Of a stretch of 64,000 nt of DNA, positions 1-64,000 are shown piece by piece. This DNA comes from Convolutriloba macropyga (taxonomy: Eukaryota), in assembly GCF_964194025.1 (NCBI RefSeq), contig NC_134482.1, forward strand, positions 17,794,001 through 17,858,000, written 5' to 3'. The translations under genes were made by a program, and so were the position numbers. The notes under the pieces were generated by a model, which worked only from the letters and a program-made list of their open reading frames with translations, made no database searches and had not been told where the DNA came from. Position 1 is the first letter of the stretch. Each line of letters starts with the position of its first letter.

Positions 1-334
1 CTGGTTTATCTGACGCTATTTTGGCTTTGTTATTAAGTTTTGTTTTTCAAAACGGACAAGGTTTTTGATGCAATTATTGTTTGTTGCTGTTGTTTGATTT
101 TGCTGTTCGTCTTGACTCACTTTCTTCCTATTAGCATATCTCATCAATCCAATGCCTCATTTTTTTTCCACTGAGTTATTTGTTTTCTAGAGGCTATCTT
201 TTCGTTCATACACCAATTTACACCCTTTTTCTGTTTTTCTATCTGTTCCTCATTTGGTAGACAATTATGCCAAAAATGCGGATGAGCGATGTCGGAACCT
301 TATGTGCAATCGCACATTACCGATTCTCCTTGTT
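1..334 (+). mobile_element. 3' end of a HINE family 1 copy (starts before the window)
   Basis: GATGAGCGATGTCGGAACCTTATGTGCAATCGCACATTACCGATTCTCCTTGTT (281-334) matches the 3' subTIR plus hairpin terminus of the other copies. Confidence 0.6.
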
Positions 335-914
335 AAATTAATTCTTTTTTTCACACTAAGTGAGACAACGGCAATTTGTTAGTTTCAACAATACTTTTTA
401 AAATTATTTTTAGCAACATGCCATGTATTGAGAACTTTTTTGTCAATGATAGTTTTGTAATAAAACGCTGACATAATGTTTCTATGAGAAAAGGATTGAT
501 TTTTCTCACCATTATGAATGACGACGTTGACCTTAATTATGAGAGCTGCTGTTTCATCGTAACCATCAGAGCTTTTTAAAATACAAATGGCACAATATTA
601 TTGGTAAGCTGTGAGATAATAGTTGAATTTGAGAAAGGTTTAAGATCGTTTGAAATATTTGCTGAGGAGCAAAATTTGTACATTTGAAACAATTGTGGTG
701 ACGTCATAACTAACATTAGTGAACTTGTAATGCCAGAGCATAATGAAAATTGTTAGAAAATTAATTTGAGATTGTTTAGCAAATACTTTCTGTGTATAAA
801 GGGTTGTCCTTTTAGTTTCGATATTTGGCCTGTTGTTTACAAATTCGAATCATTAGGTGGGAATTTGATCCGTCGTTTGAATTTGAATTTAAGTTGTGAA
901 ATTCTCTGCTGGTT

Positions 915-1007
915 ATGGACAAACGAATGTCCATGCCAGCGGTTGTTACTGCGGCTACTCACCAAAATGCAACTGGGCGAAAGGCATCTATGTGGAAACG
1001 AGTTCAG
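915..1007 (+). CDS. PIEZO: Piezo exon 1 (MDKRMSMPAVVTAATHQNATGRKASMWKRVQ)
   Basis: ATG at 915, open to CAG|GTAAAT donor at 1007/1008. Phase 0 matches the TTTTCAG|ATC acceptor at 8017/8018, and exon 2 has no ATG ahead of its first TM helix. Confidence 0.65.
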
Positions 1008-4000
1008 GTAAATCAATTTATGCGCTTTTGATGTTGTTAATTTAGTTTTTATTTCGACCCGACTTGTGGGGGGAGGAACTATATACTCAACTAGTTTTTT
1101 TTTTGTTCAGACAATTTTGACCGATCGATGTATTCATCGTCGAGAAATGTGAGTGGTATCATTGAAAAGCTCCTCCAGCGTAGAATTCAAAATTAAAAAG
1201 ATGTGTTTTGAATTTCGTTTTTTTTCGAGGAGTTATCGAGGTTTAAAGATTTGTGTGAAACCGGGATATTTGGCATTATTTTCACTTTATCGTAATTTTT
1301 GTTCAAATTAAGATCTTTTCTATAAAAAAAATTATTTCAAAATTTTCAAAATTAGATTTCACGTTACAAAATGAATAAAATTTGTGTTCCTAATAGAAGA
1401 CAGGCGATAAAAGCCTAGTTCTGGTTTCATAGGGAATTTTACTATCAAAAATAGAATTCTATTTGAGAGCTTTTTTGAAGAAAATTTTTCATTTTTTTTG
1501 TTTTTTTTAGTCACTTAGAGACAAGTCAATTTTCATATCGAGGTGCCGTTAATTACAAACCTCAATTGCAGTTAAACGATGCCCAATGAACAAAAAAATT
1601 GGTTTCAAGGAATCGCTCATGCTCATGAGTTTTTTTTGGCTGCGACTCAATTTTTTGTACTTTTTGAAAAAATTCTGATTTTCTTTTTGAGATTTTACTA
1701 AGTTTTTATAGTCTTGTGGCATAGATTCGTCGACTTAACTTGCAAAAGGCTTCCTTATGAGCCTTAAGTGAAGCCATCTAGTGCTTTGACCGGACAGCTA
1801 ATGGCTCTTAAGTCTTTAAAACCAATTTTTCGCAAATTTTGAACGTTAGTCGATCTTTAGCTTTTTTTGTGAACTGTTGGTCAATCTCCGTACTAACAGG
1901 AACCCCCTCTCTACTGCAACCAAAATTAACCTGGTTAGCGGTTTTATCTTCTAAATATGCGGTTTTATGACTTCGATGCCACGAGTTTTCAATTTTTTTA
2001 ATTATTGAATATTTTTCCACAATTTTTGTTCCTTTTCAAATCTTGCCACAACCCAAAATTGATTGTTCCCAATGGCTCAAAGAAGATCATCAAGGGAGCA
2101 TAGCCAAAGTTTTCAGAAAAAAGCTTATGGTTTATATGACTTCGACTTTTTCCTCTCGCACTTTTCTACTTAAATCTTGGTTTTTGCTGTTAATTGTTTT
2201 TGTTTTCGTCATTAGACTTATTGTCACGTCTTTTTGATAACCTTTGAACAACAAACATCAATATCCTCCCATATACACTCAATATAGAGTATTTTTGACT
2301 TCCGTTGAAAGCTATTGAATGGCGTTGATACTACAGGTTTACTCAAAAATTTCGTGGTTTTAATATATTTGCTCATGTTTGTTGATTAATTGAAATCTTA
2401 TTGCTGTTAGAAAGTTAATTAAAAATGTAAAAATTTTTAATGAAAAGTTCATTTTTTAAAGCCTTCGACAATTTTTTTTCAATTTTTTTTGAATTTGGTG
2501 TTTTTACTGGTTTTTCCCTTATTGTTTATGCTTCTAATTGCTAGCAAATGCAGTCAGTTGCTAGCAAATAGTCTGAAAATTTATATTTTTCTTTTTGGAA
2601 ATTTCAAACTCTTCAGATTTTGTTGCTCTTTTCGTCAACTTGTAACATATTCTCATCATTGAGAGGTTCCATCCGATTCCTTGTAAATCAATTTGTCGAT
2701 TGATTTTATGTCTTAACTGATGTTTTGTTTGTTGGACAATATGCGTTTTCAAGTTTTGTTAGTGTTCAAAATTTGTTTCCTTTTCTCTTCTTTTTAGCAC
2801 TTTCGCGAATAACAGATCCCACTTATTTTCAAATGAGGCCAAAATAAAATTTTTTTTTATCTTTCAGTATAATTTCAACTGATTTAGTATAAATTACAAT
2901 TGAAATGAAAAAAAAAATCGTATAATAGCTAATGATTTTTAATTTGTTTTCGCAAATAGTTGGTAATTTTTGAGTTTTTCTGCATCTTGAGTCCGTTTTA
3001 ATGGCTTAGTCTAACCAAAAACAGGTCCTATCGTTTCTATAATTGCTTTTAAAAAAATTTATCAACAATTACTTCGTTTAATCTAATGTTTTTTGAGATT
3101 TGAAATCATTTGGTTGAAAAAAATGTTGAAAAAACTGTTTTTTGAATTTCTGAATTTCGCCTTATTATTTCTTCTGTTTGTCGACTCGTTACCAAGTCTC
3201 ATTAAGGAAAATTCCAATCTGCTGTATAGTTAAGAAAAGATAATTTTGTGTAGTTAAGTTTTTATCTGGTTGCATTTGGACGTTGTTACCATGTGCTTTT
3301 AACTTTAGATAATAAATTTTTGTCATGAAATTTTTGTTTTTGCGTATTTTGTTGTTTGTTTTCTTTTTTTGTAATCTTTCTAGTGGCAGATCTGGTGAGT
3401 GCTGTAATGAGGCATGGCTTTATGTAATTTAATTAGTAGTTTGGGTGTGTAATGGTTTTTTAAAACTCAAACCAGCAATTTTTGATTGTTTTCTTTTGTT
3501 TGACAATAAAGACAAAAATAAAGACGAGCTCGGGTCGGAAAATCATGTGCGAACGCCCATAAACGAGCCTCCGTGTTGTGATTAGTTTTTGACCTGAGAT
3601 AGGCTATTATATGGCATTGTATCTACGATAATCTCTGATATTCTTTCTTTCTAAAAAAAGTTATTTGAAGAATGTTCATAGTGTTTATATGTGCTCTGGA
3701 CAATTGCTGGATTTGAAAAGAGCATTTTGTATCGTTTAATCCTCAATCCTCTAACGTAGAAAACTACGATTTAGTGATAGAATTATGTTGTTCTGGGAAC
3801 TGTGAGGCAATCACAACTCAGAGCTGAGCTCGAAATTCCGATGGATTCCTAAGATTTTATATAAATTTAGACCTAAATTGTGCCCTGTCTTGATGCAGAT
3901 GATATAAAAGTTTAACTTTGCGTTTAGCCATTGCGTTTAACTTGGATGATGAAAGAGACATCAAAACAAATCGCACATCGTTTTGCTGCTTTGAATAGAA

Positions 4001-7000
4001 TCTCTACTTTAGAAATTGTCACCTTCTGTTTCTTGGCTATTGTTTTGCTATTCGTATCTTCTTCGAGCGGTGAGTAAAACTGAGCAACGTGAACATTTTT
4101 GCGTAAAATTTTTCTGGGAGACTGTATTACTTATATTTTTCCCTTTATTAAGTTTTTAATCGTGGTTTTGCGATACTTGTCTATACAACTAAGCTGCTTT
4201 GAAATTAACAGAAACTTCACTTTTGTTGCCTTAGTTGTAACAGGTCTTCCTAGAAATTTTCCAAGCAGCGTTTTTAGAGGCTCTCGGGATTTTTTGCAAA
4301 ACAATTTGCTCCGCTTTTTGCCAAATTTATACAAAAGCTTTTGAAAGTATGCGATTAATAAAGTCAAATAAGACTTCTAAAGACAATACGTGTGTTTGTT
4401 TTCTATGAATATGCACAGTCACAATAAAATTTTTTTAATGATCGGCTTTGGAGATTTTAACTTTGTCGTTTAATTTTTTTCCAAACAAGGAGGCTCGGTA
4501 ATGTGCGTTCGCACATTAAGTTCCGATCCGCTCATCTACATTTTTCACTGAATTGTCAACCAAATGAGGAAGAGAAAAAAATTAACATATTAACATATCG
4601 TTCAACAAACTACTAAAAGAATAAAACAATCTACTCCAGAGTGCCTATGAGACCTATGACTACCATGATATGACTACCAGAAAAAACGGACTACCAGACT
4701 CCTTGTCCATTTTTTGAGAACCACTTAAACATTTTTTGAAAGCCGATCAGCAAAAACAATAAAAATCTCCATTTGCATTTTTCGCAGGCGACAACATTTG
4801 TAAGTCAAATGACGCCCATTTTTGTGATACTGCGAAAAGAAAACAAAAACCTACAAAAAAAGGGGCAAATTTGCGAAAATCACGAAAATTGGTTTTATGA
4901 AAACTGGTTGTTCCAAGAAGAAAGACCACTTGAGGAAAAAAAATTGTTTTGAAGAGCAAAAAATATTTCAAAAGATAAATGATGTTATTTGTTTAGAGAT
5001 TCTTAGCTACAATTTAAAAGAAATAAAATTGGCTGATCTCAAAAATCTAACTTTTTTTTATTAAAAGCAAATAATTTCAGAATTCATTGCCAACAAAAGC
5101 TTTCGACTAAAAGAGTAGAAAGTTTGTTTTGCAACTTCTCGGAAAACCAATTGCGACTGGTATTAATGAGACTTAATCATGAGACTATAAAATAAAATTA
5201 AATACAGGCTGAACTAATAAGTTTCAGAAACAGCTTTACGAAACCACAGTTTTGAAGCCATTAAATTTATAAGATATTAACCGCGAGAATAAAACATCTC
5301 CATTTGCGTCTCGTTTAATCATCATAACATCTTTTGTAAAACGACTATCACAAAATGACAAAAAAAGAACTACAAAAACTGAAGAGTATCTAAACTTCAC
5401 AAAATTCTTCTGAAACAAAATGTCTAACCCCTGAAGACATCATTTAAAAAGTTTAAAAAATAGAAAAATTATTGCTTGATTCAACAAAAGTTGAAAAAGA
5501 GCTCTAAATAATGATGTTAATATGATACAGCATTAAAAAATACGAAAAAAAACGCAAACCAGAACAAAAAGGGATAAGTTGAAGAATACCATTACTCTTT
5601 TTTATAGAAATTTAATTCGAAAGTCAAAACAACCATTAGTTAAGAACCGATATCAAATAATCAAGTTCACTTGTTTATTTATAGTTGGCCACTGAGACCT
5701 TAATTACTCAATATTTGGCATATGACAGCAAAAATTAACAACACATAAAGCTCAAAAATAAAAAAACTACCAATTTCTGCAAGAGAATGGTGTCGCAGCC
5801 CTTCAAACCATATGTTATGAAAACAAAACTAATGTTCAGTTTCCTATGTTGTACATTTTTTTCAGTTAGATTGTTAAATAATGGGACAATTTATAAAAGA
5901 AACAAAAACACCAGCAATTTTGCGCAAAAATCAGAAAATTTTGTATGAAAACTCGTAGTACCAAAAGCAAGGAATTCCTCTGTTAGGATAATCGGCCACA
6001 AAATTAGTTTTTATTCTATAAAGAGGAAAAGTTGACCTGTACTTATTGAGAATAAGCAAAATGTTGACTAAAATAATATAAAAAATTGAGAAGTTCAAAA
6101 ATTCAGAGAAGTTTCCGTTATAACAAATACATTCAATAACATAAGAGACGTTAGGTAACAACCGAATGAATACAAAAGGTTCACTTGCACCTCTTGAGGA
6201 AGAAAAATAGATGTTTAAGTGGTTTAATTTTATAAATCAGACGTCCAAATGATTAACAATTGAAGGCAAAAGACAAGAATTCAGTTAAAAATTACAAAAA
6301 CTCTTCCTCAAAGCCATAAAAACCCTTTGATTCTCTGAAAAGAAACTGTAACCCTATTCGGCCTCAGATTTATGTAATTTGGAGCTGCCATTAAGGGAGC
6401 CGTGAATATAAAATATTGCCAGTATTTAACATTAAAGAAACAAAAGCAAAAAATTTTGAAAAAAGGCAGCATCAAAATGAAAACCAAAAAGTCTCTGATT
6501 ATAAGAGTCCATGATATTATCGAACCTCTCCTTGATTCTGTCGCGCGCCAACCAAACTGATCAAATGTTCCAAGTACTGATGAATTAGACCAATTGTTGA
6601 GTGGAATTCTTCAAATATTGCTTTTTGTATAGTTATCGAGTTAAATCTTTAAAAAAACGGCAAAGTTTTAATTCCAGAAGACTGTCATACGGAGCTTAAT
6701 TGCAACTGGAACTTTTTTTGAGTTTCGGGAGTCTGTTTTAAGGTTTCTAGGTCACTAAGTCTGGCAAACTTTAACAAAATGGACCGAAAAATCATATTTT
6801 GTGCCATTTTTGGATGAAAAAAATTCGAATTTTGAAATTTTTACCAAAAACTTGGCCATAAAAAACTTCAAACAAACAAATCACCAACTTCCTTCTATCT
6901 CTAACGGTAACAACAACACTCTGCCGTTAAAAATGTTAAGTTATTTTCAATTAGTTTAGCGAAATTTTGCCAATTTTGAGCAAAAGTTGCTGAAAATGTG

Positions 7001-10000
7001 AACAAAAACAGTCGAATGTTCACAAAAATTTAAACCTCGATAACTCGCTGTAAAATAAGAAAATAGAAAAAATCTTTTTAATTCCGTATTCTACGCTGAA
7101 AGGGCTTTTCAATGATGCCACTCACAATTCTCTACGTTGAATATATCGATCGGCCAAAATTGACTGAACAAAAAAAAACCCAGTTGAGTTTATAGTTCCT
7201 CCCTCCCCACTAAAGTGGGGGTCGGAACAATAACTTTCTCTTGAGCTGAGGAAATTGGTTAATTTTGCTTGTCTAACATATGGGCAAAGACTAGTTTTTG
7301 AAAGAAATTACTTGTTGCTGCAAATTCCAAATGGAAACTTGAGCGGTACCTTGATTCTTAGTCGATTTAATGCATAATAGTGCAGAAAACATCAAAAAGG
7401 GTACAAATGATAAAAACTTATACTTTGTACAATGAGCTGAGAATAGGCTGATTGAGGTAGTTTTTGGTATTCTATCCTTGTTCTCATCTCAAAATTTGTG
7501 GGTAAGGAATTTAAACAATTTATCAAGCAATCAATATAAAACTTCAATAGTGTGGAAATTGAAGTTGATCAAAATGTTTGTATACCGAGGAATTAAGACT
7601 GCAACAGAATAAAGACTTTGCCAGCTTTCTATGACAACTGCTCCAAATATTTGCTTCGAGTTGTTCACGGATAATAAGTTTTTCATCAATGTGAAAAGAA
7701 CAAATTTTATCCCAAAAAATAGATCTCAATAAGACTGGAATAAGACTAAAATAAGACTAAAATAGATCTCAATAACACTAAAATAGATCTCAATAAAGAG
7801 ATCTCAATAGATCTCAATAGGAAATACTCATTAGTCTGATCTAACATAGTAATGAAAACAGCAATTTTGTTCGAGTAGAAAAAATTAGTTCCGATCTATG
7901 TTGGAATGTTCTGAGATTCGAACGAGTGCCCTTGTTGTAGCCTAGATAAAAAGATTCTTCGAGAGCAATTCGTCCCACACTAGTCGGCCATTTTTTAATA
8001 AATTTAAATATTTTCAGATCCAGTTATCGAGCAAAACTACGAAGAAGACCTTAAGTAATCGAAAGATCTGTGCTTCCCTCTATTTTCGTGTTATCTTTCC
8101 CCTAATATTGCTTTTCCCAATATTCACCCGAATCGATCTTTGTTCAGGTGTGTTTATTCTGTTCTTCTTTGCACACCCTTTCGTTCCCTCCCCAGGATGT
8201 CCGGTTTTGTCAACGGGTACCAAAGTGTACCTCGTGTTGTTAGCCCTATTCTCTGCCCTGTCATTCTTAGCCCAATTATGTTACGTAATTATTCTTTATC
8301 TGTGGGAGGAGTTACGTAACGAGCTTACATGTGAGTCATATTTGGAGAAATTATTACGACAAATTGGGTTTGCAAATATCTACCACGCTAAACTTTTCCA
8401 TTTCGTAATTATTTTGGTTCCGAATTTGCTGGTTTTTCTGTCTGTTATAATCGCGTTTTTGTTTCAATCGGTTTGTCGACGAAGACCGACATTAACGTAC
8501 GTAAATGGAACAGAATCTGAACGAAAGAAAATTCTGAATTTGAGGCAGAAAAACGAAGAACGAGGTCGTTATGAATTCCTGATTTACTTAAAACCGGTTG
8601 CTTATTTTTTATCGATAGTTTCTTTAATAGCAGCTGCGAGTTGTTTTCCCTCGCTGCTGTCTCTGGTTTACCTGTTAGGCTTTCTGGCTTTGGGTACTCT
8701 TAGAGCATTACATGTTCCGTTTGACCGTTTCATGCCGGCATTGAGCGCTGTTTTGACATTTATAAGCGCGATTCATTTTCTAGCGATTTACTTCTATCAA
8801 TTCGAGTTTGCACGAGAGATACTTGGTAGCAGTAATAAATGGTTATTACTAATTGGTATTTCAGACCCTGTTTTTTATACCTGTTCTAACTCGACTGATT
8901 ATGATCCGCTATCAATTATGAATGTGACCTTTTATAAGAATCAATTTATAAATGATTTTCAGCCTCTATTTGTTCTGATGTTGTTTTACACGATGGCCGA
9001 GAGGTGTAACTTTTACCATTTAGTATCTAAGTACAAAGATATTTTCGAAACAAGATCTGAAAATCAGAAAAGAAGAGCGAAAGATCCGGCACAGCATATT
9101 TTTAAACCAGGATCTCTTTTGCATAAAATTTTGGTTCGAACGAATTTCCTAACTATGTGTGGATATATCATCGATCAAATTTTAGCCAATTCTTATTTGC
9201 TATCGGTGGCTGTTATGATTTTGTGGAGTATTTTATGCCACGGATTTTTGGCTCTAGTTCTTTTGTTTATCGCTATTTACCTCTGGAGCCGGACCGATTC
9301 CAGTTTCAGAACCAAAAATTTCGCGCCGTTTTTGTGTATTTACTGTTCGGTGTACATTATTATACAACATGTATTCAACTTTAGAGTTCGGGACGAAATA
9401 GTTCCAGATTTATTTTACATAGGCTTATGGAAATTGACACTTGAAGACATTCGTTTGACGACTGACTTTCCGATGACATTCTATATCGGTTGTCAATGTT
9501 TGGGTCTAATTGCATTTTGGCAGTTATTACATACGTTTATGGAGGCTAGATACGGGCGCAAACGCGACCCACAGAATTTCAACCAAGAACGCCGATTGGG
9601 CGCTGTTGAGGTGACGATAAATCAAACTTTGGAGGAGAGCATGAAAAGTGGTCGGCGAAGTACTTTAGCGGCTCTAACCATTTCTGTCCAGGCTAAAAAG
9701 CGCCAACTTAAAGAAACGTTAGCAGCTGTTTGGATGTGTTTTTGCATTATTACTTTGATATTAATTTGCACAGTTTCAGAAACAAATTACTACAATATAG
9801 TCTACATGGTGTTTTATCTGGTCTTTTCGGGTTTCACCATTTTCAAACTTATGCTCCAGAAAAAAGTGCCAGACTTTGAAAAGTTCTTAAAGTTGTTATT
9901 GTTTTATTCAATGGTAGTGTTTTTGGCATTCTATGCTTTGAATTTCAGCTTTCTTTACAATAACAGGCACATTGAGAAGTTTCTAACGGATAACGAATTA

Positions 10001-13000
10001 TCGCCATCGTTTGCTAACGTGATTCCGATCGCTATTTTGTTAATCGCCATCAAAATTCAATTTGACTTTTTCAGCTCCGATTTCCGGAGTTTTATGCAAG
10101 AACTAGCGACCGGTTCCGCAAGACCGAAATCGATAGATGAAGTGACGAAAGAGACGAGTAACGAAAATGTTAAATTAGCCGTCAAAATCCAACGATTTTT
10201 CGGTCAATTAGTCGAGTTAGTTTGGCTAACATTAGCAATTCACATGGACAAGATTATTCTAATTGCGCTTATGGGAACAATCTTAAACGAAAGGTCAGCT
10301 TTCAATTTCATCTTACTGATTGGGTTTTGTTGTCTGTGTCAATTCAGTAGTCAGTTTCAAAAATTCGCCCAAAATGTAGTTTTTATTGGCTGTTGTTCAA
10401 TTATTATTCTGAGAATGCTTTACGGAACTAGTTTGAACAATTTAGTAAATAAAACGCATTTAGCCAATTGCTCGGTGTCTGATGAAAATAATAGCACTGA
10501 TATTTTTCCGTGGACTAAAAGCTTTTATCTTTGGGTTGGCCTGGACATGAAAAATGTTGACAGTGCTGATTATAACGATGATGCGGTTCCGTTGGATTAC
10601 TTGTGGACTTATCTGATTGTCATATCTTTAGGAACTGTTTATTCTCTTTTTGAGACTAGGTGCACACTAAACAAGGCGGCTCGTTAATGTGCGTTCGCAC
10701 ATGATGTTCCGACCCGAGCTCATCTACATTTTTGACTAAAATGTCAACCAAATCAAGAGATAACAAAAATAGATGTTTGAGTTTAAAACAATCGTTACAC
10801 ATTCTATCTACTAATTGAATTACTAATGCCATGCTTCATTACAGCACCAACGTGACCTGACATTGAAGAGACTAGAAAAAAAATAGCACCAACAAAATTT
10901 TGGCGGCAAAAAATGAATATCTAAATTTAAAAGCACCTGGTAACAACGTCAAAATGCAGTCAGATAAAACCTTAACTACACAAGTTTACCTTTTACTAAC
11001 TATACAGCAGATGAAAAGTTTTCTTAACGAGACTAGGTAACAAGCCGACAAAAAGAACGAACAGTGAGGCGAAACTTAAAAATTAATCAACATTTTTTGC
11101 ACCAAGAAAATTCAAAAATCTTAAAAAACATTGGTTTTTAATAAAAAAATCCTTGATAAATTACTAAAAAGTCATTACAAAACCAAAAGCACCCGTCTGT
11201 GGTCAGACTATGCCATAGAAACAAACTAAAGAGAAACTCAAAAAATTACAAACGATTTGCGAAAACACAAACCTTTGCTACCATTAAAATCAATAGCTAT
11301 CATCTGAATATGTATTTTTAATTCAGTTGTTATTTCTGCTATTTCAGTTGAAGGATTTATACTGAAAGATTAAATAAGTTTACTTGGGCCACATTTAAAA
11401 ACCATTGGGATCTGTTATTACGCGATTCTTCTGAAGGAAGAGAAAAAGAAACGCAAAAAATGGCCATTCAATAAACGTTCAGAAAAACGAAACAACAGTG
11501 GCACATAATATCAATATATATGTTATTTCTTGAAATACACGAAATTCGATGGGACATCTGATTGATGAATAGAAGTTAAATTTGACGAAAGGAACCTATT
11601 CGCTCTATACTGAATGTTTCGAGCAACATCATTCATTCAGTCCTCAATTACAAGCCTATGAGATCTGTGAGCAATTTACGGCTACCTAAAGAACAAAAAC
11701 AGCGAATTCAGGAAAAAAAATTGAGCGACAAAAGGGTCGAAGGCATTAAAAAAATGAACTTTTCACTAAACACTCTTCAATTTTAAATTAATTTTTCAGC
11801 AGCAATGGGAAAACCTTTTTTATCAATATAATTTCAAAAAATCAACAAATATAAACAAATACATTAGACGCACGAAAATTGCGGGAAAACACGTATTATC
11901 AACGCCATTAAATTCATTAGCCTTCAACGGAAGCCAGTATATACAATAAATGATGCCTCGAGGGGACAATAAGTTTTTTTGCCAATCGTATTTCATCAAT
12001 AAGACCTTACAACAAGTTAATGACTATGAAAACAACAACAGAGAGAGGCAAAAACCACAAATTCAGTAGAAAAGTGCCTGAAGAAAATGTCGAAGCAACT
12101 CAAATCATAAGCTCTTCCCTGAAAACTTTATTTATGATCCGTTGAACTTCTTCCCTAAACCAATAGGGACTCTCAGCAGTAAGATGATGTGATAAGATTT
12201 CAAAAGGATCGAAAAACAAAATAAAGTACCCAAAAAAAATATGAATTCTCGTGGCATTGATGTTTTAAAACTAATAGGTAGAAGATAAAACCGCTAACCA
12301 GATTAATTTTGGCTATAGTAGAACGGAAATGGATTCTGTTAGAACCAACAATGACCAAGAGTATTCACGAAAAAAAATTAGGAATGGTTGAATTTCAAAA
12401 AAGTTTCGAAAAATTATTTTTAAACCCTTAACAGCCAGTAAACTCAATCTTTCATCGGAGCTCAATGACGATGCTCAGATATAACCCATAGGGAGGAAAA
12501 TGATGTCTGTCATGCATAGATAGTTAAAAAGACATCACAATAAGTCTTATGACAGAAAACAATAACAAAAACAGCAAAAACTAAAATTCAGTAGAAAAAT
12601 GCGAGAAGAAAGTGTCGAAGACAATTAAACCATTAGCTATTCTCTGAAAACTTTCTCTGTGATCCACTGAACGTCCTCTCTAAGCCAATTGGATTACAAT
12701 AATCTTTGGATAATGTGATAAAGAGTTCAAAAGTGACCAATAATTCAAAAAATCCAAAAAAAAAATTTAAAAAAATTGAAATCTTTGTCATTGAAGTCAT
12801 ATAACCAATAGCTAGAAGATAAAACAGCTAAACAGAATATTTTTAGTCGCAGTAAAAAGCAAGTGGGTCCAGTCAATACTGAAACTCACTAACAGTTCAA
12901 GAAAAATTTAGGAATTGTTATTGTTCAAATAAAATTTTCGAAAAATGATTTTTATTTTAACAGACATTAAATTCAATAGCTTTCAACAGAAGTCAATAAA

Positions 13001-16000
13001 AACGCTCAAAGATGCCCCGGTGGCAGTACATTTATGTTTGTCATGCATAGGTATTCATTATGAGATCACAGTAAGTATAATGACTATTAAAACAACAAAA
13101 AAAAACAGGAGAAAACCAAAAAATCAGTAGAAAAGTGCAAGAAGAACGTGTCGAAGCCATTTAAACCATAAATTTTTGTTTAAAATTATTATTGGTCATC
13201 CACAGAACATCGTTTTTAAGCTAATGGGAACTGTCAATATTTGGATAATGTGATAAGATTTCAAAAGTAACCAATAATACGTAAAAATCCAAAAAAAATT
13301 TTAAAAAATTGAAATTTTTTGTCATTGAAGTCATATAACCAATAGATAGAAGATAAAACCGCTAACCAGTTTAATTTTGGTTGCAGTAGGAAGGAAGAGG
13401 GTGCTCTCACCCCTGGACTGACTTACAATTCACTATAATAAGATTATGATTCTTTAATATTCAAAAAAAATTCGAAAAATTATTTTTTAAGTCTTAACAG
13501 CCATTAGCCGCCCCCTCAATGAAATAGACATGTTCACTTAATGCTCATTATGGAACATATTGCACTGTTAGTCAATGAATCCCTACCATAGGACTCCAAA
13601 AAAAATAGTAAAACTTCAAAAAGAAATTCAAAATTTCATTCAAAATTACGAAAACTCAGAATCGAAGCCAAAAAAAAACATGAGCAATTCCTTGAAAACG
13701 ACGTTTTTTGTTCATTGCGCTTCATTCGACTATAAAGGAGTTTTGTCATTAATAGAACGTCGATATAAAATGTGACTTGTCTCTAGGTGACTTAAAAAAG
13801 CAAAAAAGAGAAAAGTTTTATTAAAAAAAGGGCTCTCAATTAGAGTTCGATTTTTTTTTGATAGTGAACTTCCCTATGAGACCAGAACTAGTCTTTCTAT
13901 CGCCTTGCATTCAACTTTTACGAACTCAAAATTTATTCTTTTTATAGAAATTTGAATTAATGTTTTCGTAAAAAAGATCTTAGTTTGAAGAAAATTGTAC
14001 TAAAAGTGAACAATCATGCTAAAGATCCCATTGTTCACACAAAACTTCAATCCTCGATAACTCCTCGAAAAAAACGAAATTCAAAAAAATCTTTTTACTT
14101 TTGAATTCTACGCTGGACCAGCTTTTTAATGATACCACTCACATTTCTCTACGACGAATATATCGATCGGCCAAAATTCACTGAACAAAAAAAAAAAACC
14201 CATTTGAGTATATAGTTCCTTCCCCCACAAGTGGGGTCGGAACAATAACGTAGCGAGGACAAAAATGCACGGTTTTGAGTAAAATTGAAGGAGTATTTAA
14301 TTGCTCGAAGACGAAGTTGGTAGCAATTTTATTAGTCCTGTGGTCTCGAAGAGGAGTATTGGTTTTCATTGTTTTTTTAATGGACGTACTATTTTAACGT
14401 TCAGACGGCGTTTTCTTATATATACTTTCATTTTCTTCATTTTTGGATCTTGAAGCGGACTTTTTCTAAAGTCAGTGCATATGGCACCTTATTTTTGATA
14501 ATCAACGCATTGAATGCCTCTTTTTAACTTGAGGTTTTTTTTTTGTTTTATAAAATTGTCTGCATGCTAATCCGATTTCAGTAGTTTTTGTCCAAATTTT
14601 TGTTGTCTTTTTTTGTATTTTGGTTTTAATTACTGGACATTCACTGAATATTTTCTCTTAATTGCTTTTTTTAAAAAAAATTTTGACTTTTTTTTAAAAT
14701 GTTTTAATGTTTCGAATCTTCTAATTCTGTTATTACTTCTTTTTATCTATCTATTCAGGTGAGGGGCTTTTTAGTGAATGCTAAATAATGAAAGGTATAT
14801 GTTTTTCTACTTCATTTTTTTCAAGTTGACTTTCAACTTCCAAAAAGCAAGAAATGGTCTTTTTAATTCCATGTTTTCTACAATTTGTCTATATATCCTC
14901 CTCATTCTAGCATGTTTCATTCTAGTTTTCTAATACTTTTATCGTTTCATTTGCTCTGTTTTTATCAGTTATTAAAAAATTTATTGCTTCTAGCCTTTTC
15001 TTAGATTTTTTTCATATCCTCGTTTGCAAATAGTTTCCTTTAAAATAATGCAATACTGAGAAATTGCTGGAGTTCCGGTTTTGCACTGATTAATGTTTTC
15101 TGCAAATATTCTTGGGGCTACCGCTTTTTGCTTCGAACAATTTGCCTTCTAATATTTTTCTGTTTCTTTTGTCCTTTGCCTAATTTAATTTCAATAATAT
15201 AATATAATTCATCTGTCCTTTCTCCGTTTAGAAAGAAGTATATTCCATTATACCCGTAATAACAGTGACTCAAAAACAATCGAATTTGGTGGTTCTTGGG
15301 TCCTACTATCGGGGCCAACCGCTCGCCGGTCGTTTGAGAGCAATTCGCCCGACATTATTGTTTATGCTTTTTTGGGAAACGTGTACATCCATTAGGATTT
15401 TTGGTTTCGCTCAGTCAAATTACCTTAAAATTTCACGTAGGCTAAAAATTATTTTTCTGGTTAAATCAACCTTAAATTTTTTTAGTGTGGCATAGTTATA
15501 AGAGTGAGAAGTTTTTGCAATGGGAACAACATTGCTGCTTATTGCGGGTTTGCGAGTTACGACCCATTCTTAATACACCTTTTATAGATGAACCGTAATA
15601 TGAAACTTTTGAGATTTCAGCTGTTTCTCTGTAAAAAGGCTAATATTACCATGAGTCTATTATACACATAAATAAAATAAGTTAAAAAAATTTTAATTGC
15701 TTTAAGCGAAGTTTTGAATAATTAGGGGTTTAGTGTCGTTCTTTTTAATTGGCTTTTCTGCATTGTAGTTTTTATGTCTGATGACTTTGTTCTCTATTCA
15801 TCAATGATCAATTTATTCATATTATTCATGTTATATCTCTTGGACTCTCAATATTAGCTGAGCGGTATTATGTGTCACGTTCTGTCAAGAAAATGAAATG
15901 GACCGTTCACTGCCAAGTTCTGGTGAAAGTTTCAGTATTGACAATTTTACAATTTTTTGTTTCAATGGAAATGGTTTTGACTATAGAATTGTTAGTTTGA

Positions 16001-19000
16001 CAAATAAATAGGACTTGGCTGAGATCTAAACTTAAAAAATGGTCATTTTGACCGAAATATGATTTCAGAGAGCAATTTCAAAGATAAATTATTAAGTTGA
16101 GGAATGAAGTTCAATAAGTAGTCGTCGTTTTTAAAATAATTCTGTATTTATGTTTGCACGTGTGTTTTACCTTCAACTCTGATCCGTTACATGGGCCGTT
16201 GCTAATAACTATTATACACAGGTGAATTTTTAAAAATGAATTTGGTTCTGTTTAATAGCCGCCTCAGCTTCTGTTTTCTTTTACAATTCAAGGAATTTGA
16301 ATTGTGTTGGTGCGCTGTCTTTTTTTAAGATCTGTTCACGCGTTTTTGGGCTTTTTCACGTCAGTGAGAAGTCAGATTAGGGTGGTGATTTTGGTCACAC
16401 TGAAATTGTAAAGGTAGCAAAAAATCGAGTAGGTTTCAGGCGTGACTTTTTTCGAAATTGGTGTTTGAAATTGGTGTTTGAACAATTTGGCGGTTTTTTG
16501 AGATGGATTTTTTTCAAGTGCGTCAATTTGACTTCTATTTTCAGAGTTTCCTCTCCTTCAGTGCGTTTAAGATGGTGCCTATGTGTTGTAATTGTGCTTA
16601 TTTGCCTTTGCTGGAATTCATAAAGGGGCAGCTAAAACTTTTTATGACTTTGCCACTATTTGTTGTCATAAAATATTAGTAATTTTAGATTTTGCCCCCT
16701 TTTTAAAATTATCTGTTGTCTCATCACTTAGCACCATCGGTGACAAGTCTGATCAATGACAGCTTGCTAATGAGGCATAAAAGAACCTAGTTAATGGCTC
16801 GAGTTAATAGCTAGTGGTTTTCATGACTTTGACGCTACTTTTTCTCAAAATTTTTGAGTGACTTTTTCAGTTCTGCTAGTATTTATTGTACTTTGTGATG
16901 TTTATCATTTAATCTCATTGAGGACAGGTTTCTGATGGTGTTAGGTTTATCGATTTAATCTTTTTTTCAAAGCTAGTGCGTTCTATGACTTTGACACTGA
17001 TTGTTTTCAATAATAATTATTCATTTTTTTCAGGTTTGCGAGTTTTTCTTTTCAACTTTGTCGTATTAACTTAGTCTCATTATCGACAGGTCTCATTGGT
17101 TGCTGAAAAAGCTTCAATTAAACCCAGTCATTTCAGTTCAAAGCTGTTGCTTTTTGTGACTTTTACGCTTGTTCATTTTTAGAAAAATAATCTTAAGGAT
17201 TTTTTTAGTTTTACTATTATTTGTTGTACTTTTTGGTGTCTTATCTTTATCTCAAATAATTAACTTAACTTAATCTCATTGATGACAGGTCTCAACGGTG
17301 GTCATCGAGGATTCAAATAATTGATGTAATTTTATTCTTCAGTAGCTGTTGCGATCTGTGACTTTTAAACTATGTCTTTTCCAAAAGTTTCAGTGAGTTT
17401 TATTGAGATTTTTGGTTGTTTTTGTCTTATTATTTAATTTTATTGGTGAAAGGACTCCGCGACTTTTAATGACAGGTTGATATTGAGATTTAGAGGAATA
17501 TAGTTGGCAGTTTGAGTTGATAGTTGTTGTTTTTGATTTTGATCCTGTCTTTTCAAAAAAAAATAATTGTTGAATTTTTAGTCTTGCTGATTTTTGTTGT
17601 TCTGGTGTTGTTTTTTGCGTAGTCTCATTACTAACAGCTCTCATTTGCCTTTTAAAGCGGGGTTAATTATTGTCAGGTCATAAATTAATACAATGCTTGG
17701 AATTGTTTTTCAGGACTTGTCCTGCTATGTTTTTTTACTTCGTCGAATAGAATTTTTTCGCTTAACCTTAGTTCACAGCTCGTTCAACTTTTTGCATGAA
17801 ATCTCTAATGCTTATTGGTATCGGTATCGGTACTAGTTCCTTTGTGGTCTCACTACGAAAGAGGAGTTTGTTCAGCTCCAAAATGACATCAAAATAGTTC
17901 GCACTTTAAAATTGTTTGTATAAAAATCATTTTTTCACTACCTTTTCTTCTTTCAATCCCAATCTTTGTTATGTGAATCAATGGCGGTAATTTTCCGGCA
18001 GTCTGCCGGGTATATGAATGTTTTCTTGGTTAGTTTGATTAACGTGAATTCTATTGTAGAGAAGTCTGATCTATGTTAGTTTTCAATCAGATATTTGTTC
18101 TTTTGTTAAAAAAAAATTACATTGTGCTCAATTTTCCTTTGCTATCGTAGTCGTGTCTACATCGGATAACAGCGATAATTAAAGCATCGTTGAACATTAT
18201 ATTGTTTTCAAGTTCGTGATCTGTTTACTTCTTTTTTTCTTTGAAGCTATAAAAGAGTATAAATGTTTCCTACGTTTGTTTAACACTGAATAAATAGTCT
18301 TTGAATTGAACATTAGTAAGAAGTTTGTGGTTTCCTGCGTAAGTATGCTCTTGTATTTTTGGTGTTTTCAGAGAGCTTTTGAAGGATGCAGCGATTTAGA
18401 TTCGTTCAATAGAAATAAAAGGATATAGCGATTGTAGATGGAATAATTGCTTCCAAAAAGTTATAGGAAACTATACTTTCACTTCTCGCAATAGGTCTCC
18501 TGTTTTTCGGTATATTTTTTACGCCTGAACATTTTATTTGATTTAGTAATTATATAGAGTGTGATACTGTGCCGCTTTTATTTTCGTAGGACCACATTTA
18601 AATTTTTGTTTTTTTTTCAATAACAATAAATTTTTAAGTTTTCCAAACTAAGTGGAATATGATCGTTTTGTGAAATGAGAATGGTTTCAAATTTTCCTTA
18701 GAAGGTTTTTAGTTTCGTGCTAACTGAGGCCTTGGTGGTATTTATTTATTCCATCCACTTTTCACAGATTGGGAGAATAGTCGAACTCATTCCAAACTTC
18801 CTTTCCCTGTTTTTTTGCTTCACTTTGCCCTTTTATAGTTGAAAGATTTCTTGAAAAACTCATATAGAAAAATAGAATATACTCTGATAGAATAAACAGT
18901 TTCTATGATCAGCTTTGCTGAATGCACTTATCGGGTTCAGAATGGACGCGCGGATTCTGAAATTGAGTGGCAAGAAAGAATTTGCCCAAAAAAGTCGTCT

Positions 19001-22000
19001 CCATGAATCGGCTGAAAAGTACGACAAAGAGGGGGTTAATTTGAAATACTGTTTGGAGTATCGAGTACTGTTTCCAGAAGTCAATAGAAGAAACGCCGAT
19101 GCTGGATTCAAAAACATGCTTCTTTATTTTATGAATTTCGGGTTTTATAAATTTGGTCTGGAGTTAGTGGTTATGTATGTCGTTATTTTGGTAGGGAATA
19201 CGGGCGATATTTTCTCAGTTTTCTACGTTCTGTTCCTTATTCCAATGTTATTATGCCGACGTAAACATTTGAAACTGTTTGCTAAAGTTTTTGCAGTCTA
19301 CGTAGCTTTTGTTTGTGTTGTGAAATATCTATTACTTCTTTGGCTTCCGCCTTTTGAAACGTTCTGCAGTTCCTCGTTTTTGAACTGGCTCGCCGGAACC
19401 AGTCACGATTCCGAGTCCAGCCAAGCATTGAAACTTTTCTTTTTTGTCTACGATTTCGATATGGACCAAGTTTACGCTGTCGGCACACCAATGCTGTTCG
19501 CTGACATGATGTTGCTAATTATACTGCGTTCATTTTTGAAAAACTTGAAAGCTGAAGTTTTCGATGATAGACTTCGCGAAGCTGCGGGAAATAACGAAGA
19601 TTGCCTGGACGAACCCGATATGGCCAGACGCCAATACGGTCAAGAGGTAAAATACCGAATTGTGTATTCGAAGAAAAATTTTTTAACAGAACAGAAACAT
19701 CCAATGAACGTTTTGAAGAAAATTTTGTTCATGCATGGTATTTGGTTAACGTATTTTTTCGTATGTTTCTGTGGTCTGCAAACTTATGATATTTTGGGCG
19801 CGCCTTTTATTGGGTTCTCAGTTTACCTTTTGTGGTTGGGTCAAGACGTGGCTCTAAAAACAAGGCCTGAAATGTTCAAGTTTCTGAACCGGGTTCTTTT
19901 GTATTCAGTTCTGATCGCGGGTTTCCGAGTTTGCGCACAAGTTGCGGGGTTTTACTGTACTGAGATATATTCTGACTCATTTTTAGCAAATTTTGTGGAA
20001 ATTATTGATATGCGAATTCTAGCAAAATATGACCTAGCAGTTTCTGCGGAAGATCTGAATTGTTTGAACTTGTTTCAAAACAACAGTATCATATCTTGGG
20101 AAAGCACGTGTATTATGATATTGTTAGTTCAAAGACGCATTTTCTTAAGTCACTATTACGATTTTGTGATCGAAGAGTCTATTGTGTTCCGTGATCTTTC
20201 AGAAGCGGGTGGAAAATTGATTGAGAAATTTAACAGAGAGGATATTGCTGCTGCTATTGCATACAGAACTCAAATCACGAAAGATTTGGAGGAGCAGATT
20301 TCGGCCATCAGAGATCGGAGTAAAAGTTTGGGCTCGTGGTATGAACCGAAAGATCATCTGGATGCAATTTTCAATGGATCGCGCTTCTTCGGGACCGTTA
20401 AAGACAATGTACCTCTCAGTTCACCGAAGGGTAAAATGTCGGGAGGGTTATCAAAAGAGAAAGAGAAGCAAAAAAGACAATTGACTGATGGCGAAGTTGG
20501 CAGTCAATGGCTGCTCTATATTGAAAAAATCAAAGAACGAACACTTCGACGATGTTTTCCAAAAACAGAAGAAACTGTAACAGATGAGGAACAAAATAGG
20601 TTTCATGAAGAAAGTGCTGAGACAAGTGTGAACAATGATTCCCCTGTTCTGGTGCCGCCCCGCGATTCTGAGATGGAATCGTTGTCGAGTACCAACATTC
20701 AAGAAAATTCTGTTACGGCTCCTGTGATCTTGAATTCCGAATCTGATCAAAATGACCAGTCGCGAAGTGGAATCGACGCTGAAATTGATGACAATGATTC
20801 TCAGAATTTGCAAAATAGTCGAACGTGGCTATTGGATCACTCAATTGAAAACCCGGAAGACCAAAAGCCAGTTGGTGGATTTAAAAAGTTGATTTTGCTG
20901 GTTACTTATGTTGTTTTTAGGTTGCTTGCCGAAATTGCTTACGTTTTTGACCATGGTTCAATTGGCTTTCATCGTATTTTGCTGAGTCTTGAACAAATCC
21001 GGGCAAAACGAGTCGGCTTTTTAGAAGCAGAGTCAGCCGATATAATGGAAACGCGCGTGAGGGATCGAGTTACTGTTAACAACTATGTATGTGTTGATAT
21101 TTCGACTGAGGTTTCGGAGTCCAGCGATGTCCGAAAACCGTCAAGGTTCCAGCAACATCTTGATTCTCAACAAGACTTCAACATCTGCGTTTTGTTCATC
21201 AGAGATTTCTGGCTATCATTTTACCAATTTTTGATTTCCCAAACTGACCATTTTTGCTACTTTTTGATCGGAATTGTGGTGGTCTTGAATGGATCTATCA
21301 TGGACATGACATTGTCCATAATAACCATAACCTGGGGTCTGTTGTCCAAACCGAGGCCGAGTAAGCGATTCTGGAAGTTGATCATTTTCTACACTACTGT
21401 TGTCATTTTCGTTCAGTGGTTTTTCCAAACTGATGTTTTCGAGTACAACAGAAACAAAGAGGTATCTGCGCCTGACTGGCTGGAAACGTTGATAGGAAAC
21501 TTGGACACTAAAGATTCGTATGTTTATGTTCTGTTGTTACTAGTTGCGCTGTGTTTTCACCGAAACATTCTTATTAGTTACGGGTTATGGTCTTCGTACT
21601 CTTCTAATAGAACCGAACAGGAATTGTACAATAAAGAGGCGAGGAAAAACGGAACCGCTCTTATTGGGGAAAATTCTGAAGATGTCCGGGACCGAAATTC
21701 GATAAGTGAAAGTTCTGTCAACAACTTTGCAAAGCAGAGAAAGTTTTCCGTGGCAGCAACGTCAATCGTCTCCGAAGATTTGCCCACGAAACCCAGAGGC
21801 CCTTCTTCGAATATAATTAAACGCTTCACAAACTGGTCTGAACTGCGGTACTGGGCCTCGGATGTTAAAAATGAGGCCAAATATTTTGCAGAACAGATTT
21901 TGGATAGCAATAAAACCGCAATCCGAGATGTCTATGTGCCTATGTTTATTTTCGATATTTTGGGTTACATAATTGTTACAGTCGGGTATTCAGGGTTCTC

Positions 22001-25000
22001 AGAATCGGGCGAAAGTTCCTCAATTGTTGACAGTTTACTCAATAATAAGGTTCCATTCTACTACCTGATAATAGTTCTTGTAATGTTTATGTTTACAATG
22101 ATTGACAGACTTGCTTACCTCAGAAAAAACGTGCTGATCAAATTTATCGGGTTTACAGCCCAGGTAATATTAGTTCACGTTTGGTTAATACTTATAAACC
22201 CGGCGATTAATAAATCCCGATTCCACTCAAACACAAGTGCGTTGGTTTACTATTTATTTCGATGGATTTACTGGCTGATTTCAGCGTATCAGATTAAATG
22301 TAGTTTCCCAGTCAGGGTCTTGGGCAACTGTTTTTCAAAGCGATACAACAAGTTGTGTAAACTTGGTATGACTGTCTTCTTCAAGGCCCCATTTCTGTTT
22401 GAATTACGGGTTATAATGGACTGGGTTTTCACCCCGACAACCCTAAAATTCAACCGCTGGTTGCAAGTTGAAGACGCATTTGTCAAAACTTTCCTAATCA
22501 AATGTCTCAGAGAAGATGAACTTAGCGACCACAGAAAACGAGGCGAAGTACAGAAAGCGTTTCCTTCAAAATTTATATATCTGCTTATTTTTCTGGCCTT
22601 AGTTCTGGTTATTTGGGCTCCTATTCTGCTTTTCTCATTTCTGAACACGAGCAAGGTTGGCACTGAAGTTAATTACGCTAGCTTCGAATTGCAACTGGGC
22701 AGTTTTGAGCCAATTTTCAAGTCGAGTTTCACAAATGTCCAGGACTTGTCATTCAAAAACGCGACTTTCTGGGCGGACAAATTTGGCTACGACTTTTCAT
22801 CCCTGGACGAAGACTCCCAAAGTGTGAAGAGAATTGTGTTTAACCCAAATGCACAGCAAGTTTGGGCTATCACTCCTCCTGCTAGAGAGACCCTGTTCAG
22901 TGATCTGCTGAAGTGTGACAACTTCGAGTTGACCATCAAGCTGTTGATGATTCGGCGCCCGTTGGAATCGGTCAGCTTCCTGTTTTCAATTCTCTTAGCC
23001 CTGGTTTTAATAAGTGTATGAGGGGTTGCATGAAGCGTTTCGTGCATTCCTGCGGGAAAAAATTAATGCTTCCTTTTGACCATACGAAACGTGCTTAGGA
23101 ACCAAAAGGAAATATTTTTTCTCATATTTGTTTTTGTACGTTTTCAATTCTGGTGTTGGGTTCTTGTTCCGGTTTTATTCTTGTTCTCTTTTGCTTTGCG
23201 GATGATTCTGCTCTTATGATTAAGTCTATCTTGTTATGTCACTTTGACCAGTTAGCTGATTTCACGAACAAAAAGTTAAGCATATCCGATTCAACTCAGA
23301 TCTAGACAATTTGCATTCAATTTGCTATTATACGTGCGAAATTTTTTATTGTTCTTTGCCATATGAGTTGATTATTAAAAGGATGAAAAACTATTTGTTG
23401 CAGTTGATTCTGGCCTAATCCAAAAATGAATCTAATCTTGGAAAACTGTTATTTCAAAGATTATATTAAATTCTGTTCATTTTTTGCAAAATCTTGATTT
23501 ACATGGTTTCGGTAGCAATTTAATTACCCGTTGATGAATTTTCTAAGTGAAACCTAACATTTAGATAGTTCATTACCCGAGTGGACTGGGGATGGTTATC
23601 TTGTAAGATCTTGTAAGATTCTGTAAGAGCATGCATCGTCTTACAAGATTTTCTGACAGGTTCTTACAAGATAAGCATTCGTCTTACAAAATTCTTACAA
23701 GATAGGCATTCGTCTTACAAGATTCATACAAGATAAGCATTCGTCTTACAAGATCCTTCTAAGATAAACATTTGTTTTATATGATTCTTGCAAGATTAAC
23801 CGATGTTTTGCAAGGATCGAAATGCACAGAACTGAAATACAGAGCGCATAAAAAAATTTGGAGAAGATGCACAAGACGAAAAAACAAGTAATTTTTTCTG
23901 AACAGTGTAAAACAGTGTAAACAGTGTAAATTTACTTTGAGTAATAAATTCACACCCAGCATTAAATGGAAAGTGCGAATATGGGTTTTTCTGTTCCTCC
24001 ACATTGAATGCAATGAGATAAAATTGATTTAAAAATTAAATATTTCTGCAATTTTTTTTCATTAGAGCATAAAAAGTAAGGGAAAAAAATGATAATTTCA
24101 CGCTTTTAGTTTTTGGCAATTAGTCAATAGTAAAAGTTAATAATTTTGTACTGATGCAGTAAAAATTATCTTGAAAAGCCTTTTTCAATCAAATTAATGA
24201 TTAAAAATATCAGTCAAAAATACGCAACCAATTCTCAAAACTTCAATGCATTAAATGAAGGAAATTGCGCGTAAAAGAACCAATGAGAATGTAGCTCAAC
24301 CGGAACGAACTTGCAAGAATCTTACAAGATAACCATTCATCTTGTAAACAAGATCACCATCTTTTGTAAGAAATTCGTCAGAACTTTCATTGTTTCCTTC
24401 CTAAGATAACCATCTTTTATAAGAATCTTGTATGATCTTACAAGATAATCATTCTCTCTCGTCCAGGGTAGGTAAGTTAAGTTAAATTGTTCTTTTTTTG
24501 CCTGATTGAGCATTGCGATTCAACCGTAATTTTGTATAAATTTAGATTATTGTTGTTCTTGTTAACTTATTGTTATTTTGGGAAGTTTGCTGTTATATTT
24601 AAAGCCTACTCCAAAAATATATCCAGTTGCGGAGTTTTTGCTTTCGAATTCTAATTTTTACTAATTCGCTCTGCTTCGCAAAATCTCGGTAAGGAATTTA
24701 ATTACAATTGATGAATTTTGAAGAGGAACATGATGTGTTGTTATTTTATTGGTAAGTTTTGTTTAAATTGGATATTTTCGATGATGTTTTAAGTAATAAT
24801 TTCTTTGATGCTGTTTTTTTATGTTAACTTTTGTAATCCCTTCATTAATTTTTTTCGCAGGTCATTTTTGAGTTTTTTTTTCATTGAAATGGCGTGACAA
24901 AATGAATGTTCCTGGAAGACTGTTGTATTATCATTTTGTAAGCTTTTCTGTAAGATTTGACTCTTTTCATTGTTTCCTTCCTATTTGTTTCGTATCTTGA

Positions 25001-27763
25001 TGAGTCTTATGCCATTACCGCTGGAGATTGTTTTGAAAGCTTATTGTAAGCAGAGTTAATACTCACACGTTTCTAACTATTCAAAAGAGAACAGACATAG
25101 ATAGTTTGGACAACATTCTTGGAAGACAAATGACGTGTCAAGTTTTGTGGTAGATGTTTCAACGAGTGATTTTGAAACAAATTTTGCCTGTTAGAGCTGA
25201 GAGTAGCTTGACCTTAGTTTCAGCTTTTATTTGCTCTGGGTCTCTTTATCGAAAGTGTAATCTAATGCCTGTGTTGTTAAAAAATGTAATTTCGTCAAAA
25301 TTAGTTGTTTACTGTCCTGTGCTTTACACCTTTAACTCTTGTTTTATTTCGAGTAGCATAAACAAGTAGCGTTGTTGCCATGGCTCTTTAATTGATCTCG
25401 AACGAAGTTTGAAGTAATTATTGTAAACGTGTGCGTGTTTTTTGCTTAAACTTCTCGATTCTTTTTGATTCCAATGTGACTTTTTAACGCTATTTTGTTT
25501 GAGTTTTGGGTTATTTGAATTGTGCTTATTCCGAAAACAAAACAAATTGTGGGCGATGAGCGCACATTGCCCGTGTGCCGTAGTGGTTAATGCCCCTAAT
25601 CTCATCCGAGAGGTCGCGGGTTTTAATCCGACTTGACGTCCGACTGTAGTCGATTTGTTTTTTGCTTCAAGATCTTTTTAACCGCAAATACACGAGAAAA
25701 ATGACGATTGCACCGCTGTTTTGGGAATTATTTGTTGTATGAAGCACATTAAATGTTTTACTGTTTCCGTTTACAAATTGTGATTTGTTTTAGGAGCGAT
25801 ACTGTTAAAATGGCTTTATTTATGATTTTGTTTCAATATTCTTTTGCAATAGGCCTGGTCCCTTCGCACTCTTCATTTGTCATAACTGAATTATTTGAAC
25901 CAATATTTTGATTTTAAGGATCATTGTCGGCAGAATACAAAGATTTTTAGGTAATTTGATTTCAAAGTAAATTTTTGCTTAAAGCACAAATAGAGAAATT
26001 GTGGTTCATTAACAATTGGGGCTCAAAACGACCTGTGGAAGTGACTGTGGAAAATTGACTAGTTAGTTGGCAAAGTTCCTAGATTTTTTTGTCTCGTGTT
26101 GTAGCTAGGAAAACATAATCACAATAGAGTACTTATACACCATCATACGATTAACAGTTTAGTTTGAAAGCGGGGGCCAAAATACTTTCGAATCGTTTTT
26201 CAGACGTTTCAAAGATTTTTTGAGCCAAAAGTTTGGTTGCAAATAATGATTTACTGTCTGATGGCACGTGTTCGAAACTTTTTTTTTAGGGGGGGGGGTC
26301 ATAACGAAGAAGATCCCGGTCCATTCATTTGATAATTAGAGAGATTAAATTGGAGATTGAAAGAAAAGTGCAATTAGGTAGCGACAATCAGCCAACCGCA
26401 AGCCACCACCCAAATTGTAAGCCAACTGGATTCAAATACTTGCAAGCAGCTGGCATGCGCGATTAAACTGGATTCTATGGGACGCAACAGAACTTCATGT
26501 GATAAGAAATCCAATGAGAAAGCGGTGTCCCTGGGTCACGTGTTGCCAGTGTTCTATACTGTGGATAATGAAGGAAATATGAACCAGATCAGCCTAAAGA
26601 ATGCAGATGATGAGAATCATTCGTGGATGACAATTAATGTGACACTAACAGGAGTTGATGAAATTCTAGGTTAGAGATTAGTTTTCTAAAACAGTATGGA
26701 AACCCAGCTAGACGTGGGACTAGAACCTAGGCACTTCCCTGTAAGATAAATATGCTAAAGTAGAGAGGTAGAGGAGGATATATAATAGGAGGAGCATTAA
26801 GGGAAAGATCTACTGAGTGTTTTTTCATTATCTTATAAGAGGAATTTTTAAAGACTGATGTTAACGTTTTTTCATGCGTTTTGATGCTTTAAATCATGTT
26901 TGAAGTATTTTTTTGTTCTCGCTGCTCTGTTTCAGGCGCTTTTTTGTAAAAACTGCTGTAAACTTTTAATAGCACAAACTCCTCGGTCATGAAAGTTTTA
27001 TTCCCACTAGTTGAATTCCAAATACTTTATCAGAAAGTTGAGATAGATGAAAATTTTGGAAAACGGAAAATGAAAAGTAGAGAATGTCTTGCTTCATTTG
27101 AATCATCTACGTCTGAAAATATGGGACAAATTTAGTGATACGTCTACAGATAACGTTTTTGTCGGATCTTTTCAGTGTCCCCCCCCCCCCGCGCAGCTAA
27201 TTATTTGCACCTCTCAAAAATTATGATTTACTTTGTAATCAAGCGTGCTCTGTAATCCTGGGGGGGGGGGGGGGGGGGGGGCATAACGTGCTGGATAGGC
27301 TTAAACTGAAAAGATCCCTGATGGTGTTTAGAAACTTTGAGACTATTCATAGTTAAACGTCTTTTTAAATTAGCTCTTTTCAACAGGAGGCGTGAGTGAT
27401 TACGTTCAATGGTGGACTATCAAAACCAACTATACCTCTGGTGCTCTTTCCATCGTCACTTTCGATGACAAAGTAGTCCCAGAATTATTCGATTCTCTCG
27501 CCAGTTACGGAATAATCGGCCTCTACATCACATTCGTAATTGTGGCAGCTAGTAACATCAAGAGTGCTTTTAGTAACTATTCCGAGAATATCATGTTCCA
27601 AGAGTTGCCAGAAGTCGATGTCATCCAGAAATTGATCCTGGAAATGTACATGTGTAGAGAAATGAAGCATTTTGAGCTGGAAGAAGATTTATATTCTCAA
27701 CTTCAGTATTTGTATCGATCGCCACAGACCATGATTGAAAATACCAAATACAAACCAGAATGA
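915..27763 (+). CDS. PIEZO: Piezo-type mechanosensitive ion channel, whole gene, join(915..1007,8018..10659,18941..22970,26378..26669,27387..27763), about 2477 aa
   Basis: Many TM segments; PFEW signature APFLFELRVIMDWVFTPTTL; C-terminal IMFQELPEVDVIQKL...ELEEDLYSQLQYLYRSPQTM matches the Piezo CTD; all four introns are GT-AG with matching phases (0,2,0,1); total length 7434 nt is divisible by 3 and typical for Piezo. Confidence 0.93.
1047..3577 (+). mobile_element. Non-autonomous Helentron/HINE (DINE-1-like), family 1, copy 1
   Basis: 5' TTCGACCCGACTTGTGGGG; 3' GGGTCGGAAAATC-ATGTGCGAACGCCCAT hairpin-AAACGAGCCTCCGTGTT. Asymmetric subTIRs plus a 3' stem-loop, T-rich flanks, no TSD; homologous over kilobases to 10669-14248 on the reverse strand. 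Confidence 0.75.
4484..7233 (-). mobile_element. HINE family 1, copy 2 (divergent interior)
   Basis: Begins AACAAGGAGGCTCGGTAATGTGCGTTCGCACATTAAGTTCCGATCC and ends CCCCACTAAAGTGGGGGTCGGAACAATAA; about 200 nt of the terminal block is shared with copies 1 and 3. Confidence 0.75.
7716..7820. repeat. Short degenerate tandem repeat (AAAATAGATCTCAAT / AAGACTAAAAT)
   Basis: AGATCTCAAT repeated five times within about 100 bp. Confidence 0.7.
8018..10659 (+). CDS. PIEZO: Piezo exon 2 (N-terminal blade TM repeats)
   Basis: ORF 8108-10687 extends in frame to the acceptor at 8018 (IQLSSK...LYFRVIFPLILLFP). Donor ACTAG|GTGCAC at 10659/10660, phase 2. The ORF tail after it is intron and transposon sequence. 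Confidence 0.9.
10669..14248 (-). mobile_element. HINE family 1, copy 3, with a triplicated internal ~530 bp module
   Basis: Begins AACAAGGCGGCTCGTTAATGTGCGTTCGCACATGATGTTCCGACCC and ends CCCCCACAAGTGGGGTCGGAACAATAA (subTIR TGTTCCGACCC/GGGTCGGAACA). The TCAGTAGAAAA module recurs near 12060, 12585 and 13120. Confidence 0.8.
16279..17732 (+). mobile_element. HINE-like element, family 2, copy 1, with internal ~175 bp degenerate tandem repeats
   Basis: 5' TTTTACAATTCAAGGAATTTGAATTGT (subTIR plus IR); 3' GAATTGTTTTTCAGGACTTGTCCTGCTATGTTT (subTIR plus CAGGAC/GTCCTG hairpin); both ends shared with 51765-52282. Confidence 0.6.
18941..22970 (+). CDS. PIEZO: Piezo exon 3 (beam, clasp, anchor, PFEW motif, outer helix, start of cap)
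   Basis: ORF 18915-23021; acceptor GGTTCAG|A at 18940/18941 completes the phase-2 AGA codon; motifs FYKFGLE, LVQRRIFLSHYY, LSKPRPSKRFW, IDRLAYLRK, SAYQIKCSFP, PFLFELRVIMDW; donor TCG|GTCAGC at 22970/22971. Confidence 0.93.
23576..24468. mobile_element. MITE / non-autonomous DNA transposon with CCC...GGG ends flanked by TA
   Basis: TA|CCCGAGTGGACTGGGATGGTTATCTTGTAAGATC versus GATCTTACAAGATAATCATTCTCTCTCGTCCAGGG|TA; subterminal arrays of TCTTACAAGAT, including a ~31 bp tandem unit at 23640-23770. Confidence 0.7.
25569..25640 (+). mobile_element. tRNA-derived SINE head or tRNA pseudogene
   Basis: A-box-like TGCCGTAGTGGTTAA and degenerate B-box GAGGTCGCGGGTTTTAATCC at tRNA spacing; no intact acceptor or anticodon stems. 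Confidence 0.5.
26378..26669 (+). CDS. PIEZO: Piezo exon 4 (cap domain)
   Basis: Open frame from AATTAG|GTA (phase 0) through ORF 26477-26674 to CTAG|GTTAGA (phase 1), bridging exons 3 and 5 in frame. The acceptor lacks a strong pyrimidine tract, so the 5' edge is less certain. Confidence 0.72.
27164..27317. mobile_element. Small MITE with 13 bp TIR GGATCTTTTCAGT and internal poly-C/poly-G
   Basis: GGATCTTTTCAGT (27164-27176) and ACTGAAAAGATCC (27305-27317) form a perfect inverted repeat; related to the TIR at 50697-50874. Confidence 0.55.
27387..27763 (+). CDS. PIEZO: Piezo exon 5 (inner pore helix and CTD)
   Basis: Acceptor TTTTCAACAG|GA, phase 1; QWW, FDDKV, YGIIGLYITFV, IMFQELP, LEEDLY, LYRSPQTM; TGA stop at 27761-27763. 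Confidence 0.93.
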
Positions 27764-28104
27764 AATTATAATACTTCACATATCATTGCAACATTTGTGT
27801 TTATGCATAGTTAATTATATTCTAAACATATTTTGAAATCCCGGTCGACCGAGCCATCTTAGATCCGCGAAGGGACAAATTTTCGTGCTATTACGATAAT
27901 ACCCAAGATACCATTAACGGTCTTATGACGCTTATAAACAAATGGCGCGAAAAGTTGATCGCACCCCGAAAGAGATCAAATTCTTTGACGGATTATGGGT
28001 TGGATTATTGCAGAAGCGAATTTACTGGTCGCAATGAATTCAAAATAATAATCATCATTATTTTTCATTTTTCGTTAAATTTTAAACTTTTCATTAAAGT
28101 CTAT

Positions 28105-29388
28105 TTTTCGAAATTTTGCAATTTTTTGGCGTTCTGGCGAGCCAAACACCAAAAATACAAAAATTTTCGTGTCCCCCCTCAACCGTTGCGAACACAGTAA
28201 CACGCAAATGTCCCCCCCCCCACCGTAGCGTGCCCAATAAGACACATTTTTTTTGACCAATTGGATCTTTTTTGACGTTTTTGATGTGAATGGTTTGTTT
28301 TGGATGTTAGGTGTGAAGTAGCGCTGCTCTTTTAGTGGTTGTCATTTTGTCATTAGCTCAGGTGAGACTATTCAATGGAAAAAAGTGAAAAATTTTGAAA
28401 ATAGGAAATATTGATGTTCTAAAATTGCCTGAAATGCATTTTGCGCCGGGTTTAAAGTCGCAAAGATGATTTGTTTTGTTGACTTCATCTCACCTAGTGG
28501 GTCTCACGATCGAAAAAAATTTTGAAGTTCTAAAATTGCATGAAATGCATTTTGCGCCGGGTTTCAGGTCTCAAACATGATTTTTTTGTTGATCTCTTCT
28601 CACCTGGTGGGTCTCATCATAAAAAACTGAAAAATTTTAAAGTTCTCAGATTGCATGTAATGTATTTTGCGCCGGTTTTTAGGCGCAAAGATGATTTTTT
28701 GTGGACCTCATCTTCCCTGATGAATTTCGTCTATCGAACAAAAAACTTTTGTCTACGGAAAAGTTTTGGGAAAACTGCAAAATTTTGAAGTACTCACAAC
28801 GTTCATCTTGTTATTTCGTCAGTATATAGAATTATAAACCATATCACAAAACTTAGTCACCAATCACGGCTTACTTACTAGTTGAAAAAAAAACGTTGAG
28901 TGTTGCATTCCTCATGTCTGTTGCTATCGGTCAGTCTGCTCAAATATTTGTTTCACGATTTAATTGATCAAGCGTAAGAACAAAATATAGTAATAAGTAA
29001 GGTCAGTGGTTGCTGTTGTTGTTGCTAGAACTATCTGAGTCGCAAGTCTATTTTTAGATATAACTGTTTACTATGACTAACTCTCATGGTCACTGCCAAA
29101 ATTCATTTTACACGAGTAATCGTCGTAATCGATTGTGATTGGACGATCGATCGTCCGACAGTGTCAATGAATTATTTCGGAATAGGTTTACATGTTGAAC
29201 TGTCTGCATTGGGTGGTGTTATTATAGTTTAACAAGATACTTATATAGCAATAGAGCAGACTCATATGAAATTGTTTGAGTTTCAGTTGGAGTTTAATTT
29301 ATAAACAAATTTTGTCAGTGGTTAACGATTGTTCCTTCTTCGATTTTTCTCACGATATTACTTGCACAGAAGAACGTCATGTAGTTGC
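28105..29388 (+). repeat. Left TIR of the Maverick (outermost ~80 nt missing); contains three ~117 bp tandem units
   Basis: Reverse complement of ~39895-41160; internal unit GAAATGCATTTTGCGCCGGGTTTCAGGTCTCAAA... at ~28430, 28545 and 28660. Confidence 0.9.
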
Positions 29389-31390
29389 TTTTTTTAAAAC
29401 GACTCTACTACAATAAGGACCCCGAATTTAAGGCAATATATCATCTGTTTGTCTTGTGTTTGACCTAACAGATACATAATATTGGATTAAAGCTTGAATA
29501 CTGCCAGGAAAACATGTTGAACTTTTATCACCATGACTAATAAATTTTGTTCTCTGAAATTACTTTCAACCATCAAATGAGTGAAAACTAGAGAGACCAA
29601 CAGAAAATCAAGCTGAATTTTCAATTTTTTTCATGCAATTTTAGTAGCTTAGTAAAATATATCTAATGCAATACACAAGGTTAGACCTGTTTGAACTGTT
29701 TGAGTTTTTTTATAAGACTCATTTAACTTCACTTTTTTTGGAGCCCTACAAGAGCTGACAGGCGGCGTTTCAAGACTGCTGGTTGCCACAAGCTTAACAA
29801 ATTCGGGTGTTTTGATTACACTTGTTGTTATTGCTGTAGACGGTATTGAAGTTTCGAAGTTGATTTACCAAAAGATAGGATTTTCCAAAAGTTTTCAATG
29901 AGTTTCAAATCCTGCCAATACTTGTCCTGATTTTCGTAGATAGGTACTTCTTGAACATCGTAATCATAGGAAATTCATCTAATGTCATCTCCCAGAACGT
30001 TTGAATCAAAAGTAAACTCACGAGTATAAACCGCTACAAATTCCAGAGTATATTGAGCTGCCTTAAGTGAAGCTTTTTCAAATCTAAAAGATTGAACGAA
30101 ATCGAAAGTAACAACAGGTAATGCCATGTGTTTCAGTTTTCCTTTCTTCACCTTGATACTCTTGCTGGACGATAACAATATTCTCTTTTCAAAGTCTCGT
30201 ATGCAATTGTCCGGGTACTGGTAGATGACTTTTCTTTCAGTATGACTGCAATTGGAAACATTTCAGTAAGTCAGTGACCACTACTTCTGTTTTCACACAT
30301 ATAAACTGACTTATAATTGACTTGAATAATTTGTTAAAAATTTTTGAGCTTGAATATTTTGGTCAATATCCCAAAAAAGACACCTTTAAAAGAGTATGTT
30401 AAGAGAAATTTGAGAATATTACTGTTAACGTTATCTGAACAGTATTTATTCACAATAATTATCAAGCGCAAAATGATTTTTTTCTAACTATTAGTAATTG
30501 AGACAGAATACACAATTTGTATTTAAATTATAGGGAATTTAAAGAATCTGGTTTGAGCGTAAAGTTGAATACTGTTTTGTAGGCGTTGTGCTACTATATT
30601 TAGAAGTATCTGTGTTCTACAAAGATTAATGTACATGGACGAGAAGAATTATTTTTCAGTGTATGTAGTTCTCATGCTACATGTATTTTCCTTATCTAAA
30701 ATAATCACAGCTTTTCAAGTACTAGTGTAATCCACGCCAGTTTTTATCTTTCCGGAAAGCTATTTTTAGCATCAAAAACGAATCTTCTAGTTTGGTTGTT
30801 ATTGTTGCTACAGTACATTTTGTTCACACCCGTGGAATCAAAAGGAAAAATAGACAAGTGCGTTTTTGTTTGTGAAGACTTTCAGGAATGAGAGGTTATG
30901 TAAAATTGCTACCGTCTTACAAATGATCCAAGAGAAATATAAAAAATACTTAACCATTACTTTGGACACCTGAACTCCAGCAGACATAAATTTTGCAATC
31001 TGTTCATCTATGATTCAAATTTATTTGATTTCTTTAAGCAGAAATTTAAAACTTTGTCTAATTTTCTCAGTTTCGGTCGGTTTTAATCTCACTTAGAATG
31101 CATTTTGATATACCAATTGTTTGTAGATACTGCTTGAAAAAAATTCATGAGAAGTATTTGATATTGGCCTCAACTTACCCAATGATTTCAGCGAGACTGA
31201 ATTATTTTCTAGCAGCAAGTGAATACTTCAGTCAAACGGAGAACTTCGATTATGATAATGCTTTGAAACTTCCACCATACGGAGGAATTATTCCCTGGAA
31301 GCTTAATATTTGCTTTACTGGTCATCTGACAGGAATTCTTTTTCGCTTGTATATTAAGTTTTTTCACTCTAACATTTATCATTTGTTGGA

Positions 31391-31870
31391 ATGTTAAGCA
31401 GTAAAGCAGTTGTGTTAGACCTTGAAGGTTTCCGTCACAGGAAAGAAAAATTTATTGTCAAAGAGTTTGGTGTGTGTACTGAGGATTACAACGATTGTGT
31501 TTTGTTGTCTCCACCATCGAAATTTTCTGATTTGACAAATCCGCAGAAAACATCAATTGGTTATCTGAAAATTTACATGGCTGAAATTGGAACTCTGAAA
31601 ATTATCCTTTTATTTATCTGACTCAAATTGTTCGAAGCATTCGCTTAAGAAGCCCGAGAGTGGTTTATTACGCTAAGGTTTTTTGAAAAGACTCAACTTT
31701 TATCAGATTTACTGGACTGTCCAGTAATCGATTTAAATACTCTTGAGTGTCCTAAAATATTGTACGGTTTTTTTTTACATTTATCTGTGTGAATCATAAC
31801 TCAGCACAGCGTGGTAGCTTCAATAATCATGTGCAAGAGAAAAAGCTTGTTTCTATTTTACTGGTTGGCT
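31391..31870 (+). pseudogene. Maverick DEDD-type (RNase H fold) nuclease-like accessory gene, frameshifted
   Basis: VVLDLEGF...FIVKEFGV...SPP, then in shifted frames WLSENLHG.NWNS, YYAK, EKTQLL, VIDLNTLECP. This pattern is typical of the small nuclease carried by animal Mavericks. Confidence 0.7.
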
Positions 31871-31884
31871 AATGAGAGGAATTG

Positions 31885-32180
31885 ACGAAAGTGGAAGCAC
31901 CCTTGTCAGCGAATTCGTCCATTTGCGCCTTGATCACGAAGGAGGGGACACTGAAACTCAATTTTTAAAGGCGAAGCAGTATAAAGTGGTACTCAAATTC
32001 GTCCGAGAAAAGTTAGGGTGTTATTGACAGAGGACGAAATCCGTTCAATTACAAACTTGGTTTTCTACATCGAACCTTTTATTCAGTGGAGAAAACGAAA
32101 TGTCGGATTGTCAACGCAAAGTCCCGCCTCGGAAACTTCTATTGATATCGAAACATCCAACTGGTAAAGAAGTAGATAAA
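31885..32180 (+). pseudogene. Possible PC4-like ssDNA-binding protein remnant
   Basis: Across frameshifts: KVEAPLSANSSICALITKEGTLKLNF/LKAKQYK...REKLG/VLLTEDEIRSI, resembling the PC4 strands followed by a KGISLTxEQ helix. Confidence 0.3.
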
Positions 32181-32650
32181 AATGATGAAATGCTGCCTGA
32201 AGAAATTCAAGTGATAAAATGCTGCCTGAATAAATTGAACTCGTGAACAAGGACAAGGTCAAAAAAATTATGTACTATGAAAAAACTTCACGATTACTCG
32301 CATGTTTCATGGTGCACTTGAATGATTTTTTGAGTGATTATAGTTGTTATGAACTGTTCTATGTAAAATATTAAAAAATTACAATAAATTTTTTTACTCA
32401 TTTTTTTGTGATGGAACAAGTGACAGTTGATCAAGTTGTGCAAGGTACTCCTTTCGAAAAGGAAAGTAGTGGAAAATCTAATTGGAAGTTCTGTAATCAG
32501 ATAACGTTACCACGGTCGGAAGGTGTTTTTTTGTTCAAATGTTTGTAATTTTGATGCTAATAGTTCTTTGCATTGTGAAATTGACTGTGCTTAAACCAAC
32601 TTGTGAGAAAACATCAGTTTGGATTTCGATTCTGTGGAGTTTAGTTGGAT

Positions 32651-32861
32651 ATACCTTTCCAGACCCTCGATTATGAACAAAATAATCCCTAACAGTGACA
32701 GAATTTTTATGGCCGTGGTAAGTCCATCGGGTTGTGATGAAACAAATTTAATTTTCAGAATAATAGCAGGAAACTCCTTTTATCCAAAGTTTAAAAATGT
32801 TATTTTTCTCTACCACGAAATGCAACCAATATACTCACAAGTTGACCCGCATTTATACTGA
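32651..32861 (+). pseudogene. Maverick A32/FtsK-like packaging ATPase, truncated N-terminal remnant
   Basis: MAVVSPSGCDETNLI is a decayed Walker A (GPSGCGKT), followed by VIFLYHEMQPIY; the Walker B half is deleted. Confidence 0.75.
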
Positions 32862-32876
32862 AGCGAATGGTACTTT

Positions 32877-33860
32877 TATCTGATTCTGAGTCGAGGAAAT
32901 TTCTCCGCACTTCCGATGACAATATTGTATTGGTACTGTTAATGTTTTTTGCAACGTCATCAGAGGACATGTGAACGTGATTAAGACTGTTCTTCGTTAA
33001 ATTGTTTCGGTTCGTTATTCAGTTCGGTTCATTGATTTAGTTCGGCTCATCATTCATTTTTGCTACCAGTATTTGAGTCAATCATAAAAGAGAGAATGAC
33101 AACTGCTGAGGAGTTCATTTTAAATCCCAAAAAAGTCTATATGAAAACTCAACCACAGCAAACCCTGGTCATAGAATATCCTGACGTTAAACAAAAATCG
33201 TCACAGCTGTCTATTATAAATAGAGTGCGATCAAAGGAACACAATGAAGCACATATCAATGCAAACCTGTCGGAACAAGACTCTGGCGTTGATGTTGACA
33301 AAAATTGGGTCAGAAATTCAAATAGACGGGCAGATCAAGTCCTAAAAACATTATCATCGCTTTTGTCTCATTCAAAATACTTAAAGTGTGATTATATTGT
33401 AGATCTAATTAAAATGTCTAATCGTGTTCTCATTGGCGAAGACGAGAAGTTACTCATTTACAACAGTCCAAATGACATAAACGCATTCGCTTTCGTGTAC
33501 AATTTACAGCAACCAACAAAGAAAATTGAGAGTCCTGTTTATTTTGATTTATTAAAAGTGTTACAAATAAAGAAGGAACAAGAAATTAACAGCAATGCTA
33601 ATACTTCGATCAGGAAAAAATTCTACAAAAACCGCAACAAAAAGAAAAAAGTCGAGAGATTACATAAAAGAAAAGAGTTCAAAGTTTCAAAAGCCCAAAG
33701 AACAAAGACGACCAGACAGCAAAGGCGAAATCATCGAAGACGAACGCATCAGTTACAAAAAAGAAGAGGAACGAAGATGAAAGCATCAGTTACGAAAAAG
33801 AAGAGGAACGTTTCGAAACTCCGTACGAAGCAAGTGTACAGAAGGAAAAAGAATAGGAAT
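32877..33860 (+). pseudogene. Two conserved Maverick ORFs of unknown function between the ATPase and integrase
   Basis: RKFLRTSDDNIVLVLL/CNVIRGHVNV...FLLPVF resembles the small ICECxxNVLxGNV protein. MTTAEEFILNPKKVY... starts the next gene (N-terminal part of ORF 33060-34277). Confidence 0.45.
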
Positions 33861-34789
33861 CCTACGACTAGTGAAGAAAAATTGCTGCAGTCGATGTACA
33901 CAAAAGGTCCAGCTGCGTTTGGAAGCGTTCAAAATTTACAAAAAAGCATAAACTTGCAGCCTCGCAAAGTGAAACAGCTTCTAGCGAACAAAAATGCTCG
34001 AACAAAATATAAAGGGTTTCGAAAAAATTTTGCACCTCTGAATGTTATTGCATATGACATTGATGAAATTTGTTCCCTTAACTTGGCACATGTGTACAAA
34101 CTTTTAACACAAAACGCAGGTTTTAAGTACTTATTGATTGCTATTGACTGTCTTTCACGCTATCTACGTGTTGAACCGCTCGAATCAAAATATGCAACAA
34201 CAACAGCCGAAGCCTTCAAACAAATGATTAAACACAAACAGCCCAAAAAAGTTTGGGTTGATGCTAGAACAGTTTGAAAACTCTGTCAGAAGAAAGATAT
34301 AGAAATTTATCAAACTTTCAGCGAAAAGAAGTCTGCTTTTGCTGAAAGGAACATCCGCTCTTTAAAGAACATTATTTATAAGGATCTGGAAGAAAATTGG
34401 ACATATTCATACATCTCTCAGTTGAAAAATTTTGTACAAACAATAAACTCACGCATTAACAGTATAACCAAAATTGCTCCGAACAAAGTCACCAAAAACA
34501 CGTTCCATATCTGTTATCATTAAGCTTAATTGCGTCCGAGAAACTAGTTAGTGGACCAAAATTTCGAATTGGAGATTTTGTTAGAATATCAAAAGTTGAT
34601 TTACACTTCCGAAAAGGTTATAAACAGACTTTTTCCAACGAAGTGTTTGAAGTTTACGATATTCCATCGATAAACCCTTCAACATACAGCCTAATTGATT
34701 CGACTCAGAATCCAATCAGTGGCAAGTTCTATCAGTTGGAATTAGTGAAAGTTGTTGGCAATAGCGAAGCGTTCATAAAGCATGAATGA
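33860..34789 (+). pseudogene. Maverick retroviral-like (rve) integrase, frameshifted
   Basis: YTKGPAAFGSVQNL, FKYLLIAIDCLSRY, PKKVWVD; after the frameshift KSAFAERNIRSLK, INSRIN, PKFRIGDFVRISK, FRKGYKQTFSNEVF, ISGKFYQLEL. The first catalytic Asp appears as N (SLNLA). Confidence 0.92.
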
Positions 34790-35221
34790 GTTCACCATAC
34801 ATTTAGCTTCATCACCTTCCATGAGCATCTTTCCATAGAATACTTTGGCCAACTTAAAAAACATTCTTAATGAATTCAGCCTTGAAGGTGATTGGAGAGT
34901 GGCTTTGAGTGAAATTATGTTCCCATCCAGAATCAACCAGATTAATAGCACTCGAATCATAAAGTATTTTTCCGAAGGTATCAAAAACCATCAGAGAAGT
35001 ATTCCATTTGGTGCTGTCTCGAAACCATACAATGGTGAGACAGTTTTAATCAGCGCTGGAAGCTTTGAGAACTTATAAAAGCCATCAAAACAGCGACTGG
35101 TCTAACTAAATGCAGTCATCAGTATATTGAGGCTCAGTTGAGAACCGAAACTGGCAAATTTGTTCCATTTACGGGAACAGGAAAAGCTATTCTGACTTTA
35201 AACTTAGGAAAATATAATTAA
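34782..35221 (+). pseudogene. Maverick minor capsid protein (penton), internally deleted
   Basis: MNEFTIHLASSPSMSIFP*NTLAN...LEGDWRVALSEIMFP at the N-terminus and IEAQLRTETGKFVPFTGTGKAILTL at the C-terminus. Confidence 0.85.
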
Positions 35222-35640
35222 ATGGAAGCGTACTATCAACAACAATCAGTTTCACCATACTTTGCGGGACACTATCGGCAACGAGGTAGTCGGTTCGGGG
35301 CTTTAGCGGCTGGAATTGGTAGGGCGGCCATACCGATAGCCAAAAAATTTGTGTGGCCTGTTGCTAAAAAGATTGGAAAAGAACTGTTTGTACAAGAGGA
35401 ACCAGAGATTGTTGACGTTGTCGCCGAAAAGAAGAGTCCTAAAGAAGCACTTAAATCATATTTTCAGAAAACGGTAAAGAAGCAAGTTGGTGGCTCAAGA
35501 GCTCGAATAGGAGGTGTTCGTGGTGGCAATGTTCTTAAAAAAAACAGATACGGAGCGGTCCTGTCAAATCCCGAAAAATCATTCAGAGAAAACAACCGTT
35601 ACTGGGAAGTCGGTCAGATTTTTGTTCCAAAGTCAAAAAT
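35222..35640 (+). pseudogene. Maverick virion core/maturation protein with adenain-type Gly cleavage motifs
   Basis: MEAYYQQQ...FAGHYRQRGSRFGALAAGIGRAAIP...KQVGG followed by a basic tail; sits between the minor and major capsid genes. Confidence 0.75.
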
Positions 35641-36608
35641 GAATACTAACTTATTGCCAGCAGAGGCAACACACACAACTCCAGACCTGTTTGAAAAATA
35701 GCCTCTCCTTATTACCTTTGACAATGCTTTTACACAAAAGGCTGGTCCATCATATTCACCGGATGGTCCAATGCTGGAATTTGAAGTTGTTGGCGACAGG
35801 AACAACTTTATTGATTTGCAAAAATTTCTACTTGAAATAAAATGCAAAATCACGAGAACCAATGACGCCGATTTGAGAACAGGTGCTGATGCAACGAACA
35901 CAGATTTGCCGTATTTTAGCAAAAACGCACTGCATTCTCTGTTTTCAGAGTGTACAGTCTCGTCAGGCGGTGAAATTGTCAAATACAAACGGCAACTACG
36001 CACACAAGGCTTTCATAGAAACAGAGTTCTCATCCGGAAAAACAGCCGAGAACACTTGGTTAGTCTTTCAAGGCTATTATGAAGACGAACCGGCTAAAAT
36101 TTATGGAGCTGACAACAGCTCTACTGAAGTTGCTGCACGAAAAGGTTTTGCTGACTCTCTGGAATTTTTTCTCCTTGGAAAATCGGCCAGTGATATATTG
36201 AACTGTGACAAACATCTCAGTGGTGTTACCCTAAGCATCTCCTTCAGAAGGTCACCAAATGATTTTACCGTCATATCCGAATCTATACAGAGTAAAAATT
36301 GTTGAAGCAAATCTTTACGTGCGCAAAATTACCGTGGCTGACCATGTTTTGTCTGCGATTGAAAAAACTTTGCTTAAAACACCAGCTTTCTACTGGTACA
36401 CGGAGGTTACTTCAACACGGGAGGCTTCACACGATTTCATTCATCCTGAATTTACGAATTGTTCAATTTCAGTGGAGCTCACTTTTGGAATTCCTTTGGG
36501 TGACAACGTTGAAGTTTTATTCCTAGGGGAACGAAGTTCAAATTTTACGTCAACTCTGAACGAAAAGTTACAAGAAACTCGTTTATTACATATCCGGTTG
36601 ATGGATAA
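35639..36608 (+). pseudogene. Maverick major capsid protein (double jelly-roll), with stops, frameshifts and an internal deletion
   Basis: DLFEK, GPMLEFEVVGDRNNFIDL, NALHSLFSEC, NYAHKAFIET, KIVEANLYVRK, SISVELTFGIPL; the segment between YWYTEV and the C-terminal strands is missing. Confidence 0.88.
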
Positions 36609-37027
36609 TTTTGAGATAAGTTATCTAGTAAGTATATGTTTTCATCTGAAGCACAAGTTTTTCGGAGTTTTGCAGCTAATAATTTTCCAAGACTGCCAGT
36701 TAATTGTTTTGTTGTGGTCAATGCCTCAATTTTAACATCATCGGGTAGTCATTGGCTACTGATTTGTAACTAAAAAAAAACAATTTACTTTGCTGATCCA
36801 CTTGGGCAGGCACTGGATTGCTACCATTTTGTATACACTCGACTGCTGCAGTTCTACTTCGAAGAAGAGGTTGTTAAATTTCTCAGATTACAGCCAATTC
36901 AGAACACAAATTCAAAACTTTGAACTCTTTTGTATTTATTTTCCTCATTATTTTTACATATAGCTATCCATATAAACACTACATGAATGATGATGATTTA
37001 CTACGATTTGCTAAGCATATAGTGTAA
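36601..37027 (+). pseudogene. Maverick adenain-like cysteine protease, copy 1
   Basis: FFGVFAANNFP, VVNAS...GSHWLL, YFADPLG, IQNTNSKL[CG lost]LFCIYF; the His-Asp-Gln-Cys layout is recognisable, with frameshifts. Confidence 0.88.
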
Positions 37028-37192
37028 TAAAAATAAATAACTTAATTTTTTCAGTAACAATTGTTTTATAAATCAGATGTATTTTTTCCTTTGAAGCTAG
37101 ATGGCTCGGTTTTTTTCTTTATTGTTGGAAAAGTTGGATTAATTTTTTTAATTCAAATCGGTAGTTAATTTTTACACTATCATTATCAGCTT

Positions 37193-37744
37193 TCAGACAG
37201 CCATATCTACTATTAATAATATCAATAATTTTTGAGAGTTTGCAAATGAACTGTTCTGATAAATTTTTAAAAATCGATTAAAAGTACAAGTTGGTAGAAA
37301 ATCAGTTTGCACATGAACATTCTCTTTGATAGTTTCCAGTTCCAAAACATTTGGAAGTTTTCTTTTAGAGCTAAATAAATCTAGCTGATGTTGGTGATTA
37401 TAAATGACTGCTTGCTCCAATTTCTCAAAAATTTCACCGTGAAGAGTGACGTTGATAGATTGTGATTTGTGCAGTAGAAGTCTGAAGCATGTGTATAGGC
37501 AAGAAATCGAATAGAGCTTTGAAGCAACTTTTTTGAGACTATCTGTTACTTGATCCAAAGCTGCAATAACATGATAATGTTCTTATTTTATTTCATAAAG
37601 GTTGTTATTCTCATGCAAACTGTAAGCAAAACTGTTGTTGATTTCTTTATCAAGTATTGGCTCAGTGCTGCAGATAAAATAGTGAAGTTACTATGGAAAC
37701 TGTCGAAAGAACTCAGGTGTTCGTTCAAACATAGCCTCAACCAT
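37193..37744 (-). pseudogene. Maverick accessory ORF with an HUH-like motif, copy 1
   Basis: One frame from ATG 37744 with in-frame stops: MVEAMFERTPEFF...FAYSLHENNNLYEIK*EHYHVIAAL...; continues into ORF 37193-37558. Confidence 0.45.
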
Positions 37745-38372
37745 TACTAATAATGTGTGTCGCTCTCAGCACTTCTCTTCGCTTTCTTTTTTGGTCGATC
37801 AACAACCTGAGTTGATTTATTTCGCCAAGAAAACTTGGTTAGTTTGTCAAGGCTATTATAATGAAGACGAACCGGCTAAAATTTATGGCGCTGACAACAG
37901 AGCAACTGATGTTGCTGCACGAAAAGTTTTTGCTGACTCTCTGGAAAACCGGCCAGTGATATATTGAACTGTGACAAACATCTCAGTGGTGTTACCCTAC
38001 GCATCTCCTTCAAAAGGTCACCAAATGATTTTGCCGTCATATCGGCATCTATACAGAGTAAGTATTGTTGAAGCAAATCTTTACGTGCGCAAAATGACCG
38101 TGGCTGACCATGTTTTGTCTGCGATTGAAAAAACTTTGCTTAAAACACCAGCTGTCTACTGGTACACGGAGGTTACTTCAACACCGGAGGCTTCGCACGA
38201 TTTCATTCATCCTGAATTAACAAATTGTTCAATTTCAGTGGAGCTCACTCTTGGAATTCCTTTGGGTGACAGCGTTGAAGTTTTATTCCTAGGGGAACGA
38301 TGTTCAACTTTTTGCGTCAACTCTGAACGAAAGGTTACAAAAAACATTACTAAAAAATTACATAACCGGTTG

Positions 38373-38795
38373 ATGGATAATTTTGAGATAAATTATCTTG
38401 TAAGTAAATGTTTTCATCTGAAGCACAAGTTTTGCGGAGTTTTTGCAGCTAATAATTTTCCAAGACTGCCAGATAGCTGCTTTGCTGTGGTCAATGCCTC
38501 AATATCAACATCATCGGGTAGTCATTGGCTACTGATTTAAAAAAAAAACAATATACTTTGCTGATCCACTTGGGGAAGCACTGGATTGCTACCATTTTGT
38601 ATACACTCGACTGCTGCAGTTCTACTTCGAAGAAAAGGTTTTTCAATTCCTCAGATTACAGCCAATTCAGAACACAAACTCAAAACTTTGAACTCTTTTG
38701 TATTTATTTTGCTCATTATTTTTACATATAGCTATCCATATAAACACTACATGAATGATGATGATTTACTACGATTTGCTAAGCATATAATGTAA
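38373..38795 (+). pseudogene. Maverick cysteine protease, copy 2
   Basis: MDNFEINYLVSKCFHLKHKFCGVFAANNFPRLPDSCFAVVNASISTSSGSHWLLI, then a frameshift. Confidence 0.85.
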
Positions 38796-38962
38796 TATAA
38801 AACAATAATTTAATTTTTTTTTCAGTAACAACTCTTTTTATAAATTAGTTGTATTTTTTCCTTTGGAGCTAGATGGCTTGGTTTTTTCTTTTTTGTTGAA
38901 AAAGCTAGATTAATTTTTTAATTCAAATCGAAAGTTAATTTTTACACTATCATTATTAGCAA

Positions 38963-39525
38963 TCAGACACCCATATCCACTAATAATAATATCAATAATG
39001 TTTGAGAGTTCTGCATATGAACTGTTCTGATAAATTTATAAAAATCGATTAAAAGTACAAGTTGGTAGAAAATCAGTTTGCACATGAACATTCTCTTTGA
39101 CTCTTTGATAGTTTCCAGTTCCAAAACATTTGGAAGTTTTCTTTTAGAGCCATATAAATCTAGCTGATGTTGGTGTTTATAAATGACTGCTTGCTCCAAT
39201 TTCTCAAAAATTTCACCGTGAAGAGTGACGTTGATAGATTGTGATTTATGCAGTCGAAGTCTGAAGCATGTGAATAGGCAAGGAATCGAATAGGGCTTTG
39301 AAGCATTTTTTTGAAACTATCTGTTACTTGATTCAAAGCTGCAATAACATGATAATGTTGTTATTTTATTTAATAAAGGTTGTTATTCTCATGCAAACTG
39401 TAAGCAAAACTGTTTTTGATTTCTTTATCAAATATTGGCTCAGTGCTGCTGATAAAATAGTGAAATTACTTTGGAAACTGTCGAAAGAACTCAGGTGTTC
39501 GTTCAAACATAGCCTCAACTATTAC
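38963..39525 (-). pseudogene. HUH-like accessory ORF, copy 2
   Basis: FAYSLHENNNLY*IK*QHYHVIAAL (HYH at 39349-39357); duplicate of 37193-37744. Confidence 0.4.
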
Positions 39526-39586
39526 TAATACTGTGTGTCGATCTCAGCACTTTTCTTCGCTTTTTTGATCAATCAACAACCTGAAT

Positions 39587-39971
39587 TTATTTATTTCTAT
39601 TTGTATCCGACGAGAAAGCGAGATGATAACGTCGTTTTCTTCCCGTTGTCTTATTCCCTTCTTTTTTCGTAGATTCCTCTGACTCTCCAGTCTTTATTAT
39701 TTCACAGAGTGTTTTGTAGCTTTGACTTAATTGTTCAATCTCAGCTAAAGATAGTGTAATTGTCTGGTTGAACTTGAAACCACTGTTTTCTTTTGTTATT
39801 GTTTTTATTGTCTTGGATTGTATCACGGAAGTTATCCTTTTTGAAAATTGTTACCGTTATATATGTCCCAGTAGTGTCGTAAGTTTTTACACATGCAGCT
39901 ACTTGACGTTTTTCTGCGCAGGTAATATCGTGAGAAAAATCGAAGAAGGAACAATCGTTAACCACTGACAT
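39587..39971 (-). pseudogene. Possible PC4-like protein whose start lies inside the right TIR
   Basis: MSVVNDCSFFDFSHDITCAEKRQVAACVKTYDTTGTYITVTIFKK / FKFNQTITLSLAEIEQLSQSY; beta-rich region followed by an ITLSxxE helix and a basic tail. Confidence 0.35.
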
Positions 39972-41239
39972 AATTTGTTTATAATTTAAACTCCAACTGA
40001 AACTCAAACAATTTCTTATGAGTCTGCTCTATTGCTATATAAGTATCTTGTTAAACTATAATAACACCACCCAATGCAGACAGTTCAACATGTAAACCTA
40101 TTCCGAAATAATTCGTTGACACTCGGACGATCGATCGTCCAAGCACAATCGATTACGACGATTACTCGTGTAAAATGAATTTTGGCAGTTACCATAAAAG
40201 TTAGTCATAGTATACAGTTAATTCTAAAAATAGACTGGTGACTCAGATAGTTCTAGCGACAACAACAGCAACCTCTCATCAGCAAATATTTGAGCAGACT
40301 GACTGATAGCAACAGAAATGAGGAATACAACAAAGACTCTACGTTTTTGTTTCAACTAGTTAGTAAGCCGTGATTGATGACTAAGTTTTGTGATATGGGT
40401 TATAATTCTATATACTGAGGAAATAACAAGATGAACGTTGTGAGTACTGCAAAATTTTGAAGTTTTCCAAGTTTTTTGTTCGATAGACGAAATTCATCAG
40501 TTAAGATGAGGTCCACAAAAAATAATCTTTGCGACCTGAAACGCTGGGCAAAATACATTTCCTGCAATTTTCATACCTAAAAATTTTCATATTTTTACTA
40601 CATTTTCAAAGTTGTTTTCGATGAGACCCACAAGGTGAGATAAGGTCAACAAAAAAAATCATGTTTGAGACCTGAAACCCGGCGCAAAATACATTTCATG
40701 CAATTTTAAAACTTAAAAATTTTCAAATTTTTGCAAAATTTTCCAAAGTTTTTTTCGATGATGAGGCCCACTAGGTGAGATGAGGTCAACAAAAAATCAT
40801 CTTTGAGACTTGAAACACGGCGCAAATTGCATTTCATGCAATTTTAGAACATCAAGATTTTTCAAAATTTTTCTTTTCAAATATTTTTTCATTTAATAGT
40901 CTCACCTGAGCTAATGACAAGATGACAACCACTAAAAGAGCAGCGCTACTTCACACTTAACATCCAGAACAAACCATTCACACCAAAAACGTCAAAAAGG
41001 ATCCAATCGGTCAAAAAAATGTGTGTTACTGGGCACGCTACGGGGGGTGATATTTGGGTATTACTGTGTTCGCAATGGGGGGAACACGAATTTTTTTTGT
41101 ATTTTTTGGCGGTTGGCCTGCCAAAACGCCAAAAAATTGCCAAAATTTCAAAAAAAAATTTTCGTATCCCCCCGTTGCGAACACAGTAACATCCAAATGT
41201 CCCCCACCCGTTGCGTGCCCAGTAAGACACCTTACTACT
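39895..41239 (-). repeat. Right TIR of the Maverick with intact AGTAGT terminus and terminal fold-back
   Basis: Inverted copy of the left TIR; 41021-41090 and 41161-41230 are inverted repeats of each other; ends in TACTACT at 41239. Confidence 0.9.
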
Positions 41240-42090
41240 GATATATCTATAAAAATTACAAAAAATTTTCCAAGTTTTTCTCTGCTAGCTTTTGTCAAAT
41301 TTTAATTTCCCCAAGACGCAAGTTTATTATTGCAAAAATATCAGAAAAGTTTTTTTCTTTGACCATGTATTTGGCTTGTGGCCATTACAGCCAGCCCATC
41401 AGACCCCCTCCCCGATCCAAGTTTAGCGGAGGAAGGGCATCTACTCACCAATTAAATCAGATTTTTCGAGCTGACTGTTTGACAGCAAAACCATTGACTG
41501 CAAAACTTGTGCAAACTCTACAGTGTTCTAAGAAGTTGAACTAAAAACATTGACAGTTTCGAACGGGAAATTGTGTAAACTTTTTAAAAATTAAAAACTG
41601 AACGCACTTTTTTATTTAAAAATCCGAGTTGAAGATGAGCTCTACTTAGGACATTTTGGGGCCTTAAAATTGGAGGCTATTTTAATTGCTCTGAAACAAA
41701 GATTGTAGCAACTGTATTAGTCCTGTGGTCTTTTATTCGATTTCTTCTCTTGACCATTTTTTCGTCTGACCCTTTTATTTTCTTCCTCAAAAACGGGGTA
41801 AACAGTTGAAGTCCGGGGGCATTATTTGGCTGGGCAGCTCTCTCAGAGCCTTACGCCGTTCTAGTCTCTAAGTATGCGATCCACCAAAACTGTTTTGAGG
41901 AGATCATTTCATGGTGTGAAGTGGGGTTCGCAATGTTAAATGTTTCAGCTCCCTCAGCCAACCCCCAGTTGAACCCCGATCGCGTTCCTTGAGCCCCCCT
42001 CGCGTCCATTGGGTAATGTGTCTAAAAATTGAAAATTTCGCAAATGACTGTTGAATTTTTTATTTGAGCAATAGATCCATCTTTCTCTTC

Positions 42091-42092
<2 letters not shown>

Positions 42093-42157
<65 letters not shown>
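42093..42157. repeat. (AG)n microsatellite, about 32 units
   Basis: Perfect dinucleotide run. Confidence 0.98.
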
Positions 42158-42159
<2 letters not shown>

Positions 42160-45100
42160 TTGGCGAATCATTTTGCGCCGTCTATTGTTCAAGTGCAAAA
42201 TTGTTTAAGGGTTGGGAAAACTTCTGAGAATATTTGATCTCAATCGTAATAGTTCACGTTGTAGGTCTTATTTGGTTTTTTGCATGCTTTTCGAAAGTCT
42301 GATGCTGTTATTATTAGGATAATATTGTTTTTTATAGTTAAAATTTTTTTATTTTTTGTTAAAATTATTGTTTCAATTGGTTTTAAAATTTTGGACAAAT
42401 TTGGGTCAGCTTTACACATATCATCAACTGTGCCTTATTTTACTGTCATTGCATTACGTCACCAGGGTTGAGTTCGCTAGTTTGTGTCTTGATAAAGCAA
42501 TTGTTCACAATGCTGTTTCAGATTCGGAATCATTAGGCGCTGAGAAATCGAAATGAGTCTCGAGATGAAGTTTTTTTCCTGATTTCAATGCAATTAGTTC
42601 CTCCGTATGCTTCGGAAGTTGAAGCAAGAATTTCCGTGCAAGCCAATCTAGTCGTATCGATTGAGGTGCTTCATTTTTAAGGACCCCGTAAAGAAGCTCT
42701 AATTGGAGAAGTTATGGCGTCCTGTAAAATTAAAAAAAATGTAACAAATTTATCATTTTTATAGTTAGAATTTTGTCAGGTCATAGGGTAGTGGATAAGA
42801 AACCAAATAACAGCTATTAAATTACACCAAATTGTCCCGAGAAATCTAATATGTTGGTTTCTGTACAAATGTCTTCAAGCCCAACCGTCCGGAGATTAAT
42901 TTTTTAATGGAATGATACTTTGAAAACGTGCATATAGAGGTGAGAAAAGAATGAGGTAGTCACCGTACTCGGCTAAAACCAAAAAAATGAAAATTTTGCA
43001 AGCCCCAAAAACAAAATTCTCATTGAAATTTAGAGCCTGCTCGCCTCACTGGAAGCTAATTCAGAATAGTCCGCACCCTAGAACCGACAAAATTTAAATT
43101 TCAATTTTTCCTAATAGATTTTAAAGTTTAACTCTTTTGCAGGAAAAAACAACAAACGAAAATAATCCATGTTTTTATGGTTGAGCCATAATAGCAAGTA
43201 TTATCCACATTTCCGCAATTTCTCTCTCACTTAGTCAATTTTTGGATCAGTTGTGCAAAAATTCTCCGAAGCAAGCTTGATATCCTTCCAAAATATACTA
43301 TCAGATCTCTGCACAAGACGTCACAGCTTATCAGCGTCATTTAAAACTATTTAAAAAACTCACAATTTTCGAGTTTTTCTCTTTTTTGTCAAGAAAATTC
43401 AATTATTATCATAGAATCAAATTGAGTCTCCACACGTATAATATCCGATTCCCAGATGAAAGATGCAAAAACTAAAACTTCCAAACTTTTGTGTTGATAT
43501 TATATGTTGTTTTCTTCATCCAATTAAGCCTTTTAAATCCTATTTACCTAACTGTTGATGTTTCTTAAGCTCACTGTTCTGCTATTTTTTATCAACGTTT
43601 CCGGGGCAAGAAATCAAGAGGACGCATTTTTTTGTACTGTTGGTGAAAAATGTTTTTTTTTGTGAATTTTTTGAACTCGAGTGGAAGCGAAAGATGCCCT
43701 CCAATTGACATTTCTTACGATATTTATCTTCTAGTTCTTCTTGGGATCTAAATTGTTTGGATATACAATATTTATTCCTTCAAATAATCCATTCAGTGGC
43801 CCCTTCTTTCGGATTTCTTTAATTTTGTTAATGATTTTGTGCTTTACGTTCAAACTTAAAACTGATCTTCTTTTTATACCAGAAAGCGACACACCTTGTT
43901 GCGTGGGATAACCGCAAGTTTAAAAAATTAAGTTGCCTTCTTTTGTGCGTATCTGAGTACACTGTCATCTAGCCTTCTAACCAAACAAAATGAAAGCCAG
44001 CGGCAATTCTGCTGAAACAATCATTTTTTTGAAAACTACTTTCTTGTCTATCAATGAATCTCAACAAGGAAGCCTTAATGTAATGGAAAACAGTAATAAA
44101 TCAAATATTGATATCGATGCTCGCAGATGAAAAAATTGATTATGTCGATATTTTCCCTTTTTTTTAACTTCAAGGAAGGTTGAAAAGATGAACGCAGTTT
44201 AGTTTTTCTGAGCATTTTCGTTGTTGCTTCAATGTAAAAGTCAAGCTAGTTGACGGCACGTCTATCTTTTTTATCTGGATTGCGAAGTTGTAAATTGGAA
44301 CAAATATAACCAGATGGATAACAATAGTTAGAATAATAATAATAAAAAATTTAGGTCACATCTTTGGTTGTTGAAACCTGGCCCTTTGACAATAGAGCAC
44401 CTTTTGTTTTTAATTTCAATGGATTATGTGAACTTGTTTCTAACATAAAATTAAGAGACTACGATTCAAAATAATTTTACGTTCTTGAACGATGGACAGG
44501 ATTATTTTGTGTGGGTGGCCGCTGTTTTGTCTGCTTTCATTGGACTATTTTGTCTGGGAATATTTTGCAATTTGGGACTGTTTTGTCCGGATAAGAATTG
44601 TTGACATTATTTGAGAATGATAGATGGAAAAGGCTCTTTTGAGAGACCTGATCTCAGTGTTAGTGATTGAGCGTGATTTATGTGAGTACGATTGGATTTG
44701 TGGCCAAGAGATTTACGGGGCGTTTACAGTTTCATCGATTGGTGGTTATTCTTGAGTGATGGTAGCTTAAACATTTATAATCTCATTAAAACCAGGGTAA
44801 AAACATTGTAGGGGAAAAACAGGGGTGGTGTTAATTGATAGTGAGGTGATTTAATCAGGGTTCAGTTTTGGGAAATTGGGGATCGTATTAAAATGGCGTG
44901 AAGTGATTTGGGTTATTCTTTGTACACTTAATCGGTCGCATAAGACGATGTCTGGTATACAATCGTGTCAAAGATTAGATAAATAAATGGATCATTTTAT
45001 CGCTACCGATTCTTTGTCTGCCTATCTTTTGCTGTTAATAAGAAATGAGAGGTATTGTGAACGTTTTTGTAAGCTGTCCGTAGAGTTGATTCTTTTTTTA

Positions 45101-48100
45101 TAAAGAGTTGATTTTTTTTTCGTCAACTGTCCGCCAGTATATGACGCTTGTTTTTCTGCTGATAGCATTGTCTACCCTCGTGACCCTCAAATTAGATATA
45201 TTAGTAATTTATCTGAATCGCGCGTGAACTAAGTTTTAGATCCTACGAATATTCAATTGAGTATGAATCCCTAGCATCTTTAACCTAAACCCAACGGTTC
45301 CCTTATTTTGAATGTTCATTTTAGCAACTGAATACCAGTTAAAATTTGGGACAAATACGTAAAAAGGGATGAATGTTTGGGGGTGAAAGGCGAGACATTG
45401 TTAAATTTATAGGTCTTCGTGGACTTTTTCCTTCATGGCCGTGAATCGAGACTTATTTCTGTGGAATTTCAACTTCCATTCATAAGACTCTACTTACGGT
45501 CACAATAGAAATTATCCGATTCTGAATATTCTGAAAAATATAAACAGGAATCAACAATGACAGACTTACCAACAATTTGACGAGTCGTGGGTTTTGTTTG
45601 CTGTTTATTACCACAAAAGCACGTGAAAAATGATCAATTTTGGTTTGAACTTTGTTGTTTGTGAAAACTTTCGCAGCCTTGATCAGATGCTGCTGTTTAC
45701 ATCGGTTGAGAATTGCTTAATTAGAGGTGATTCGATGTTAGAGGTTGAATTTCACTTGAATCCATTTTCAAAGTTTTGTTTTGGAGTCAGATTTTGTCGC
45801 CGCTCGGCCTTGCTTAGATTGTTTTATTTGAGTTCTCAAATGTTTCTGGGTTTGAAAGTCGAGAAATGTGAAGTTAGGCCAAGGTTGAGACTCAACAAAG
45901 TTGACTTAATTTTGATGGCAATTGAGGTGTGGGTCTGATTCTGATTTCGGAATGTAGTTGATCAAATGAATGATCTTGTGAAGTGGGACTGTATTTATAC
46001 TTCTTGATTCTTTTGTGTTACTGCTAACAATACGAACTTTGGGCTATTTTGATGTATAGAACCCTATTGTATGCGTCTGTGTGTGCTTTGTGTTTTGTGT
46101 GGGTGCCGTGTCTTTTGTGTTTTAAAGGGTTGAGTTGAGGTTTGAAGTTTTCGACCCTCTTTTCTTAGTTGTTCGGTAAGATGATCGGAAAAACTGGTTG
46201 CTGGTTTACAAACCCTAATATGCGGCTAACTTTATTATAATTTGCAAAGTAGTTATTTGATGAAAAACTATTTTGAGATAGAACTGCAATATTTCAATTG
46301 GAGTTACATACTTGGTCTGATCGTATCGAAAGAGCGACTTTTCAAATTTAAGTGACAAATCATAAATTAATTATGTGATATTTTTACTGTTCTTCGGCTA
46401 TGTTTGACCAAGAATGTTGCACACTAACGCGCAGTTAAGTGTCTTTCGATCAGTTAATATTAAGAGAGATAGAAATTAATGATTTCGGTGTGTTTGTTAG
46501 GTTAGTTAAGGTAATTATGATAAGTAGATATTCTGCTAATGGCCTGCGTACTTTGAGATTGACTGTGTTAGTTCTTAGGTCAAATGGTGAATGTTGGCCT
46601 TAATTTAAGTGTTGGTTTTGCTTTGATTATCTCGATTGAATCACAACATAATGTGTCCCTTTTGTCTCCCTCTAGCCGCCAAAATAGCTACCTACCATTC
46701 ACAGCATTTATGACTAATGTCATTGGTATTGAACCAAGATACTGTGGTGCTACTTTTCGATTAAGATGTAATCTTGTCTAGTTAAGACAACAAGTATTAA
46801 AATCATCCTAATAATTGGGAAACGTCAAAATTGGGATCCCCTACCTAACAAACAAACTTTGGGTTTTTTGAGAAATTCTCAAAAGTTATTTTGTATAATG
46901 CGTGCTATCAGTAAGATTTGAACCAGATAACTGTTCAACCGTACTTGAGTTCTTAGAAAAAATCTTCAAAGATTTTTCACTAGTTTGCAAGATCTCAATG
47001 TACCATCATTAGTTCTTAAGAAGCATCTTCCAAATGTTTCTCTTTCAATTTTTTAAACAAAGCTCGAATGGCATTATGGAAATGTTTTAAGTTTTCATAG
47101 TATCACTGTCACATTTGATTTATTTATTTTCCCTGCTCTGACCTACTATAACTTTTTGGGAATTCAAAGTTTTTGTGTCCGCGTACTAACTCCGGTTTAT
47201 AATAAAACTCGGAAATGTTTTTAAGAAACCTAACACAAGCGACTAGCATTGTACCCTGCAAATTTTGAGTATTTTTTTATGTAAAAATGTTCGTATATGG
47301 ACATAATATGTTCGCCTAATATAATGATTATATTTGATGCAAGCTTATGCCTGTAAAGAACGCACAAAGTATAATCTAATTTCATATATTTCTTCTGGAA
47401 TCTATTTGTTCTATTGTGACCTAAACATGCTTAGAGAAATTAGAACAAAAAATTCAGAGCAAACTAAAGTGATTTGAGATTAAGATTGGTATCCTTCTTC
47501 TCTTTCCTTAGCTGAGTGATCTTCGGAACTTAAATTACTTCATCTTTGGCTGTCAGCTCGGCCATATAAATTTTACCTTGGTCGCTCGCATCTGAAGATT
47601 CGATTTTGTCCTCTAAAGATTCCTCTTGTTTTTTTAAAGTGTTTTAATAAAGGAAGAATTAATTTCTCCAATGAAAAATATACAAATTACTGCACAATAT
47701 CATATTCCATTGGAGGGGACAGACAACGGGGCTATAGACACCCACTTTTGAGTCTACTCCAGAGTTGAATATGTAAAAACCATTACTATAATTCGAAGAG
47801 AAAAAATATACAAAATTACGCTGTTTGAGAGATAGGCCATGTGACACAAAATTTAAAAATCAAATACAAATCTTGCAAGTTCGTGATTGCATACTAAAAA
47901 TGAACCTTTCAACTTATTTCAAAAATTAGAAATTTTGCTTGACGTATTCGCTTCAAAGTCTGGCGGAACAGTTTCTAGGCTTTTCAATTTATAACTTTCT
48001 TGCACGAAATTTGATTGAACAGTGCTCTATTTTATTTTTGCAGAAAGGTTGTTTGAGTGAGGTTGTCTTTTTGTTTATCTTATGCACAATTTACATTTTC

Positions 48101-48170
48101 TTGTTATTTCTTAACCTTCTAACATGAAATTACTATTTCAGAAATTGTTAATGTGCGCAGTTTTGGAGCG

Positions 48171-49299
48171 ATGCAGTCCCAAAATGAAAAATTCATTCAG
48201 CACGAACTCACAAAGCAGGCATTGGGCCTTAATGGGGATTTAAAACTCGGTCTCAGCACAACGCATAATTGCTCAAAGCAAGCCAGCTGTGAAATATCTA
48301 ATTTTGTCAGACACGAAAATCTATTGGACGATGAATTTGATGAAGCCTTCGAATCGACCGAAAAATCTGACCAATCAAAAACAGAGGTTGACTCTCGTGC
48401 CGAATTACAGTCAACAGTACCCACTCCCGTTGTTACAAAAGATATAAATGAAATCAACAGGATTTGGAATGAAAAGCGAAATAAAATTCAAAGCGATCAA
48501 ATTCCCACCAAAACTCCAGAAACAATTGATATTACGTCCATATCAATAACCTCTGAAACTGATAATAAACCTATAATTGTACCATTCAAAGACAGAAATA
48601 GAGCATCAAAAATTGACGCAATTGTCGTGGAATCTTCGAAATTGTTGATAAGCGCAAACGGCGATGCGCCGATTTCGGTCAAAAGCGAAACATCTTTTGG
48701 GCTGCAGAATTCAAGCTCGGTGACCATCGGAGCAACGTCTGAGATTGCGGAATCCCAGAAACTTGATGACTTTGAGAAAACGTCCAGGTTCAATCAAGAA
48801 ATGGAAGATTTGAAATCTATGGCGTTGCCGAAAAAGGAAATCGAACAGGGGCTTAAATTTGACAAGGGAACGGGAACTTACTTGGAAGAAGAAAACACCA
48901 CCACTAAGGAATCAGCTAACGAGAAATTACTCCCAAGTAATTTTTTCAAATTGCCTTACAGTGAACAAAATTTGAAACTTGAAGAGCCTATTGAATTTCA
49001 AGACGATGATGACGTTTTTGAATCGAAAGATCAATCAAGCTCTTCAGATTTTGTTTGTTGCAGTGTTGAACAAATGATGTATCTTTTCACATCTCCAGAG
49101 CTAAATTTTTCACAGATTCAACCGGTTGTTCAAGTGAGCGGCTGGAAGTCTTTGAAGAAAATGTTCAGTGGTCCTCCGAAGCTAAATAAAACTCTGATTA
49201 AAGAACGTGATTCAATATTTGCTCTTGCAAAGATGGAGTTCAATTCTGGGGACGAGTTTCATGTTTCTATGCTGAAAACTGTGTACGCCGCATTTACAA
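48171..49299 (+). CDS. ELMOD3: ELMO domain protein ELMOD3-like (ARF/ARL GAP), exon 1
   Basis: ORF 48153-49304, first ATG at 48171; low-complexity N-terminus, then FSGPPKLNKTLIKERDSIFALAK...HVSMLKTVY; donor ACAA|GTTAGT, phase 1. Confidence 0.82.
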
Positions 49300-50003
49300 G
49301 TTAGTCTATTTTTATCGACTGTTCAATGTATTTAGTTAATATGCTTAGTTCGGATCTACGACCCCAGTCCACCCCTGAACAAAAATCGTTTAAAAACTAA
49401 CCTCAAAAAATGTTGAGTTTTGCTCTGATTATACTTTGGGGATTCTAATAAGTAAGGCAGACCAGAAGTGGGCTCCTTTTACAGCCTTAAGGTATAAAGA
49501 GTTACGGCTACTTGTCTCTGCATGCGAAGTAGGCTCACCTATATCTCTCAGACTAACTGACTCTGTAAAACACTGAAGATAAACTTCAATTATTACGGTG
49601 GTTATAAAGAGTAACACTCGAGTCAGAGGTATACACATCGTGCAACTACTCTAATAGACTGACTACGTTTAACATACAATTATAGAGAAGTAAAAATATT
49701 GATTTCAGATGTTCATAATCTGCAGAGAAATTTTGAAGATGGTGCCTTGATGGAAAAATGGTTGAATATTCAATTGACCGCGTTGATGTTCTGTCAATAT
49801 AGTTGAGCGATACTTGAACCGAGGTTTGATTGTGGCTAAAAGACACGCAACCTTCTGCTAGGAGAAATCGTATTTTCCATGATGATAGGGCACCAGTAAT
49901 TGATTTTTCAGGGGCCTATTTCTTATTATTTCAATAGGGAACTGAAAAATTCGAATTCCCGATTATTTCACGAGTCAAAATAGTCAAAAATTTTTTGTTC
50001 CAG

Positions 50004-50662
50004 ACACCAGGAAATCATGTCCACTTCAAGGCTCTCACTGGTCCGAGGTTGGTTTCCAGGGCAACAATCCCAGTACAGACTTCAGAGCTTGTGGAATGCT
50101 GGGGTTGTTCCAACTGACGTTTTTGGGAATCCAATACGCAGAATTAGCCCAAAATCTCTTCAAATTGTCCCAGCATTCAACTTCAAATTTCCCATTGGCC
50201 GTGTTATCTATCAATCTGACTAAAATATCACTTCAGATTCTGAGAGAGGAAAAGCTGAACAAAATTTGCAACTCGGAAAGGAAAGTTATCGAACCTTTTA
50301 ATGATTTGTTTATTGCAATGTGGAAAATGTTCTTTTCTGTTTGGAAGTCGGAAGATAAAACAATCGGTGATTTTGCGTTCGTTTTGAAAGATATCGAAAC
50401 TGCTGCTGCAAAAGATTCAAAATTTTTTATGTACCGAAACCTTCAGCAATCAGATGTCAGTGACGCGTTCAAACTGAACAAACAGAAAAGGGAGAAATCA
50501 GAAGCAAAATTAACAGAGCATAAGTCAGCAGCAACTTCGAAAAACAAGTATGCTATCGAGGAGAAAAACCAATCAATCGTTCAAGACGAAACAGATCATC
50601 GCAATCATGCAAATGGTTCTGAGATTAATTTTGTCGGCATTGATAGTTTATCACCTAACTGA
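50004..50662 (+). CDS. ELMOD3: ELMOD3-like exon 2 (ELMO/CED-12 domain with GAP motif); total about 595 aa
   Basis: Acceptor TTGTTCCAG|AC, phase 1; CPLQGSHWSEVGFQGNNPSTDFRACGMLGL (WxxxGFQxxxPxTDFR arginine finger), FPLAVLSINLT, LREEKL, KTIGDF. Confidence 0.9.
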
Positions 50663-50696
50663 GGTTTAAACAACTTGCTCTTTGCTATTATTTTGT

Positions 50697-50874
50697 GGAT
50701 CTTTTCCGTAATTGACAAATCCCCCGCACCACCCAATTGCGTTATGCACACCACAGTCGCGTTATGGAACACGGCCATTACATAGTAAATCATTATGTTG
50801 TAAAATATGTACCCGGGTGCCTGGGGTAAAAAATATGTACCCCCTAATTGTGGGGGAACAAACGGAAAAGATCC
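50697..50874. mobile_element. Small MITE with TIR GGATCTTTTCCGT, 35 bp after the ELMOD3 stop
   Basis: GGATCTTTTCCGT (50697-50709) and ACGGAAAAGATCC (50862-50874) form a perfect inverted repeat; imperfect 8 bp flanks TATTTTGT/AATTTTTT. Confidence 0.55.
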
Positions 50875-51764
50875 AATTTTTTATGCTCAGCTTCGCAGCA
50901 TGACCTGGAAGGTTTTTTTCTGTTGCGTTTGGTTGTTTTGCCTTCTCTTTAGTTTAGTTATTTGTATAGTTTGCAATTACGTAGAAGAGGAAAGATGAGG
51001 GTAGTATTAAAAAGGCGCGCTGTACTATATCAAATTATGGTAAAGTTGATGAGACATTTATTTAAATGCATCTGTCAATTGTCGAAGTTCAATAAATTCG
51101 TACTGAAAGTTCAAGGGAAAAATGATTTCAAGGGAATTCAAGGGAAATATTTGGATGCATTTTTTTCATTTCGTCCGCGTGCATGAGTAATTTTTTTTTG
51201 TTTTTATATTTTCCAGTCAATAAAATATAAATCAAGTTTGTAATTATTGTAAAAATTAGATAATAATTTGTTCATTGTACATAATTGTAAATGCGAAATC
51301 AACTGTAATAAAGTTCTTAATTGCGAAGCAAATGAAATGTTGTTGTATGTATTTTTAAACAATTCTCGAGTCAAATTGATAGCCTCCAATTCCAAGTTAA
51401 CTGTTTTTAAAACTCGATCTTTTTTCCCCAGAAAGAATGTTTCAGTCAAAAGTATTCGCAAACGTGGCTGATGAAGTTTTGATAATTTTATTAAAACTAT
51501 AAAGTGTTCATATTTTCTTTACATAGTAAATTGGTTTGTTGTAAAATAGCATGTGTTCTGATGGTGCAAACTTTTAAACCCCTTTATTGAGGAGAGTAAA
51601 CGGAAAAGATCATTTTATTTCTGCACAGCTTCGCAGCATGACCTGCAATTGTTTTGTAGGTTTGGTTATTTTCTCTTCCCTGTAATTTCGTACTTATTTC
51701 TTTTTAATTTTCGCACAGTAATATTTCGTTTTGATAACTGGGGCTTTATTGTCCTTCCCTTGAT

Positions 51765-52282
51765 TTTTACAATTAAAAGAATTTGAATTGTATTGGGGCG
51801 CTGTCTTTTTTAAGAGCTATTCACACATTTTCATGATTTTTGTGGAGTCAAATTGGAGTTGTCATTTTGGTCACGCCGAAACAAGAAATGGAGCAAAAAA
51901 GCGAGTGGTTTTGCGGCCTGAATTTTTTTCGCTCTAATTTTAAAGTAGAGTGAGAAAACGGTGTTTGAACAAAAATTCGCTTTCCCGCTAGCGGTTTGTT
52001 CACATGCGGCAATTTTACGTTGATTTTTACTGTTTTTCCCAATTCATTAATAGCTCATTCTAGGCCTAGTATTTTGTTTGAACCAAATTTCCATTTCTCG
52101 CTATTTGTTTTTTGTTCACATGCGGCATTTTGACACCGTTTTTTTTTGTTTTTTCAACCTAATTTTTAATCTGATTTCTAGAAATGGTTTTCCCATTTCA
52201 CTCATAGTCCGTTATAAGTCGTTTATTGTTTAGTCAATGAAAATTTTTTGAATTGTAAGTCAGGACTTGTCCTGCTATGTTT
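51765..52282 (+). mobile_element. HINE-like element, family 2, short copy
   Basis: 5' TTTTACAATTAAAAGAATTTGAATTGTATTGGGGCGCTGTCTTTTTTAAGA and 3' GAATTGTAAGTCAGGACTTGTCCTGCTATGTTTT match the ends of 16279-17732. Confidence 0.6.
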
Positions 52283-53232
52283 TATTTCGTCTGCGCGATT
52301 TTTGTTACGACCATATGACGTCACTACCACTTCAAATCTGCTTTTTGTTCATTTGTTCATGCAATTTCAACTAGAATGCGCGTGTAACGTCATTTTTGGC
52401 TCTTAGTGGAGCGACTTTTTTGTTCATTCGCGTGATTAATTTTTTGGTCACACTTGACTTACCTCACTCTCAAAATTGACTTCCTTACTTTGACTTTTAT
52501 TTACTCTAATTCAGAGAGATAAGGTCAAATGGGTGTGTGTCACTCTTAATGAAGGTTATTTGAGAGCAGCTAATAGAGGCAGCAAAAACTTGTACAGATT
52601 TTAAATCAAAATATAACATATCAGCCTTCAATGAAAAGACGAATTTTTTTGGTCTGTCTTTTTTACTGTTTTTTTTTGAGACTGCAGATCTTCGAAGCTA
52701 TTGCGGCTATTTTCTGGCAGCTATTTTTGTAGTTTGCATTTACATAAAAATAAAGCCGAGGGAAGTATTGAAAAGGTATACTCTACCATATTCAAACATG
52801 GCAATGTCAAAGGGACATTTGAAATGCATCTTCAATGACAGAATAGTCAATTGTTGAGGTACAATAAAGTCGTACTACTATTTCAAGGAAAACAATTTTT
52901 ACAGCCACTGAAATTTACACTTAAAATTTACAGCCACCGACTCAACGAACTAAAATCAAGTAATGAGATCCCTGTAAAAAGAAATATAGGTGGTTATTTC
53001 ACTTCTCGTCACAACGAACATGAGCGAAACCAAAAACTTCAGAAGAATTAAAAACCGTTTGAAAATAGTTAACTCTAATTATCAATTTACCTGTTAACTT
53101 TTAAATAACATATTGTCGAAGTTAGTCAGTCTTTTTGACGTCTAATTAATTTCAGTTTATCAATGAGGCTAGCTGGTGCTCTTTCAATTATTCTCTGCTC
53201 TTTGTAGAACCTTTAAGAGGCTCAAATATAAA

Positions 53233-53679
53233 ATGAATTTACCCTGTTCGAGTATGACCCACGCCAGAAGTGCAACCATTATCATCGTAGTTCTGAAAGG
53301 AAAACTTGACGATCAGGAAAACTGTTCCGAGTTGACCTCGCTGAACTTCAACGAACCGGAAGCGGATTGCGTGAAAACAGTCAAGATTGGTCGAAGTGAA
53401 AACGCGAGTGATGATTTATTCATAACTATTGCACATGATGCCGTTTCTCAATTGCACTGTCAGCTCAATTTTAGATGTCAAGGTGTGGTTGAAGTCGAAG
53501 ATGCGAGTTTTGAGGTCATCGACAAAAGCAGAAATGGCGTTCTGGTTAGCGGTCAAAGGGTCACGAAAAATGTGCCGTGTTCTGTCAAGTTTGGGGAGAA
53601 AATTTTGATTGCCAAAAGGTCAACAGATGATTGTGTTTGGCTGAAAGTTACGAGAGATGTGCCAGTTCCTTCAACTGAG
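53233..53679 (+). CDS. FHA domain-containing protein, first or early exon (rest not visible)
   Basis: VKIGRS...VSQLHC...VIDKSRNGVLVSG...GEKILI gives the FHA GR, SxxH and NG motifs; GAG|GTAAAA donor at 53679/53680. Confidence 0.8.
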
Positions 53680-53791
53680 GTAAAATGTGTTTTCTGAAAT
53701 TACACTATTGAAAACTGTGATTGAGGCTATTAGCGGTGAACGCAAATTAAACCGACGTAAAAGTAAGCCGAACGTTATGTGAAAGTCATAT

Positions 53792-53814
53792 NNNNNNNNN
53801 NNNNNNNNNNNNNN
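53792..53814. other. Assembly gap (23 N)
   Basis: Run of N. Confidence 1.
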
Positions 53815-53847
53815 CCCAATGCGTGCCCAGTAAGACACCTTACTACT
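53815..53847. mobile_element. Terminus of a second Maverick of the same family, abutting the gap
   Basis: TGCGTGCCCAGTAAGACACCTTACTACT is identical to 41212-41239; followed by CATATC, with CATAT directly before the gap. Confidence 0.85.
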
Positions 53848-54458
53848 CATATCTTTCAGAAATAATTATTGTTGACCGTTACAACCAGGACAGCGTATAG
53901 TATTTGCGATTTATAATGTATTATAGTTCCTCAAAGAAACAAAAATAAGGTCATTTTGAGTGATCAAGTGAATGCAAGCCTCAGTGGATCACTGTCCAAG
54001 GCGATGCCTCTCATCTGCAGTGAGATGTAATCCGGAAATCGTGGCGGAGCCCGCGCACTGGCCGACTTCGGACATTATGATGCGGCTATCTCGAAAATTT
54101 TCAGCTTACTTGTCCTCTTTCTTCAAATTAAACGATTAAACGAAATTGTTTTGAATAACTGGAACACAAATGGTCATATAAGATATAATTCGTTTGGATG
54201 ACTTTGAAGTTTAGAGAATGGTGTTCCATTGAAAAATTTTTGCGCTTTTTAACCTAATATTTGTTGCAGAAAAACAAATTTTGAGGAGTACTGGTTTTTA
54301 TTTCTTCACATTTTTTCAATTTATTTTTCACCATTCCTTTAAAACCTGACAAGCACCATTTTTTCCAGTCACGCAAACAGAAATCTGCGATTTTTGTTTG
54401 CAAGTGTCTCAGGTTTGAATTCAAGTTTTCAGCTCTTCGGTTTCTTGATCAGCTTTTT

Positions 54459-57300
54459 TTGTTCAAGAACCCCCGCTTTACGAAACAAATTTTGATTTCT
54501 GATAGCATGTACAAATCAGTTTGTCAAAATGACATTAGGAATGCGCATATCCATTCATATCATTTAACAACAATTAAAGACCTGAACAACATTGTCAACA
54601 ATAATGCGTCATCGGCTAAAGCAGAATATTTGATAGTTCAGAATGGACATAATTCATTTGCCAGGCGAAGAGGCTGCAAACAGGAAGTTATGCCATATCG
54701 ACTAGCGATTTGCAAATCGCAAAATGTGAAGAATGGTACATTTGGGCGGCAAAGTAACAATGCTAATATTCATAAACTTAAAACTGCGCGTTGAATGACA
54801 TTGAAGATGGATTACCAGGCGAATTCCAAAACACTGACATTAAATTTTTTTTACTACAATTAGGACAAAGCAGATATTTGAATGCTTGGCATTCATCCAA
54901 ACACAAGCGGAACCCAAAAAAGTGTTCAGGATTAACTATATGTCAAGTGCGAGGTATCAGCCTGCTGGGTGCAATGTGTGTCCGTGAGACAAATGAAAAA
55001 GCGATTAAACGTAATGTTATGAATAACGTGAACAGAATTGGTCATATAGGCCATAACGCGCTTCGGTTACTTTAAATTTTAATGAAGGTTTCTCCATAGA
55101 AAATTGTTGGGCTTTTCTACCTAATATTTTTTGCAGAGAAGAAAAGCCTCAACTGTTTTCGGAAAATCCACAGCAACTTCATTTACAGCAATTTTAAAGA
55201 GTCTCAAAAATAAGTTTAAAAAATAATGTGTAGGGTTTGGATTCTTAAATTTTATATACCAACTACTAATTATTTATGTTATCTTATTTTACTTTGTGGT
55301 GACGTCAAACCTAACCCAGTGCTCAATCTTGGGAACATCCAAACAATCAATAGTTACGTGAAATAGTTTGATAACCTAATTCGTATCCTAAGTGTTTTAT
55401 CTCAACATGCAGAGTGTCAATTGCAAACACGAAGAACTCAAGTTTTTTACAACAAGACAAACAAACGTGCTTGATAGTTACCCAAGCTTGGATAAACGAT
55501 AAGATATTACACTGAATTTTTTAATAAATAAGCATCGTTTCATTCATCAAAGTATGTCAAAGTTGACACATTTGTCGAGGGGCGTTGGAGACGTTATATG
55601 GTTACCAAAAACTTTCAAATATAATGCCAGTTGCGATCTCAACTCAATTAACAGAAGTTTTTTGAATGGTTGTTTTGAAGTACAAGAAACATGTAAAGAA
55701 AAACTCCTAATTAACTTTTATTGTTCTAATAAAGTTTGGGTGGATTTTTTCTTGATGAATTGACGTCAGAAATTTCAGGTTTATATTCAGTAACAGTTAA
55801 CATATTATATTGTTCGGAGACTACAATTTAGATTACCTTCAACAAAAAGGAGAACAAGTTTTAACAGAGTTTGATTCCAACAATGGGTTAGATATCGTAA
55901 TCACAAATCAACCACAAATGGAATTGCTGAAACTATAACTCATCACGCTTAACCTCCCAAAAATTATATTTTTTGTGCAATAATATTGGAGCCAATTTTT
56001 GGAAAAGATCATTTTCTCACAATTATTATTTTCGTCTTTGGAACTTGGTAATAAAAAAAAGTATAGTGCAATAGTTTGAGATACCCGAATTTTTTCTAGA
56101 GTTGAATACAATGAAAGATTAGCATCAACAGATTAGAGACAAATGTGTCCATAATACGATGCAAATTTCACATTTCAGTTCTCTCATGTTTGTTCAAAAT
56201 GTATTGAACAGTTTAGCTCTATAAAGATTGAAAATGAAGTCCAAAGGAAATAAAGTGAATATCTTGAGCGCTATTGAAATTTATTGACGAAAAACATCAT
56301 TTGTTTAACGTTTGGAAGAAGAAGGCAAATGTTTCTGCTTATTATACATACACAATCAAAATTGCCATCTGAAATAAATCGTCGACTGACTCTGTTATTT
56401 CATTTACTGAATCAATAAAAAACTTTTAGAAAATGAAACCGTTATTGGTATGTTTTAGATTTAGCAAAAGCTTTAAACTCAATTTCGCACAAAGTTTTGA
56501 AAAAGCAAAGTATGGTTTGGGCAATGAATCGAAAACTATGCTAGGAATAATTTATTCAGATTGGGTGACAATAAACCATGGAGTCCCTAAGGTAGCAGTC
56601 CTTGAGACCCTGATTTTTGTACTGTATATAAACGATTTGTCGGAAACTATGAAGAGCTGAGAATTTTTACAATTCGCAAATGACACGTATTGAATCTCAC
56701 CCGTCACGGATCTGGAACTTCCATCGAAAATTGTTGATGTTTTTTTAAAACATATATTTACATGGAACAGAATATGTTAACACTGAACAGAGATAAAACG
56801 GCAGTAATTGTTTTTCCAAAAGAGTCAGCATCACAGTGAGCAATTCATTTTAATGGTAATATCATGACACCGAAAGTCAGTTGTCGTTATGTCACCTCAA
56901 TGATTGACAACAAATTGTTATTTGACGCAGCGGTAAGCAAAATGTTGACAAAAAATGCATTTTTTAACGATATAAATTTACTTAGTACGACACCTGATAT
57001 CGTTACACGAAAAAAATATACTTTTTAAATCACTAGTACTGTCATCTTTCAATTTTAGAGCAATTTTTTCTCCTATCCTTGCCAACTTCATCACATCAGA
57101 GAATAATTACGCAACTCTTTGAGGTATTAAGGTTTGACATATGCGTAGAAAAGTTTGATAGCGCATAAATTTGATAGAGAAAATTTTATCTCTGGAGCTC
57201 TTCATCGAAAAAACATTTTGTGTGGAGAAATTTTGAGTAGAGAAGTTTTTTTGGATGAAAAGCTATGCAAGGGGAATTTTTTCCCGCTTTTGTCGATTGT
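54459..57300 (+). mobile_element. Decayed non-LTR retrotransposon (CR1/L2 group): SGNH esterase ORF1, 2A-like peptide, APE endonuclease, RT
   Basis: ILISDSM...TIKDL...LIVQNGHN (SGNH blocks); LLCGDVKPNP; FYLNMQS, VTQAWI, FGDYNLD (APE); LDLAKALNSISH, HGVPKVAVLETLIFVLYINDL, QFANDT (RT). Confidence 0.82.
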
Positions 57301-60300
57301 TTATACCCTCAATTTATTTGCCTGTTTATTCTCTGGGGCTATTTAGCTGGCACGGATTGGAGAATGATTGCGCTATAGTTAAAGTGCGACAAGACTAGTG
57401 GTTCAAAAACTGCAATGCTTGCTTGTAACGGTATTAGTGGTCTCACTAAGGGCATTGATCTAATAGCAGTCCCCATTTTTGTCAACGTTTTGTTTTGCTC
57501 TGCGTCATTATTCAATTTGTTGTCAATCAGTAGGTTCAGATAGCGACAACTGACCTTCTGTTTTATAATGTTTACGTTAAAAGTTCTCGTTTTCTATTTT
57601 ATTGAAGCATTACGGAGAAAGCAGTCAAGTGTCCGACAAGACCTCGTTCAAATTTTTGGGAAAATATGAGATGGGGGAAAACTGCCGAACGGTCCATTTT
57701 ATCCAAACAAAATGTGTCAATCTAAGTGGAGTGAGTGATCAATAATCAGAAATTTCACCTACCAATATAATTCCGGAAAGAAAAAACAAAAAAAAACAAT
57801 TTGAAGAATTTAATTAGAGAAATGATCAAAATACACAAACTTGCCCGATAGATAAACAAGTACAGGGTTTTGGAATTTATTTCTACTGTTAATATAAAGA
57901 TTAGCATCAACAGATTAGAGACAAATGTGTCCATAATACGATGAAAATTTCACATTTCAGTTCTCTCAGGTTTGTTCAAAATGTATTGAACAGTTTAGCT
58001 CTATAAAGATTGAAAATGAAGTCCAAAGGAAATAAAGTGAATATCTTGAGCGCTATTGAAATTTATTGACGAAAAACATCATTTGTTTAACGTTTGGAAG
58101 AAGAAGGCAAATGTTTCTGCTTATTATACATACACAATAATCAAAATTGCCATCTGAAATAAATCGTCGACTGACTCTGTTATTTCATTCACTCAATCAA
58201 TAAAAAACTTTTAGAAAATGAAACCGTTATTGGTATGTTTTAGATTTAGCAAAAGCTTTAAACTCAATTTAGCACAATTTTTTGAAAAAGCAAAGTATGG
58301 TTTGGGCAATGAATCGAAAACTATGCTAGGAATAATTTATTCAGATTGGGTGACAATAAACCATGGAGTCCCTAAGGTAGCAGTCCTTGAGACCCTGATC
58401 TTTGTACTGTATATAAACGATTTGTCGGAAACTATGAAGAGCGGAGAATTTTTACAATTCGCAAATGACACGTATTGAATCTCACCCGTCACGGATCTGG
58501 AACTTCCATCGAAAATTGTTGATGTTTTTTTAAAACATATATTTACATTGAACAGAATATGTTAACACTGAACAGAGATAAAACGGCAGTAATTGTTTTT
58601 CCAAAAGAGTCAGCATCACAGTGAGCAATTCATTTTAATGGTAATATCATGACACCGAAAGTCAGTTGTCGTTATGTCACCTCAATGATTGACAACAAAT
58701 TGTTATTTGACGCAGCGCTAAGCAAAATGTTGACAAAAAATGCATTTTTTAACGATATAAATTTACTTAGTACGACACCTGATATCGTTACACGAAAAAA
58801 ATATACTTTTTAAATCACTAGTACTGTCAGATTTCAATTTTAGAGCAATTTTTTCTCCGATCCTTGCCAACTTCATCACATCAGAGAATAATTACGCAAA
58901 TCTTTGAGGTATTAAGGTTTGACATATGCGTAGAAAAGTTTGATAGCGCATAAATTTGATAGAGAAAATTTTATCTCTGGAGCTCTTCATCGAAAAAACA
59001 TTTTGTGTGGAGAAATTTTGAGTAGAGAAGTTTTTTTGGATGAAAAGCTATGCAAGGGAAATTTTTTCCCGCTTTTGTCGAACGTTTATACCCCCAATTT
59101 ATTTGCCTGTTTATTCTCTGGAGCTATTTAGCTGGCACGGATTGGAGAATGATTGCGCTATAGTTAAAGTGCGACAAGACTAGTGGTTCAAAAACTGCAA
59201 TGCTTGCTTGTAACGGTATTAGTGGTCTTACTAAGGGCATTGATCTAATAGCAGTCCCCATTTTTGTCAACGTTTTGTTTTGCTCTGCGTCATTATTCAA
59301 TTTGTTGTCAATCAGTAGGTTCAGATAGCGACAACTGACCTTCTGTTTTATAATGTTTACGTTAAAAGTTCTTGTTTTCTATTTTATTGAAGCATTACGG
59401 AGAAAGCAGTCAAGTGTCCGACAAGACCTCGTTCAAATTTTTGGGAAAATATGAGATGGGGGAAAACTGCCGAACGGTCCATTTTATCCAAACAAAATGT
59501 GTCAATCTAAGTGGAGTGAGTGATCAATAATCAGAAATTTCACCTACCAATATAATTCCGGAAAGAAAAAACAAAAAAAAACAATTTGAAGAATTTAATT
59601 AGAGAAATGATCAAAATACACAAACTTGCCCGATCGATAAACAAGTACAGGGTTTTAGAATTTATTTCTACTGTTAATATAAAGATTAGCATCAACAGAT
59701 TAGAGACAAATGTGTCCATAATACGATGCAAATTTCACATTTCAGTTCTCTCAGGTTTGTTCAAAATGTATTGAATAGTTTAGCTCTATAAAGATTGAAA
59801 ATGAAGTCCAAAGGAAATAAAGTGAATATCGTGAGCGCTATTGAAATTTATTGACGAAAAACATCATTTGTTTAACGTTTGGAAGAAGAAGGCAAATGTT
59901 TCTGCTTATTATACATACACAATAATCAAAATTGCCATCTGAAATAAATCGTCGACTGACTCTGTTATTTCATTTACTGAATCAATAAAAAACTTTTAGA
60001 AAATGAAACCGTTATTGGTATGTTTTAGATTTAGCAAAAGCTTTAAACTCAATTTCGCACAAAGTTTTGAAAAAGCAAAGTATGGTTTGGGCAATGAATC
60101 GAAAACTATGCTAGGAATAATTTATTCAGATTGGGTGACAATAAACCATGGAGTCCCTAAGGTAGCAGTCCTTGAGACCCTGATTTTTGTACTGTATATA
60201 AACGATTTGTCGGAAACTATGAAGAGCGGAGAATTTTTACAATTCGCAAATGACACGTATTGAATCTCACCCGTCACGGATCTGGAACTTCCATCGAAAA

Positions 60301-63257
60301 TTGTTGATGTTTTTTTAAAACATATATTTACATGGAACAGAATATGTTAACACTGAACAGAGATAAAACGGCAGTAATTGTTTTTCCAAAAGAGTCAGCA
60401 TCACAGTGAGCAATTCATTTTAATGGTAATATCATGACACCGAAAGTCAGTTGTCGTTATGTCACCTCAATGATTGACAACAAATTGTTATTTGACGCAG
60501 CGCTAAGCAAAATGTTGACAAAAAAATGCATTTTTTAACGATATAAATTTACTTAGTACGACACCTGATATCGTTACACGAAAAAAATATACTTTTTAAA
60601 TCACTAGTACTGTCAGATTTCAATTTTAGAGCAATTTTTTCTCCGATCCTTGCCAACTTCATCACATCAGAGAATAATTACGCAAATCTTTGAGGTATTA
60701 AGGTTTGACATATGCGTAGAAAAGTTTGATAGCGCATAAATTTGATAGAGAAAATTTTATCTCTGGAGCTCTTCATCGAAAAAACATTTTGTGTGGAGAA
60801 ATTTTGAGTAGAGAAGTTTTTTTGGATGAAAAGCTATGCAAGGGAAATTTTTTCCCGCTTTTGTCGAACGTTTATACCCCCAATTTATTTGCCTGTTTAT
60901 TCTCTGGAGCTATTTAGCTGGCACGGATTGGAGAATGATTGCGCTATAGTTAAAGTGCGACAAGACTAGTGGTTCAAAAACTGCAATGCTTGCTTGTAAC
61001 GGTATTAGTGGTCTTACTAAGGGCATTGATCTAATAGCAGTCCCCATTTTTGTCAACGTTTTGTTTTGCTCTGCGTCATTATTCAATTTGTTGTCAATCA
61101 GTAGGTTCAGATAGCGACAACTGACCTTCTGTTTTATAATGTTTACGTTAAAAGTTCTCGTTTTCTATTTTATTGAAGCATTACGGAGAAAGCAGTCAAG
61201 TGTCCGACAAGACCTCGTTCAAATTTTTGGGAAAATATGAGATGGGGGAAAACTGCCGAACGGTCCATTTTATCCAAACAAAATGTGTCAATCTAAGTGG
61301 AGTGAGTGATCAATAATCAGAAATTTCACCTACCAATATAATTCCGGAAAGAAAAAACAAAAAAAAAAAACAATTTGAAGAATTTAATTAGAGAAATGAT
61401 CAAAATACACAAACTTGCCCGATCGATAAACAAGTACAGGGTTTTAGAATTTATTTCTACTGTTAATATAAAGATTAGCATCAACAGATTAGAGACAAAT
61501 GTGTCCATAATACGATGCAAATTTCACATTTCAGTTCTCTCAGGTTTGTTCAAAATGTATTGAATAGTTTAGCTCTATAAAGATTGAAAATGAAGTCCAA
61601 AGGAAATAAAGTGAATATCGTGAGCGCTATTGAAATTTATTGACGAAAAACATCATTTGTTTAACGTTTGGAAGAAGAAGGCAAATGTTTCTGCTTATTA
61701 TACATACACAATAATCAAAATTGCCATCTGAAATAAATCGTCGACTGACTCTGTTATTTCATTTACTGAATCAATAAAAAACTTTTAGAAAATGAAACCG
61801 TTATTGGTATGTTTTAGATTTAGCAAAAGCTTTAAACTCAATTTCGCACAAAGTTTTGAAAAAGCAAAGTATGGTTTGGGCAATGAATCGAAAACTATGC
61901 TAGGAATAATTTATTCAGATTGGGTGACAATAAACCATGGAGTCCCTAAGGTAGCAGTCCTTGAGACCCTGATTTTTGTACTGTATATAAACGATTTGTC
62001 GGAAACTATGAAGAGCGGAGAATTTTTACAATTCGCAAATGACACGTATTGAATCTCACCCGTCACGGATCTGGAACTTCCATCGAAAATTGTTGATGTT
62101 TTTTTAAAACATATATTTACATGGAACAGAATATGTTAACACTGAACAGAGATAAAACGGCAGTAATTGTTTTTCCAAAAGAGTCAGCATCACAGTGAGC
62201 AATTCATTTTAATGGTAATATCATGACACCGAAAGTCAGTTGTCGTTATGTCACCTCAATGATTGACAACAAATTGTTATTTGACGCAGCGCTATGCAAA
62301 ATGTTGACAAAAAATGCATTTTTTAACGATATAAATTTACTTAGTACGACACCTGATATCGTTACACGAAAAAAATATACTTTTTAAATCACTAGTACTG
62401 TCAGATTTCAATTTTAGAGCAATTTTTTCTCCAATCCTTGCCAACTTCATCACATCAGAAAATAATTACGCAAATCTTTGAGGTATTAAGGTTTGACAGA
62501 TGCGTAGAAAAGTTTGATAGCGCATAAATTTGATAGAGAAAATTTTATCTCTAGAGCTCTTCATCGAAAAAACATTTTGTGTGGAGAAATTTTGAGTAGA
62601 GAAGTTTTTTTGGATGAAAAGCTATGCAAGGGAAATTTTTTCCCGCTTTTGTCGAACGTTTATACCCCCAATTTATTTGCCTGTTTATTCTCTGGGGCTA
62701 TTTAGCTGGCACGGATTGGAGAATGATTGCGCTATAGTTAAAGTGCGACAAGACTAGTGGTTCAAAAACTGCAATACTTGCTTGTAACGGTATTAGTGGT
62801 CTTACTAAGGGCATTGATCTAATAGCAGTCCCCATTTTTGTCAACGTTTTGTTTTGCTCTGCGTCATTATTCAATTTGTTGTCAATCAGTAGGTTCAGAT
62901 AGCGACAACTGACCTTCTGTTTTATAATGTTTACGTTAAAAGTTCTCGTTTTCTATTTTATTGAAGCATTACGGAGAAAGCAGTCAAGTGTCCGACAAGA
63001 CCTCGTTCAAATTTTTGGGAAAATATGAGATGGGGGAAAACTGCCGAACGGTCCATTTTATCCAAACAAAATGTGTCAATCTAAGTGGAGTGAGTGATCA
63101 ATAATCAGAAATTGCACCTACCAATATAATTCCGGAAAGAAAAAACAAAAAAAAACAATTTGAAGAATTTAATTAGAGAAATGATCAAAATACACAAACT
63201 TGCCCGATAGATAAACAAGTACAGGGTTTTAGAATTTATTTCTACTGTTAATATAAG
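56114..63257 (+). repeat. Tandem array of four ~1.79 kb units (LINE RT half plus 3' flank)
   Basis: AAAGATTAGCATCAACAGATT recurs at 56114, 57896, 59681 and 61470; the array ends near 63257; only scattered SNPs and homopolymer indels differ. Confidence 0.97.
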
Positions 63258-64000
63258 GACCAAACTTTTCATTTGTTTATTAAATGAATCTTAAAATGTA
63301 AATGTTTCACCAAACTTTTTGTTATGGTTTTGATCATTTAGGTTTTCTAGATTTAACAAAATGATCAGAAATTTTTTGTCTTATTTCTGTTCATCTGATA
63401 TATTAACCGTACTTAGTACCAACGCGTAGGACAGAACCTTCATCGTAATTTCAATTGTTAACGTAAATTAATAGTGAATCTAATTATGCATATCGCATTT
63501 TTAATGTTTTTGTGCTTGGAGTTGCACTGTATGTACTGGTGTTATAATTGTTCTATCAAAATTGTAAGGCATCTTGTAGAAATGATTTTTGGATTCAAGA
63601 AACCCTTTTTAGGGCTCTTACAATTGAATTGTTTCGAATTCTCAGTCGAATGTAGAATTAATTTCTCGGCATGATGAACAACTAGTCGTCCACGAAGCCT
63701 TCGGCATAAATGAAAACTTAGCTTTGTTCTGATGTTCTACTTTTTTCGGAAGATTAATCCACGTTTTGATTTCATACCTAGTGCAGAGGTTTTTCATTTT
63801 TGGTGAATTTTTTGTTCTTGTTAACTCTTAGATATCAAGTCATCAATGATAGTACAATTAATCAATTAATGTGCAAATTGTCGAAAACAAGAAGCAAGAA
63901 TAAGCTTTTTTTTCTGAGCAAGAAATGTCTCCTTGCAAAATAAAGAAATTTTATTTTGATAACTGCAAGAGTAATTTTCCTCCGAATATTCTAGTTTTTG

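What the first reader, a model, noticed from the sequence alone, without database searches (positions are those of the whole stretch)
41021..41239. Maverick terminus folds into a ~210 nt hairpin directly behind AGTAGT
Seen: 41021-41090 pairs with 41161-41230 (about 70 bp imperfect stem), and the spacer is itself palindromic (TTTTTTGGCG...CGCCAAAAAA), so each end can fold back on itself independently of TIR-TIR pairing. Established: Mavericks are thought to replicate by protein priming from TIR panhandles, whereas terminal hairpins serve as origins in parvoviral rolling-hairpin replication. Inference: together with the HUH-like ORF and no visible pPolB core, this could be a Polinton-like virus with a hybrid or alternative origin. 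This is the best candidate here for an undescribed system.
Basis: partly seen in the sequence, partly recalled or inferred. Interest (0 to 1): 0.75.

Follow-up and report, generated by a model that had tools for sequence, protein, structure and literature searches.

The report
Hairpin-ended Maverick with Rep-like gene
A virus-like jumping element in an animal genome ends in a long fold-back hairpin and, in this copy, carries no polymerase gene but does carry a small protein shaped like the nicking proteins of rolling-circle viruses, which hints at a different way of copying itself out of the chromosome.

Summary
The fold-back is real: 41021-41230 folds at z = -16.6, with a 9-nt cap containing the (AGT)2 motif left outside the stem. 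It is the right end of a decayed 13.1-kb Maverick-type element (28104-41239). The arm recurs in the left TIR and at 350-580 times single-copy depth in four host runs, with 21-22 different flanks at the same end. But no invariant catalytic tyrosine sits in motif III, and no helicase is fused. This copy has no pPolB; whether intact members do could not be tested. Covariation was untestable and flip/flop inconclusive. The cap outside the stem argues against plain parvoviral rolling-hairpin replication. Terminal palindromes (protist virophages/PLVs), HUH plus integrase (Mriya-like viruses) and pPolB replacement (group 2 Mavericks) are each in print; their union in an animal Maverick was not found in five searches. 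Best reading (0.45): the HUH-fold protein acts on the hairpin as origin or rescue signal.

The parts
41021..41090 (.). inner arm of the terminal fold-back
   Evidence: pairs with 41161-41230; also present in the left TIR at about 28159-28248
41091..41160 (.). spacer, itself folding into a T/A-rich stem with a sub-hairpin at 41102-41136
   Evidence: -16.1 kcal/mol on its own
41161..41230 (.). outer arm of the fold-back
   Evidence: summed contig depth 354-582 times the single-copy flank in 4 of 4 runs
41231..41239 (-). unpaired 9-nt cap with the (AGT)2 Maverick end motif; element end at 41239
   Evidence: 21 and 22 contigs leave here into unlike flanks in runs X2, X3; motif as in PMC8097293 section 7
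39883..41239 (-). right TIR, about 1.35 kb, with a 136-bp tandem array at 40504-40872
28104..29400 (+). left TIR, truncated at its outer end (loop and inner arm kept; outer arm, cap and TSD lost)
   Evidence: colinear with 41155-39883, 92% identical over 1208 ungapped columns
38898..39528 (-). HUH/Rep-fold gene, copy next to the right TIR; broken by stops and frameshifts
   Evidence: profile of alignment A4 hits three frames, iE 7e-25 to 2e-19
37127..37756 (-). HUH/Rep-fold gene, second copy from a tandem duplication; broken by stops
   Evidence: read with X at stops; 113 relatives; iE 8e-62; fold of relative P0131
39590..40028 (-). small ORF in front of the HUH-fold gene, reaching into the TIR; 'PC4-like ssDNA-binding' is a recalled resemblance, not confirmed
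   Evidence: fused to the HUH-fold gene in relative P0232; no Pfam family for P0230
33096..34786 (+). ORF of unknown function run together with a broken rve integrase
   Evidence: 114 relatives, many with PF00665; PF00665 E 0.0064 on the window's own frame; 50% to L005 integrase
34779..37020 (+). broken minor-capsid-like, PW-like, major-capsid-like and protease-like genes (names from gene order and recalled motifs)
   Evidence: the first three are 39-56% identical to the genes behind the integrase in L005; same order as module 2 of vertebrate Mavericks; no Pfam hit and no usable fold
36045..39597 (+). 1.78-kb tandem duplication (36045-37823 / 37824-39597) covering capsid end, protease-like and HUH-fold genes
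   Evidence: 94% identical over 1751 ungapped columns
29490..32860 (.). slot upstream of the integrase where pPolB would lie: unidentified ORF remnants at 29490-30262 (-) and 30570-31397 (+), an exonuclease-like remnant from 31391 and an ATPase-like remnant from 32673 (both labels recalled)
   Evidence: no PolB motif, no match to a control pPolB or helicase; no Pfam or PHROG family
53820..53847 (-). second element terminus, identical to 41212-41239, beside a 23-N gap
   Evidence: CATAT left of the gap and CATATC right of the end fit a 6-bp TSD with 5 letters visible

Best explanation
An integrated Maverick-type virus whose ends are a fold-back origin served by its own small HUH/Rep-fold protein. 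Shown: TIRs, (AGT)2 end, integrase, a fold-back in the TIR end, a conserved Rep-fold gene beside the TIR. Inferred: the rve integrase inserts the element through the AGTAGT cap (6-bp TSD); the fold-back extrudes as a hairpin or cruciform; the Rep-fold protein binds it and, if active, nicks it, using a metal held by three histidines and a tyrosine from the helix after the last strand rather than from motif III; the free 3' end lets a host or helper polymerase displace one strand, releasing a copy from the chromosome, much as AAV Rep rescues an integrated genome (recalled). Whether a pPolB or another replicase then amplifies the copy is open; this copy has none.
For: Hairpin far beyond chance and family-wide: arm in both TIRs, inner-arm-type loose ends at 41230 in 3 of 4 runs and a contig joining 40998 to the reverse of the outer arm in 4 of 4 runs; arms with other spacers (loose ends at 41169). 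Stem mismatches are mostly private decay: 58 of 69 columns equal in all three arms, 6 private to this inner arm, 3 to the outer, 2 to the left. Rep-fold gene: H53 and H55 each 74 of 80, H40 67 of 77, spacing like His39/His55/His57 of pMV158 RepB (PMC5030251 passages); AlphaFold model pLDDT 89.9; the first 13 rows of the wide structural search and the first 8 Foldseek PDB rows are Rep nuclease or origin-binding domains; parvoviral NS1 leads the viral library. Most conserved tyrosine: position 110, 36 of 45 full-length relatives with the triad, inside the range aligned to SIRV1 ORF119 (5-115, Z 3.8). Precedent that terminal palindromes go with non-pPolB replication genes.
Against: No invariant tyrosine anywhere; in the motif-III helix the best is 29 of 45, while two cysteines are 45 of 45, which fits a structural zinc site as well. 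Z-scores of 5.0-5.7 are modest and no Foldseek E-value reaches 0.001. The (AGT)2 motif is read as a mark of protein priming (PMC8097293 passage). The cap lies outside the palindrome, so simple hairpin priming would not regenerate it (inference). This copy has other internal deletions, so pPolB may just be lost. No link between protein and hairpin was shown beyond sharing the element. The four runs are one study, at most two samples.
Confidence: 0.45

Rival explanations
1. Ordinary protein-primed Maverick family. Intact members encode pPolB, this copy lost it by deletion, and the Rep-fold protein is a nuclease-dead, zinc-binding origin-binding helper (as the origin-binding domains of SV40 large T and papillomavirus E1 are, recalled); the fold-back is its binding site or a structural part of the origin.
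For: (AGT)2 end kept; no invariant catalytic tyrosine and two invariant cysteines; SV40 and papillomavirus origin-binding domains score Z 4.1-4.7, within about 1 of the Reps; this copy is deleted elsewhere (ATPase-like and minor-capsid-like genes are partial).
Against: All three histidines are kept in 45 of 51 full-length relatives; no pPolB remnant found in the slot; 5 of 15 listed members of one HUH cluster sit on contigs of 8,975-9,930 nt and none on a longer one, about the size of an inter-TIR region without pPolB (weak hint).
Confidence: 0.3
2. The fold-back is a by-product: a snap-back or template switch at the end of an ancestral element copied about 70 nt into an inverted repeat that was then inherited passively and has nothing to do with the Rep-fold gene.
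For: The Halocafeteria preprint itself offers accidental annealing as an alternative; earlier unchecked notes describe snap-back palindromic Maverick derivatives in other genomes (e1-7804329, e1-7803791); no compensatory change was shown.
Against: Arms stay alike across copies whose spacer and sub-terminal sequence differ (loose ends at 41169 and 41230; arm depth 354-582 times single copy against 8-16 times for this copy's inner-arm bins), which suggests constraint or constant homogenisation.
Confidence: 0.2
3. A MITE or an assembly fold-back artefact sitting at the Maverick end.
For: Very high depth on the arm; the second terminus abuts an assembly gap.
Against: The two arms differ at several sites, so it is no read fold-back; the inner arm and spacer occur in both TIRs in register; 21-22 contigs end exactly at 41239; no TSD brackets the palindrome itself.
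Confidence: 0.05

Closest known systems
Animal Mavericks/Polintons (PMC8097293: section 7 and passages read)
   Same: TIRs of about 1.3 kb, (AGT)2 end, probable 6-bp TSD, rve integrase followed by minor-capsid-, PW-, major-capsid- and protease-like genes in the same order
   Different: no pPolB in this copy; a 210-nt terminal fold-back and a Rep-fold gene ('hairpin' and 'palindrom' occur 0 times in that paper)
Group 2 Maverick-Polintons (bioRxiv 10.64898/2026.06.19.733378: section 5 and passages read)
   Same: animal elements in which pPolB is often replaced by another replication gene
   Different: the replacements named are SF1/SF3 helicases fused to a polymerase or primase; HUH is reported there for Mriyavirus-like clusters, not for Mavericks; group membership of this element was not tested
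Halocafeteria virophage subtypes 1, 2, 5, 6 and PLV subtype 4 (bioRxiv 10.64898/2026.07.28.741278: section 7 and passages read; supplements closed)
   Same: palindromes in the TIRs next to the TSD, rve integrases, mostly non-pPolB replication, hairpin priming proposed
   Different: protist host; 52-nt palindromes in subtype 5; the replication genes named in the text read are primase-helicases and polymerases, no HUH
Mriyaviruses and Zora/VC218 clusters (bioRxiv 10.1101/2024.02.29.582850, passages)
   Same: dsDNA jelly-roll viruses with a HUH protein and no polymerase; Zora and VC218 often have rve integrase; SIRV1 ORF119 is their best structural match
   Different: NCLDV-like capsid module, protist hosts, motif III YxxK conserved, helicase present; no terminal hairpins mentioned in the passages seen
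pMV158 RepB and SIRV1 ORF119 (PMC5030251 and PMC4187194, passages)
   Same: small HUH initiators without helicase; RepB is 210 aa with three metal histidines and nicks an extruded hairpin; ORF119 serves a closed linear dsDNA genome by a flip-flop mechanism
   Different: 17-22% identity only; RepB's catalytic Tyr99 has no conserved counterpart in the matching helix; two invariant cysteines here
Parvovirus rolling-hairpin replication (recalled; NS1 fold matches)
   Same: terminal fold-back with a branched spacer, Rep-fold protein
   Different: no fused SF3 helicase, a 9-nt cap outside the palindrome, integrase and Maverick gene set

Membership tests
Classical (group 1) Maverick/Polinton | terminal inverted repeats | tested here: met
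   28104-29400 / 39883-41155
Classical (group 1) Maverick/Polinton | (AGT)2 or (AG)3 end motif | tested here: met
   right end 41239 and second end 53847; left end lost
Classical (group 1) Maverick/Polinton | 6-bp TSD | tested here: inconclusive
   not recoverable for this copy; 5 of 6 letters match across the gap for the second end
Classical (group 1) Maverick/Polinton | rve integrase | tested here: met
   broken in this copy
Classical (group 1) Maverick/Polinton | protein-primed PolB in this copy | tested here: not met
   0 of 4 motifs in six frames of the window, 3 of 4 in control L009; no tblastn or local match; about 2 kb between left TIR and the exonuclease-like ORF. Pfam and PHROG missed the control's PolB core too, so their silence does not count
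Classical (group 1) Maverick/Polinton | protein-primed PolB in intact members of this family | not testable with these tools
   no genome held; no full-length relative found
Classical (group 1) Maverick/Polinton | double jelly-roll capsid, packaging ATPase, adenain protease | tested here: inconclusive
   gene order and 39-56% identity to L005 genes; fold of the L005 relative failed (pLDDT 32); ATPase-like remnant 6 of 200 shuffles against L009 ATPase; motifs recalled
HUH/Rep endonuclease | Rep nuclease fold | tested here: met
   residues 14-104; 6h8o Z 5.7, rmsd 3.0, 81 aligned; 3dkx Z 5.0, rmsd 3.2, 86 aligned; modest scores
HUH/Rep endonuclease | HUH motif on a strand plus third metal ligand | tested here: met
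   HUHuu in 67 of 81 rows; H53, H55 on strand 54-59; H40 67 of 77
HUH/Rep endonuclease | catalytic tyrosine in motif III (YxxK) | tested here: not met
   helix 80-88: Tyr in 29, 8, and 4 of 45 at positions 81, 84, 86; hence called HUH-fold protein, not endonuclease
HUH/Rep endonuclease | alternative catalytic tyrosine reaching the metal site; nicking activity | not testable with these tools
   Tyr110 36 of 45; model coordinates not available in the script box
Parvovirus-type rolling-hairpin replicon | palindrome forms the very end of the genome | tested here: not met
   9-nt cap outside the stem
Parvovirus-type rolling-hairpin replicon | Rep fused to SF3 helicase | tested here: not met
   111 of 113 relatives are 240 aa or shorter; the 318- and 593-aa hits hold a low-complexity insert and a repeat; search for longer forms found none (weak)
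Parvovirus-type rolling-hairpin replicon | flip/flop spacer isomers | tested here: inconclusive
   left and right spacers have the same orientation; a strand-change joint 41116-41170 in 1-2 contigs in each of 4 runs could be an inversion or a divergent spacer

The most novel reading that the evidence does not exclude
A lineage of animal Mavericks has replaced protein-primed replication altogether: intact members keep integrase, (AGT)2 ends and the capsid module but encode no polymerase, and a new family of ~200-aa HUH initiators with a non-canonical nucleophile nicks a terminal fold-back to rescue and replicate the genome with host polymerases, as a SIRV1- or AAV-like hairpin replicon inside a jelly-roll transposon-virus, active enough to leave hundreds of ends in one genome and present in several hosts.
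Probability: 0.25. Interest if true: 0.87.

Novelty: new variant of a known kind. Interest (0 to 1): 0.68.

Why it matters
How integrated Mavericks leave the chromosome and start replicating has never been shown; a nickase-fold protein with a candidate target at the element's own ends makes that directly testable with one small protein and one oligonucleotide. It would also extend the hairpin-end/non-pPolB link proposed for protist virophages to animals, add a HUH-fold gene to the known replication modules of animal Mavericks, and define a protein family with no Pfam, PHROG or NCBIfam match that may use an unusual nucleophile or be a dead origin-binding offshoot.

Tried and rejected
No genome held. 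Terminal pattern: 0 hits in metagenome contigs; 4 hits of 17 nt in viral contigs are chance, no other similarity. No related locus in viral contigs for integrase, capsid-like, HUH-fold or the unidentified ORF or in prokaryote genomes; metagenome contigs gave 6 loci, none with both close relationship and termini; L009 is a distant complete pPolB element whose ends fold at only -17.4 and -20.1 kcal/mol (one control, different lineage). Unidentified ORFs at 29490-30262 and 30570-31397: no Atlas hit, no longer homologue, no PDB sequence, no match to control pPolB or helicase. Atlas search with the HUH fragment: hypothetical eukaryotic clusters, recognition below the mark. Sequence searches of PDB with the HUH alignments gave nothing relevant; Rep_OBD E 0.079 and two PHROG replication-initiator hits E 0.016-0.024 in 1 of 43 members each are hints only. 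Homodimer prediction with Mn: no verdict. Fold of the capsid-like relative failed. Rfam matches are generic miRNA-hairpin scores far below gathering. Covariation could not be counted: only one copy has both arms. pMV158 record not found by accession. Earlier notes: none on this genome or these sequences. Papers opened without bearing: PMC6431247, PMC12220804, PMC6451197, PMC11161782, PMC11662393, bioRxiv 10.64898/2026.10.13.758929 (passages only).

Full report
Observation. The sequence 41021-41230 folds back on itself: -83.6 kcal/mol as DNA, 0 of 200 shuffles as good, z -16.6; it is the strongest of 578 windows of 220 nt in the 64 kb (-77.5 against -36.1 for the next). The last 9 nt (41231-41239), which hold the reverse of AGTAGT, lie outside the stem.

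Context. The window is animal-type DNA: a Piezo gene runs from about 7946 to 27763. Right behind it lies a 13.1-kb element bounded by inverted repeats 28104-29400 and 39883-41155 (92% over 1208 ungapped columns). The left repeat keeps the spacer and inner arm but has lost the outer arm and cap, so no TSD can be read for this copy. Inside are broken genes: an rve integrase with 114 relatives on long contigs, then three genes 39-56% identical to those behind the integrase in locus L005, in the order integrase, minor capsid, PW, major capsid, protease given for vertebrate Mavericks (PMC8097293 section 7). The capsid, protease, ATPase, exonuclease and PC4 labels rest on gene order and recalled motifs; no library or fold confirmed them. 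A second terminus, identical over 28 nt, stands at 53820-53847 beside a 23-N gap with a probable 6-bp TSD, 5 letters visible.

The hairpin is a family trait. Logan contigs of four runs (one study, at most two samples, possibly the assembly's own source) were laid on 39600-41500 (tables cut: 462 letter rows, 101 joints and 1376 loose ends not shown). Summed depth on the outer arm is 354-582 times the single-copy flank, on the bins of this copy's inner arm 8-16 times, on the ORF in the TIR 123-177 times (not a copy number). In runs X2 and X3, 21 and 22 contigs leave at 41239 into unlike flanks (agreement 0.41-0.42): a true, much-used element end. Four contigs in each of three runs leave the arm at 41230 into an A/T-rich run, the signature of inner arms of other subfamilies; in all four runs a diverged contig passes from 40998 into the reverse of the outer arm; others enter the arm at 41169 from a different spacer. 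Among the three arms in the window, 58 of 69 columns are equal, 6 differences are private to this inner arm, 3 to the outer, 2 to the left arm. Of the three listed majority differences in the fold-back, two improve pairing in the predicted register and one does not, though it agrees with both other arms in the alignment. This shows homogeneity, not covariation, which could not be counted. Flip/flop is open: both TIRs carry the spacer in one orientation, while a strand-change joint 41116-41170 appears in 1-2 contigs per run with only 30-36 letters on the short side.

The HUH-like ORF. It is present twice through a 1.78-kb tandem duplication, at 37127-37756 and 38898-39528 on the minus strand, both broken. 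Read with X at stops it finds 113 relatives among 1.84 billion representatives, 51 of them 170-245 aa long, from ENA, Logan and JGI sources (30 clusters looked up, of which 27 HUH), some intact and repeated (P0137, 28 members; P0133, 74 members). In an alignment of 81 (78 of the 113 plus 3 cluster members), H53 and H55 stand in 74 of 80 rows each, H40 in 67 of 77, C46 in 74 of 77, C79 in 73 of 81. The model of relative P0131 is confident (pLDDT 89.9). Its residues 14-104 match Rep nuclease domains first in every library: nanovirus Rep Z 5.7 (rmsd 3.0, 81 aligned), circovirus Rep and pMV158 RepB Z 5.0; RepB holds the first 8 Foldseek rows, E 0.014-0.058; parvoviral NS1 leads the viral library, E 0.0018. 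Scores are modest, unrelated folds reach Z 4.0, and none passes E 0.001; the case rests on the run of Rep hits plus the motif on the right strand. The three histidines mirror His39, His55, His57 of RepB, a 210-aa initiator without helicase that nicks an extruded hairpin (PMC5030251 passages). Against an ordinary nickase: among 45 full-length relatives with the triad (of 51), the motif-III helix has Tyr in 29, 8 and 4 rows at its three candidate positions, both cysteines are 45 of 45, and the best tyrosine (36 of 45) lies on the helix after the last strand. That place recalls SIRV1 ORF119 and Y1 transposases (recalled; ORF119 aligns over 5-115 at Z 3.8). No helicase is fused. That the gene belongs to the Maverick family beyond this copy is only hinted at: relative P0232 is fused to the ORF that reaches into the TIR, the link region has 33-44 times single-copy depth, and by eye two contig lengths are shared between HUH and integrase records (91068, 274111; not counted systematically).

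pPolB. None in this copy: 0 of 4 motifs against 3 of 4 in control L009, no match to the control, and only about 2 kb between the left TIR and the exonuclease-like ORF. Pfam and PHROG missed the control's core as well, so their silence is not counted. For intact members the question stays open, since no genome is held and no full-length relative was found. One weak hint: 5 of 15 listed members of cluster P0133 lie on contigs of 8,975-9,930 nt and none on longer ones, near the 8.7 kb between this copy's TIRs once the duplication is taken off; other HUH relatives lie on contigs of 10-26 kb.

Mechanism. Most likely (0.45) the Rep-fold protein works on the fold-back as origin or rescue signal while the integrase uses the cap; binding, nicking and strand displacement are inferred, not shown. 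Plain rolling-hairpin replication fits badly, because a 3' end with a 9-nt unpaired cap cannot prime without trimming and the palindrome cannot restore the cap (inference); a nick in an extruded hairpin of the integrated or circularised form does not have this problem. The (AGT)2 motif is read as serving the jumping-back step of protein priming (PMC8097293 passage), which supports the main rival (0.3): an ordinary pPolB family with a dead, zinc-binding origin-binding helper. A functionless snap-back relic gets 0.2, a MITE or artefact 0.05.

What is known. Terminal palindromes next to TSDs, tied to non-pPolB replication genes and with hairpin priming proposed, are reported for protist virophages and one PLV subtype (bioRxiv 10.64898/2026.07.28.741278, section 7 read; its supplements are closed and may list the genes per subtype). 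pPolB is often replaced by helicase fusions in group 2 animal Mavericks, and HUH with rve integrase occurs in Mriyavirus-like clusters (bioRxiv 10.64898/2026.06.19.733378, section 5 and passages; 10.1101/2024.02.29.582850 passages). Replicon turnover at the TIR end is proposed for PLVs (PMC11296320 passages). A HUH-fold gene with a terminal fold-back in an animal Maverick was not found in five searches of the open library; subscription papers, including Kapitonov and Jurka 2006 and Oke 2011, were not seen. Because pPolB was tested and not found, this copy is filed as Maverick-type rather than classical Maverick, and the protein as HUH-fold rather than endonuclease.

Verdict. Observation confirmed; interpretation partly supported; new variant of a known kind; interest 0.68. 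The bold reading, a polymerase-less animal Maverick lineage with its own HUH initiator and hairpin origin, is not excluded (0.25; interest 0.87 if true).

Noticed in passing
window 53785-53853: A 23-N gap flanked by CATAT on the left and 33 nt of element terminus plus CATATC on the right: probably a second insertion collapsed at its hairpin, about 95 nt behind an FHA-domain ORF (53233-53697).
   Followed up: partly
window 41240-41245 and 53848-53853: Both flanks read NATATN, and pooled flanks at 41239 begin alike: the integrase may prefer an ATAT-centred target.
   Followed up: no
window 56087-63259: Four head-to-tail units of about 1785 bp, 98% alike, each holding a 744-bp imperfect palindrome (66-68%); the unit shows decayed reverse-transcriptase-like motifs (recalled), perhaps two LINE fragments head to head.
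   Followed up: partly
window 7946-27763: Piezo gene with very long exons (913- and 1370-codon frames), the Maverick-type element starting about 340 nt after its stop.
   Followed up: no
window 1045-3577 with 10670-14249: Old inverted repeats of 1.3-1.9 kb, 68-75% alike, upstream of and within the Piezo gene; not identified.
   Followed up: no
window 40504-40872 and 28416-28713: Tandem units of 136 and 111 bp inside the TIRs; depth up to about 40,000, so the unit is shared by many more loci; candidate iteron-like binding sites.
   Followed up: no
L009 1-14284: A complete 14.3-kb Polinton-like element with short TIRs encoding both a pPolB with an endonuclease VII insert and a D5-like helicase.
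   Followed up: partly
window 48171-50662: ELMO/CED-12 domain gene (PF04727).
   Followed up: no

Follow-up and report, generated by a model that had tools for sequence, protein, structure and literature searches.

The question raised by this locus is what lies behind a run of 23 N close to the 5' end of an intron in a CHFR-like gene. We analysed a 64-kb stretch of DNA (the window), in which positions 53792-53814 form the only run of N. A preliminary description of the same DNA had reported this 23-N gap. That description placed the gap in the intron of an FHA gene and proposed that it probably hides a second, whole Maverick, the copy being recent, possibly intact or heterozygous, and collapsed in the assembly. 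The features on which our answer is based are collected in Table 1.

Table 1. Features of the gap site, its host gene and the neighbouring element
Feature	Position	Strand	Remark
Target duplication, left copy	53787..53791	+	CATAT visible, sixth base possibly hidden
23-N spacer	53792..53814	.	represents left end and interior of the insertion; length probably nominal
Outermost 33 nt of Maverick TIR, ending in ACTACT	53815..53847	+	31/33 identical to 41207-41239
Target duplication, right copy	53848..53853	+	CATATC
CHFR-like gene, exon 1, coding part (FHA domain)	53233..53679	+	149/149 aa identical to P0226
CHFR-like gene, intron 1, at least 10.3 kb in the assembly	53680..64000	+	GT donor at 53680
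Decayed Maverick, same family as the gap copy	28104..41239	+	TIRs, broken rve integrase, broken capsid
Subterminal hairpin, right TIR, ~210 nt	41021..41230	+	DNA fold
Broken rve integrase in the decayed Maverick	~33.8-34.8 kb		
Double jelly-roll capsid of the decayed Maverick, broken	35.6-36.6 kb		partly repeated at 37.8-38.3 kb

The two edges of the gap are asymmetric, with no element bases on the left and 33 nt on the right. The 28 nt at 53820-53847 recur exactly in the window once, at 41212, and no further copy of the terminus was found even when a 20-mer was searched with 5 mismatches allowed. A blastn comparison within the window aligned the gap terminus with the element end at 41239 over 33 columns (97%, E 9e-8). 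The terminus had been described as identical to 41212-41239; this is true of its last 28 nt, but further in, among the 5 nt nearest the gap, positions 53818 and 53819 are mismatches to the corresponding bases of the 41239 end. ACTACT at 53842-53847 agrees with the Maverick end motif (AGT)2//(ACT)2, of which one end is visible. Because both ends of such an element carry the same repeat, the orientation of the interior is not given by these 33 nt. Outside the element, CATAT is present on both sides, where the chance of such a 5-mer at a fixed place is 0.001-0.002. These flanks had been read as a 6-bp target duplication, but the visible bases fit a duplication of 5 bp as well as one of 6 bp with one base hidden, the range reported for the class being 5-8 bp. 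The ACTACT end and the CATAT match nevertheless support the earlier view that a Maverick-family terminus with a target duplication stands at the gap. Searched as exact strings, the terminus had no match among metagenome and viral contigs, nor did the left flank among metagenome contigs. The excess depth in bin 53500-54003 would amount to ~280-300x the flank if it fell wholly on the 33-nt terminus; other repeats may contribute, and we do not take it as a copy number.

The insertion site is 112 nt inside intron 1 of the CHFR-like gene. The exon upstream corresponds to residues 1-149 of P0226, a protein of 728 aa (gene LOC142354111) that NCBI names from the acoel Convolutriloba macropyga and that carries Pfam FHA, RING and zf-CRD domains, the order of domains in CHFR. 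The end of this exon and the GT that follows it bear out the placement of the gap in an intron of the FHA gene. Residues 150-728 of P0226 (exon 2 onward) gave no match in a tblastn search of the window, and the only one of 573 seven-residue words from this remainder to match the window did so upstream and on the opposite strand, which was taken as chance. Since the rest of P0226 is absent from the window, the gap lies within an intron of at least 10.3 kb. Candidate positions for exon 2 at 53860 and 53950 were rejected, as P0226 continues with residues that the window lacks. Among the read contigs (described below), contig 31 of the spliced run X5 exits the window at 53679, and the bin depth excludes read-through to the gap.

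Several other features surround the site. A 1-nt deletion at 53648, in the CHFR-like coding exon, is present in 2-3 contigs in each of runs X1-X3, and contigs of all three runs end at 53678; an allele with a frameshift, a paralogous copy or an effect of alignment edges may underlie both. Deeper in intron 1, 56087-63259 is made up of about four tandem 1785-nt units that are 98-99% identical; within every unit, positions 761-1495 hold an inverted pair (67%), and the array resembles a foldback or MITE-like element that was amplified in tandem. Upstream of the CHFR-like exon, 51484-52995 is an extremely high-copy repeat whose summed contig depth is 1e5-2e6 in X1-X3 and 4e4-5e4 in X5. The window also contains a host Piezo gene (7946-27763), whose coding exons are very long, two open frames measuring 913 and 1370 aa, and, at 48123-50662, a gene that encodes an ELMO domain and is interrupted by an intron at 49300-50003.

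The reference for the terminus is the decayed neighbour. Its TIRs, each ~1.3 kb, occupy 28104-29400 and 39883-41239 (inverted match to 41155) and have diverged by 100 mismatches in 1208 columns (8.3%). The left TIR is without its outer 84 nt; the outer hairpin arm and the terminus are lost from this side (28104-28248), and a copy of the right-hand target GATATA was not found near the left end. A DNA fold of 41000-41239, in the right TIR, has a predicted energy of -83.7 kcal/mol (z -14.8), with 0/200 shuffles equally stable, and the counterpart of the 33 nt seen at the gap is the end of the outer arm of this hairpin together with the last 9 nt. The integrase remnant matches Pfam rve with an E value of 0.006. 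Its relatives P0003 and P0016, 73-83% identical to the remnant, match rve with E ~1e-6 at 27.9 and 28.9 bits, below the Pfam cut-off of 32.6, and it is through the neighbour that the rve integrase of a Maverick family is found here. For the region 33096-34786, P0003, P0268, P0270 and P0271 (561 aa) fuse the upstream gene and the integrase in one open frame; other relatives are separate proteins of ~250 and 300-320 aa.

P0106 is 79-93% identical to the capsid fragments at 35.6-36.6 kb. A model of this protein (pLDDT 89.7) matches the capsids of Sputnik, iridovirus, mavirus and PBCV-1 with E values of 2e-15 to 2e-13, and it is by way of this model that the family is assigned a double jelly-roll capsid, the Atlas matches leading to Preplasmiviricota; a single-sequence fold of P0106 reached a pLDDT of 29 only. 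No relative of the capsid was found in viral contigs, a PDB sequence search with capsid alignment A1 gave 0 matches, and a Pfam capsid family matched only 3/60 members of the larger capsid cluster. A 1.78-kb tandem duplication at 36045-39597 (91% identity) in the decayed element covers the C-terminal part of the capsid, and in both copies residues ~264-373 of the 441-aa relative are missing. Six frames of 29400-39801, in which the stops of this decayed copy were read as X, gave no Pfam match to pPolB, and 29400-33002 gave no PHROG match. Because the copy is decayed, loss or erosion of pPolB in the neighbour is inseparable from its absence throughout the family. Neither Pfam, PHROG nor Atlas (one 94-aa ORF) supported an HUH protein in the neighbour, and degenerate motifs seen by eye, presumably those of a packaging ATPase and a cysteine protease, gave no profile match.

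Since the (ACT)2 end motif is accompanied by the integrase and capsid of the neighbour's family, the gap terminus can be identified as a Maverick terminus. Judged by end motif and family, the gap copy, whose gene content is hidden, belongs with the Mavericks/Polintons and is an ordinary member of a known element class. In the part of the vertebrate survey of Barreat and Katzourakis (2021; PMC8097293) available to us, (ACT)2 is the commonest Maverick end motif and 96% of copies are defective. The acoel family resembles those Mavericks in its (AGT)2//(ACT)2 ends and 5-6 bp target duplication, in its long TIR (~1.3 kb in the neighbour; 46-1447 bp reported) and in having an rve integrase and a double jelly-roll capsid. 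It differs from them in its host, an acoel and not a vertebrate, and in the strong ~210-nt subterminal hairpin of its TIR, which the same part of the survey does not mention. The nematode Polintons (Jeong et al., bioRxiv 10.1101/2023.08.22.554363), as far as the available portion describes them, are alike in belonging to a 13-25 kb class, in a target duplication of 5-8 bp and in the capsid family, and are unlike in that no pPolB could be placed in the acoel neighbour; the word HUH is absent from the main text of that preprint. Polintons hidden by assembly gaps are a known nuisance. In Anolis carolinensis, according to the excerpt of the report available, such gaps left most copies incomplete (PMC3014272), the difference being that seven copies are given there, whereas the acoel capsid clusters hold 60 and 48 sequences. 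In a literature search, no paper joining acoel and Maverick terms was found among the matches listed.

Evidence for an empty allele comes from read contigs. The runs compared on 40900-56000 were the DNA-like X1, X2 and X3, together with X5; X4 shares its sample with X1 and was not used. X5 carries the label 'DNA?'; the sole ground for treating it as RNA-like is that 49300-50003, a segment with GT..AG ends, is missing from its contig 29. Records from the high-copy repeat at 51.5-53 kb dominated the comparison, which draws on the contig pieces listed. In 3/3 DNA-like runs, all of one study, a contig has its first base exactly at 53847. The left flank has a T before CATAT and the terminus also ends in T; because this T is common to both, an empty and a filled allele are predicted to merge at 53847, not at 53848. 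A locus that was only filled predicts a start at ~53818 with 31-mers as the word size of the contigs, and one that was only empty predicts no break. The depth of the contig starting at 53847 is 5.3 in X1 against 2.1-2.8 in neighbouring zero-difference contigs (~2x), 75 in X2 against 31-45 in several neighbours (~2x), and 54 in X3 against 45-57, a comparison that does not discriminate. The twofold depth in X1 and X2 fits a merge of two alleles. From this merge the insertion is probably hemizygous, i.e. on one homologue, and the heterozygous state that had been suggested thereby gains ground. That a member of this Maverick family was inserted at the gap site and that an empty allele exists beside it appears to us very likely.

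The contig boundaries also call for some caution. X1-X3 belong to one study, have variants in common and are not independent, and one of them is possibly from the window's own sample. Among the 24 records listed, three starts and one end are common to X1-X3, the boundaries 50853 and 53678 included, and two of the four are unrelated to element ends. The start at 53847 could also arise from a fork at 53877. Convolutriloba macropyga reproduces both asexually and sexually, with an estimated heterozygosity of 3.65% in the accessible part of its genome report (PMC13650328). X1-X3 also have a contig start at 41238, which falls two bases short of where the decayed neighbour ends; it suggests that this copy too, old as it is (8.3% TIR mismatch), is present in single dose, a state that heterozygosity kept up over long asexual periods would permit. 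Because the decayed neighbour shows a similar signature, a single dose is not evidence of youth, and the step from hemizygosity to a recent or intact copy is not supported.

How much depends on this one copy can be judged from the family as a whole. Its capsids fall into two clusters, those of P0106 and P0107, with 60 and 48 sequences, possibly drawn from several assemblies or haplotypes, and NCBI names the capsid relatives 'F54H12.2-like', F54H12.2 being a nematode Maverick capsid gene. Capsids of the full 441 aa make up 6/15 and 9/15 of the members listed for the two clusters (15/30 in total), and the other members listed (9/15 and 6/15, or 15/30) are shorter. The full-length capsids of the two clusters are 96.1-99.8% identical; by these sequences, near-identical partner copies for a purging match exist in the family. 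It had been argued that the gap copy is the one that could settle the pPolB, HUH and hairpin questions. With 15/30 of the capsids listed at full length in other copies, it is not special, nor is it uniquely decisive, since the 41239 end carries the hairpin and other assembled copies offer gene content.

The length of the gap offers a clue to its origin. The program purge_dups presumably joins contig pieces with 23 N after it has cut out an internal duplication. A link of 23 N to purge_dups or to any other tool was not found in the literature; Bionano was rejected as the source of the spacer, the literature examined mentioning 13-N gaps only. As set out in the available part of the purge_dups paper (Guan et al. 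2020, PMC7203741), the assembly is aligned to itself by minimap2 asm5, matches of fewer than 10,000 matched bases are dropped, only matches at sub-diploid depth on both sides are kept, and the matching interval leaves the shorter contig. That part of the paper does not state the length of the spacer, presumably 23 N. A published assembly of Convolutriloba macropyga, which may or may not be the window's own, used purge_dups (PMC13650328, in the part available). That four copies of a 1785-nt repeat, 98-99% identical, are kept apart in the window points to a long-read contig. Two single-dose, near-identical Mavericks at different loci would qualify for removal by purge_dups. Under asm5-like scoring, the extension against the 41239 end stops after 3/33 nt, at most 3 nt from the gap edge, and under three laxer scorings it runs to the end; the partner in this test was the decayed neighbour, not a real partner copy.

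The best reading overall, and in our judgement a fairly probable one, is that a long copy was assembled and then excised as a false haplotypic duplication, so that 'collapsed', the word used for it before, is probably inexact. Taken separately, the size of the hidden insertion is likely to be at least 10 kb, given the purge_dups threshold and the presumed 23-N spacer, and its removal in silico by purging is slightly favoured. On this excision reading, a Maverick of the neighbour's family would have been integrated in intron 1 by its rve integrase, presumably by the staggered cleavage and subsequent repair known from this class, with duplication of 5-6 bp of target. The insertion would have been on one homologue only and carried by the long-read contig; a purging step would then have matched it to a near-identical single-dose copy elsewhere, cut it and left a fixed 23-N spacer. 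On the left the cut would coincide with the boundary of homology; on the right it would come ~33 nt too soon, beside the two mismatches. The hidden piece would then measure at least about 10 kb and be young, and in the host one allele would probably have a longer intron whose donor site is unaffected. The threshold favours a length of at least 10 kb, not intactness. Long need not mean intact, because the 13-kb neighbour is decayed and 15/30 of the capsids listed are below 441 aa, and we doubt that all core genes, including pPolB, are open in the hidden copy.

An unlikely but appreciable alternative is that the hemizygous insertion is real while the 23 N are an ordinary contig or scaffold gap of default length, behind which an insertion of any size might lie, the likeliest being a non-autonomous derivative with internal deletions, between a few hundred bases and a few kb long. 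The sequence and the contig merge fit such a gap equally well, and the literature search found no printed source for a 23-N rule; moreover, no pPolB was detected in the 13-kb neighbour, and the capsids listed include 9/15 and 6/15 below 441 aa. What speaks for excision instead is the shape of the gap edges. A graph break between two alleles would be expected at 53847 and not 33 nt into the terminus, while one at a locus that was only filled should leave terminus on both sides, so that the asymmetry is better explained by a cut at an alignment edge.

Two further explanations dispense with a long hidden element. The N may mask 23 real bases one for one, the insertion being a palindromic remnant of 55-56 bp, produced when the element was excised almost precisely between its inverted repeats. 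The sum 23 + 33 gives 55 or 56 bp by arithmetic only, the termini are inverted and prone to hairpins, and a merge at 53847 would still be expected; we see no reason, however, why the left arm should be masked and its reverse complement on the right spared, and a long-read consensus does not normally emit N, which makes this remnant improbable. It is more improbable still that a library adapter was masked or a mis-join made, so that sequences which are not adjacent meet at the gap and CATAT stands on both sides by chance. A 23-bp adapter remnant has been reported in another long-read assembly (PMC10287147, in the part available), and none of the contig pieces listed bridges the gap site. Against a mis-join stand the chance of the 5-mer match, only 0.001-0.002 as given above, and the T shared before CATAT, which correctly predicts a contig start at 53847 and not at 53848.

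By itself, the locus adds one more intronic Maverick insertion, with its interior hidden, and a young Maverick family is shown in an acoel. If the 23-N scar is a purging cut, such scars would allow a cheap genome-wide count of single-dose insertions dropped from assemblies, and the dropped copies would bias estimates of the number of intact Mavericks. As a tentative and rather doubtful extension, haplotig purging might selectively delete the youngest, single-dose and most complete Mavericks in heterozygous animals, leaving as its scar 23 N, a target duplication and a stub of the terminus. Should this be true, surveys undercount intact Mavericks, and this acoel would have an active, high-copy, long-hairpin family that is largely missing from its primary assembly.
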